The notes beneath the pieces are model-generated. The model ran no database searches, was not told where the DNA came from, and saw only the letters and a list, made by a program, of their open reading frames with translations. A stretch of DNA of 64,000 nucleotides. Source: Catajapyx aquilonaris. Lineage: Eukaryota. Every line of letters begins with the position of its first letter. Within the stretch, counting starts at the first letter, position 1. The DNA lies in contig JYFJ02001050.1 of assembly GCA_000934665.2 (NCBI GenBank), positions 1-64,000 on the forward strand, in the 5' to 3' direction. Position numbers and translations under genes: made by a program. Positions 1-64,000 of this stretch are shown here, piece by piece.

Positions 1-658
<658 letters not shown>

Positions 659-880
659 CTTGGACTCGAACTGGTGACGTCACAACGGTGACATCACTGT
701 TCGGGGGGCCGAATACGACTGAGCGGCTACGAACAGCAGCAGATTATTAGTAAGCAGCGTTAAGCAGGGCGGGTCGTGACGTCACCCGGAAAGGAATGCG
801 GACCTGCTTGAATCAACCTGCGTTGATTCCATCGTCTTCCAGTGGGCTGGAGAGGCCGATGCAGCCCCGCTGAGAGAAGG
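659..880. promoter_or_regulatory. Bidirectional promoter shared by NDUFV1 and NUDT18
   Basis: Head-to-head start codons about 220 bp apart; two GTGACGTCAC (CRE/ATF-type) palindromes with cores at 675-682 and 777-784; CCGGAA just after the second. Confidence 0.6.
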
Positions 881-2038
881 ATGGACAGCATAGAGTCGAA
901 CGTCCGTCTGGCGCTGGACGGGGAGGCGCTGGAGGAGGCGCAGACACTCTGCGACTTCACGGTCCAGCAGCAGAACGAGGCTGCGGCCGCCAAGGGTATG
1001 GCCGTCGGAGCCTCCTCCAGCAGCACCCAGCAGGAGTACGTCCCGCTGGTCAAGCAGACGGTGTGCTACGTGGTGGCCGCAGTGCTCATCAACGAGGAAG
1101 GGGAGGTCCTCATGATGCAGGAGGCCAAGAGCAACTGCGCTGGGCAGTGGTACCTCCCAGCCGGGCGGATGGAGGCCGGGGAGAGCGTGCAGGATGCGGT
1201 GGCCAGGGAGGTCATGGAGGAGACCGGGCTGGTCATGGAAGCCACCACGCTGCTCATGGTGGAGAGCGCCGCAGGAGCCTGGTTCAGATTCGTGCTCACC
1301 GGAACCGTGCTGGGTACGTACGCACCGGAACACACCTTGTCGGCATTTAACGCATTTCATCGCAGGCGGCAGGCTGAAGACTCCAGCCGAGGCAGACTCA
1401 GAGTCGCTCCAGGCCAAATGGGTTGGCGACCTCAACGAGCTTAGTCTGCGGGCCAACGACATCATACCGGTTATCCGCCTGGCCCGGTATTACCACCAAG
1501 CAACGGGCGGTACCCCCAATGGCGGTCCGCCTCCCCTGGACGCACCCTGGCACTCTGCGGTGCTGCCTGCCATGCGACCGCACTCGCACATGCTTCTGCG
1601 CCTGGTTGTGTGCGTCAGACGGCGGGTGGACAACCGGCTGCATGTGCTGGTCAGCGAGAAGACCGAGGCGCATCTGCCCTGCTGCGAGATACATCCGTCA
1701 CGCTCTCTGCACTCGACCCTCAAGCGGTTCATGATGGAGGTGTTCGGATCCGACCTACCGCAACACAAACCCCACGGACTTTTGTCAGTCGAGCATTCAG
1801 GTAGGGGTCCCAAACCGTATCGCAGTAACCGCACACTACAAGCGTCCATCCGACAGGTCTTCCCGCAGATAAGGACGACGGTGCTGCGTTCACCCTGCTC
1901 ATCTCGGTGCGTAAGGCGCTTGAGGACGTCTGCTTAATCGACAAGTACACATGGCTGCAGGTGGCACCGCAGTTGGCGGACGACATACTGCGGAGGCTGG
2001 GCCGCAACATGACCATCGCCCTAAACGTAGTCCGCTAG
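881..2038 (+). CDS. NUDT18: Nudix hydrolase, 8-oxo-dGDP phosphatase NUDT18-like. Exons 881-1313, 1366-1800, 1869-2038
   Basis: Nudix box GRMEAGESVQDAVAREVMEETG; family motifs VLMMQEAK..CAGQWYLPAG, WFRFVLTG and LKTPAEADSESLQAKW; AATAAA near 2131. Confidence 0.92.
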
Positions 2039-2396
2039 ACACGTTACATTCCTCGTTATTATTTTCATAGTTTATCAGTCCTATCGGTACCTGTCCACTC
2101 ATTTTATTCCTTCCATCCTTTGGTTGGTGCAATAAATCTGTTTATATTCAGCCCCGGTTTATTTTGTCAACAAGCGAAAGTGCATTGCCTTGGACCCTGT
2201 GCCCTCCTTTAAACCTGATGTGACGCAAGTATGTCATGTTAGAAAGGGTATGACCACCAGTGCTAATTATTACAATTGGGTTTGTTGAATCGGGCGCCGA
2301 GGCGGTGCTGCCACCTGCCGGCCGGTCGCTGAAGCAGCCAGTCAGTGTCCCTCGACGCCTCCGACGCCTCCGACGCCTTGCGATGAGCCAGCAGCA

Positions 2397-3743
2397 ATGG
2401 TAGGTGGAGGAAGGCGTCCTGCGGGCAAGACGCCCTCGCTGTTCCACAGAGGAGGCGCCCTTCTGGGGGGCCTCCTTGGGGTCACCCGCAGTAAGGTCAC
2501 CCACCGCAGGTACCCGCTGCCCACTGCCCCCAACAATGCACCGCCGGCGTCCCCTCCTGGCCACCTGGCACCGGCCGACCTGCCCAGAGAGAACCAGCTG
2601 GTAGCGGAGGCCGCGCTGGTGGCCTACGGATTCCAGACGCTGCTCCTGCAGCTGCTGAACCTCTACCGGACGGTATGGTGGCTCCCACACTCCTACACCA
2701 GGTTTGCAATGGTATGTCCGCCGTACGCTAACCCAAGGCGGCAGCAATCACTGTGCAGTTCCCTCCCCCGGCAGAACCTGCATCTGATTGACCCCCGCTT
2801 GGTGCTCCTGGTGGTCCTCATTCTGGGCCGCCGCTTCGTGCTGCACCTGGCCAGCCAGATAGCCCTCAGTTTCTGGCCACATCTATCGCACGGTCCGGGG
2901 CTGACCGCACTGCGAGCCTCAATCACCGCAATTCTCGGTGTCATCTACCTGACCCTAGCGGCTCCGATGCTGCAGGATTCGCAGCATCCCATGCTTCGTC
3001 TGTTCTACCTGTGCTATCCGGTGTGTGTGTACCTGGTTGTGTTTGGCGCATCGGGGCAGATTAAGCCGCCTGATCAGCTTCATTGCTGTCAGGTGGCTGC
3101 CCGATACGGGGCGGACGGTGTGCGGCGGCAGGTCGACCGCCTTAAGCACGACTTCAATATGCGCCTGAAGGACGCACTGTTCGACTCGGTACTGAGCGCG
3201 TACTACGCCGGGTTCATCCCCTGCGCTTTTGCACCCAATGCGCTTCACTACGACGCTGGTTTTGCGACCCAGCACCTGGCGTTCGCATTTGGCGGCGCAC
3301 TTGCCCTCCGTCTGACCCACTGCTTCCCGCCTGCGTACTGCCAGGACATGCACCGCTGGGCCGTCCATCTCTCAGCGTGGCCGGGCAACCCGGACCACTC
3401 CCGCTTCTGCAGGGCGTTCGGAGCGCCCCTTGACCCGGAAGAGAGCGACTCTGGGTCAGGGGCATGGGTGCAGCTCCTGGCAGCCCTCTTTCAAGCTGTG
3501 GTCGTCGGGGGTCAGCTGACCTACCTCGTGCAGAGTTCGGATTGGAACCACATCCTGTGCCTCTCCCTCCCGCTCTTCATGAACTACTACTCGCTCTACA
3601 AGCTCATACGGGATTACTTCCTGATCAGCAAGATCAACGGGATCGAGGCCAAGCTCATGATGGCCGCGGCTGTGAGGAACGCGGCCGAGCAGGGGCAGAA
3701 CGCCCCAGGGGCCGCCCCAGAGCCGAACAGGGCCAGGCTCTAG
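2397..3743 (+). CDS. TMEM39: Transmembrane protein 39 family; probable 63-nt in-frame intron at 2712-2774
   Basis: Motifs LNLYRTVWWLPHSY, LKHDFNMRLK..LF.S.LSAYYAGFIPC.F and NYYSLYKLIRD; several hydrophobic segments; AATAAA near 3768. Confidence 0.92.
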   Translation: MVGGGRRPAGKTPSLFHRGGALLGGLLGVTRSKVTHRRYPLPTAPNNAPPASPPGHLAPADLPRENQLVAEAALVAYGFQTLLLQLLNLYRTVWWLPHSYTRFAMVCPPYANPRRQQSLCSSLPRQNLHLIDPRLVLLVVLILGRRFVLHLASQIALSFWPHLSHGPGLTALRASITAILGVIYLTLAAPMLQDSQHPMLRLFYLCYPVCVYLVVFGASGQIKPPDQLHCCQVAARYGADGVRRQVDRLKHDFNMRLKDALFDSVLSAYYAGFIPCAFAPNALHYDAGFATQHLAFAFGGALALRLTHCFPPAYCQDMHRWAVHLSAWPGNPDHSRFCRAFGAPLDPEESDSGSGAWVQLLAALFQAVVVGGQLTYLVQSSDWNHILCLSLPLFMNYYSLYKLIRDYFLISKINGIEAKLMMAAAVRNAAEQGQNAPGAAPEPNRARL

Positions 3744-4001
3744 TCATGTATTAACGCCCACCTCCCAAATAAAACCCGGGTGCGTCCTCATTGTTGCGTT
3801 AATTAATCACCCAGCAAGCGAACGCCACCTTCATGATACCCTGTGTTGCTTTATTAGGCAGCAAATACAAAATATTACAAACAACAATATTGGAATAGGC
3901 ATCGACAATACTGATATTCCCTCTCATCCCATAACAGGCTGGACCAGCCAGCAAAACAATTTGGGCTCCCAACAATGGAGCCCTCGTGTGAACCCCACGG
4001 G

Positions 4002-4625
4002 TCAGTCCTGCGGGTAGACGACTTTGAGCCAGGGAAGCATGAGGAACTGGGAGCCGTCGAAGAAGGTGAAGTAGTCCCTCAGATCGGGGTGGGCGATGGG
4101 GGTGTTGGGGAGGACCTTGAGGCCTTCCTGCGGGACGAACACGGCCTGGGGGCGGATGGTGTCGGCCAGGTCCACCAGCAGGGTGTAGCGCACCTGTCCC
4201 TCCTGCAGCACCCATCCCACCACGACCCCCTTGAAGCCGATGGACACGTGCCGAACCACCTGCCCCACCCTGAACCGCACGGTGGCTGGCCGGACCCTCC
4301 TGGGCGCCACCATCTTTCCGAAGGGAGGCGGACGCTGCCCTCCGATCCTGTCCCAGTAGCGCAGCACCTCCAGGGCCGGGCACTCTGGCTCATCGTCCCA
4401 ACCGTACTGCAGGGAGTCCGGGAAGTTCTGTGGCGGCGGCATCGACTTGGGGAACAGCGTGTGGGCCAGGCGGACGAAGCTGTCCTGCACCGCCCGCACC
4501 AGGAGCGGCCAGTCCAGCCGGTTGGGGAATCCGCCCTGCCCGAAGTAGGAGGCCAGCAGCATCTGCAGGGGCACGCATGTCACCAGCAGGGTCAGCTGCA
4601 GGACCTCCCGTCTCTGCAGGACCAT
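4002..4625 (-). CDS. Intronless protein with an N-terminal hydrophobic segment and a C-terminal YccV-like (hemimethylated-DNA-binding / FBXO21-type) domain
   Basis: VRFRVGQVVRH...GFKGVVVGW...YTLLVD...FVPQEGL...IAHPDLRDYFTFFDGSQF...WLKVVYPQD matches the YccV-like pattern; minus-strand AATAAA near 3851-3856. Confidence 0.8.
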   Translation of the reverse strand: MVLQRREVLQLTLLVTCVPLQMLLASYFGQGGFPNRLDWPLLVRAVQDSFVRLAHTLFPKSMPPPQNFPDSLQYGWDDEPECPALEVLRYWDRIGGQRPPPFGKMVAPRRVRPATVRFRVGQVVRHVSIGFKGVVVGWVLQEGQVRYTLLVDLADTIRPQAVFVPQEGLKVLPNTPIAHPDLRDYFTFFDGSQFLMLPWLKVVYPQD

Positions 4626-5050
4626 CGGGGGAGCAGCAGATGGAACTCTTTCTAACGTTCGCTTATGTCTAAAGTCACGGCATGTCTCCCGCTCAGCGGC
4701 TCGTCGCCCACCGGGCACACACACAGGCCCCCCCTCGCTGCTTCCCTCCTACTATGCCCCTGGGCCAGTGCCGCCCTCGGTCCGGGCCCACGGGTCAGCA
4801 GAACCCCGGAGAAAACACCGGAATCAGCTGATCGCCTGACAGCAGCTGTTCTGCATCAAAGATGGCCGACTGCTGACGTGTCGCAGTGGTGCCAACAGCA
4901 GCACTGCCAGGCGTGCCAATATCCCAGGCAGTGGTGCCAACATGGCCAGGCCTGCCAATGGCCGGGCACCGTATCCAGAATACGGTAGCGCACACCAATA
5001 AAATGAGCAATGCGAGAGTTACGTTCATTACATTTATTACCTGACCCAAC

Positions 5051-7079
5051 CTAATTTGCTTCGGGGTCGTCGTCTTCGGGTGGCGTGTCCTCCTCCCCAG
5101 TCCCCGGCGGACAGTGGCAGTCGTGCCCTTTGTCGTCCGGGTCGCACATCACGCACTGTGGAGGAGAGACACGTGTTAAAGCATAACGGACAGGCACTGT
5201 ATGTCCAAGCGGACCACTCACGTTCTTGAGCCTGAATGACGTGCTGGCCATGTTGACTCCGGAGACGCATGGCGACATGGAGGTGGACACCTTGACAGTC
5301 TTGCCCGTCTTCTTCTTCGGGGCCCCCAGGAACTCCTTCCCGGTGCCTCCCACTGGTCCCGTCAGGTGCCCCGGCTGCTTGGGGCCCAGGAGAGCTCTGT
5401 CCTTGTCCGGAGCTCCAGTCTTCATCTTCCTGTACGTCGAGTCCCTCCTCTTCTTCGTGGGCTTCTCGCACTTCTGCCCGCCGCCCCAGCTCTCACTGCC
5501 AATGGGAGGCTCAGGCTCACCCTCCTCAGGCGGAGTCCAGCTCTCCAGTTCGCCGCAGTCCGATATGTACACCAGGCGCTTTGGCTTCCCATGTATTCCA
5601 CCAAATGACATTATCTGCAATTGAAGGGAAGTTTGTACTCCATGAATGGTCCTGCGGCAGCCTGCAGCGGACCTTCCGTAGGACGTTGAATCCCTGCACG
5701 ACCTCTGCGAATGGGGTGTACTTCCCCGACAGAGCTGGCAGTGGACGGGCCGTTATGAAGAACTGCGATCCGTTAGTCCCTTCACCACAGCTGGCCACGC
5801 ACACGATGCCTTCCTTGTTGGTGTCCAGCCAGGGCTGGTCAATGTCCGAAGGGAAGTTGTCCCCAAACACAGACTTCCCGCCGCCTTGCCCAATCTGTCC
5901 CGACTGGCACAGCACATTCTCCACTGCTCAGGGAAAGACGGATTAGATCACTGCAAGCGCACACGCTCAGCACACGTACCAATCCTGTGGAATTCGCATC
6001 CCTTGTACATAAGAGGCTGTTCGTTGCTCTTGCCGGCGTCGACCCCAATGCAAAGGGCGTGGAAGTTGGCCGACGCCACAGGACAATGAGCTCGATCCGT
6101 CTGGATGATCAGCCGACCCAACGGCTTGCTCCAGCCGCGTGCCTTGATCTCCAGGAAGCAGTACCCTGGCTCTATGGCGCCTTCAGGGTCTGAAGAGACG
6201 GCGCTCAGATAAGCCGCGTCGTCCAGGATATGCTGGCGGTGCAGGCGCTGCTGCTCGGCCTCGCGCTCCCAGTACACGGGGTAGGCGCATCCGCACCGAA
6301 TGGCTTCCAGGCAGTACTCCCATCTCTTTGCGCAGTTCTTAACTGTCGGAACCAGCGGGACCTGCCACAATAAACCGATCATCACAAGCCATCCGAACAC
6401 AGAAGGAATCCGCCTTACCGCCGTGTCAATCATATCCAGTATGATTTTGTTCTGCCGCGCAATGTCCGCCAGAATCATGCGGTCCTCGTCACTGCGGCTG
6501 CGCTGGAAGAACCCTTCCTCCCACTGCGAGTCAATTGCGCCCTGAGAACAAGCCATGTGTTAGGACCTAGCCGTTGCAACGGGACTTGCAAAGCATTACG
6601 TGCGTCCTCATGATCATGGTGATATGCTCCAGAAGCACTTTGTTGTCTCTCTCAATCTGCTGCTGGGTCTGCTGGGCATAGTGGACCTTGTGGATGTTCA
6701 GGATCTCCCGCAGACGCACTCTCGGAGCAGAGGTGTCCACCTTTGGAATGGCCGTCCGCACCTACGAAACAGCGCAATTAACCCAGGGCGTACATGGAAG
6801 TGCAGATCTTACCCTCTCACGATGATCCGCGTAGAGCCGATTGGCTATTGTCCGATGCGTGGGCTTGTGCTCAATGGGCGGTGCTGTCGAGACTGTCCGG
6901 ATGTGCTTGTGTCCGGTTGGCAGGTATCCCAAGTCCCTCAGCCTCTCCCTGGTCCCCCGCCTCTTCTGGGCCGCCAGCTGCCGCGCCTTCTCCGCCTCAT
7001 CGTCGCTCTCCTCTTCGTCCGACCCCGATTCATACTCTTCCGTCTTTCCAGATTTTGTGGACCCTGATTTCGTCGACAT
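5051..7079 (-). CDS. CFAP97/KIAA1430-like + cyclophilin-domain protein, copy A. Exons 7079-6813, 6761-6600, 6541-6419, 6361-5980, 5923-5673, 5614-5222, 5155-5051
   Basis: N-terminal DHRERVRTAIPKVDTSAP...QIERDNKVLLEHITMIMRT (KIAA1430-like); C-terminal CFLEI..GRLII..CPVASANFHALC..YKGCEFHRI..GGGKSVFG..TNGSQFFIT..ISDCGEL (cyclophilin fold); all introns are GT-AG and frame-consistent; AATAAA at 5033-5038. Confidence 0.85.
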
Positions 7080-7179
7080 CGCTACGAAGTACTATCCACT
7101 TACTTCAGATTTAGAAACTGTACACTGAATTATTGGAGATTTGGAAAAGAGTCTTGCCAACAACGGATTGTTGACTGGA

Positions 7180-7193
7180 GTTTCCTTAGATAC
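7180..7193. promoter_or_regulatory. RFX X-box-like motif upstream of cyclophilin copy A
   Basis: GTTTCCTTAGATAC (reverse complement GTATCT AA GGAAAC), about 100 bp upstream of the ATG and retained in copy B. Confidence 0.55.
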
Positions 7194-7782
7194 GTCCACA
7201 GCGTGTTTCACCATTCAGCAGGTGGCGGACGTTACTTTACGCTACCCTGCCATGCACGATTGCAAAGCTGTATATTTGGAATTGCACTTATGCGTAAAAT
7301 ACTGATAACAGTCACGTTTGATTCCCGCATAACCTGGAAAACCCAAATATTTGATGTAATGCCAGCTAGCTTGTGTGGGCTGACCTTTTAAAAATGTGTC
7401 ATTAGTTAATATTAATAAAATCTTTATCCTCTTAATCATTTATTTAATGACTTATTGCAGAATGCAAGAAAATAGCAACCAGATGTAACCACCCCTGAAA
7501 AGTAGGCAGCAAACCCACGGAAAAAAAAAAGAAGAGTAACCTAGAGGCATGTTGTATGATGGACAGGGCGAAGTTTTCCGCATGAACAACGTTTTCCATC
7601 TTCCAGCCAGTGGCTAACCTAATTTGGAAAGTCCAAAGATGAGAAATTCCAACACTCTCCATACGCGGGAAGTGCATTAATTAGGCGTGACATAATACAA
7701 ACAAATGGAGCACATCCACTCTCATTATTTATGTATACGAGGATTTTGCATGTATTTCATAAAAGCCTCCTCCTTCATCCTG

Positions 7783-8255
7783 CTACACCTGATCGTCCAC
7801 CTGATCGTCCTCCTCATCGTCCTCCTCATCGTCCACCTCATCGTCCAGCTGATCTTCCACCTGACCGTCCACTTGATCGTCCACTTGATCGCCCACCTGA
7901 TGTTGGCACTCATGGTAGTAGCACTGCAAAAAATAGTACACGTAAACACTTCGTACAAGAAACGGATTGTCAACACACATACTCGTGTCATTTCGAAGAA
8001 GTATCGCTGTAGGCGGCTTCTCTCAGACTGGAAGATGTGCCCCGTTGCCATTTCTCCCCCCAGGGCCTCGTCCAGGGCGTCCAGAGGGATCTTGTATTTG
8101 CGCATTTTCCAAAGGTACCGCTGTATGTCCGCTTTACTAGACCCGTTGAGGTTCTTGGAGTGTCGGATGGCCTCTCTCAGGAGCAGCTGGTTGTCTTGAA
8201 CAGATAGTGTCTGCCAGGCCGAACTGCCCTTCCTATTGCACACCGCGTGGAACAT
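7783..8255 (-). CDS. Linker histone H1/H5 globular (H15-like) exon 8255-7983 plus acidic terminal exon 7923-7783; either the last exons of cyclophilin copy B or a separate small gene
   Basis: LLREAIRHSKNLNGSSKADIQRYLWKMRKYK...ALGGEMATGHIFQ resembles the H15 winged helix; 59-nt GT-AG intron; tail CYYHECQHQVGDQVDDQV...DDEEDDEEDDQV. Confidence 0.6.
7786..7900. repeat. Degenerate 12-bp tandem repeat, about 9 units (GACGATCAGGTG on the minus strand), encoding DDQV/DDEE
   Basis: cacctgatcgtc / ctcctcatcgtc units seen directly. Confidence 0.9.
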
Positions 8256-8491
8256 CTGCGTAAAGCATGCGAACAGTATTACTCATCACGCCAATACGTG
8301 ACGCCACTTGCACTTTTTATCAACAATCCCATTGTTCCATCGCTCGTCGAGATTTTGATTTGCCACACTTGGATTAATTAGAAGAATAGCAACAACAATA
8401 ATTAATAAGAACATTATAGGAAATAATGTTAAAATTGGTAGCATATTAATATATTGGGTTATATTGGCATTGGCATCAACAAACCACTCAC

Positions 8492-10320
8492 ATTCCTGAA
8501 CGAGTACGCCCACTTGGAGGAGGAAGCCACGGGAGACGGGCCCGTCTCCTTCTTCTTCTTCGGGGCCCCCAGGAACTCCTTCGCGGTGAGCCCCATGGGC
8601 CCAGTCAGGTGCCCCGGCCTCTTCGGGCCCAGGAGAGCCCTGTCCTTGGCCGCGGCTCCAGCCTTTATCTTCCTGTACATCGTAACCCTCCTCTTCTTCG
8701 TGGGCTTCTCGCACTTCTGCGCACCGCCCCAGCTCTCACTGCCAATGGGAGGCTCAGGCTCGTCCTCCTCAGGCGGAGTCCAGCTCTCCAGTTCGCCGCA
8801 GTCCGATATGTACACCAGGCGCTTTGGCCTCCCATGCAATCCGCCAAATGACATTATCTGCAATTGAAGGGAAGTTTGTACTCCATGAATGGCCCCGGCA
8901 GCCTGCAACGGACCTTCCGCAGGACATTGAATCCCTGCACGACCTCTGCGAATGGGTTGTACTTCCCCGACAGAACTGCCAGTGGACCGCCCGTTATGAA
9001 GAACTGCGATCCGGTAGTCCCTTCCTCGCAGCTGGCCACGCACACGATGCCCTCCTTGTTGGTGTCCAGCCAGGGCTGGTCAATGTCCCGAGGCAAGTTG
9101 TCCCCAAACACAGACTTCCCGCCGCCTTGCCCAATCCGCCCCGACTGGCACAGCACATTCTCCACTGCTTAGGGAAAGACGGATTAGATCACTGCAAGCG
9201 CACACGCTCAGCGCACGTACCGATCCTGTGGAATTCGCATCCCTTGTACATAAGAGGCTGTTCGTTGCTCTTGCCTGCGTCGACCCCGATGCAAAGGGCG
9301 TGGAAGTTGGCCGACGCCACAGGACAATGAGCGCGGTCCGTCTGGATGATCAGCCGACCCAGCGGCTTGCTCCAGCCAATTGCCTTGATCTCCAGGAAGC
9401 AGTACCCTGGCTCTATGGCACCATCAGGGTCCGACGAGACGGTGCTGAGATAAGCCGCGTCGTCCAGGATATGCTGGCGGTGCAGGCGCCGCTGCTCGGC
9501 CTCGCGCTCCCAGTACACGGGGAAGGCACATCCGCACCGAATGGCTTCCAGGCAGTACTCCCATCGCTTTGCGCAGTTCTTCACCGTCGGAACCAGCGGG
9601 ACCTGCCACAATAAACCGAGCGTCACAAGCCACCCGAACACTGAAGGAACCGGCCTTACCGCCGTGTCAATCATATCCATTATGATTTTGTTCTGCCGCG
9701 CAATGTCCGCCAGGATCATGCGGTCCTCGTCACTGCGGCTGCGCTGGAAGAACCCTTCCTGCCACTGCGAGTCAATTGCTCCCTGCGAACAAGCCATGTG
9801 TTAGGACCTAGCCGTTGCAACGGGACTTGCAAAGCATTACGTGCGTCCTCATGATCATGGTGATATGCTCCAGAAGCTCTTTGTTGTCTCTCTCAATCTG
9901 CTGCTGGGCGTGCTGGGCATGGTGGACCTTCTGGATGTTCAGGATCTCACGCAGACGCACTCTCGGAGCCGACGTGTCCACCTTTGGCATGGCCATCCGC
10001 ACCTACGAAACAGCGCAATTAGCCCAGGGCGTACATGGAAGTGAGGATGTTACCTTCTCGCGGTGATCCGCGTAGAGCTGATCAGCTATGCGCCGATGCG
10101 CGGGCTTGTGCTCAATGGGCGGTGCTGTCGAGACTGTCCGGACGTGCTTGTGTCCGGTTGGCAGGTATCCCAAGTCCCTCAGCCTCTCCCTGGTCCCCCG
10201 CCTCTTCTGGGCCGCCAGCTGCCGCTCCCTCTCCGCCTCATCCTCGCTCTCCTCTTCCTCCCACCCCGATTCGTTCTCGTCCGTCTTTCCAGATTTAGTC
10301 GACTCTGATTCCGTCGTCAT
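8492..10320 (-). CDS. CFAP97/KIAA1430-like + cyclophilin-domain protein, copy B. Exons 10320-10054, 10002-9841, 9782-9660, 9602-9221, 9164-8914, 8857-8492; 3' end uncertain
   Basis: Closely similar to copy A in exons and introns at an offset of about 3241 bp, with the same splice positions; GTGAGT donor at 8491. Confidence 0.85.
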
Positions 10321-10414
10321 TGCCACGAATAACTATCCACTTACTTCAGATTTAGAAATTGAGTTTTTGGAGTTTTGAAAAAATAGTTTTGCCAAAAACG
10401 GATTGTTGACTGGA

Positions 10415-10428
10415 GTTTCCTTGGATAT
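10415..10428. promoter_or_regulatory. RFX X-box-like motif upstream of cyclophilin copy B
   Basis: GTTTCCTTGGATAT, about 95 bp upstream of the ATG. Confidence 0.5.
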
Positions 10429-10656
10429 GTCCACAGGGTGTTCCATACCAATCAGACACACCAGGGAGAGTGTTTATCCAGCTCACAGCTGCCCATTCAC
10501 AGTCCCTTCCCACTTCACACGACGCATCAAATTCCTTGCGTCAACCCCGCACATACACAACCGTCTCTGGCTCAAAACGCTCATGATTTATTGAACAGAT
10601 ATGGGACAACTGGGACGCACACTTTGACCACTCGGCAGGTGGTGACATGTTGTGAC

Positions 10657-13530
10657 TTATTCCTCAGGCGATTTGGATGGATTGGGCAACTCGACCATCG
10701 CGTCTCCTGCGTCCGGAGTCTGCGATCCCACCGTCACCGTCTTGGACGTTGTGCTGCAGGATTCGTGGTCCGACCCTGGTCCAGGCGACAGTGGCCAAGG
10801 GAAGGGGCCAAACAGAGCGTCGAAGGTGGGGGAATACGCACGTAGCTCCGGCATCATCTTCGTGTCCGGAGAAAGGGCGGCTGGGACCCTCAGGAGCGAG
10901 TCCGCCTGGGACCAAGGGCGGGAATCTGGAAGCGACTTGTTGCAAGATTCGGTGCTGGGCGGCCTCCCGACGAACCCCCCGAAGCTGGCAAACTCCCCGT
11001 CGCACCTTCCCGTTGGGTCCGGACCGGGCTTTGGGCTTGGAGCAGGGATGGACCAGGGGTTGTTGGACTTGGACGACTGCGGCGTCTCCAGATTTGACGT
11101 TGGGGTGGTGGCGGTGGTGGTTGGGGTTGGAGTGGGGATTACTTCTGAGACCAGGATGGAGCGGTTGGTTTCAGAATCGTGCGTCGGCAGCGTGTAAGTG
11201 GCGGCGGACTTGGCCAGCGATTCAGTCATGGTGTCGTCGTCGCTGGATTCGTCCGTGTGCGCCTTGGCCTCCCTCCTGGCTCTGGCCAACCCGCTGAGGT
11301 ACCTCTTGCGATGCGGCCGGGGCGGGGATGCCGCCAGAGGCAAATGCCCGTCTTCCGCCATGTGGGCAAGGCTCTTGATCTTCCTCGGGTCGTGCTCGGG
11401 CAAGGCCTCCACTTCAATGGGCTGCGACTTGGCTTTTCTGAGCGCCACCTCTTCCTCCAAATGCAGGCTGGACGACTCCTCCTCCTCCTCCCCCAAAGGC
11501 ACGCTGGACGACTCCGACTTGGGGGCAGCTGAGGATGAGGTGGACGGAATGGCGGAGGGAGTGTGGGAGAATTCTGGGGTTGAAATGGGGGACAGGATGC
11601 TGCTGGGGGTGCGGGAGACGGGACGGGAGTGAATGACCCGGACTTCCTTGTGCTCGACCGGGTTGTACACAAAGTTCTGGATGAGGTTGGCGGGAATGGT
11701 CTGCCCGCAGTCCGATATGAAGATGTCTCTGCTGGGCCTCCCGCTGAACTTGCCCATGTCGGACAGCTTCCGGATGATGTCCATGCCGCGGGCGACCCTC
11801 CCCATCACAATGTGGGTCCCGTCCAGCCCAGGCATGCACTTCATGGTGACCATAATGCGGCAGCGACCGTTGTCCTCCGGATGCACGCCTAAACTCACAG
11901 TACCTGTTGGGAGGCAATGCGGTTAAGAGTCCGCGGTTCAAACGGCAAGAACGCTGCGCTCTCACCTGGGGCGGCGTGCTTGAGCCTGTAGCCGTCCCCT
12001 GGGAAGTTGAGTCCGTACGGGTGGATCCCTCCCCCGTCCTCTCCCGCCTTGGCCTGCAGCATCACGGTGGGAATGATCCTGTCTATGGGCGCGTTCCGGA
12101 GCCCCTGCCCGTCCTCCTTGGCCATGCACATGAGGAGGAAGTGGAAGGAGGCCATGGGGGCCATGTCCGGACGCAGCTCCACCACCACCTTCCCCAGGAC
12201 GCTCCTGCCCCTGGGCCTCCTCCGCGGCTCCCCGCCTTCCCTCAGCCTCTCCTGAGCGGACACCTCCAGGAAGCAGAGGGGGAACTGGTTCTGCATGACC
12301 ATGGACGCCTTGTGCCAGAAGTTGCCGATCTCCGCTCTGGCCCACTCCACCCGATGCATCTTGTCCTCCTCAGCCTCCCAGTGCAGCGGGAATTCCGTCA
12401 GCTTGCGGAGGTACTCCAGGCTCTGCTTCCAGGACATGTCGTACGACTCCTTCCCGTACTCCGACGTCTGCAATGAATCGCACGTTTGCAACAAAAACAA
12501 GTCTGGGTTTCGCCCGCACACTGACCGTCGTAAGCACTCGGTTCTGCAGCCGATCCGTCGTCTTCTTGTGCATCTGGATGTCCATGGCCGTCTTGGCCTT
12601 CCGCTGCTCCTGTCCGGCTTTCCTGGTGGACTCGGCACGTATCCACGTCCAATTGCGCGAATCCACTTTGGGCTGGGGAAAGACGGGCCAAATTAATCAG
12701 CGCTGTGTGTGCAAGGGGGAACCGGCAGACACGAACCATGCTGGTGGCCAGCCTGAGGGACTCCAGCCGATCCCGACTCCTCCTGAGGCGATCCTCCAGC
12801 CGCTTCTCCACCTCCTTCTTCCCTTTGCTCAGGATGTAACGGATCGGAGGAGATGTGTTCACGCACGGCTTCGCTGAAGACAGCTGCGTGAAAGAACAAC
12901 ATGTTTTTCGCACTGGATAACCCGAGAGTCCAAAAAGGTACGAACCATGACCCTGTATCTGAAGTTCTCGTCCTGCCTGTTCCTCTCCTGAAGGACGGAG
13001 TGCAGGGTCTTCCCTAGGAACGACCCATTCCCTTTCTTCCACCCGTTTGGAGTCATGATCTTCGACCCAAACACTACCAGCTTGATCTCCCTGTAGAGCT
13101 TCCCAGGGTCGATCAACGTGACCTCGTCCGACGGCATCGTCAGGACAGGATCGCCTCCCCTCACCTCCACTTCCGTCATGTCCACTTCCTCCTCGTCCTC
13201 CTCGTCCTCGTCATCACCATCCGACTCGGACGTTGCCTCCTCCTCGGACGTGGTAATCTCCACCTCGGATTCCATCTCCTCCATCGCCAGCTCCAGCTCT
13301 ACAGCCGTCGTCCCGCCTGTCCTCTCGCTGGACAGGCCAGCGCTCTCTCCCCGCTCCGTCCCTACCTTCGCCTTCCGGTCGTACTCCCCGCAGCACCTCT
13401 CCTGCGACAAGCAAGAGCATTCCGTCAACTCGCTCTGGCTGCTGGAGCTCCCCTCTCCGGACGAACCCGCAGACTCCGGCTGCGGTGCTCTCCATTGCCT
13501 ATGAACGCGAGTGGGGCGTACATCAGCCAT
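10657..13530 (-). CDS. Divergent CFAP97-like + cyclophilin-domain protein, copy C, with an acidic N-terminus and a long Ser/Pro/Thr-rich tail. Exons 13530 (or 13551)-12946, 12883-12737, 12672-12526, 12467-11966, 11903-10657
   Basis: LSSAKPCVNTSPP and PKVDSRN (KIAA1430-like); CFLEVS..LGKVVVELRPDMAPMASFHFLLMC..IDRIIPTVMLQ..LKHAAPGTVSL..GLDGTHIVMGRV..FSGRPSRDIFISDCGQ; the first three introns are phase 0 as in copies A and B. Confidence 0.8.
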
Positions 13531-13596
13531 CAAGTGTCCCCTGCTAATCATCTGAACAAGTTTCTACAAACATTTTCCTAAAAGATGTTTACACAA

Positions 13597-14014
13597 GTTA
13601 CCCCGGAGATGTTGCGGCCATTGTTTCTCCAGGGCATGCGACTGCCACGAATGCACGACCGGTATGCGAAATACTCGCAACAATTGCACCTTTCGTTACT
13701 TTTACAAATTGACCCCCTGCGTTAACATGTGATTAATACACGCTTATTACGTGTGAATGTACATATGAACTGTGGGGTTCAATGCATATTTTGTAGCAAT
13801 TTTTTTTTTTTAAACAGATTTTAAGCAATGTACTGCGGCTTCAGCGATGGGCAATTCAGATGTGTGATACGTACCTTCCCTTCACGCACAATCGGGTCTT
13901 CCCACCCATACTTATACAGATACGATCAAAAATTTGGGAGTAGAATAGTCAGTCAGGCTGTTGCCTAAACGAAGGAATAAATGTTACAAAGTCAATCGTC
14001 CGTTGCCTGGAAAC
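13597..14014. promoter_or_regulatory. Divergent promoter region with X-box-like motifs GTTACCCCGGAGAT (13597-13610) and GTTGCCTGGAAAC (14002-14014)
   Basis: Lies between head-to-head copy C and the coiled-coil gene; the 14002 motif is a close match to the RFX consensus and ends about 100 bp before ATG 14113. Confidence 0.55.
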
Positions 14015-14112
14015 TTCCACACTGTTTTTTTCCAATATTGTTCAGCTCCACACACATTTTGCGATCATTTCGGCCACGCCAACTTGACACGATCCATTTT
14101 TTTTTTAAAGTA

Positions 14113-16146
14113 ATGAAAGATTATTCCGAAATTCTAGTCCCCAGAGCTGCGGTGGAGAGAAGAAAGCAAAGGAACGACAAGTGAGTCCTCGTCCCGACTT
14201 ACATGCGTTTGTCCTAATTGTATTTCCATTAGAATTGTGCTGACGGTGGGTCCGGATCCGCACCTACACAGCAGCCCAAACGAATCCAGCAGCAGGTTCA
14301 AGCAGTACGCGCCGGTGGCACGTCCACCATGCGCAGGATGCGAAGACCCAGTGGCGGTCCAGCAGCTCATCAGGCACCTTCAGGGGTCGGTTGAAAAGTC
14401 GGACAACTGCCGGACGAGCCTGAAGGGCTGCATCAACGAGCTCCAGGTGCGCTGCAATAGAAATATGTGTGGTTATCGTACTGATACATTCCGGGGCAGG
14501 AGGAGTGCGGGCGACTGCAGGCGGACCTGCAGGATTCTGATGGGAGGTGCGGGCTGGCGGAGCAGAAGTGCCAGGAGATGGCGGCCTTCCTGCAGGAGCA
14601 GGAGAGGGAGGCGGCCCTGCAGAGCCAGCGTCTGCAGCAGGCGGAGGAGATGGTTCGGGAGCTGCAGGACCAGCTGAACCGGCAGGAGGAGGTGCTGCGG
14701 GAGGAGATGTCCAGCCGCAGGGAGCTGGAGGGGTACTTGAGGGACGCGGAGGGGAGGCTGCAGGAGGCGGAGGCGCGGCTGGACCAGGTGATGAAGGCGT
14801 ACAAGGTCCTGGAAGGGGAGTGCCTGGAGTACAAGGAGCTGCTGGCCAGGCTGAAGGCGGAGCACGACATGTGGCACGAGGAGAGGTCCGTGCTTCAGGG
14901 CGCGCAGGAGGACATGTCCTGCCAGGTGGAGCGAGCCAAGAGGGACGCCCTGAAGGCGGACGACGCTCTGAAGCAGCTGCAGGTCCGCGAGAGGCAGCTT
15001 CAGGATGAGAACGCCCGACTCCGCTGTCAGCACGAGCGGGAGCTGCAGGCCATGAAGCAGGTCTGCCACGACGCGGACAGCAAAGCGTACGACCTGGAGT
15101 GCGACAACAAGGTGTTGAGGGAGCAGGCCAACTCTGTGCACTTCCAGGCGCAGCAGGACCGGAAGAAGAGGGATATAGACAGAGCCAACCTGGAGAGGAG
15201 GATGTCCTTCGACAGGGAGACGCAGGTTCCGGATGTGAAGGTCAGGTACGCATGGGACGGCACCAACAACCTCAACGACGACCCCAACAGCTCTCCAGAC
15301 TCCGAGGTATTTCTCTCGCACTTTCCACGTAAACCGTATGTATTAATGTCCGCATAATTCACTATTTAAGACGGAGATGCACGAGTGTGGAAACGACACC
15401 CCGCCGGACACCAGGGTGAGTCCGTTGGGTAACTTGTCTTTCTGGACGGAATTTGTACACTGGTTATTTTCTTTGCCCGAAGGGTATGAATCTGGCGGAA
15501 AGGGACAAAATTATGGGCGAAGAACGATGCATGTGCAAACTCCTGAAGAAGAAGTACATATCGCAACGAGCGGAGGTACGGCATTGCCCACAATTGGACG
15601 CATGGCATTAACACTTTCTAATTGCAGATCAAGAAGTTGCAAGACAAACTGCAGCGTGTCAATGGCGGGAACTACGACAGACCGACCTTTGACCTACCAG
15701 CAGTTAGTTTCAATCCTAGTTAGTACAGAAGCAGGAATTAGCTTTCCTTATTTCCTTTGCAGTTCCTGCCCTCCCCAAGATATCCCTCGAGTTATCCGCA
15801 GCAAAAGAAAAGTAAATTATCACTCAAAGGTTCACACATTTTTTTTTTTGGATTCCGACCCATTTCGATGTGGCCTACATGCAAATTAATTTGATCGTCC
15901 TGCGTTTCAGCCGCCCGTTTCGGAAGCGCCCTTGCCACATTGTTCTCCCGGAACAAGCTTGAAAAGAATGGCACCAACTACCGTGGAACTGGAACTCGGA
16001 ATAGGGACGGGCCAGATTTAATCACGTTAGGACGCATTCGTTACTTACTTTTGCTCAGGATTTGACCCATCTTTTTCCCTTTTTTTAGTCCGAACCCAGT
16101 CCTGTACTGCCCGCAGGCTCTGACACGCAAGATCGCAAGGAGGTAG
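14113..16146 (+). CDS. Uncharacterised coiled-coil protein. Exons 14113-14180, 14233-14446, 14500-15306, 15371-15415, 15483-15575, 15628-15702, 15763-15811, 15911-16025, 16089-16146
   Basis: Long E/Q/R/L-rich heptad region (LQQAEEMVRELQDQLNRQEEVLREE...); frame-consistent GT-AG introns; AATAAA near 16246; the 3' exons are less certain. Confidence 0.7.
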
Positions 16147-16617
16147 AGCCGGCAAATGACTCAAGCGGTTGTCCACCCAACTTTGTTTATTTCGCCAACC
16201 TACACTTGGACCGAACAGCATCGCTGCGGCACACAGTCTTTAGAAAATAAACCAAATTTTACACCAACGTCCCCTAGAAAATCAGAGAGATTCTAAGCTG
16301 TACACACACGCGGGAAAAAAACAACAAAAAGTATTTACAATATGTGCAGATCCTCTTTCATGGGGATAAATGAGGAACCTTTTTTTTTAAAAATGGAAAT
16401 AGCCAGAACAAAAACCCAAAACAAAAAAAAAACCCGTCGTCACATTATAAAAACCGAAGCGTTTCATGCGGATATTTTCACTTTCGGGTGGTTTGGAAGA
16501 GAGAGAGAGAGAAAAAAAAACTGGGGTGTTCCATGTGTCACATTAACAGTTAATAAAACCATCCTGGGTAGAAAAGAACAAATGCGTCACATAGCAAAAT
16601 GAAAGCGGGGGGGGAGT

Positions 16618-19079
16618 TCAACTGGGGCGGCACTGGACAGCTGCCTCTCTGGGCGCCTCGTCCCCCGAGTCCTCCTCCCCTCCCAGGCCTCCCCCGCCCC
16701 CCAGCCCCCCTCCTCCGCCACCGGCCGTTCCAGTGATGCGGTAGCCCATGTTCATCAGCATCACTTCAAAGGGATCTGCGTTCATCCGCTTCTGGTTGGC
16801 AGACGCCGCGTCGTCCTGATCCTTCACTTCCCTGTCGTTCTTGCGCCCATCCTACGACGCAACACAAATTTAATAGCTTCAATAGTTTACCGTGAAACGC
16901 CAATAGTACCTCAGGCCTGGGGCTCCAGAGCCGGACGACCATGTCAATTCCAGAGGTGGCCAACAGGCAGCTGGATGGGTGCGGCTGGAGGCAGTTGACG
17001 ATGGAGTCGTCCCCTCGGAGAACCCTGACAATGTTGGTCGTGTGGCGATCCCACACAAAGAAGGACCCGTCGTCCGACCCGGCAACAATGTACTGCCCAC
17101 GGTTCCCGAAGAACGACGCCTCCTTGATGTCCGTCGTGGTGTTGCAGTGCCCGCAATACCGGGACTCGTAGTCCGAAGCTGCAGACCTCCAGGCCGCCTC
17201 GGAAGGAGTCAAAGCCGGTCGGGCAGATGAAGAGGAAGAGGGGGAAGAAGGGGCGGAAGTGGAGGAGGAGGACAGCGGGGAGGAATCGCCTCCGCCTCCC
17301 CTGTTGCTGCCGCCATTGTTGCCTTCTTCGTTCACATTGTCCGTTGCCTTCTGTATGTCCGAGTCCAAGGCTTTACAAACCGGGCTGGAGGCATGCTCCG
17401 GGTACTTAACCTTGAACGCTTGCATACAGTCCCACGCTTCTCGAGTCCATCTCAGTTCGTACAAGCAGCGGGCAAGCCTGCAACAACAACAAGAGTCAAT
17501 ATGGGCGCAACTGTACCTTAGTAGCATTAGGCCACAGACCTGAAATGTGCCTTGAAGTGGTTCTGGTCTAGCTGCAATGCCATGTGGCAGTCACGGAGGG
17601 CGGCGTAAGTGTCCCCGTCCCACCCACGCTTCATAAATGCCCATGCCCTGTTTGCGTACAGGACGGCCGTGTTGGGACACAGCCTGAGGGCACGGTTGTA
17701 CAGTGATATGGCAAGCGTGAAGTTCTGTGTGTCAAATGCGGTCTTTGCCTCTGACTTGAGCAGCTCGGCTCTTGGTGGGCAAAGAGGCAGAGACGACGCC
17801 CGCTTGACTCCGTTTGGCGAGGTCAGTCCATTGCAGTTGTAACCATTGCAGGGTTTGTCCAGCTTGAGGGCCTGGAGGTCAAACGCGGCCGGGTCGTGCC
17901 TGCGATTCACGTCGAAAAGATAAATCTGTTCCCCACCCAGGTTGACCAGCAGGTCGTTTCCATCGGTGCCGAAGGTCAAGTAGGTTGCTGCCAGCGACCG
18001 GTACCGCTTCCGTAGGTCATGGTGCTTCATGGGAAGATGGCCTGCCACAAAATAGGTGGCACAACCTGGAGGGAGATTGTCCTCTGGGGGTGGTGGCGGA
18101 GGAGGGGGGGTGACCTCTCCCGACACAGGGGGCGGGGGCGGAGGAAGAGGAGGCCTCATGGGGGCAGGCTTGATCATCCGACGGTCGTACACACGCACGT
18201 ACGGATCGTTGGCCCCAACGGCCAGCATCTCTGGTCGCAAGGGATTGATTGCAACGCACTTGGCCTCAGCGTACCGACCCAAATGCGTTGTCAAGTTCAC
18301 CAAGACATTAGGCGACTCAGCCGACGTACAGGTGTGGGGCGTGCGGAGGTCAGATTGCCTGAAATTACGTAGAGTCAAACACGGCAATCTTCCTTCAGAA
18401 GCAGTGCAAACAAGCCCACTCACATGACCATACCATCCTCGGCCGCACTCCAGAACATGTAAGGCAAGTTTGGGGCTGTGGCGATCCTCTTGATCCGTCC
18501 CGTGTGGCAGGTGCACACGTGGGTGGTCTCTCCCATCAGGATGTCATGGACCCTTATGCGGCAGTCTGCGGCCCCGCTCACCACCGTGTTGTCACCAGAC
18601 TTGGGCAGAAACTTGACCGAGAAGATGTTCCCGTGATGACCCGTCTGGATGCAGTGAAGCTTCCGGTATCGGAACGGGTCCCACAGGATCACCTGCACAT
18701 CGTCTGACCCAGAAGCCAGAATCCTGAGCAGGACAGGTATTCACATTAATATTTTTCCCCCCCCACAGAAACATCGCAATCTCTTACGTTCCAGACTCAT
18801 TCCATTCCAGGCAGTTGACACACCCATTGTGGCCATCCAGTTCCTTCTCCAGTCCCAACCTGCTGATGAACCTCGGTGTGACCTGCATACGGCTTGGGAA
18901 CTGCGGGGCATAGTCCGGCTGCAAAAAGGTACGCCAGCATTAAAATTCCGCTGCGGACCGCCGTCCAACTGGGGACCTACTTTGACCTCCCGATCCCTGT
19001 GCATCTGAGCCGCATTGTTTCCGCTGGAAGACATCAGGCCCCTTCCCTTCTTCACAGGCGGGCTGAAGCACTCCTCCAT
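16618..19079 (-). CDS. WDTC1: WD40 and TPR repeat protein 1 (adipose/DCAF9). Exons 19079-18981, 18918-18788, 18723-18424, 18358-17540, 17477-16910, 16851-16618
   Basis: LGLEKELDGHNGCVNCLEWN, TGHHGNIFSVKFLP, LLVNLGGEQIYLFD, TPR region YANRA.AFMKRGWDGD.YAALRDC, YCGHCNTTTDIKEA, NQKRMNADPFEVMLMNMGY, C-terminal VQCRPS. Confidence 0.97.
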
Positions 19080-20366
19080 TTCCTTTTGTTGACCTTACGT
19101 CGTCAGCAGCTGCGTGGGGCAGACACCGTCAGCAGTGCTCCATGGTGTGGCAGCCAATCAACCACCTGAAGTTAAAACACACTCTGTACGGTAGGCTACA
19201 AGGTCATTTAGCTTGCAAGTACAGCGGATTATCTGCCATGAGCGCAACGCCACCTGTCACCCGACCCTGCTTGTTCCGCGGAGTGTGCCTGTTGCGTCCT
19301 TGGGTGTTGACAACCCCTGTGGAGGCCATTGTTTGCTGCTGCGCCTCATTCCAACCAGAATTCCAAGTACCTCTAGTTGCACAAGCCAAAAGGAAGGGTG
19401 AAGAACCTCTTCCCCCTCCACCCTCCTCCTCCGCCCGCATCCCTCCCCTCTTCCCAGCAGCCCCAGCCCTGACCCTTTGACCCTTACCCTCAGCAGCTAG
19501 GGCACACTCCTCCGATGACCATCCCGCAGAGTCTGGTCACTGCCACGGCGGACAATTGATATTGAAAACGAATCGAACAGGAAAAGAAGAAGAAAAAAAA
19601 AATAAGTTACGTCTGTTCGGCCGCCATCTTTCTTTTTTTTTTGCTTTTTTTTTTTTTCGAACGTTCTGTCAGCTGAAAATTGTGATGTTGCCATCCTTNT
19701 CTCGGGGGGGGGGGGGGTTAAAATTTTAATTAAATGCACTAATTTAATTGATTGGATATTGGTGCAGCGTTATGCCCAGCGTATGCAGATTGGTTTAATT
19801 TACGGCCAGTTAATTATAGATGGCGCTGTGTTGGCGCCAAGTTTGAACCAGCTCTTGTTTTGCAAATAAATTTTAGCAGAATTCGGCCAATTCTACCTGT
19901 AAATTGATCGATTGATTGGATATCCGTACAGCAACATGTAGACATCATTTTTTTCGTATAAACTTTATTTTTATTATTATATTTCTTGACACTCATGAGA
20001 AAAATGGGGTTAGAATTTTCCTGAACAATTCCTTTTCTGTCGCAACAAAACAGAACGTAAAACACTGTTTTTTTTTAGCGTAATTGTTTCACACGTAAAG
20101 CAATAAATCTGAAGCTTCAAGGGCAACATATATCACAATGAAAAGGCACACTCGGTTTGGAAAACAATGGGAAAAAAAAGCAAGTACTGCGCCGTACTAG
20201 GCTCAATTGATAGAATCTTCTTCTCTTCTTCTAATATAAGGCAACAATGGCCATTTCGCTAATAATAATCTTCTCTCTGCACTGGTAAAACCCAACACGT
20301 GGATATATAAGTACGCAACTGTTTAAATTTTTTGGAGCACTTAAAAAAAGTAAATGTCGTGGCCAT

Positions 20367-20450
20367 GGAACCTGGGCAATGACGTCACTCGCATTTTTCC
20401 ATTATTGAAAAGTCATTGTTAACCCATTGTGACGTCAGTGCCCAAGTTCC
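20367..20450. repeat. Short inverted repeat with 22-bp arms (2 mismatches) in the MTF-1 3' UTR
   Basis: ggaacctgggcaatgacgtcac ... gtgacgtcagtgcccaagttcc. Confidence 0.8.
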
Positions 20451-20700
20451 GATTCCACTAAAGGAGTAAAAGTATACATATCAGATATGTAAGCACAACA
20501 ATAATAATAGTCACCATACGTTATTAAAAACCCTGACAGCACCATTTTAAAAAATAATGATAAAAGACTTACGAGCTAATAAGCACTTTCTGTGTGTCGA
20601 TACTCTAATACAATTTTCTTACGGCTCACCATGCGGACTGTCAAATGTCAACAATCCACTGTACGTTTTGGCGCAAGCCTCGCCGGTTGTTGCGCTAGGG

Positions 20701-23700
20701 TCATAGCGAGTCCAGGCCTGCAAGAAAGGAGGTTGCGTCCCATCCGTCCAGATCCTGCGGAGGACTCTGCATGCTGGAGAGGATGTCCGGGGATGTCAAC
20801 TGCGGGAGGGGAGGAGGAGGAGGCGTGGATTGGACAGGCTGGCTCATTGTCATCTGGTCCCCGGACTGGAGGTTGGCGGAGGCTTCCTCCTCCTCCTCGC
20901 AGCACCTGCCTCGGTCTTCCATCTCGGTCTTGAGCCTGTCCAGAGTGCGGAGGCAGACCACCACGCAGCATCCGCCCTTGGAGGTGCAGCCACTACCCAT
21001 TTCAGATCCAGGGCCGCCCCTGGGGTTGGCCCCTGGGCAGGTGCAGGTACTCCTTATGGCCCCCTGGTGGCAGGCACCTCCACTCGCCTGGCACCCACTC
21101 GAGGCAGGTTTTTCAACGGGGAGTGGCGCAGTTGCCGTTTCGTTGTTCTGAATCAGAAATCATTTTATGAATTATTTGGTCAGGTACGAAACACCTGACT
21201 CGTTCTAACCTCTCTGACAATCCCGAACATGTTGGCCTGAGTCCAGTCAATGGGTTGGCTTGGCATCAACGGTGGCGGAAGGAGGGAACTGCTGCTGCTG
21301 GTGTCCAGTCCAGGTACGACGGCAGGCGGAGGAACCGCTGTCGAGGCAGAGGGTACAGAGGACGATGGCCCAGAGGCAGAAGGCGACGCTTCAGTGCCTG
21401 CACCCGGAGGAATCAAACCACGGACGACAACGTTGGCCTTTTGGTTGGTCAAGGCCTCCATGGTGCTCTTCGTCAGGGGAATCAAAGCGTAGGCTGGAAA
21501 GTAATTCACGGCTTACAAACACGTTCAGTACAGGCCTCATACCATTCGCACCTTGCACGTTCCCCCCTTGCGAGGGCAAAGTGGTGATCCCAACCATGTC
21601 CGGACTGACCAGTGTGTACCTCGCGTCAAGGGTTGTTGCAGGGGAAGAGTCAATCATGGGCGTAATGGAGGTGGTCACTCCGCCAACAGTCACCTGCAAC
21701 AACATAGGTTATTACAAGGCTGCCTCTGTTCCGCAACGGGCACTCACCTGTATGGTATTACAGTTGCTGGCTTCCGCCTGTGGCCCGCTCCCACCGTCCG
21801 TGTTTTTCTGATGCCTTCGGACATGCGACTTGAGCGAATGCTGCGTTGCGAATGCCTTACCACAGTCGGACACCTCGCACGAATATGGCCTCTCGCCGGT
21901 GTGGGTCCTGACATGCGTTTTGAGATGATGAGAGGCGGCAAATGCCTTCCCACACCCGTCCCTTTGGCAGCGGTAGGGCTTCTCCTTAGTGTGTGTGCGC
22001 ACATGCTTCTTCAAGTCACTAAGAGTGGTGAAGAACTTGGTGCATCCTTCGGCGGCTAAGCATTTAAAGGTTTCACCAGTGTGGAGACGCTCGTGGGCCC
22101 TCAGCCTGTAGAGCGTGTTGAAGGCCTTGTCACAACCAGAAGTCTTGCATTCAAAGGGACGGTCCTTCGTGTGGATTCGGACGTGGACTTTCAGCGAGTA
22201 GGACGTCAGGAAGGCCTTACCACAACTTGGCTCAACACACTTGAAGCGGAACTCGCCTGGAATTCGCAAGTGAAGTTAATCAACAAAAGACATGCATAAT
22301 TTCCTAAATTACGTGTCATTTTCAATCACAAAATTGGGCACGTCTATTTTGCCCAGATTAGAGAAGTAAATGAACACACAGCCTTTTCATTAATTTCTTC
22401 CTGGATTGCTTCACTATTTCAGGAAATGAATCAGTCACACATGTACACAGCACGTCTTATCAGCTACAAAACTGCACACAATCATGATTACATGGCAATG
22501 TGATTAACAGTCTGGGGAATGTACTTGTGTGTGCGATACACACAGACACGTGTGGAAATATTTGTAAGAAGCGAGGCAGTCTAAATATAACTACATACCA
22601 ATATAAATGACAGAAACATGTAACATATTTTTTAATCAAATATCTAAACATGTAGGCTACTTCCTGTATAAAAATGTAATTCTGACAATAAATTCCATTG
22701 CGATGATCTTCAAGAAAACAAATTGAACTCGAACGAATCGGAATTGTAATTTGTCACATTTCTTGACCAGACTCCAGCCACTCACCTTTGTGCGTCTTCA
22801 TGTGCGTCCTAAGATTTCCGGCCGTACTGTACGTCCTGGGACACCCGTCGTACTCGCACAGGTACCGCTTCACCTCCTTCTCGTTGGTGTCGGGATTGCG
22901 GCTCTCAATTGTGATTGTTGCATGGGTTGGATTTTCAGGCATGGGCGAGTCACCAGGGTGTATCTGCATGCAGATCTCATTCGCACTTATCGTATGATGG
23001 ATGTAACTGGGTTTTTTTTAAGTAAAAAAAAAAAAGAATGATATTAAAAAATGGCTGTCTGCGCAGAATGATCTGGATACACGTCTAGAAACTGATAAAA
23101 GGGTCCACATGACATGGGGGGGAAAAATAGAGCATCCCTTTTGATGCGCAACAGGTCACTAGGCTGGGAGATTATCAGTTCAGAGGTCAAGCTCCAGCCG
23201 GTCATTGCCTCTTAATTATTCCAATTTTTTTTTCTCCCTCTCTTATCTACGCCATGGCAGATTTGAACTCCCAGACGGAACGGAAAGAGCGGACACATAG
23301 GGACACCTGCGGGCTGCACCATATGGCGGCCCTTTCCGGCTCCCTCCGCAATGACGACAGGTGAGTTCCAGCTGCTTACCCGTTGCTGTTCCCTGCCTGC
23401 CTGTGGTTGGCAGGGGTCCAGTCCCTGGGAGCCATGAAGGAGATGATGGTCTCTTCCTTCTCGTCGTTGTCGTCGTCGTCGTCGTCCTCATCCTCTTCCT
23501 CCTCCTCCTCGTCGTCGTCGTACCACAGCCTCCCTGCCTGTTGGTGGCTGGTCTCGTCCTCCTCGTCCTCCTCCTCGTCGTCATCAGGCGGCTGCTCCTT
23601 GATTGGGATGTTGTCCGGATCCTCCCTCTGGCTCCTCTCCACCCTGGCCAGGATGTCCATGGCCTCCTCCAGTCCGAACGGATCCCCGTCCAGAAGAGGG

Positions 23701-23726
23701 TCCGTCTGCCCCTCCTCGTTGTCCAT
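20701..23726 (-). CDS. MTF1: Metal-responsive transcription factor 1. Exons 23726-23380, 23006-22786, 22256-21748, 21693-21543, 21493-21210, 21147-20701
   Basis: [28 protein letters not shown]; six C2H2 fingers including [54 protein letters not shown] and [11 protein letters not shown]-terminal CCVVVCL cluster. Confidence 0.97.
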
Positions 23727-26015
23727 GTCCTCCCCCCCTTCCGAACAAAAGACCCAAGTTCCTGGAAAGAACGAGGAAGTTCGTTTCCCTTTTCCTTTTC
23801 CAACTTTTGCAGACACTACGACGCCGCCATCTTGGATGTGCTCAGGGTCGAATCTGGAACGGAGCCCCTCATTGGCCCACTGGAGGGGACGACGGACCAG
23901 TAGGAACAAGCGTTACATGGCTACCGACAAGGACGTAATATAACATGATGATTCCGAGTTGAAATGGAGCCAGTGAGCGGCCATGTTTGATGGAGGCAAA
24001 AGCGAGGGAAGATTTAAATGTTGCTGGCTGCACATATGTTGAAATGGGTTCGATTCTCCAACACATTAATTGGCAGTTGACAATTAAAACCTGGCCCTAC
24101 ACGTGCGTATGTCCTTTAGCCTGTATTTCCCTCCCCACAGGCTTATTCATGCGTCTGAAACTTCATGCTAATCAACTTGATCAGCATGTGCGGAAGGGAA
24201 AGCTGGTGGTATTTTGCATATCCGGCGGTTCCCCGAGAGGAATTCCTGCGCCTTGCTTGATCAGAACCTGTGAGTCATCATGAAGGTGACCAGCCCAGCA
24301 CATGCATTGCTTTAATTAATACTGAGACGAATCCATTTACGAAATCTTCATCTTGGTCCAGGTGGGCATCATCATGACATGTGGATGTGGCTCGAGGCAG
24401 GCAAAGAAATGAAAGTTCAAAAGTAAAGCGCACAATTTGGTTGGAGATCTATTTTTTTTATACAACTCAACAAAGTTCCAGCATATTATATATTTTTTTT
24501 CTTCTGTTGTACATTTATGTGATGCGCCGGCAAGACATTTTTGCTGTACATGCCACAGGGTCAGTAATAGCAACTGGTGATTGCCTGAAGGAAAAGTACG
24601 TGAAACCATGGGAATAATACAAAAAAGTAAGCGCTGTTGTGTGTGTATGTACTGTACTGTTAAGCTGCAGGGATGAATAACAATCGCGCAGGGAGATTGA
24701 GAATCCATTGTGTCATCTATCATCCACATTTATTGAAATTGCACATTTGATAAGTAAGTTTTCTCAAAGGTGAACGAAGGATCGGGAATCACATCCTCTC
24801 TCGTAATTATTTTTAATTACCTCCCCTCCTCCCATTATATCAACAACACCTGCTCGAAATTTACCCTGCTCTTTTTTTAAAACAAAATTATTAAGGCCTC
24901 TGGGTACATCCTTATACCTCCACCTTCTGTCGCCAAAAGAAACACCCTGTAATATTTTTTCCCCTTTCCGACTAAACGTGTTAGTAAGCATCATTTTGGA
25001 GGCTCCCATGGCTTCAGAAACATCAAAAAAAGTAACATAGGTATAGAAACAACTGACGAAAAAAAAACGAATAATTGCAACGTGATGTGGCAAGAAGACC
25101 ATAGTTCCTCGTAGGCGTTTTTTTTAAATGTATCTAAAAGGTGCAAATGTGTCTCGTTAATTAGTCTGGTAGCAGTAATAATAACAGCTTAATAATTACA
25201 AAGGCGATATATAGGTTTTTTTTCATCTCTCTTTCTCTGTTTGATTTCTTTCTTCTTCGTTCTCTCAGTTTATCTCTGGACGAAAAAAAAGAAACGAAAC
25301 AGTAACAATGGTAGCAGTGGCTAAGTGACCCTCGGAGGTGTCTACTAATAAACAGATTAACAATCAGCACCATAATGATTTTCTGTGTGTCTTGTTTTTA
25401 AAAACTAAAATCCTCCTTCTTCATAATAATATCTCTCTCTCTTTCTCTCTCACTCACTCTTTCGCTCTTTCTCTCTCTTTCTCTATATATTTTTTTTTTC
25501 TTCTGATAAAGAGTGTGCATACGTGCAACTACACTAAAGCTGAAGCCGCACTCTCTATTTCTCTCCCCTTCCAGGCCGGAATATATCGACAAAAAAAAAA
25601 GAAAATGGCACAGTCCACTATAACAATAAGGCGAGTGCGTTGTGTGTATGTATTGTATGCATATGTGTCGTGTATTGTATACATGTGGAGAGTGAGGCAG
25701 CAGCTTTACATATAGGCACAGTGACTTAGGGCACGTGTGTATATTATAATATATAACATTTTTGGGTGTGGGTATTATTATTTTTTTGTGTGGTGTGTGT
25801 CGTGTCCCCCCCTAATCTTCATCATACAGTGGTCAACCCCCCTATCACCACAATAAAAAGTAAAAATTTTGATAATATTTGCTGCAATTATATATAGGGA
25901 AAAAGGAAGAAGGGTACTGGGGGAGACTTTCTTTTCTTTTTCCAAAAAAAAGGGAGGGCAGTACAAGTTGTTTAGTAGTGTGTGGTTGTTGTGAAGATGG
26001 TGTGTGGCGTGTGCT

Positions 26016-29000
26016 TTACATGAGCTTCTGCTTGGCGCACTCCGGGCAGATGATGTCGTCTCCGTCGGTGATGAACCCGCGTCCAACCAGGGAGGTCTTG
26101 CACTGGGCGCAGATGAAGCAGTCGTTGTGCCAGTGGCGGTCCTCGAAAGAGATGAAGCGGGTGCCGCCGATGCCTGGAGGACAAAGAAACACGGATGAGT
26201 TGGTGTACATGTACGGATTGTGGGGACGACGTACCAGTGATGGGCTTGGAGCAAGAGATGCATCTCTTGGCGAAGAGCTCGCCGAAGCAGTCGGCGCAGT
26301 AAGGCTTCTCGTCACGAGAAGTGAAGCGCTGTCCGGCCAGACTGGCGTTGCAATGTGTGCAGGTGAAGCACTCGCGATGCCACGGCTCGTTCTTGTATGT
26401 CACACCTCCTGTCGTGATGATCTGACAAGGAAAAAAAGCCGTAAGTGAACCACCGAGGTTACTCCCGCTAGATGGCAGGGTGGCAGACAGAGCCATCTAT
26501 CGTACCTTGTTGCACTTGACGCATCTGGTGGCGAACTTCTCCTCGTAGCAAGTTGCGCAGTAGATCTCCTGCTCCCTCGGGATGAAAGACTTTGTCCCGA
26601 TCGGAGTCTTGCACACCACGCAGCAGAAACACTTCTCGTGCCACTGGCGGGTCTTGTACTCCATCTTCTTCGTGCCTATACAAATTAAATGGGGGAGGGG
26701 GGGGGGGGGGGAATTACACGTTAGTTTGACCAGTACAACAATTTGGGAAATATGTACAGTACAGCTCAATCATACATATATAAAACAAGCATTTCCACCA
26801 ATTTTCAGCACCAAAATGTCATTCTTCGATAAATTATCGTGGGTTTAAAAGTCACGTGCATTGGCAGGGGGAAAAGGGCGTGGTCTAAAAGGGCGCATTC
26901 CGACTCCTGCCTGACCGCAGTGACGTCAGCAGACCGGTGGCGATCCGTTCGATTCCGTTCCAACAAAGCAGCTCGGGTGCGTTCCTGCCTCTGCACCAAT
27001 CTGTTTAGCCACAGTGACGTAAGAGGGCAATACGAAACCGTATAATTAATATGATCGTAGCTAATGCGCATTTCTTCAAACAAAAAAAATCATTTAAAAA
27101 TATGGACGATGTCTTTTTTTTACATGGGTTTGCAAAATGTAGGCATTAGTTGGGAAGGAAAAATCCCGAGTGTGTATACACAGTTAATCATTCCTTTAAA
27201 TGTCAGGTGATAGAGTTATCGCAGCACTTTACCAAGGTCCGTTTGTCGTCGCCTGAAATATAACGACGTTGAGGAATGTGCGGCAAATCCGTTTTGACAG
27301 CCGGTTTACGACAAGGCGCCAATCATCGTAAGCGAACACACAGTGTTTTATCTGCAGCATATATACGTCGACAACATAAGAGAGTCGACGCGTCACCTCC
27401 ACATAGATGACATAACCTCCCGTGACATCATCACCCCCTCCTTCATCGCATGTTAATCTTCCCATGGCATAAATGTCGCAAGTTTCTCAACTTGTTATTA
27501 GCCCCCCCCCCCCCTTCATTCCCCCTATGTATCTGACAGTAACAAGGAAACGCCCCCCCTCCTTAATCCCTCATAACCGGCTGATTAGTCCCAATTGAGC
27601 TTTCTCCCAAATGAGCCCCCCCCCCCCTTTGAAATAATTTCCCTTACATCCCGTGAGCGGCACGAATCGACCAATCAGGGAATAAAATATAGGGTCGTCG
27701 GGGAGGCAGACATAAAAATAGGTCATCGACCCGACGCCCGGCGACGCCCGACCCAGACGTCGTCTCCATGGGATACCGTGTAGACAAGGTGTGTTGTTCG
27801 TCCCAGCAAAAGCGAAAATTGAAGCAAACATGCGATGCATTCAATGTCACGGAGGCTGAAAAGTGTGGGAAAGTCACGTTTCTTTTTTCATCTCCCGGAA
27901 AAGGATGATGTCACGGGCTGTTTGGTCCAGGTTGGAAAGAGGAAAGAGAACCACGTGTCCAGCCCGATAATTACGGAGCAATTATTGCCGAATAATATAT
28001 ACAAAAAAAATGCGCACAGAGTCGGAGGGAAATTGGAAGCATCCGGCTGGTATCATGAAGCACAATGAGTTTTGTCCTAATGTACAGTGTAATAAACTTC
28101 TGATGACGTGACCTACAAGCATTGAAATGACATGCGGTTCCTGTCGGTGCCATCCGATCCCCCCCCAAAAAAAGGTGTGNAAAAAAAGGTGTGGGCCAAA
28201 TAAAGAGGGTGGTACAGGTTGACTCTGATTATTTGGCCCTGGTTTAATTTGGCCAAGGTTTTGTATAGTTGCATAATATATTGTCCCATTGTCTCCGGAA
28301 TTTCTGCAGCGTCATCAGGTGCGACTTTGCGACTTGCTGTAATAACTGTGCCTGCACAGTGTCATAAATGGAGTCAATTGGAGGCCAAGGAGAATGTGTA
28401 GGTTGGCATGTAATTTTTCGTATCGTAATTATGCATTTTTTTTACATTATGTATGTGGGTAACAGGGCTATGGCGTCCGATCGATCGTGTAGCCAACCCA
28501 CGCCCATTCGCTTTTTTTCTAATCATACTTTACAAAATATGCTGCGGCCTATAGGCATGTTGCCAAAGCATTATGAGTAATATCATTCGCGGTTTTGTCC
28601 GGAGGAGGAAGACAGCTAGACGCATGGTTATTAATAAGCACTAGATAAAAACAGCTGGAGATTATAAGCGGATTATGGTTCGCAACACAAAATATTCCTC
28701 ATCCAGTTCGCTTCCATTTCAATTCGTATTTGAAATAATTGCACGTTGTATATACCTGACATGATTGTGTACGGAGGGTCGCATGTCTTCCAGGATACCC
28801 ATTATTTTCCTAACGAATTAAGTGACACCTCCTGCACTTGTACCTGGTTCTACAAGTAGTGGGTCACCCTGCAGACACCCATCCTGCAGACAGCAGCTGA
28901 ATTTTTCTCCAGGAAGAATGACCGACACGACCCCGACCTCCTGGTCCTCCTCCTCCTGCACCTCCACATGTTCCTCCTGCTTCTCCTCCTCCTCCCCTTG

Positions 29001-29199
29001 ACCCTTGACCTCCTCCTCCTCCTCGTCCAGCTTGAGCTGACCAATTTCCTGGCTAACTTCGGCCGCCATCCTCACACTACTAGTCCTATGCGCCCCTCAA
29101 ACTATTTCTCTCTGAGAACTCTAAGTACACTCGGTGCACTTTGCTCCTACGATGTGACGTAACCGGCTCTACTGGCCAATCGGGGGGGCTCTCCGAGAT

Positions 29200-29235
<36 letters not shown>

Positions 29236-32200
29236 NCTGCCACCCACACCCACCCTCAACTTCAATCAATGCGGCACGACTAGCTGCCTGATATCAAGAC
29301 TTACAAGGTTTTTTTCTCTCTCTTTTTCCCCCCTATAACCCACCTGTTATGTGGCAACATCCTGCGCACCTACAGATAACATATCTTTTTTTTAAAACAA
29401 TTACATGCGGTCACAGGGTCACCTACTGCCATTGGAAAGGTCGCGCCCACGAGCCCTCTAAAAAAAGTGCATTTTATTAATAATGGGCAAGATGCACTTC
29501 ATTGCGACAAGGGTATGACACATACACTTGTCACAATGAGTACTGCACACCCTCGGTATACACTCAGCCAATGTCGATGTGCATAAACTGGGGGAGCGAT
29601 AAAAATGAATGCCTCGCAAACAGATACACGCGCTGTGCAAATAAGTACAATTTGTAACGCCGGCCGCCAATCGGTTCAGAGGAAACCGCCTGTGACCTCA
29701 TCCTGCGGGTCACGAGTTCATAGAAAAAGGCACACTCCCAAACCACACGACCGTGACGCGTAAGGCACGTGCATATGTATGTGCATAGGTTGGGTTCGGG
29801 ATGGGTCAAAGAAAGGAGTGGTCAAGGCGTGTCCACTCGTCGGCTTTAATTATTACTAAAATATGCGTACCTGCGCGGAAGATCTCTCCGCATCCGTCGC
29901 ATCGTGAGGCGAACTGTGAGTCGTAGCAGTTCCCACAGTAGATCTTGTCAGCCTTTGAGCCGAACTGCTTGTCCACCAGAGACACGTGGCACTTGGTGCA
30001 CAGGAAGCAAGCCTCGTGCCAGTGCTTCTCCTTGTACGACAGATCCTGATGATGGTGATGATGAGGAAGAGACATTGTGTCAATCACATGCAACCATAAA
30101 GTGCGAGTGTGGTACAACACTATCTACTGTACCTTTGAGTCGATGCCGATGACCTTGTTGCACTCCTCGCAGACGTTGGCGAAGACAGACTCGTAGCACC
30201 GGATGCAGTAAGGATGGTCGTCCCTCAGGACGTACCGCTGTCCTGTCAGGGACTCGTCGCACTGCCAGCAGCAGAAGTGGCCCGTGTGCCAGTCCTTCGA
30301 CATCGCCTTCGTGTACTCGCCACTGAAAACCAACTGCAGGAAGAAGAACCAACGCTTAATTAGTCATCACCATGGCTCATTACACACTCTAATAACCATC
30401 AAGAATATAAACCCTGCGAACCTGTCCGATTGTTGCTGGTCTGGGATTCGGGAAATGTGTATACACGACACAAAATAGCTCAACCATACATGTCATTTCT
30501 CGACAAATTATCCAGGGTTTATATTGGCGGGGAAAGGGGGCGTGGCCTAAAGGGCGCATTCCGACTCCTGCCTAACCGCAATGACGTCAGCAGACCTGAT
30601 TTACCTGTGGCGATAATGCCTATAATTTGGACGATGCCAACCTATTATTATTCCCAATCCGCGGATTAATTTAGCGTTGTGTATATAGTATATATACCAA
30701 GGTCCATCTTTGGACGCGGATGGTGCTCTCTTCGTCGTCTCGGTCGTCGTCGAGGTTGGTGAAGGTGGTTGGAAACGCGGTCTGGGACGGGGTCTGGGAG
30801 GCCAGCATGGACACGTTGATGGAGGCCGAGTCTCGTCTGAGGGGAACCACATTGACCACGGAGGAATCGTCTTTATCCGGACACACCAGGACAGGCTCGG
30901 AGTCGACAGCAGCGACACTTTTCTGCTGGACATCGTCGGTTGACGGCAAACCGGAACCGGAACCTCTTCTGCTTCCGCTTCTGCTGTTGCTGGCGGAGAT
31001 CTTCTTCCAGCCGGTTTCTCCAGGGGCGGAGAGGGATGCTGGAGAAGCTGCAGGAGGACCGGACAGGAGTGCTTCCAGTTCGCGCAGGCTTCGAGAGACC
31101 TCGTCGTTCTCGTCGTTGTCGTTCATGTCGTCCTCCGCCTCGTACCACACCGACGACACCGACGACGACTGCTCCGAGCAGGTGTCCACATCCTTCGGCC
31201 TCTCCTCGCCCTGAGGAAGCTTCTTCAGCGGAATTGTTTCGGACAGAAGGTCGGATGAGCTCTTTCTGCTGTCTGCTGCTGCCTTAGGGCGCTCTTCCGT
31301 TGGTGGTTTCTTCTGGAGGGATGCTGCTGGGTCCTCGACTTTCTTGGGAGGTGCTGCCGCCTCCAAATGCTGTGCTGGTTGTGCTGGAGGACCGGGAGGA
31401 GGTGCTGAGGAAGTGTCTTTGGGCGGAATTGCATCCAGCTTTGGGGCTGGTTCTGCTGGGATTGGTCCTACTGATGGGGATTGTGCTGGAGTTGAGGAAG
31501 TGTCTTTTGGGGGAATTAGTGCCTCCGATTGTGGGGCTGGAGCTGGAGTTGAGGAAGTGTCTTTTGGCGGAATTGCCTCCGATTGTGGGGCTGGAGTTGG
31601 GGCGACTGGAATATCCACAGGGATGTCTTTTGGAGAAGGAGGTGATGAGGAGCCAGTGTCCCTTGGCATCGCCTCTATCTGCTGAGGAAGTGACGCTTCC
31701 AGTGCTTGTGGCGTGGAAGGAGCAGCGGAGGGAACTGCTTGGTCACTTGTAACTGCCACCTGCGGAGTTGCTAGAGCTGATGACTGGACAACTGCTGGTG
31801 CTACGGAAGATGTTGTGTTAATGTCTTTTGTCAGCACCTCTTTCTGGGCAGGAGCTGGTCTGATTGGAACTAGTGGTGCTTCTGCTGGTTTCTCATCAGG
31901 TAATACTTGTGCTGGTGTCGGCTGGAGTGTTGCTTCTTCTGGCTGAGGTGGTGATGGCGACAGAGGGGGCGTTGCATGTGGCTCAGAAGGAACCTCAGAA
32001 GGCGCTGGTTGACATGCGACCTGCGGAGTCCCAGCGGACAATGGCCCTGCTGCAGGTTCCACGGAAGAAACACTTGTTGTGCTAATCTCTTCTTTCTGTG
32101 ATGGTGCTGGCTCTGCTGGCACTGGCGACTGAGGTGGTGGCTGAGGCAATGATAGTACTGGTGGCTCAGTGAGCGTTGCTTCTGGTGCTGGCGACATTGG

Positions 32201-35200
32201 CGGCATTGCTTGTGGCTCGGTAGGAACTCCTGTAGTTGCTGGTTGATCACTCTGACTTGAGACCTGCGGAGTTGCTGCTGATGATGACTGCACTGGCACT
32301 GTTGGCTCCAATGAGGAAGAAACACTTGTTGTGCTAATCTCTTTAGTTGGCTCTTCTTTTTGCGAAGGTAACACTGGAGAAGGCGCGTCGGGCTGAGCTG
32401 TCACTGGCGACTGAGGTGGCGATGGTGCCGCAGGCAATGATTCTTGTTCGTATGATGGTGCTGGTGTTTTGAGCTCGAGTGTTGCTTCTGGTTGTGATGG
32501 CGATGGTGGCTGAAGAGTTGTTGCTTGCTCCACAACAGAAGGACCAGTTGTGCAGACACATTTCGAAAGGTCCGGCTCCTCCTGGGAGAGTGCTGGTGTT
32601 TGAGGTGCTGCTGTTTGGACCACGGTTATATCTGCTGTAGGAAGCTGTACTTCAGAGTGCTGCTCCACTGTTGCGACAATGTCCTTGGACACCTGCTCCA
32701 CATCTTGCCTAACAGCACTAACTTCCTTATTCAGAGTAGAAGGAAGATCCTCAGATGGCAGCAATGCTTGAGAAGGAAGGTCAGCGACGACCATGTCTTT
32801 TGGAGGCTCTCGTGATGGAGTAACGTCCGAATGACGAGGCTCTGCTTCGGCCACATTTGGTGCCTCAGCCGGAACTTCTTCCAATTCGGATGGTTGCGTC
32901 GGTGTTGTGACGCCAATGTCCTCTGGCAGCGTCGGCGTCTGTGGAGGCGATGACGGCACCGACGGAAATCTAATGTCGTTGATGAAGTCATCCTCCTCAG
33001 GTGGAAATATCCAAGGGCTGGTGCGCGCCGGGCTTTTGGCCACGAACTGATACGCACCCTCCTCTTCCTCCTTTGCTTGCTGACCTTGCTGACCACCCTC
33101 CGGTTCCTCAATGGAGGCCTCTGGTGTGAGGAAGGGATGCTCCTGCTGGCCATCGTCCAACGACGCCTCAGGAGTGAGGAATGGCACGCTCTTGCTCGCA
33201 AGCTCGTCCTGGTTTTCCTGCCTCTGGAGGATGCCCCTCTGTCGGTCAATTGGCTTGGTGACAACCCCATCGGGGGTCACCACCAGCTCCACCTGGACCT
33301 CCTCCTCCTCCTCCTTCACCGTGGTCTTGACCACCTCCACTACCCTCTCCTCCACCTCCTCCACCCGCACCTCCGACGGCCTCCTCTGCCCTCCTCCATC
33401 CTGGGTCACCAGCCACCCGTTGACCTGCTGACCTCGACCCTCATCCCGGCGTGTCCTGGTGGTGGCGACGCACCGCCTGACGCCCTGACATTTGAAGATG
33501 AAGAGGGCCTGTCTCGCCCTCCTGTAGTACAGATAGAGCGAGAAGAGGAAGAAGAAGGGCAGAGGCACCGCAAACGCCAGCCTGGACTCCTTGTGTGTGG
33601 TATCCTATCCCAGAGAGAGCTCGACCTCCAACTGAGAGGAGCCAACTATAATTCTCCGCCAGACCCTGGGCAGAACAGCCCCCCCCCNNNNNNCCCCCCC
33701 CCACCTCCACCATCCTCAAGGCCTTCCTCAGCAAAACTCGAGCCAAATATTTGCAGAATCAACCGAAATGCATATGTTGGACAGGTTTAACAAGCACGAC
33801 GGGAATAATGACGCCCCTGTGTGTGTGTGTGGCATAAGCGCAATGCTATCCTTGGTATGGTATTTGGAAGATTTTATGTACACAAATAGCGCAACCGCAC
33901 ACATAAACAAGCATTCCGCTTGTTTTTAGCGTCAAAATGTCAATCCGCGACGAATTATCGCGGGTTTAAATTGGCGCGGGGAAAAGGGGGCGTGGCCTAA
34001 AGGGCGCATTCCGACTCCTGCTAACCGCAGTGACGTCAGCAGACCTGTGCACCTGGCCGTTCGATTCCGTTGGTAGGGTAGCCAACAAAGCAACGGAACA
34101 AAGCAGCTCGGGTGCATTCCTGCCTCTGCACCGATCTGTTTAGCCACAGTGACGTCAGAGTGCAATACGACACCTGAATTTAGATAGATCATAGCTCGAA
34201 AACTAATACGTATTTCTTCAAACAAAAAATACCATAATTCATTTTAAAATTAAGACGATGTTAACATGGGTTTGCCAAAATGTATAGGCTCCCCCATTAT
34301 GAACAAGTTCTGCACACAATTTTTGACTATGCCAATGACCACCACTGATTGAACTAATTTATTCCGTCAATGTCCGAGCAGATTGACGTCTGCCTATAAC
34401 GACTGAACCTGCTGCAGTCAATAAGGATGCTGGATTTGTGGAGGCAGCAGCATCCACGGGTCTAAATCTGGGGGGCTAGCCTCTACACCTATATCTTTTT
34501 CTCTTTCTTTTCTTTTTTTCGTTGGTCCTCTTCCTCTGGCTGTGGTCCAGACAGGGGACCCTGCATCTGCCCAATTGCATCGCATGCCAGCAGCCACCCG
34601 CTGTGTGCTGATTTACAAAACCACTATTTCTGACGCACCCGGAAATGCCGGAACCTGGGGGCACATACCAGCATATAGAAGCAGAAAATAAGAAGAGAGA
34701 GAAAGAGGCAAGAAATTGGGTGGGCCGTCCACACAAAACACGTTGCCAGAAGGTGAGTACACTATTAATGGAGGGGCGATCAGAGGTGTGCATCTATGGA
34801 CAACATGCCAAATGGGGCACCGGTGCGCCTCTATTAAAAGAACAGACGGAATGAGCACACCTTTTTTAAACAAAAAAAAAAAACGTGTACGTATTATACG
34901 TGAATTCCTGCTGAAACACTCCACGTTTTGTTTACGTATACGCAAATCTACATAATTATGCAATGCACTGTATGGCCAAAAAGAAATGCAGAAAAGTGTA
35001 TCCTGGCGGGATGCAACCAACAGCACGTGGCTATGCTGAAGTGCTGATGGTTGCATAGCACTAGGATACAATTGGCCTAAAAATAATTTTGCCAAATAGT
35101 GCACGTGCACGGTTTTGACACGTATGCTGACAAGCCCTCATCTAATAACAATATTTGTCATAATAATCGCAATTGGACCCTCAGTTATCACTCGTACCAG

Positions 35201-38200
35201 TAATGCGACACAGGATTCGTCCCAATATTCCATCATTGCTATCACATATGTAAAAAAAAATGCGTACTTGCAAGATAAAAAGAAAGCGCCATTTCTTCCC
35301 AACACGAGCATTATTTACCTTGGTTGTGTCATCTGGGGGATGTGCTGCTTCGGTGGGATGCAGGTGGATTCTTTTGTCTACAGCTAACTGTATTTGCTGC
35401 ACTAAACTCTCTTTTTTAAGCTGTGAGTAACATGTAATGTGCGTGTGAGATTAATATAGGACAATGCGTGTGTCTTTTTGGATGCGGCGTGTGTGTGTCT
35501 GGGAAAACGTGGTTCATTTGGATGTGTCTTTTTTCTTTGCCAGAGAGACTCGAACGGACGGATGGGAAAGGACATATCACTTGGGATCGAACAGGACGGC
35601 TGTTAATGACAATAAATTTTAGAGAGCTACCAGCTGATCTCTTTTCGAAAAATCATTACTCGAAATAACACTTTTTGACAGCCACACAATTTAAAATTAA
35701 TATTGAATCAATCGTGTCTAATTATTGTGAAAGAATTACGCAGTGTGAACAATGCTTTTTTAAAAAAATAAACCATCATGAACATTGGTTGAAATTCAGA
35801 ATTTCTGAAGGGCGTACCTTTTTTTTATATATAAAAACAAGCAATTTTAATTGTATACGAATTCCACTCCGAAATGAGGCATTCTCTGGAGCGGATGAAA
35901 CCCCGACGCTCTTTGAGAGCACACTTTTGACAGCGACAAGTGGTCCTTTTCCCCTAATAGGATTGAGAGAGGCTTGGTTAAGTGACATGTGAGTGCGTGG
36001 ATGAGCATGTGATGTGTGTGATGTGTGTAAGTGGATTAAGCATGCGGCTGTGTGATGGTACAAATGGCGCTAACAACGCCCTCCCAAATTCGCAAAAAAT
36101 ATTATTTTACGCGTGCCCCACCCTTTGCGGCAATTTTTTTTGTGCGAATACGACTCATCCTTTGGTACGCTTCTGCACCAAAATGCAATTAAAAGTGATT
36201 GCCGATATTAAATGAGCATATTGAGCAGGTGAGGTCATTGAGTGGAATTTCAGTGCGAATTACTGCATAGAAAAATGAAAGTAGCGATCAGGTTGAAAGG
36301 AATGTCAGGGTTGAGTCACATGACAAAAACCTGTATGTAACAGAACCTACGCAGAAACTTGTTCATTACTCTTCAAAGAATATTTTTCGAGTGGGGTTTT
36401 CACCTTTCTCCACTCACACAGAGCAGAAATTGCACTCATTTTTTTTATGTTCGGTTCCTGCGCAGGATTTGCAATTTTACAGCCACACGAAACGTCACAA
36501 TTCCGTCCGTAAGCTATCAACCAAAATGAATTTTTGCTCACTTTTTTCGCGTGCAAATCACTTTTTTTTGCTGGTGCAGCAGCGAGCGTACCTTGGACGA
36601 GAGCGCATACCGGTACCGTCCCTCCAATCAAAAACCGGAATCCACCTGGTCCCATAACATAGGGAGGTATCTCTCTCTTCTGCGGAGGAGAGGTCAGGTC
36701 ACGAGCTGACCCGACCTCCAGGTGACCACCACCCGAAGCAGCACATACCCCTCTTCGGGAGCCGGCAGAGCCCTCGAATCGCTGTAGTCATTGGTGACCT
36801 CCACGACCTCTTCATCTCCCCTCTTGGTCTTGCTGGTGGTCTTCTTGGTCTTCTTGACCTTCCTCTCGGTGGTCACCGAGTAGTGCATCTCCACGTCCGC
36901 CATCTTCTTCGCTGGGTTTGGTGATGTACTATACAATGACAGCAGCTAGTGCTCGAGACCTGCTGACTCCAGGCCTTCCTGACGCCGACTGCAACCTCCG
37001 GGTGCTCTTCGCCGGCACTCGTTTGGCTTCAGGCCCGCCCGCCCTTTCGCCCCACCCGCCCACCCACCCACCCTTTGCACACGGGCATATATGGGACACG
37101 CCCCTGTGCACATACAACATGTCTCCAGGCACCATCACGCAGCCGCACATTCCAAACACGCCTCCACCCGTTGCCCCTAAATGTCCGCAACATTTTTTTG
37201 AAATCCCCGCCCACTGACCAACCCGCGCATGCGCATCAGTCGCCATCTTGACAGCGTTGGAAATAAGATACGACTGTGCACTATCCTTTAATGAATGAGA
37301 GGGGGGGACATTGTCCTTGTCACTTTTTTTTTCTTCTCCAGCAGCTAGAGGCTGCATGTAGTACCTACCTCCCCCAAAAAATGGGGTCCCAGAGGGTGTG
37401 TGTGCGCGTGTGAGATGGGCCGTGCATCCACCTTGCGACGTCATCTCTTCCGGGACCCGTTTATGGCGAGGAGAAACTTGAGCTAATTGCAGCCTGGAGC
37501 CAATTGGGTCACTCACTGTGGCTTCTCCTTTGCCTCCATTACAAACTACCCACATCTTCGGGGTTCTTTCGTTCCTCTTCATCTCTCCTCGCCTGTTCCT
37601 CCTGTCCATTCATCCATCTTCGTGTCGTCATGCTTCCAACACAACCAGTTTCATTTCTTACAATTTCGGGGCTCCTTTTGGGTGGGTGGGGGGGCCAAAA
37701 ATACGCTGCCCAAAAGTGGACGAGACCCTCCATGTCTTGCGTTACCGGTTTTCATTCCTCCGACTGGCATACTATAGAAAAACCGGCATTTTTCTAGGCC
37801 TGCGGCCTGCGGTGGGACATCCCAGTCCCGCTTTTTCACGTTTCCATGGAAATTACCTTCGGAAATCAACAGTATGACTCTCATACTGTATATGAGTCAA
37901 CAATGGCAGCGAAAGGGCACTCGTATTGTTGTGTGGCCAATCGGAAGATTCGCCGGTAACAATATACGGCAGACCAATAAGAGGCCTCGGTCATGCAACG
38001 AAGTATTTTAACATTATATATGTTGTTTTTTTTTTTGTTAACGAGCGCAACAGAGTGCGCACCCACACTCGCGCAAGTCGCCATTATTCCGACAATGACG
38101 TTGCCACATTTGCTTCTAAGGTAGCCTCTAATGTTCGTTCCGGGAGCCCCTTGGCAACATCGCAAAAGTCGGCCATATTGTTACTCCCTCTCAAGAGTAG

Positions 38201-41200
38201 TGTTGGAAACAATTTGCGCGAACTGCGTTGCGCACTCGATTGCGCTTATTTAGAAATTCATATATAGGACCTTTTTTCGCCAATTATTCATCCGGTCCTT
38301 CTTTCATGGACCAAAAGGCCCCAAATATATATTGTTATCAGAGCAGGGGGGCCGTCTGGTAAGATAGCTTGCCATAAGTGGTGACCGCAGCACGTGTCAA
38401 GGGCAATGAAACGTGGCACCCATATGCGATGTATATAGTACTGTACATATAGATATATTTTTGGCTTAAAAATTTGGTTGGAAAGGACAGGGTCAAGGGC
38501 TAGTTAGAGCGCGGTGGGATCTTGGCTCCGGATCCCAGAAACGGGGCTATTTTAGGTAGCGACAAGTATTCTAATGGTTTTCTTCTGCGGAATTATCGGA
38601 CCCCAGGAGGTCGAGAGAGGACATATGCTACGTATCTTCTCACGAGGATTTGGGAAGAGGGGGGGGGGGGAAGGTAGTTCAACCGCCATTACTAAAAGAG
38701 AAGAAGAAGAAGAAAAAAGGCAAGTTCTGATGGAAAGCAGCCGACGCGTTATGCAACAGGCCGCATCAATGATCGGGTAATTTCGGTTCCTATAATATGC
38801 ATAACATGGTGAAGAATCTATTTGAAGTGATCTATGCCCATCCATCAGCTACAAGCGTAATTAAAAGGGTGGGCTTGAGACATGTGCATACATGTTGAAG
38901 CTGCTTATTTTGTATGCCTTATTGAAGGGAGAGGTTTTAGTTGGGGGTGCAACATTGTATATTGATGCTTCTGTTGTCTGCGCTCGTTTTGATGGCCTTC
39001 ATCCAATCACGGCGCGTCATCTGGAACAGTCGGCCAAGAACGACCGCAGGTCCAGTGCACCAGTTGTAGGTCCCTTTTCACTCGAGATTATAAGTGACAG
39101 ATGATCCACACCAGCCCCAAGCTGCCAGAAATTCGATCTCAGCAGTGGTGCCAATCATCTCTCAAGTAAGCAGGCATTCAACTATAAGGTACGCAACAGT
39201 CGGTGACCAGTGTTGCACATTAATCGCATCATACTGTTAGCGACATTTGCTGAAGCGGCAGAAGTGCAAATCGAAGCCGTGCGAGTAAGAAGAGGTAGGC
39301 CTTGGGTGACGTCACCGGCTGGGGGGTAATGGTGAAAAGGCTTGTCCCCAATCAGTGACGTCACTCAAGGGCTACCATTTCTTACTCGCACGGCTCGCAC
39401 TTCGATTGGCACATCCGCCGCATCGGAAAATGTCGCTAGCAGTATGCCGCGATTAATGTCCAGCACTGAACTCCAGCTTCATTGAAATTATGGCGAAATC
39501 CGTCACTTTCAACTGAATACTGGAAATCAACTGAACAATCAGACTGTCCAAACCTTAACTGACAGTCCGCATTCCTGGTAACCCTACCTGAACTGTGTAA
39601 CTCATTTCCGCCTTCCATCCTTTGAGCAAAATTTTTGTTGTTTTTTTTTGCCACTGGCAAAATGTCAGGTGGCCTGTAGAAGGATAGGCTGCGAAGGTAA
39701 TATATAAATTGGGTCAAGAGCTGCCTCCCTTCCTCTCGCGCATGCATATAGGTTTTGGGTGTAGCAACATTTTGAACGTGTGACGGTAGCCTTTCCATCT
39801 GTCGGAAACAAGAGAAGCCCGCTCCTAAAATAGCCCAGCCTCTCCCTTTTCCTCTAGAAATTGCATTTTCGCCTACGTCACCTCCAAGCCAGACGATATA
39901 TAAACTTGCTGGGAGCTTCTTTTTTTTCTTTTAAGGAGGGCACCACACCACAGGGTGTCAAGTGGGTCACCTTTAAATACCAACCCAACGTGGACCACAG
40001 ATCATTGCACCTTTTTAACAACCCTCCCAAAATTTCTGGCCCTGCCAATATATTGTTTCAATAGGGGGCGTTTGGCACTAAAAGTGCTTCTAAAAATGGG
40101 GTGAACTTGGTTGAACCTTCTCTTAGAGGAGAGGCATAGGAAGGTGAACTTATTTCCAGTGCTGAGACACCCGAGAAGGGCGTGGCGGAAGGAACAGACG
40201 CCATTTTTGGAGATCGGCCCCCCAACCACCACCCCATCTCCAATCGTGGCCCTTGCCAAAACCAGGTTTCTTCCCGAAGCATCTTCTTCTTCTTCTTCTT
40301 CTTCCTAGTGACACCATGCCCCCCTATACCAACCTCCCCCGCAAGGTCGAACCCGCCTTCAACTTCCGTCTAGTCTCTTTTGCACTCATAGGCCTATCCT
40401 AGACTCTGCTATTAGTTACCGTTGTTTACTATGAGGAAGAGGCGCCCGAATTCCCAGACTTGCACACTTCCTCCATTCCTAGGCTTCCACAGGGTGTTGC
40501 AAACCTTTTAAAAATGTAACGGCGACCTCATAATGAAATGCTGCATTTGGACTGATCAGTTAGCATTTCATCCTATAGAGGTCTCATTCTTGCACACCCT
40601 GTATAGAAGAAGTGGCCAAGAGTATTTGTCAGGCACTGTACCGAGACAGAGGTATGCGCCTTTGGGTGACCAAGACTGATTTGAAGAGACACCTGCTCAG
40701 TTAACCTCTGGCCCACGCCTATTCCAAGAAGGCTTCATTTTGAATATTTGGGAGCAGCCAAAATTCCTCTACTTCTTCATCACAGTGTACACGACGAAAC
40801 TACTGCATGCACAATATCCAGAGTACTCGTGCGTACTGGTACGGACATGTGGTCTTCAAGTCGTAAGTTCTTTAGCCGTCCAAGGATGCAAATCATGTGG
40901 GAAACAAATGGGAGGTGACAGCAACAAGGTGTCGGGCCAAAAAGGTTGTCCGCAGGCGTTAATCCTGCGGGTGACTTCATGGACGCAATGCGGGTTTAGC
41001 ACGTACTGGTGTATAACGTACGTAGCTGAACGCTAAACATAGATCCTTGGACGCACGTATACGCTGCATTGACACCGGCCATTCTCCTCTAAAGACAGGC
41101 CTCGAAGAAAAGAAAAAAAGCTGGCAAATACTCGCTGCTGTTTGCAATAAAACGCGTTGGGAAATTTCCCTCGAGCTGTGTTTTTGAATGGCCAGCTCTT

Positions 41201-44200
41201 TATATACTAAAAGGCGCGTCTCGCACGCAGCCGTCAGCAAGCAAGAGATTCGGAGCCAAACACAACAATTTCCCAGCATGTGTGAAACCGACATCAACTT
41301 TCATCCCATCGTGTTTGGAATATATGGAAAACCGATCTTTCAAGATGCACGAAAAAAAATCGCAACTATCGCGCGCGAATCGCACAAGACACACAATCAA
41401 AGGAGCTTCCAAAACAAACTCATCCAGGATAACAAATGTACAGCAAAGAGCTTATCTACACGTATTATAGCAGTTGCAACTAATAATAAGTCGGAAAGTT
41501 ATTAGTTAGACATATCCAGCTAATCGTATAGTGGGCATGTTTACAGAAGACTTCTGATTGGACCGCCGCATTTGTTACCTCGACGCTTCCTATTGGCCCG
41601 CGTTCTACGCATGCGCAGTGGGTGGAGACAGCGCCTCTGGTGGGTGGGACTGGGAGGACAGGACTACAACATACTAGTAATGATATAAAAACGTATATTA
41701 TTCGCGGGTATCAACCACACATTATGACTATTACAGGCAAAGTCCAACTTGCACAATTTCAAAATGAAATTCTGGAGCAGCATTGTCAGGAATTTCTCTC
41801 TCTCTTCCCCCCCCCNCCCCCCCCCCCCCTCCTTCAAAAGCCGCCTGACATGCAATTCCCTTGGCTTATTTTGGCGCCCTGACCTAATCCTGGCAAAACA
41901 AACCCTCCGGCTGCATCGGTAGAATCGTGCAGAAGAGATTCCTTGGTCACGAACCCAACCCCACATTACATAAAAGTGATGTCTAAATTTCCGACAGTGT
42001 TTTGGCCGTTGCCACCAGGAACCGCCGCCGCCGGAGTCTCATCCCAGCAGCACCGAGTATATTATGTGTACGTAGGTGGCAAGGAAATGTCAGCAGGAAG
42101 CGAGATAAGCAGCCAGCAGCAAGAAGAAGCTTGGCAACGAAGGAGTAAACCTGCAGCTCTAAAATGGACCAAAGTAGAAGCAGCACAAACAAATTCCTCT
42201 CCTTCTTTTTCCCCCTCCCAGCAACCCACTCGTTGCAACTCACCTATATATATAAAAAGTGTTATATAGGCAAGAATGCGCACTGTACACTCCTTCCTAG
42301 TAGCTGTGGGATGGACACCTCTCAGACTCATCTCTGCCAGGATCTACCAAGATTATTAAGATGGCCAAACCCCCCTCCTCCTCCTCGCCAATCCCACACC
42401 TCAACCCACACCCCTCATATCCTCCAAATAAAAATGATGCTTATGGCCTACAGCAGCAAGCCAAAGCACGAAACGGCGACCTCTTCATCTGCGAGCCATT
42501 CCATCAACCCACACTAGCTAGAAATAGACACGACAGTCATTCTATCTCTCGCTCCAGGTCCCCCCCCTCCTCATGCACCACCCAACTTGAAAAGGCTGCC
42601 AAAAATCAGATGGAAAGGGACCCCCCGAAAAATAATTTCTGCCAGCCTAGGTTTCGTCTTTCCCCCACAAATTGAGGCCGAAAAAATAAATTAGTGTGCA
42701 GCTGCCTTGGACAAAATAATGTCGCTTTTTTCCGAGGGGAAAAGCAGCAGATGTGGACAATGCTCCAATGTTCCCAATTGTATCCCGGAATTTACTGTCT
42801 CTCTCTGTTGTGGTTGTTTTTTTGCTTGCAGAGGGTGCATTCTGTGTCAGGTATTTTGAGAGGGTAAGGAAGAAGCCAGGTTGTTGATAATTAACGTTGG
42901 ACCACTTCTCCCGTTTGGGGGGCTATAAAGCTGGTTATGTGGCTAAATATAATTTCGACCCAATATCCTTTAAAAAATATTACAAATAAAAAAAGTATAC
43001 TGGAACCAAATAAGTCAGGCCTTAGGTTGATTGTGAGGGGGCCATCTGCTGGCAAGCCAGCAAAGTTTCCTGCTATCAAGAATGACGTAAGTAGGAGGAA
43101 TGTGGTAAAGTTATACCGCAGCAACGTGGGCCATGCCTTATCTCAGAAAAAAAATGGAGCGTAAAATATATATTCGGAATCTTCATTGCGCCATAGCAGC
43201 GAATGTGACGCACCAACTGTATCTAAAAGCTCGAGAACAGCTCAGTTTTCAGATAAATAGCCCCCGCGTACATAAAATGGACGGTATTATGCAATAATGT
43301 GTCAACCCACAAAAAGTGTCGAAATCTAATTAAGCCCCCATTCATTCAGTTACAATCTTTGCCATAAATGACCGGAAAAGGACACCGAATAATTTCACAG
43401 GCGTGACATTCAAATCCCCATTTGTCAAGTTATCGTGTGGGTTGACTCATTATTGCATAACACCGTACAAATAATGTATAGTGACAGGGCAAAAAAAATG
43501 AGAAATAGCTGCCAATTATTGTTTGAATCTTGCAGCAGCTGACTAATGAGGCTAAAATTATACATTACCCGCGAATTTTCTTCGGCAGATTTAAAATTAG
43601 CTGCTAATTAGCAACGGCGAAGTGGCCAATTTGTGTTGTCATTGCTATTCTAAGGCGGAACCAATTTGGATCCGCTTATTTACATTTCGGTCCCCCCCCC
43701 CCCTCCTATCCGTTTAAATCCGGAAACGCGACATTGAGGAACAACAAACAGTGGTTAAGGTTTGTCCGATGACGTGTCGCTTTAAATACAACGTATGGGG
43801 TCAGCAGGAAAGGTGCATTCTGATGCAACGGAGCAGAAGAGTGGACCGATTAGCTATTTGGCTCAAGGTTTCTTTCCATCCAATCCTGCTTTTCATCCCC
43901 AGAATTAGCACCATGGAGTTCACCCCCACACGAATATACTATATACGCAAGTAGCCCCTGCTTCACGCCACGTCTCTCTCGGACACACCCCATAAAGCAA
44001 ACTGGCACTCCAGTCACGTCACTTGCTACTCAAGTGCCTCGTGTATCGGTCCGTACTGCTAAAATAAATATACCACGGCCCAGTCCAGCAGGCCTGCAAC
44101 GATCAGTAGGCTGCCTCCTTATATTGTGATTCCAAAAAAAAGGCACTACATACTGCACAAGTGGACATGAAGCTACTGTACACAATTTAAATATTGAAAC

Positions 44201-44736
44201 GGTTTATCATATGTGGTAAGGAATTGGGGCGATCGGATTCATCCTGACATTTCAGGGCCACCCAACCTGCAGCTCTGTTCGCAGGAGGTGCCTAACGCGC
44301 AGGATAAACTAATGGCCATTGCGGGACGGAAGTTACGAGATCAGTCGCGAAAAATGAGTTGCAATTATTATTAAATACGTACAATTACAGGTTGAAAAAT
44401 TACATTCATTACAGAGTGGCTGGAGTATGTTTCATTTGAGCAGTTTCGCTAATAATAGACTCTATCAGTTGGGATGTGGTTTGGTTGCATTGCACCGACG
44501 TCTAGCGAGCATTTTTACAAGCCAGTCGACGCCATCGCTTTAACCGGCTTCAACTTTTTTTTAAAAAAAAAAAAGGGGGGGGGGCGTCGGGACGAGTTGG
44601 TGCGACGCCCGCTAGAGGCCAGGAGGCGTCGCGATGCTTCAAAAAGCAAGATCAGGAATTCAGTCATTCACTCTCTCATAATGCATTTTCAAATCAACCC
44701 GCCTATTGCTACTGCTATCATCATCATCATAATCAT

Positions 44737-44802
<66 letters not shown>

Positions 44803-47800
44803 AGCTGTTTTAAAAAAAGGTTGCGAAAGCACTTTCACTGATAGCAACAGGGGAGCAAACAAACAGACAGGCAGAAAAATTGGTTTGCAACTAATCATTG
44901 TCTTGGAGGAGTACATGAACTTGACAAGTATGAGGGGTGATCATGAGTGATAAGAATATGCTTCCAGCTCCATAACTAATGATTATGACGCCTCACAGCC
45001 GGTTGAAAATAGAACATTCTAAAATGCGTGCAGACGTGAGGTAGCCTGGGGGGGAAAAAATTGGCACATGTTCCAGTCCGTCATAATCCGGAAAAGCACA
45101 GTCATTGTGACAATGGTAGTTACAGTACTGATAGGTGTCAAGGGTGCTGCGCAGTAGCTAACATCTGATCGGTGTTGTATGACGCTATCTACTTAGATTT
45201 AATCCGGTCCCGATATAAGCTGGTAATCCGTGTCAAAAAAAAGAGCGATTGCGCAATGTTTACTTATCGCATGTACAGATAAGCGTGAAACGGTTGCTGA
45301 CATGTCTCCCTTGTCGATATACTGTATACAATGGAGCCAACCATGGACATTCATCCAATCAGGTCACAGAGGTACAGTGGTGGAAATTAATGGATATCCG
45401 CAAGTATCGCCGCCTGGCGGAGCTTTTCCTTTACGCGAAGCTACTGGTGGCGCCAGGAGGCGCTGGCGGCCGCCAGCCGATCGTGGCGCCACCAGTAGCG
45501 TCATGTTCATCCTCGCATGATGCAACCCGATTTCCTATTGGTATAGTCCTGGACTGTTTTGGGTTGTGTATACATGATGACTGTGTTATGATGGAGCGTA
45601 CCTCGTCGCAGGCAGTGCACCTGGGCTTGAGCTGCTCTGCGTAGTGCCTCTCGCAGTAGAGCTTGTCGTTGAAGACGCAGTGCGCCAGGTCCACCAGAAC
45701 CTCTCGGCAGGTGGTGCAGATGAAGCAGGATGGGTGCCACAGTGGCCTGGGAGACACCTTGGGGGCCACCACCCCGAGGTGCCCAGGGGCCAGGGCCTGC
45801 CCGCAGTTGGGACACCCCTCCAGTCTAGGAGGCTCGACGTCATCCCCATGCTGCTGGGAGGATGGTCCGTTGTTGGTGTCGGATAGGACCAGCCTCTTGA
45901 CCAGTCCGATGTCGAGAGCCAGCTCGTTCCTGGCCTCCACAAAGTCGTGGAAAGAGGTCGCCTCCAGGCCTGACCCTACATGCTTGCAGTAGGCCAATGC
46001 CAGGTCCTGCTTCGGAAGCTGGCATACCAACTGTCGGTCCCGCCACCTCTCGCCCTCAGAACCCACGTATGGAACCTTCTCCGACGGGATGTGCTTGAAG
46101 TACTCCTCCACCTGCGAATATCACTGCTGTCATTACTGGGACCAATATGACTCTATATGTGTGACCTGACCTGAGAGGTGGTGAGTCCCGGAGGAGCCCA
46201 GGCTAGTCCGGGTGGAATGACCTGTTGCTGGGAGTCGGAGGAGGCCATATGAGGCGATGAGACTAGCCCGGGGCCTGCCCCGGGGCCAAGCCCCAGCCTT
46301 TCCCTCACACTGACCACCTCCTCGTGGCTTATGGCGTGCTCCTCTCGAGGACACCCGCACTTCACACACGTTTTCCTGAAAAGGGAATGTTGAAATGAGC
46401 ATCTGCAACTGCAATGACACGTTCACATGCATCGGTACTACACACTTACTTGCAATTAGCATTCAAAACAATTAGGCAAACACTCTATTGGGGGGACAAC
46501 CCTTTTTTCAGCATCCACAGTCCGATAGATGGCAGCCCTCTCGCAACAGCTTATGATAGATGTCGCCACATGAATTAGAGAAGGGCCTGCCATCTGTCGG
46601 ACGACCACTAGCATGCCCCTAGACGCACGCAGCAGCATTATTAAGGCGCATTCACAAAGCCACTTAGTTTTAACCCTGCCAATCCCGTCGCGTCGCTAGG
46701 TGCGGATAAACGATAGACTTTCCGAAAAAAGAGCTATGTGAATGCGCCATTACAAACCACACTCGTCTCAAATGCCATGCTATAAATGCTAAACTCAAAC
46801 TTCAAGAAAAGTGTATGTCAGGTTTGTAGAGTACAACACAAACTTCTGCGACCAATCAGCGCTCCATAGGGTCCTATCCAGCAGTCGCGAATTGACCATG
46901 CGAGCATCAGGCATTACTATATATGGGGGACGATGGGACCGCATATTTTTTGGGGGGGTGTGTGGGCGTGTGCTATGTGTACCTGAGGATAAGCAAGAGA
47001 AGCTCCTCCTGGTGGAAGACCTTGCAGTAAAGCTCGAGCACTTTGACGCAGGCCAATCGCAATCCAGGCCAAGGGAGCAGCGAAGTGTCGAGTCCGGTCA
47101 CCAGGGGGCAGAGAGGGAGGGCGGGGCAAGGGGAGGAAGGGGCGGGGCTTGCGACCAGCTGCGTGGGAGATCTGCGCAGACGGGCCACGCGCGGGGAATG
47201 GGAAGATGCCGGGTGGGAAAAGGAGGAGGAAGGGGCCAGGCCACGGGCAGCGGCGGTGCCGGACAGCCTCCGATGCTGCTGGGGGTAGCTGGGCCGGGGA
47301 GGGGCAGCCTCCAAGCACCCTAAAACAGTGTAGTTCAAGCCGGATTCACTCACGGGGAAGGGGGGTGACTATATTTGCTCCGGAGTAAGAGATACACGCC
47401 CCTGTGAGTTGCTCCGGAGTCTACACCTGCTGATGTATACGTGTGAGAAAGCATTGCTTCCAGAATTATATTACAGTGTCTTTGAATGTCGTGGAAATGC
47501 GGACATCTCTCGACATAAAGCCAGGATAAAGCGTATATCCACGCGACGAAACCCCCTGTATTTTTCGGCGACTTTTCCTCTCTCTCTCTCACGGAGCATT
47601 TGTCACGACGAAGTGGTGGGGGATAACAAGTGAAATAAATCCAGTGTCCCGAGCGTCACCCGCGTCGTTGCCCGATTTGTAATCCTGTCTCGTTATATAC
47701 GGTTTGGTGGAGCTGTTGCTGGAGAGACTGAGGGTGTCTGACCCAGGCCGATGGACAGCCCTGACCGTCCGATGACGTCACGGGAGGGCTCGTTAGAACA

Positions 47801-50800
47801 AAATGAGCAGCGAACGCTCCACTTTTTCTAAGCTGATCAACACGATTCCGGAGAGTAAGCCCCCCCGGAACAACCTGGAGAAGGGGGAAAAAAAACCCCC
47901 CTGGAGAATTCCTGGAGCCAACTGGACGTGTGTGTGGCCAAGCAGTGTATACAAAAAGGTTGCCTACAGGTCACGGATATGCAATCTCGTGTGAGTGCGC
48001 AAACGGGGTCCTTTCTGTCGCCGGCGTCTTTAAAAACTCTGAATATTCCGCCCAATGGTGCCAATGTTATTCAGACCAATCCGCTGATTGGCCTATAAAA
48101 TTCCAGGGGAATAGAACCACGCTCGTTTCCTCCAGGAAATGCCCGGATCAAACTGCTTGGACGGAGCCAGCCCCCGTCTGCATGAACATAAGTGAATTGT
48201 TCACCCCCAGAACTTTGGATATCTTTCCAATTGACCCTCACCTCCCTTTCTTTCGACCTTTGGCCAGAGGGTGCCCCACCCTGCAACGGCCTTCACATTC
48301 AACGACGATTCAAGGTAAAACAATTCTCCTGGGGGATGACCCCCGGACCACCACCAACCAAAATGTCGCTGTCACATGGAAAAGGTCGGGCTCTGACGTA
48401 TTTTTTTGTATATAGTGAAATGTCGCCGCGCAGACTCCTCCATCGACAGTGATTGGAATCAAAAAATAAACCCGGCGGCTGCAAAGAAAGGTCGCTGCAT
48501 CCTATGTGGTATAACTACAGGAATATATTTTTTTTAAACGAGTCGATATAGGTTCGGAGGCCATGGAAGCTCTTTTGCCATGTCCCCAACCCCCCTGAAA
48601 CTGGCAGTAACGAGTAAAAGCAAACAAACACAATGAGGTGTGGGTGGAAGGGTAGACATGAAAGGCTTCCGTCATTAAGAGCAGGCGCTAATGGACCAGC
48701 AGACGAGATCGCCCGTTCCTAACCTGGCGCTCATTATTATAAACTCACACGTACTGTATATACGTTGCACGCACGACCTTACGTGCAATCCCAGCTCATC
48801 TTATCGGTCAGTCGCGTCAGAATAATTAGCAATCAATAAGTAAACAAGAAAATAAACCCTGCATTGAACTTGACTCAAGTTGCCAACTGCAGCTAATTAG
48901 ATGGCCATAGTGCTGCTAATTAAGCTTCGACACAACAAGTCTTGCCAAAAGCATGTCACGTGTTTCAAATGCCATTAGATAGCATGGTGCTCAAAGACGA
49001 TCCCCCTTTCAAACTGCTGAACCGTCGTTAACCAGCATCCGGATGACTACCTCCCGGATTAACCGGGGGATTACGAGGGGGCCTTCGCGTTTAACGGCCC
49101 ACTCTCTCTAAATCCAGGATCAAAAAACCAACCGGATAAACCCTCTCTGGTGATGCTGTCAGTTCGTGAGGGTATTGTCACAGGCGACGTCACTTATTCT
49201 GCGAATCAACTCGGCACATTTTTTTAGCAAATTCGGCAAGGTCGGCCCGGATCGCGTAATAATAACGGTCCTTGGACTTGAAAGAGGTTTGTCATCAAGC
49301 CCAAATGCTGCAAAGTTACATGTCTCCGGAAGTGGTTGCTCCCACAACTTTTATAATCTGCTCCCAAGCACGCTTAAAAAGAAATAGAGAGAAAAAAAAG
49401 TGCGGGCCGGATACGGGGGTTGCCAAGTGAACTACTGCGTTTTCAAGCTGGGGTAATGAAGATGACGTGTCAGGTGCCTTGGCTGAGAGAGAAAAAGAGA
49501 TTAAGAGACGAAATAGAAAGGATGGGAACTAAACGTGGGTCTGGAAATCAGTAGACAGCTCTCTTTTTTTTCTCTAGCTGTGGAGGTGCTCAACAAACAC
49601 TCAACTGCAACTGGTCAGGTCCACGGAAACACAGAAACCACCGGACACCAACGGAGATTCCATGTCCTTTCACCGGTTGCTCCAACACCAAACTGGTCGG
49701 TTTATACACACCGCACTGATACGCACTGTTTTTCGCAGCCAATCAATTCCTCCTTTTTTACGAGCCCCAAATATTTTGCGTTTTCAGGACATCCCCCCCT
49801 ACACACCGAGAGAGGCTATTTATAACCAGCATAAATCGCACTGATACACGCTGCAAAACTTTGTGCGAACACTTCTCGAATCCGAAAATTATGCTCCTCG
49901 AGCCATCAACATGATTTTTTTTTTACTGTTTGTTTGGAACCATCCCAAATTCGGCGAGTGGTCCATTCTATCCTCATAAATTAACGTCAAAAATCGGCAT
50001 GCGCTACACTTCAACAAGCCGCCCGATATGTCAAAAGATATAACAGCCAATCAATCAAAAAAAATACATAATTGGTCCTATTTGCATATTGGTAGAGATC
50101 AATTTAGAATCAATATATCGAGAGGTGAAATGACAACAGTTTCTCCTAGAGATGCACAGCAGCAGACTCGTGCATGAAGACGAAAATTTCTTTCCTTTTC
50201 CGTCTGCTGATGGTCATTTTCTGGGACCGGTTTTCCGACTCGAATGATCATTGCTATGGGAGGGGAAAAGATGGCCGGATCCCCCCCCCCCCTCCTTCTT
50301 TCAGCTTCCCAAAGGAGCCGGTTCCTATTCTTATTATGACTCGGAATGGGCGGCATAGGAACAGGGAAGAAAATGAAGGCCTGCAGGCCACATGTTCCTT
50401 CTTCTCTCATTCCGACCTAAAGGTACATGAATATGATGACGATACTTTTCTTTCCCCATTTGGAAACACGCCAACTGTGGCCCTCATTCACCAAACACAG
50501 CCCCCGCATTGTAATGTGTGTGTATGCTGCACCGCTTCCAAAATACAAACACACCCGAAAATGTGAACCAATCGGAACAGAAAAAAAAAGATAAAGTAAC
50601 GACGAGACTTACAGGCCATGTGTGTGTGCTCTGTCAAACTCTTTTAACTCGACTGATCAACCCCCGACGTCAGGGTACGCAACAGTTGAGGCCACTTAAC
50701 TCTAGACACTTCCCACACTATTGTGTGTCCAATTGGGGACCTTGGAGAATCACTGGCTGCCTTAGTGATTCACGGGGGACACTGACAAAGTCGTCTTCAA

Positions 50801-53800
50801 AAAATACATGTGTTCCAATATAGGTTCCAAACACAAACTATCGGGGCCAACTGTTGATTGCTCTGCTGGAAGCCAATCAGACAATAACTGTGGTTATCGA
50901 CATTTCGTTAAAATATTTGCAGAAACGAAGATTAACTAGCCCTCACCCGTTTAAAAATCATGATATTAACGATAACGACACACACGATTTTTTTTAAATA
51001 AATAAGAAGCGGAATCGGCATTCACACACATTTTGTGCTGCCCTCAACTCCTACTGAACAATTTCAAAAAAAATGATCGACACTGTCATTTACCGTCAAA
51101 TAATCCCGACGTTATCGCTTAACCGTCAGTTTAAAATGTTGGAAAAACAGTGGTTAAATGAAGTGACCGAAGCACTACTGTTGTGCAGCGTGTGCGAAAA
51201 CCACGTGGTGACGACCGAAACACTGGTTGACGTCACTGACGTTTCTTTTTTTTAAGTGGGGGGTGGGGGGCGAGGGAAAAAAAAACACTTTTTTTTCCCC
51301 CACCTGTCGTCCGGAGGGGGTGATTCGCACCTGCCATGTAGGCAAAACCACAAGACACACGGAAAACTGTCGCCCCCCTGGAACACACAGGAGTCAAACG
51401 GGACGCCTGCCGTCGGCCAAAAGGGGGGAGGGACGACTATCTAAGGGACGCTTCTGACGCCTGGCGTCGCTGGGAGGGTGGTGGTGGTGGGTGGGGAGGA
51501 GCTGCCCATCAAGGTCGCACAAGGCAAGGGGTGTCCACAGGAAAAAGGCTGCCAAAAGACACGTGTCGTTCCTATAGCAAAACAGCTGCTGGAGACTCCG
51601 GGTTTGGGTCAAACCCGCGCAGAAAACCCAGGGTTGTTTGGGTCATTTTCTTCGTTGCCCCAAGGCTGCCCCCAGCAGGCGGTGATGAGGAAGAGAATGA
51701 GTGAAATGAGTGCCAGATTTTTACTTGGCACATCCAAAGGTTTTCCTTCTCACTTGTAATAATTTTAGTCGCCAGCTAAACCCCCCCCTCCCCTCATCCC
51801 CAACCCCCGGCCTCATTTGAATACGTGCGCAAGTGAAGAAGACGAATTAAGCTCCGGGTTAGCAAAAATCTGTTTCGTGGCGACAACACCTTTCCGCAGA
51901 AACACACCTGACTGTTGCTTCTTTTTTCAATGTGCAACAAATCGCTTCCTTGTGCTGTAAATCTGGCAACGCCCACTTTTTTTCCGTTTCTAAAAGCATT
52001 GAACTCTTTTCCATTCATTGAAATGTGCCGAAATGAATTCGCACTTCCGCACGGAAATAGCTCTTACGTAACTGTAGTTGAAGGACTTTCTTATATATAA
52101 TATTACAATGTTCAATGCTCGACACCCCAAAATAGGTCAGTTCCTTTTTTTGAACACGTTTAAAAAATAAAAAAAGGCAAAAGTCCATTAGTGAGAAGTC
52201 GACGTCATCGGGCAAGTGACACGTCCAAGGTGCGCGCCAATGAGGTCCAATCACCCAAAGTGAAGTTATAATTAGCCAAAAGCTTCCCTAGCATACTTGA
52301 AGGATACAAATGTCGTTTCACTCTGATCATAATTGATCCTTGCCAAAAAAAAAACCAGGTCTGTAAGTGATTAAAAGGACACCCCCTTTTTTTAAAAAAA
52401 TTATCGAGTGACGCCTTTTAAACGGAGCGATCCCCAGACTTAATGAGCCGGAACCCGCCGGAATAATCCCCAAACAGCCTCATCGTCCTGTTGTAATAAT
52501 TTCCGCTCCGATTGGGGCAGGGACTCCCCCCGATAGATTTCCCATTGAATTGCAACAAACACGGAGTGACATTATTCGCGGCCTTCCCCAACAGGTCGGG
52601 GCATTGTCAGCCTCGATCATCCGTGAAATTAACGAGATGGACTTTGCCATTATATTAGCAACAAGCGGAGGCAGGCTATAGATAGACTTTTGTGGAAGGG
52701 GGGGTGGGAGGTGATAAAAATCCAGCTGTATATATCCACAGAGAATGGTTTGGTGGGGGTGGAAAAAAGGGCGCGCCCCTTTTTGTTGTGTGACGTCACG
52801 CCAAGGGCAGATTGGGCGGGGTTGGACCCATCTGCAAAAAAAAAAAAGGTCCTAAAACGACACTTCCACTCATTTACCTGACTGCAAATAACCGAGCGAA
52901 ACTGCGCGCTAAATCATTTCGTACAAGGCAGCAACACCCACGTGATGGCCAACAGAATTGCGCAATTATAGTTCCGCAATCAGTTTTTATAATCATATTT
53001 AGCAGGAATTATGTTGTGTGATTTTGGAATCCCTGGACGTGGCAGATGTTATCCCATCTTTTTTTTAAAAAAAAAATTCGCATATGATCACACACATATA
53101 GCCCACCTGGAAGCAGATGGCTCTCCTTTTTAAAAGCCCTCCCCAGCAGCCTGATCCAGGGCCAATCAGCCAACAGACTCGACCTAAAAGCAACAGCTTC
53201 CGCCAAAGAAACCCGGCCTGATAAAGCGACGATAATTGGCCGGATGCATGCACAGCCAGACGTGTACACACACACACACAGTTCACATTGCACATTTTCC
53301 TCCCTCTTTTGAGAACCACACAACATAAAAAGAGAGTCGACTATTTGACACGTCGAACTTGTCATTTGTCATTCCGTCAATTAAAATGGGCCAGCTTCCA
53401 AAACAGGGAGGTGATGGGTCCTGTAATTTTGGGCGTCTGTCTCTCCCCATGTTTTAATGAAGTCGGGAGAAGGAAGGAGCTTGAGCAATAAAGATGCGCC
53501 AAGTTGGGTGAAATTGCGTCATCATCTCCCACCAAAAGGCACTTCATTCACTCGGTGCCAACGACGACTCATTCGCTTTTCCAGAGGTTCACACTTATCC
53601 CCAAATATCACTTAAAAAGCGCACGTATTTCCAGGTTATGAAACCTTCAAGGTCGTTTCCAGCTGCAATCGTGTAAGGTTCGGCTGGGAGACAGGCCGCC
53701 GCCATTTTGAATCCCAGGCCGTGTCTTATCAATGTTCTAATTAGAATGGAACTCGGGCTGCTGCTGGGGAGCCTCAATAAAAATTCAGGCGCACGTGTCG

Positions 53801-55471
53801 TGTGGCTATAGCCAGGCTTAGATAAGCAGAGTATGTGGCGCACCACTTGGTCTGGCCGGTTTTTCTTTAACAAACTACCCCAAGTCTGATCCTGCGAGAG
53901 AGTGACTGACTGACTGACCTCCAGGAGTGGGGCTGGAATCCTTGGCACGATTCTCTGCAGGACTGGCAGGGTCGACCCTCGTCCACCTCGGACACCAGCA
54001 CGCCCTGCAAAACACACACACCCAAGTGTCATAAAACACACACACACTGTTCCAGGCGTACACACAGATGGCGTACCTTTGGATCACAATCTTATCGGGC
54101 CAGCAGCCACCACAAGTCGCAACATCGTGTTACACTGAGCAAAGGTCCGCATATTATTCGCACCTGGCCGCGTCTATTATTCACGTTGCCTTCGTTTTAT
54201 AGGCATTTCGCAATGTGTGCGCACACACAGGGTGGTCCACTGCCCAACAGAAAACAAACAACGAAAGAGCAGGAATTGGTATATGATCAAACATCAGCAA
54301 TTCAATTGTTGCGATTTTTCTGGTTCAGCCAACAATCGTATGACAGTCTTGGGTTAATAATGTACCACCCTGTGCATATAATGTATGTACAGAGTTGATG
54401 GGTGGAAAAGGGGGGACTTGAAACAACTTTTTATATGGCAGGTGAGTGGACTCAGCATGCGATGTTTGAAGGTTCAGCAACGAAGACGAACTTGGGTTCC
54501 TTTTTCTTTTTCTTAACTATTATATTTGACATGCCGGGCGCGTGTGTGACGTCACCTGCATCCACATGTCCATACAAGGACACCCACCCACCCACCCCTA
54601 ACCACTTTAAAAAGGAGGCAACGCTGCCACATCATCAGCCCATATTACGCAACTTTACAAATCACCCTGTACTGATAGGCACAGGGTGGCATTGTGTCCA
54701 GAACGATGACCTCACCGCCAGTTGTGACGTCATCTTCTCATAAGCCGACTGTTTGTCTTTTACTTCTTTTTTTATATTATTATTTCGAACCGCCAGACCA
54801 GCCAGGCCGGAATCGGGCTCATTTCCTCTCTGAATTCCTTATCTGGTAAGGACCTTCCAAAAAACTGGCCGGGTTCATACCAAGCAGGAAGCCAGATAGT
54901 CTACTGTACGTTAACAGGACAGTGCAACACCCTGTAGTTATATGACTATGCAAAAAAGAAACAGTTTTTTTTTAAATAATTTATGGGGTGAACCTTGAAG
55001 CCACTGAGTTGATGAGGAGACACCCAGGATATTACTGGGTGGGTGGACACTTTTTTTAAAAAAAGTATGGACACAAAATGTGCGAAATTATTTTCTGCCG
55101 GCGTCTTATCTCACTCCCCGGCCCCGGGTTAATTAACCGCGAGATAATGTTATCGCCGATTGTTAACGGAAGCAACGCGCATAATATAAACACCGTGCGC
55201 TATTTACGCGCGTGTTTCAGACTTTTTGCTCTCTGTACATCTTCACGGACTGTCAAAACACGTTTCCGCTCAACCTTATTTCCATCACGAATATACCAGT
55301 GCGACCTGTATATTGTGTCGCAATGAGCATTACCTGTCACGTGTATTGTTGTCCGGCGCAGTCCGGCACGTGGCCCAGCCTTTTGACACACTTTACACTC
55401 GACACTCTTGAATACAATTGCACCACAACAATGCTCACCGTCTGCTTGAAAATCCTCTTGCTGGAGCTCAT
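26016..55471 (-). CDS. Lmpt: Limpet / FHL-like PET + LIM protein, long isoform. Exons 55471-55439, 54004-53919, 46375-46171, 46111-45602, 30333-30133, 30045-29871, 26675-26506, 26421-26235, 26173-26016
   Basis: MSSSKRIFKQT|GVLVSEVDEGRPCQSCRESCQGFQPHSWR|KTCVKCGCPREEH; PET domain YF..IP.EKVPYVGSEGERWRDRQL..QLPKQDL; LIM domains through FSGEYTKAMSKDWH, DLSYKEKHWHEACF, GTKKMEYKTRQWHEKCF and FEDRHWHNDCF; splice phases are consistent. Confidence 0.93.
26741..27145. repeat. Unclassified interspersed repeat, copy 1
   Basis: Shares gggcgtgg.ctaaagggcgcattccgactcctg..ccgcagtgacgtcagcagacc...aaagcagctcgggtgc.ttcctgcctctgcacc..tctgtttagccacagtgacgt with the copies near 30450 and 33860. Confidence 0.85.
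28844..29069 (-). CDS. Lmpt: Candidate alternative first coding exon of Limpet (acidic), joining the last three LIM domains
   Basis: ATG GCG GCC start, GC-rich Glu-rich ORF, and a phase-1 CAG|GTACAA donor that matches the phase-1 acceptor of the exon starting at 26675. Confidence 0.6.
30448..30600. repeat. Unclassified interspersed repeat, copy 2 (truncated)
   Basis: Matches the left part of copies 1 and 3 in the same orientation. Confidence 0.8.
30698..33521 (-). CDS. Lmpt: Very large (2824 nt) Pro/Ser/Glu/Thr-rich alternative exon of Limpet
   Basis: 965-codon open frame; polypyrimidine tract and TACAG acceptor (phase 2, matching the 36903 exon); phase-0 GTATAT donor matching the exon starting at 30333. 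Confidence 0.7.
33863..34290. repeat. Unclassified interspersed repeat, copy 3
   Basis: Colinear with copy 1 over about 400 bp. Confidence 0.85.
36749..36903 (-). CDS. Lmpt: Alternative first coding exon of Limpet for a PET-less isoform
   Basis: AAGATGGCG start; MADVEMHYSVTTERKVKKTKKTTSKTKRGDEEVVEVT...; GTATGT donor, phase 2. Confidence 0.7.
39208..39468. mobile_element. Foldback / MITE-like palindromic element with imperfect inverted arms of about 110 bp, bounded by CAGTG...CACTG
   Basis: cagtgttgcacattaatcgc..tagcgacattt..ccgtgcgagtaagaa..gtgacgtcac is mirrored by gtgacgtcac..ttcttactcgcacgg..aaatgtcgcta..gcgattaatgtccagcactg; no clear target-site duplication. Confidence 0.75.
44717..44802. 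repeat. (ATC)n microsatellite, about 28 units
   Basis: Seen directly. Confidence 0.97.
46983..47353 (-). CDS. Lmpt: Candidate alternative first exon of Limpet upstream of the PET exons
   Basis: GC-rich ORF from ATG 47353 ending CTC AG|GTACAC, phase 2 and in frame with the exon starting at 46375. Confidence 0.45.
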
Positions 55472-55542
55472 ATTCTTGGCCTGTGTCTCTCTCCTTCTGA
55501 TGTCCACTCTCTCTGGATGTTGGCTGGTGGTTGTATAGTAGT

Positions 55543-55544
<2 letters not shown>

Positions 55545-55575
<31 letters not shown>
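55545..55575. repeat. (GT)n microsatellite just upstream of the Limpet long-isoform start codon
   Basis: Seen directly. Confidence 0.95.
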
Positions 55576-55576
<1 letters not shown>

Positions 55577-57992
55577 ATGTGCATATGTCTGTCCCCTCCT
55601 ACCATTCACCCCTCCCACCCACTTTGCGCTCGACGTTGCCACATCCACCCATCGACTACCCTCCTTTTCTCTCTCCAGCTGTCCATTACACCTCATCATC
55701 TCTCTCTCGGGTCCTATCAATCAATCAGTCCTATCACCGACAGACGATCGCATGCAATTATAGGCGGGGCCTCTTTCGCAATGAGTCGCCAAATTGGATT
55801 AATGCAGACTATATAGTACAGCGGACTCGTTGCCAAATTTTGGCAACACTGCCTGGCCCACCCCACCAACCTGGACGTAGTACGATAGGCCACTGCCAGC
55901 TGGCGCATATCCCTCTGCCACCTCTCAGGGAGAAAGTAGTACGACATGCACGTTGGTGATGAGTCACCGTGCGGACAAAGTCCACCAGTCCACTACTTTC
56001 CCTGTTAAACAATTAGGGGACAGCAGCTATGGTGACGCATCAGAATCCCGAGAAATCCTGCTCGAACCTGCAGAGAACTGGCCTAGCAGAGCGACCATAA
56101 TATAAAAATTCCCAATCAGAGACCGTGACCCCGACACTTGATTTTTTGTGACTCACACTGCACCAGTCGACAGGGTCGCAGAATAATCACCCTTTCACTC
56201 CATGTTGTTTTCATAGTCTGCAATTTACGCAATTTTTTTTTTATATAGTCTCAAAAGGAGTCATCCCTGACCCGCATTAAGTGTTTCACCACAGTTGCCA
56301 AACGTTGCAGGTGTGAAAGGGGTAATGCAAAGAAGAAGCTGATATAAATTTTAATAGGGAAGGAATTTATTGCCGGGATGGAGCAAATAAAACATGGCCC
56401 GCTATCCTTGGTGGTTGGCTCATAGAGCCTGCTTAGCATGGACTTGCATTGCGTACAGTAACTTATGTTCATTCGCATATAAATAAAAGCTAAAAATGAC
56501 ACTCAGATTTCAGTAAATATATACCTTTATTTTCCTTACATTCCAATATACCTTTCATCACCAAACATGCCAGTGTTGGCGTGGTTCCCTTCAGTTCGTT
56601 AAAATAGCAGAAAAATAAAATAAGACAAACAAAAACCAAAAAAAGAGTGGGCGGGGGAAATCACATGAAGTACAGGAAAAGGTCCCGTTAACAACTCACT
56701 GGGAAAGGGGATAATAAAACTCTTTAAAACTCTTTAAAGACAGAAACAAAACAAAAAAAAAAAGTGGGACCTTCGCTGCATCAACATAACATCTCTTCAC
56801 TTACGTATTTCCATTTTGAGGCAAGGGAACAAACATAATTTACGCTCATATATTTGCAATGAGTTGCAATCACGTATTAAAATATTGCATAAACTACGAC
56901 AAAATATAACTATAACTAAGAATAAACTTCTTGCCGTTGATCCTGCAACCCGATTTTCTCATTCCAAAAAAATAGTACCTCTAAAAAATAAAAAGTTCCG
57001 CCGTTTCCCGTACAACAATCAACACTTTGAAAACTTCTAACAACACGGTTCAAAATACACATCAACAACGTCTTCTACCTCTGTCTCTCGTCAGGCACGC
57101 CAAATCTATCACATCAACTGTGCTAAATTATATGATCTTCACAGCAATTATATCTCCTCGTCAACACAGCCACTGCAATAATCTGCATCAGGTTATTTTC
57201 TAATGGCACCTGGTCAGTGAGACAAAGAATTAACAAAGGCCCTTTCCAGCCGATAATTAATTCTCGACACGAGTGCCACGCAATAAATGGCATTTATGAA
57301 CAACAACAAAAAATAAAAATAAAACAACATTAATATTGGGTGTTGAATCAATGTGCAATGCAAGGCAATCGAAAAGAGCCGCATATGAATTTGATTCATA
57401 GCTTCCCGTTTTCCTCTTTTCTCCCTGTACAACCTGCCATTGTCACGCAATTGAAATGGTCCAAACATTACACTAAAGTGGGCTCAGCATTTCTTGGTCG
57501 GCAAGGAATGGATCATCTTTTCCGAGGAGGTAACAGCCTACGATTCTAATCCGTCACCTTCACAAGGACACCTCGTCGGCCAAGACATTCTGTGCCAGTA
57601 ACAGACACATGTATACACTAAAAGGTTCTGGTTCAGGTCCATCAGTGAATAAACAATAGACATGTCAACAATATGCTGAAGACTATCACATGTAATCCAT
57701 ACATATGCTAAAATTATTATTTCCACCTTCATTCCCGAGAGGTAGTGCAGCTTACGACTCAAATGTCTCATGAACAAGCCCTTACAAAGAGCGAAAACGT
57801 AGCCTCCGAGCAGAGTGTAAGATCCTGCCAAAAGTCAGTCGTGATCAGAAAGTCGCCATTATTCCTCCCAAAACCAGACCCTTTACACAAACATGCATGT
57901 CAATCTACAACAATGAAAGAGAAGTGATGAAACACCGCTTCCTATCTGCGGACACATGCAAGACGATGACTGCAGCCGTGATGCTGTGGTCA

Positions 57993-60900
57993 TCAGGTGG
58001 CTGCGTTTGCAACCGGAGACTGACTGCCTGAAGACGTGGGGGAAATAAAGGGCAGATTCAGGGGCGGGTTGGGGAGCGTCGGGGAACTGGAGGCGGAGGA
58101 GCCGTCGTTGGGTGCATTGCCGCCATCGCTGGAGCTGCACCGCTTCAGGTGTGTCCTCATGTTGCTGGACTGGCTGAACTTGAGCCCACAGTTTGGGCAG
58201 ACATATGGCTTCAGCCCAGTGTGGTAGTTCATGTGCGTCTTCAGGTGGTGGTTCTTGGTGAAGGCTTTTCCGCACTGGTTGCACTGGTACGGCTTGATCC
58301 CAGAGTGAAGCCGCTGGTGCAGCATCATGTTGCTGCGGTCTGCAAATCGCTTACGGCACACTACGCACTCGTAGGGACGCTCCCCAGTGTGGGTGCGCAC
58401 ATGCTGCTTCAACAGCATCTTGCGGCTGGGAAACAAATTGAGTCATAAGTTGGGGGGAAATCCACCAAGGCTATATTCTATAATTATTATGTAACAGACA
58501 GGTATTACCTGCACGGCCACAATTGAAACAATAATTTAATAGCATTTATCTAGTGTCGTTCTGGCAGCTTTTTAAAGGACATGAAGAGAAAACGATTGCT
58601 TATGATGCTTACACAATCAGTTTTAAGTTGCATAACTAGGAAACACTGCGCTTCCTCTCTCATAACCACTTCCATATATATGATACTGTCTACGTTTCAT
58701 GTCAAAGTCGTTCTCACGGTGCACTTACAGAGGTGCCAAACATGCAATAATTACACTAACGCACATAACACATCAAGTCCATTACTTAGAACCATTGTGC
58801 TAGTTGTGAAACAGGAGGTCTGCAATAGTTATCTGGATGACCCTAATTTTTGCTCACAAAATAAACCGAGAGAAGCAGACAGAAGAATTGGACATCACTA
58901 AATCTACAGCCACGAAGTAATTAATATTTGAATGGTTTCAGAGACTCAGTAACAATTACAGCCTTGGTAAATCACAGCCGCTTTTAGTGCTTTTGGCACT
59001 ACTGCATCACTAATGTCCTTCTTAACCCATGTGGTAAGCAAATGAAGGCCTCATGTCGTATGATTTGATATGATATAACCTGTCATATCTGAAAAGTTAC
59101 GCGTAATAATTGGAAAACGAACCATTAAAATCAGTTGCTGAGTTTGAGCAAGGAAATTCTGCAGGTATCCCCTGGTTTTTTTTCTTCGTTTTGTTTTTCG
59201 CAATCTTGAAGCACAAGTTGGTGGGAAAAACAAGACATTTCATCATTCTGAGCACTCGCATAAAAACAAGCAGCATATAATACGATAATATATTATCAAG
59301 AGTATCATTACAGAGCTATGACGCATCCTGTCTGAATAATTGCAAGTGTGAGCTGGTGATAACTCTACGCATTACAATCCCACTGTCAAATCATAAAACC
59401 TAACATCATTCTGCAAACTGCGGTGATCTCCCAACTCAACAAACTGGAGAACAGAAATTTGCAATTTTTAAATCAATATTCAATATTAGATTCTGCATGA
59501 AAATTTTGCAAATTGTAGCACAATTGCTCATTATTTAATTGAGAGAATTCAGTAGACTGCATCGTAAATAGGGGATGCCCGCATAAAATAGAAACCATTA
59601 CAAAAATGTGTGAACTGGCATTTGCAGAAATATGAGTAACAGCAGCTAACGAAACAAATGGAGCTGCAAAATTGCGAAGCGAATGTAATATTTGCAGTTT
59701 GGGAATAAGAAGTTCAGGATGGCGTGGGATGATGCCATTCGATGGAGGCATTGTGTTAATATATCGTGGCAAGCAAGTGTGCAGTCTGAGTAAAAATGGA
59801 TACCCAGCATTAATTTATGTAGCACACATGTGCAGCCTGCCTTTCATGCGTCGTACCGCTCACATGATCTAGGGTAGGTTTCCAGTTGTTGCCTAGGTCA
59901 GGTTATGAAACAGCGCAAGTTGGCATATTTAAACCTTTTCACAGCCCAGGAAATTGCAGAAACCTGCTTAAAGTGCTCGGTGGTTGTGAATTCATGACAT
60001 CGTGATATTTAATCGGAATTATTGCAACATGTGAGCAATTTAGTAGCGTGTTAGCCACAGTGTGTTCAAGTAATTAATGTCACAAGGTCAGCCGACAGGC
60101 AAGAATCCCAGTTGTTGTCTAGGTCAGGTTATGCAAGCAGATCGTGATCAGCATTTTAATCGATATGTTACATACGAATAAACAGGTAGAGTAAAGAGGC
60201 CGCTAGTGAACCCATTTCCAAAGTATAACATGCATCATGGCTTTATCACATGTTGGCTAGGTCAAGTCACATAATGGAATTCATCAAGGCTGCGAAAAGA
60301 GATAGACACCTGCATGAAGCCATTTACTTCCCTGACATGAAAGCATTGCATAACGACTCTAGCTTTACGTCTCTCCCACTAAACAATTTGTTGGATAGGC
60401 CAGGTTGCGTAACGGTACGCAATTACTGAAGGACACTGCCGTTGGTATTCTGCTCACCTGAAAGCTTTCCCACAGGCAGGGTGTGGGCACCTGTGCGGTT
60501 TTTCCCCAGTATGTATCCTCAGATGCATGTTGTACGCCACCCTCTGGTTGAACCTCCGCTCGCAGTGAGGGCAGGCGTACTCTTTCAGGTCACGGTGAAT
60601 CTTCAGGTGACTGCTCAGGTAGCCCCGGTCGTTGAACGCCTTCCCACATTCGGGGCATGTTGCTGAGAACTCTCTGCTTCCCTCGTGCCTTGCACGGTGG
60701 TACCTAATATCGCAAGAAATAATTAATTACACTTCCAGCAGTAATTAACTGCAATTGAATGACCCAATAAAAGTGGGCTAAAGTACAAGGTAGTAAATTG
60801 AAATATCCACAAAAGAAAAATAATAATTTATGCTGCACCCCCAGCCATTTATATTACAAATGTGTAGATGTTGGGAGCCATGTCGGATGAATTCTAAATT

Positions 60901-63542
60901 ATGCAGCAGTTGGCTGCAGGTGTTGCTTTCTTTGCTCATTTGCAAGCAGCCTTATGTTGCCAATGCCAATGACTAGATTTGCCATGTACCTGAAATTTCT
61001 GGGCTGGCTGAAGCCCTTTCCGCAGTCAGCACACCAGAACCGCTTGTTGTTCTCTCCCTGATGCTGGGTACGCATGTGCGTCTTCAGAGATGCCTTGGAG
61101 CTAAACAGCTTCGGGCACTTTTCACACTTCAGATCTTTGGATGGATCGTTGGAGAGATCCGGCGGCACCTTCGGTGTTGCAATCACATTGTTGCGGGAGT
61201 GTAAAATCGCTTCGTTAAGCGCCACTATGTGCGGCTGGGCCGGAGGCAGCAAACTGGGAGGCCTCTGTGCCTTTTTGGGGGATGCGGTGCTCAGATCCAT
61301 CGCAGCAGGAGCAGCCACTTCAGGCGGTGCCTTGCGTATGACCCCGGTCCACTGCACTTCCCTGGGTGACAGTGTGACCTTACGGGGCAGTACATCTGAC
61401 TGCGTGTCCTCATCCGATTCCGAGGGTGGCCTGCGGAGAGCAGCCTGCTTCTTGGGAGGGCAGAGGACAGGTCGATGGCGCTGCGGGGGCTGGAGAGGAG
61501 GAGGTGGCGGTGGCGGGAAAGCCTTCAGGGGCTGCAGTGGAGCAGGGGGAGGGGGTGGGTGGGAATATGGCTGTGGCTCAGGGGGCGAATGCGGTGACAT
61601 GAGTGGAGGGTACCAAGAAGGACGCCTCCCTCCTTGCAGCAAAGCGGGCAGGAGCGGAAGCTGCTGTGGAACTGGTGGTGGCGGAGGAAGAGGAGGAGGA
61701 GGCGGCAGCAGGGGAGGGCCTATTGGTGGGGCTATTGGCGGGGCTATGGGAGGTGCAATGGGAGCTACAGGAGAAATGATGGGGTATGCCTCAGGGGGCG
61801 ACATTGGGGCAAGGGGAGACGGGGGCATGACTGGGGATGGGGGCATGACTGGGGACGGCGGCATGACTGGGGATCGCGGCATGTGCCCAGCGGTGTCAGA
61901 CATCCGCATCTCGGGGTCAACCTTGACCCCAAGGGCCTGGGCTGTCCTGCAGAACGCAGGCCAGTCCTCAGCGGCCAGTTCGACCTCCCCGCAATACAAG
62001 AAGCGGACCAGAGCAACGACATCGCAGTGCCGTGCTTCTTGCAGTATGATTGTTGCATGCTTGGTCGGAGTTTGCAGCAACACCTCCTGCAGAAAAAGAA
62101 TCAAATAATGAGATCCCTTGTTGCATCCCAACCTGAAGATTTTACAAGTCAGCATTACTCACTAATTATGAAATATGCAGGAGGCATAAAACAGTTTAAG
62201 AGTAATTACGCATTACCTCAGCCAACTGAACAAGTGCAGAATCATCTAAATTCAACGCCACTAATAAGCATAGTACTGAATGCTACTATTTTCATATTGC
62301 TTGCGCCATGGGGCGACACGGTGGCGGAGTGGTTAGCGCCGCAGCCTTCCACCTCTAAGGTCCCGAGTTCGATCCCCGGGTCGGACGGAGGATTCTTATG
62401 TGGATAGAGTTTCGACGGGTTCTCTCTGTATTCGCATGGGTTTTCTCGGGGTTCTCCCTTTTCCTCCCTCAATCAAAATCCATCACAGTGCAGGCAATGA
62501 TTAAAGTTGGTCAATTAAAAGACGATCCCCTAAGAGGCCCAAGGAGGCTTATCACGGGGTATCCATTATTATTATTATTATTGCTTGCTGCATGTCAACT
62601 GAACGGCAGTTCATAATTGGTTATGCACCAGAAAATTGCATCTGATTCTAATGATGGGCACTATTCAGATTGCAGTTGATTCACAGCTTCATAGGGCCAT
62701 CTTGGCTTATATAACTTGGTAGGGTATCTGACCATAAAATTGCGAAATGTACCAAGTCGCAGACCTAGATGATTGCATATCTCCAGTCAACACACCCTAA
62801 TTACATGTGGCATCCTCGCCTGTGTATCAGTAAGCTATAGGAGAAGACTACCCCACTACTTTTATCTATAAAAACGAGTGGCCCCCATATCATGTGCATT
62901 AAAGCGTATCAGGCAGCAAGTTCGGACAAAAAAATAATTAGCACGCTTGTGAATACCCTGGAAAAATCCAACGAAGCGGATAAATCCCCAACTTTGTTTC
63001 CCCCCCGTATTTTGAGTAGGCCGATCAATAAGTCATATCCGTTCTGATCCGTTCGTATAAGCCCACCCCAATCCACAGGTTCCATGCGGCAATATTGATC
63101 CAGCCCACTAGATGTCCCTGGGTGCACCTCAGGCATCGCACACACTGTACAAGGAGATTATAAATATATCTTTGCTAAAAAAGAAAAAAAGCTGTGTCCT
63201 TCGCTTGAGGAAGTCGGTGCAAACTGCAGGTCAGCGTCCAACCCAAGGTTCCACCCCCTGCGCCCCACCTAAGCCCCCCTACCACAATCCCTTTTAGACC
63301 AACATGCTCTCTGCACTTTCTCTCTGCACATTTTTTTTCCTCCAGCTTGTTCTGATCGAATTTCAGGTGTGTCGTACCCTGAGGTATGAGCTGCATGCGG
63401 CTAGAAGCAGACGATGAGCCCTGACGCTCCGTCCCTGGCAGCAGAGGGTCACGTCCACGAAAGCCTCGGTGGACAACAGACGCTGGAGAGACCGGACAAG
63501 CCCGGACTGGTGGTGTCTCCAGGACACACGAAGCATCGCCAT
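57993..63542 (-). CDS. BTB/POZ (tramtrack-type) + eight C2H2 zinc-finger transcription factor. Exons 63542-63378, 62086-60990, 60703-60458, 58425-57993
   Basis: LRVSWRHHQ..L.....[31 protein letters not shown]...LVRFLYCGEV; Pro-rich linker; eight CxxC..HxxxH fingers with TGEKP/TGERP linkers; splice phases are consistent. Confidence 0.93.
62311..62580 (+). mobile_element. tRNA-derived SINE with a V-domain-like core and (TTA)n tail, antisense within the first coding intron of the BTB-ZF gene
   Basis: A box tggcggagtgg, B box gttcgatcc, core gagttt...gttctc...cgcatgggttttctcgggttctcc..tttcctccc, TTA tail, and a 16-bp flanking direct repeat with 2 mismatches (62295-62310 and 62579-62594). Confidence 0.85.
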
Positions 63543-64000
63543 CTGTGGACATACACACATTAATACATGATACACCGAGATACATAGCCAGCCCCATGTA
63601 TACCAAGGGGTAACGAGGATCAATTAGGCCAGAATCTGATGTGGATGTTAAATTCTTGCGGTACAGCTTTTGTGAATGGATACATGGCTGGTATGAAAAT
63701 TTATAGAGCCGCCTTTCAGTCCGTCCGACTGGTTTTCCCCGACCTGCCTCAGCCCGTTTTCTAGTTACTGCATGCAGGTGATAATACAAACGAAACAGTA
63801 TTTGACTGTCAGGCTGATTATTACTACTTTGAGTTGTTTGTCACACACGCGGATACTGAACTGACAGCCAGATATCAAAGTGCAACATGGTATAGCACAC
63901 AGCAAGTGTCGCAGGTTATGCCCTTTTGAGACATGCAGGGCCAAGTGGAAAGTTGCACCGTGAAAGTAGGTTGTCCACCAGTTTTAAAAACGTGTAGGGA

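Follow-up and report, generated by a model that had tools for sequence, protein, structure and literature searches.

Among chimeric genes that arose by partial tandem duplication and capture of a downstream exon, the textbook examples are Sdic and jingwei of Drosophila. In TRIM5-CypA, the 3′ part is a captured cyclophilin, which came by retroposition. Modules of the H15 or winged-helix type occur in non-histone proteins, SHPRH and KAT6A/B among them, and in the linker-histone globular domains GH5 and GH1 the third helix and the wing carry basic DNA-contacting residues. For the CFAP97 family, one report describes Cfap97d1 as important to the axoneme of the sperm flagellum in the mouse (PMC7444823).

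The locus studied here lies in a window of 64,000 nt, the whole stretch of Catajapyx aquilonaris DNA that was analysed (assembly GCA_000934665.2, contig JYFJ02001050.1), which contains two copies, A and B, of a CFAP97/cyclophilin-like gene. Like Sdic and jingwei, copy B has no native 3′ end, keeps a live splice donor and is followed on the same strand by an unrelated, in-phase coding sequence; like that of Sdic, its parent gene family is cilium/flagellum-related. As the most likely reading, held tentatively, we propose that a splice from 8491 to 8255 turns copy B into a chimera of about 654 codons. Unlike Sdic and jingwei, the captured part is an orphan for which no parent gene is known, the chimera is predicted from sequence alone, and deciding which copy is derived needs an outgroup. 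The proposal resembles TRIM5-CypA in that a cyclophilin module would sit in a young, lineage-specific fusion made by duplication and new splicing, but in the present case the 5′ recipient would be the cyclophilin gene, copied as a DNA segment with its introns retained. The host gene also differs from the CFAP97/Hemingway motif (PF13879) alone in combining it with a cyclophilin-like domain, and a full-text literature search that combined CFAP97 and cyclophilin brought up no relevant paper. The features of the locus are these:

5054 to 5155, minus strand: last exon of copy A, 33 codons and a stop, acidic; AATAAA at 5038.
5308 to 7218, minus strand: duplicated block of copy A, matching 10455 to 8551 of copy B at 92.3% over 1915 nt.
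7783 to 7923, minus strand: candidate last exon (exon 8), 46 codons and TAG, with a Cys/His-containing beginning and then D/E/Q/V repeats.
7786 to 7901, no strand assigned: 12-nt minisatellite, 9.7 copies, 87% matches, covering most of the acidic tail.
7924 to 7982, minus strand: intron 7, 59 nt, GTATGT ... ttttttgcag, GC 0.37, close in length to introns 1 to 5.
7983 to 8255, minus strand: candidate exon 7, 273 nt, 91 codons, phase 0-0, first codon ATG; from coding signal, profile and models.
8256 to 8491, minus strand: AT-rich gap, 236 nt, GC 0.36, starting with GTGAGTGGT and ending in ...tttacgcag.
8434 to 8473, minus strand: cluster of CCAAT motifs on the sense strand, starting at 8473, 8467, 8457 and 8438; a TATAA follows at 8418.
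8492 to 10320, minus strand: exons 1 to 6 of copy B, the CFAP97/cyclophilin-like gene (10320-10054, 10002-9841, 9782-9660, 9602-9221, 9164-8914 and 8857-8492); gene model with GT..AG introns and domain matches.

Exons 1–6 of copy B form 517 stop-free codons, interrupted by five GT..AG introns of 51–58 nt with a GC content of 0.51–0.56. Exon 2 matches Hmw_CFAP97 (PF13879) at 32.8 bits, above its cut-off of 25.6 (E = 1.3e-7), spanning profile positions 7–58 of 100, and exon 2 of copy A likewise matches this family model above threshold. The exon 5 open reading frame (ORF) matches Pro_isomerase (PF00160) at 41.9 bits against a cut-off of 21.7 (E = 1.5e-10, profile positions 46–137), with positions 9–45 matched by the exon 4 ORF at 19.4 bits; judged by these profile matches, copy B has a cyclophilin-type PPIase, or cyclophilin-like, domain. 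Exon 6 (8857-8492) ends in ...SFRN, is very basic over its last 70 residues (pI 11.2) and is followed by a phase-0 GTGAGT donor at 8491. Left unspliced, copy B reads 10 codons beyond this donor to a stop at 8461-8459.

Outside the 1915-nt block, a weaker, indel-rich homology between the copies continues as far as the copy A donor at 5221 and ends directly after the donor that they have in common. The duplicate is thus 3′-truncated, as chimeric genes of this class are, and the position of the boundary implies that one of the two copies recruited a new 3′ end. Divergence between the copies peaks in exon 6, with 13.6% mismatches and 39 gap columns, yet the 9-nt donor GTGAGTGGT is the same in A and B despite the diverged exon end before it. 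The shared exons are open in both copies, with a dN/dS of 0.45 that falls to 0.25 over the cyclophilin part, a pattern that does not suggest a decaying pseudogene. We infer, rather than observe, the direction of the duplication event and any function; as an outgroup for a relative-rate test, the upstream cyclophilin-like gene X, which with a YccV-like gene brackets the locus, was rejected because it is too distant (24–29% identity).

The 3′ ends of the two copies are where an earlier note on this DNA located their difference. Its description of copy A is borne out: after ...RLKN comes the donor at 5221, then a candidate 66-nt in-frame intron and the Cys-initial acidic last exon of 33 codons. 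So is the order that it gave for copy B, as the phase-0 donor at 8491, the symmetric 273-nt exon at 8255-7983 and a Cys-initial acidic last exon all hold in minus-strand coordinates. The two tails have the same pI (4.05), but local DNA alignment of the last exons scored 21 (shuffle mean 21.6, sd 3.2), and tblastx gave short matches only (E at least 0.004). No trace of the exon 7–8 unit was found downstream of copy A. The copies do differ by this unit, as had been claimed; the accompanying suggestion of a symmetric exon inserted into a 3′ end that is otherwise shared is not borne out by the DNA, because the last exons have no detectable homology and the whole 3′ end differs.

Exon 7, preceded by ...tgctttacgcag and followed by GTATGT, looks coding. 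Its GC content by codon position is 0.54/0.40/0.70, and this third-position value (GC3) of 0.70 compares with 0.36–0.39 in the flanks. Its codon-usage score of +0.09 bits per codon is the top of six frames and was reached in none of 2000 shuffles; non-coding flanks score −0.4 to −1.1 and established genes 0.23–0.34. The product is basic (pI 9.9) and predicted to be helical. Exon 8 adds a tail in which 22 of 46 residues are D/E and none is K/R, encoded largely by a minisatellite with no stop in any of its three sense frames; if intron 7 stayed unspliced, the tail would instead be basic, with 18 K/R in 85 residues, and W/R/T-rich rather than Lys-rich, with some K. Exons 7 and 8 have lower GC3 (0.70 and 0.68) than exons 1–6 (0.76–0.80), which, together with the AT-rich intron 7, points to a unit with a separate history. 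The 1.26-kb unit lacks the signature of a mobile element, as terminal repeats and target-site duplications are absent around it. An automatic intron finder returned 3227 candidates, mostly false pairs, and was set aside.

Relatives of exon 7 were sought in several ways. A word-based search gave no candidates at near lengths and 100 at longer lengths, none of them at E ≤ 0.01, and in metagenomes an exact-pattern scan had no matches while a back-translated scan marked 191 stretches, none confirmed. Against 1.84 billion representative sequences, phmmer returned three matches at E ≤ 0.001 and none at E ≤ 1e-10. Two of the three were rejected as repeat proteins (one plakin-type, one with another repeat), and the third is a protein of 5241 residues for which no one matched stretch was given. 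Nor did the searches bring up any protein built like the predicted chimera. The absence of relatives speaks against the fusion, but it is weak evidence because the lineage is poorly covered: a word search for orthologues of the host gene with exon 4, at longer lengths, was equally blank, with 178 candidates and none significant.

The gap at 8256-8491, between the two parts, has two readings: as intron 6 of a chimera, or as the 3′ end of copy B together with promoter and leader sequence belonging to a separate gene. Six acceptor positions in it are defined by AG, and the sole YAG among them (...cgcag) is the one that sets the exon start at 8255; it is also the only one of the six that opens a long ORF. 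Pyrimidines occupy 7 of the 11 positions before it, the same as at 8367, and a TAAT branch-like motif stands about 25 nt upstream, with similar motifs in introns 1, 2 and 4. The weaker AAG acceptor that the earlier note had mentioned exists as well, giving an exon start at 8367 and the 15-residue ending quoted there. Both the donor at 8491 and the acceptor at 8255 are phase 0, and the joined frame runs for 654 codons to the TAG at 7785-7783.

The surroundings of the gap also argue for a fusion. Neither AATAAA nor ATTAAA occurs in its 236 nt, while one canonical poly(A) signal each is present in copy A, in gene X upstream and in the flank of exon 8. Only 203 nt separate the read-through stop of copy B (8459) from the ATG at 8255, compared with 336 and 703 nt for nearby stop-to-ATG distances on the same strand. 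The gap contains eight ATGs upstream of exon 7, those at 8286 and 8268 opening out-of-frame uORFs that overlap the ATG at 8255, which itself has C at −3; an unspliced leader would therefore translate the exon 7 ORF poorly. To these points can be added the unchanged donor, the open frames of both copies, two coding-like exons joined by a 59-nt intron, and the fact that with the splice both copies would carry a Cys-initial acidic tail after a very basic stretch.

We read the locus as follows. A 1.97-kb block comprising 135 promoter-proximal nt and exons 1–6 was duplicated through the last donor, and a duplication ending there leaves the copies with unrelated 3′ ends. Copy B lies directly upstream of a lineage-restricted two-exon unit, which codes for a basic, helical domain of 91 residues and an acidic tail of 46. 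The orphaned phase-0 donor of copy B at 8491 would splice to the acceptor at 8255. The predicted chimera would run from the CFAP97 motif through the cyclophilin-like domain and a basic linker to the new helical domain and the acidic tail, and the new domain may be a charged appendage that serves protein interaction or autoinhibition in a paralogue related to cilia or flagella.

The strongest competitor, which we consider less probable and on balance unlikely, is that exons 7 and 8 make up an independent, lineage-specific gene (137 codons) driven by a promoter of its own within the gap, and that copy B is a 3′-truncated paralogue ending by read-through of its donor (the 10 extra codons and the stop at 8459) or by way of the weak AAG acceptor. 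Exon 7 begins exactly at the first ATG of its ORF, as would befit a self-sufficient two-exon gene, and the four CCAAT motifs and the TATAA, 160–220 nt upstream of this ATG, are promoter-like. When the gap was shuffled 5000 times, at least three CCAAT occurred once, a count for motifs that were searched after the sequence had been seen, and three CCAAT/ATTGG within 30 nt occur at only two places in the 64-kb window, again with a post hoc choice of motif. (A scan for bacterial-type promoters and terminators was disregarded because the locus is eukaryotic.) As intron 6, moreover, the gap would be four times longer and more AT-rich than the other copy B introns (GC 0.36 against 0.51–0.56), and exons 7 and 8 with their intron are unlike the exons and introns of copy B in composition. 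AATATA variants at 8465 and 8455, overlapping or following the read-through stop, could end a copy B transcript, and since homology between A and B ends at the donor, copy B need not have a downstream exon at all. Nor is an AG right before a first ATG rare: it precedes 22 of the 212 first ATGs counted, the sample being ORFs of at least 60 codons. The same count shows no clear genome-wide pattern, and a reading of the AG|ATG start as spliced-leader (SL) trans-splicing or as part of an operon was set aside.

Several points tell against a separate gene. The eight upstream ATGs, the two uORFs over the start codon and the C at −3 would all burden its leader; copy B would have no canonical poly(A) signal; and the 3′ UTR of copy B, a promoter and a leader would have to share just 203 nt. 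A consensus-like acceptor also stands exactly at the ATG at 8255 and in phase with the donor at 8491. These points incline us, tentatively, to the spliced chimera.

A further alternative, improbable in our view, is the one from which this work started: that copy B captured a genuine linker-histone (H15) derivative and became a chromatin-directed chimera. Linker_histone (PF00538) is indeed the top Pfam match of exon 7, but when the domain was checked against this model, as the earlier note had advised, it scored 15.6 bits where the cut-off is 22.4 (E = 0.019), with residues 26–54 aligned to profile positions 8–36, that is 29 of 74 positions. The unrelated family RUS6_N reaches E = 0.03 on the overlapping residues 17–45, which sets the noise level of Pfam matches to this exon. 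No relative among H1 proteins emerged from the sequence searches: the two phmmer matches that were inspected are the repeat proteins described above, and PDB sequences gave one match, the enzyme FabH at E = 0.92, and no H1. The similarity to the globular domain of H1/H5 thus lies in the first two helices (...AI..SKN.NGSSKADIQRY...), the small size and the overall basic charge (pI 9.9); the differences are a sub-threshold match, a wing that is not predicted, and a third-helix segment and C-terminal tail that are acidic, not Lys-rich.

Structure prediction, the other check that had been proposed, showed no winged helix. Two single-sequence AlphaFold models of the domain (pLDDT 64.4 and 71.3) have four to five helices and no strand or hairpin. 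With these two low-confidence models, Foldseek against the PDB found helical bundles only (best E 0.5 and 0.85), and a wide VIA structure search gave generic helical bundles only, the best being KaiA at Z = 8.8; no linker-histone or winged-helix chain stood out in either search. Because confidence in the models is low, the missing winged helix does not exclude the fold. Language-model neighbours point the other way: those with a family are nearly all small winged-helix domains (DsrD, Mnd1 HTH, DpnI_C, WHD_MCM and BlaI, at 0.85–0.88), and nine of the top ten have a family or clan in common, though scores below 0.9 are leads only. The would-be third (recognition) helix, residues 55–75, has four D/E and one K/R (pI 4.3), and this acidic helix, with the acidic tail, argues against histone-type DNA binding. 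We conclude that the exon 7 domain is no demonstrable linker histone and at best a degenerate winged-helix-like module. In that capacity it would resemble SHPRH and KAT6A/B, as a small accessory module in a larger unrelated protein; it differs from them in failing the family model and in having a CFAP97/cyclophilin-like host. Of the chimera as first conceived, the exon pair survives, coding in appearance and compatible in splice sites and phase with the donor at 8491, while its H15 identity is weak.

Lower still do we rate the composite picture of a young chimera that joins an axoneme-related CFAP97/cyclophilin-like protein to a degenerate winged helix of linker-histone type and a minisatellite-encoded polyacidic tail. 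Among the papers listed by a literature search on H15 domains and acidic regions, which include ones on SHPRH and KAT6B that use the term H15 domain, none is about such a fusion. If the picture were true, it would make a lineage-specific link between a cilium/sperm module and a chromatin- or basic-protein-binding (chaperone-like) module.

It is very unlikely that copy B splices from 8491 directly to 7923, in the manner of copy A, leaving exon 7 as a cassette or alternative exon or unused. Skipping a phase 0-0 exon such as exon 7 would retain the frame; of the two acceptors, the one at 7923 is preceded by the better pyrimidine tract (tattttttgcag); and A and B would then end alike in charge. 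Against this, their tails are not homologous, splicing would have to pass over the nearer acceptor at 8255, and the clear coding signal of exon 7 implies that it is translated in some transcript. Least probable of all is that the exon pair yields no protein, being either a remnant in decay or an ORF that arose by chance in intergenic DNA with a minisatellite: it has no homologue in the word-based, phmmer and metagenome searches, the GC-rich window commonly contains ORFs of similar length (159 of at least 70 codons in 20 kb), its codon score falls below that of established genes and its tail is a repeat open in all frames, but chance would hardly combine the codon-position periodicity and the best-of-six score unmatched by shuffling with a 59-nt intron whose good donor, pyrimidine tract and acceptor restore a frame ending in a stop.

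What the locus means for the family depends on the splice from 8491 to 8255. If exons 7 and 8 are independent, there is simply an orphan gene beside a truncated paralogue, and on either reading knowledge of linker histones is unchanged. If the splice is real, the locus adds one more chimeric gene of a known class, in a cilium/sperm-related family, in which the duplication breakpoint fell right behind a live donor and a captured minisatellite was turned into an acidic tail. It would also provide a small orphan domain to probe for a de novo or degenerate winged-helix origin, and a compact, datable case of a partial duplicate that gained a new C-terminus from an orphan coding sequence.

Copies A and B, tandem paralogues that resemble CFAP97 (Hemingway) and cyclophilins, lie on the minus strand; the eukaryotic DNA around them is gene-dense, and its introns are short. 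We built the copy B model from GT..AG boundaries. Its introns 1-5 measure 51, 58, 57, 56 and 56 nt, exon 2 matches Hmw_CFAP97 in Pfam (E 1.3e-7, 32.8 bits against a cut-off of 25.6), exon 5 matches Pro_isomerase (E 1.5e-10), and a phase-0 donor, GTGAGT (8491), closes exon 6 after ...SFRN. Downstream, after a gap of 236 nt (8491-8256), lie exons 7 and 8, the candidate 3' end of the gene. The coordinates in the earlier note were all borne out, including an alternative AAG acceptor that gives a 15-residue ending.

Features of the locus
2-259, minus strand: Complex1_51K fragment (Pfam)
827-1444, plus strand: NUDIX (Pfam)
2289-3743, plus strand: Tmp39 (Pfam)
4002-4748, minus strand: YccV-like ORF (Pfam)
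7923-7783, minus strand: exon 8, 46 codons plus TAG (GT..AG model)
7982-7924, minus strand: intron 7, 59 nt, between exons 7 and 8
8255-7983, minus strand: exon 7, 273 nt, phase 0-0, preceded by ...tgctttacgcag and followed by GTATGT
10320-10054, 10002-9841, 9782-9660, 9602-9221, 9164-8914 and 8857-8492, minus strand: copy B exons 1-6 (GT..AG model)
10657-12692, possibly to 13551, minus strand: gene X, a cyclophilin-like gene directly upstream of copy B, with Pro_isomerase matches in two ORFs
16766-18543, minus strand: WD40/TPR gene (Pfam)

Blastn aligns A (7218-5308) with B (10455-8551) at 92.3% identity over 1915 nt. Homology begins 135 nt before the ATG and extends as far as the last donor, whose nine bases, GTGAGTGGT, are identical in both copies; beyond it we found no A-B alignment. 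The earlier note had envisaged that one copy gained, or the other lost, a symmetric exon within a 3' end common to both, which does not hold: the last exons of A and B align no better than shuffles (score 21 versus a shuffle mean of 21.6, sd 3.2). Because the two 3' ends are wholly different, we conclude that one copy recruited a new one. Gene X, the single outgroup that the window offers, shares too little identity (24-29%) to tell which copy is derived. Composition points to a separate origin of the exon 7-8 unit, with a GC content of 0.37 in intron 7 and 0.36 in the gap versus 0.51-0.56 in introns 1-5, and a GC3 of 0.68-0.70 in exons 7-8 versus 0.76-0.80 in exons 1-6. Neither terminal repeats nor target duplications flank the unit, and exons 7 and 8 each occur only once within the 64-kb window.

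The shared exons have intact frames of 526 (A) and 517 (B) codons and a dN/dS of 0.45 overall and 0.25 in the cyclophilin part (dS 0.16), so neither copy looks like a decaying pseudogene over this region. Divergence peaks in the 3' part of exon 6, where mismatches reach 13.6% and 39 gap columns, all in frame, occur; several in-frame indels separate A and B at the 3' end of this exon. Between 5222-7079 and 8492-10320, divergence of the other exons (3-9%) and exon 6 (13.6%) equals or exceeds that of introns (2-10%), a pattern compatible with young paralogues that evolve fast, or with gene conversion acting on the introns. The putative last intron of copy A (5156-5221, minus strand) is 66 nt long, in frame and stop-free, and its retention would add 22 residues ahead of an unchanged stop codon.

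Gene X is a distant paralogue of both copies (E 1e-7 to 1e-10), and the similarity also covers the part that precedes the cyclophilin-like domain. It ends in a single long last exon with a Ser/Pro-rich tail and without a terminal mini-exon, and its scanned ORFs gave no CFAP97 match. At 13551 (minus strand), the first ATG of a coding-like ORF of 230 codons (GC3 0.74) directly follows an acceptor-like ...cttgttcag, the same AG/ATG arrangement as at 8255; this ORF may represent either an internal exon or the first coding exon of a gene with an intron in its 5' UTR. N bases are isolated at 19699, 28180, 29236 and 41816, with a run of six at 33688-33693 and none near exons 7-8.

With 159 ORFs of at least 70 codons in the first 20 kb of the window, open frames alone are weak evidence here. 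Codon-position GC, codon usage and the features of intron 7 nevertheless support coding by the exon 7-8 pair. Exon 7 has a GC of 0.54/0.40/0.70 at the three codon positions, its GC3 contrasting with 0.36-0.39 in flanking non-coding DNA. Scored against a training set of 2130 codons, drawn from copy B exons 1-6 and ORFs with Pfam support, it reaches +0.09 bits/codon in its own frame, compared with -0.12 to -0.44 in the other five and -0.4 to -1.1 in non-coding flanks; none of 2000 shuffles attained the exon 7 value. Established genes kept out of the training set score 0.23-0.34, so the codon usage of exon 7 is less well adapted. Intron 7, close in length to introns 1-5 (51-58 nt), combines a good donor with a T-rich tract and a CAG acceptor. 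Most of exon 8 consists of a 12-nt minisatellite (7786-7901, 9.7 copies, 87% matches) that is open in all three sense frames. If intron 7 is retained (7725-8255, minus strand), an ORF of 176 codons reads the repeat as basic W/R/K/T (pI 11.4), so splicing of this intron sets whether the tail is basic or an acidic D/Q/V repeat.

The earlier note suggested that exon 7 may be a captured linker-histone (H15) exon, an identity that our tests did not demonstrate. Linker_histone is indeed the best Pfam match, but it falls below threshold (E 0.019, 15.6 bits against a cut-off of 22.4) and aligns residues 26-54 to profile positions 8-36 of 74. An unrelated family, RUS6_N, scores E 0.03 on residues 17-45, so at least one match at this level is noise. 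Against 1.84 billion representatives, phmmer gave three matches at E ≤ 0.001, of which none reached 1e-10. Two were inspected and are long repeat proteins, one of plakin-repeat type; the third (5241 residues) lacks any single matched stretch. A PDB sequence search returned a single match, a FabH enzyme (E 0.92), and neither word-based protein searches at near or longer lengths nor metagenome scans found relatives. Single-sequence AlphaFold models of 91 and 76 residues show bundles of four to five helices and no strand, at low confidence (pLDDT 64.4 and 71.3). With these models, Foldseek (best E 0.5 and 0.85) and VIA wide (best Z 8.8, KaiA C-terminal domain) listed only generic helical bundles. 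Language-model neighbours and a basic pI (9.9) favour some winged-helix affinity: nine of the ten best neighbours have a family or clan in common, and those assigned to a family belong almost without exception to small winged-helix families (DsrD, Mnd1 HTH, DpnI_C, WHD_MCM, BlaI), at scores of 0.85-0.88, which below 0.9 serve as leads only. H1 and H5 use basic residues in helix 3 and the wing, together with a Lys-rich tail. In exon 7 the would-be third helix (residues 55-75) has four acidic residues and one basic, and the spliced tail has 22 D/E and no K/R, which argues against a histone-like function. Fold aside, every linker-histone feature tested fails for this domain.

Whether copy B is joined to this unit is evenly balanced in our estimate: the splice from 8491 to 8255 is predicted from sequence features. 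The phases match, and the joined frame would stay open for 654 codons. Position 8255 is the only YAG among six AG-defined acceptor positions in the gap and the only one opening a long ORF, with pyrimidines at 7 of 11 positions, as at 8367. The gap has no AATAAA or ATTAAA; such signals are present for copy A (5038), gene X (10592) and the exon 8 flank (7448, 7444). From the read-through stop of copy B to ATG 8255 there are only 203 nt, compared with neighbouring same-strand spacings of 336 and 703 nt. If spliced, both copies would end alike, in a very basic stretch followed by an acidic tail starting with Cys. Phase, acceptor, missing poly(A) signal, spacing, tail character and the upstream ATGs of the gap all count for the fusion.

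Those ATGs also weigh against the main rival, an independent orphan gene, which we consider possible but clearly less probable. In favour of this rival, exon 7 starts with the first ATG of its own ORF, and the five introns of copy B are about a quarter as long as the gap and far less rich in AT. At 160-220 nt before this ATG are four CCAAT motifs (8473-8438) and a TATAA (8418); at least three CCAAT arose in 1 of 5000 shuffles, for motifs sought after the sequence was seen. On the same side, AATATA variants follow the read-through stop, and an AG directly precedes the first ATG in 22 of 212 ORFs of at least 60 codons. However, the gap carries eight upstream ATGs, of which 8286 and 8268 open out-of-frame uORFs overlapping ATG 8255, and this ATG has C at -3; an unspliced leader of more than 13 nt would therefore impair translation. 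Chimeric and internal-promoter transcripts could both be present. Exon skipping, or a unit that is not expressed, takes up the small probability left by these two. Within the window, clusters of at least three CCAAT/ATTGG in 30 nt occur only at 8434-8473, just after the copy B donor, and at 48052-48087.

Starting from the observed anatomy and duplication boundaries, we propose that duplication of the CFAP97/cyclophilin-like gene gave a segmental copy whose end lay immediately beyond the last donor, and that in copy B this donor would now join the nearest good acceptor on its 3' side. The basic C-terminal linker of the protein would thereby gain a small, basic domain of helices and a tail of polyacidic repeats, most likely as a charged interaction or autoinhibitory module, not as a DNA-binding histone domain. 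The observation behind the earlier note is thus confirmed and its interpretation partly supported. A full-text literature search for CFAP97 combined with cyclophilin gave an unrelated match only. The closest known kind is the chimeric gene formed by partial duplication and exon capture, as in Sdic, jingwei and TRIM5-CypA; its structural prerequisites are present here, and the chimeric transcript is predicted. The wider significance is modest, because the striking element, a captured H15 domain, depends on a Pfam match below threshold, and because the fusion has only an even chance. If real, copy B would be a further chimeric gene of this already known class.
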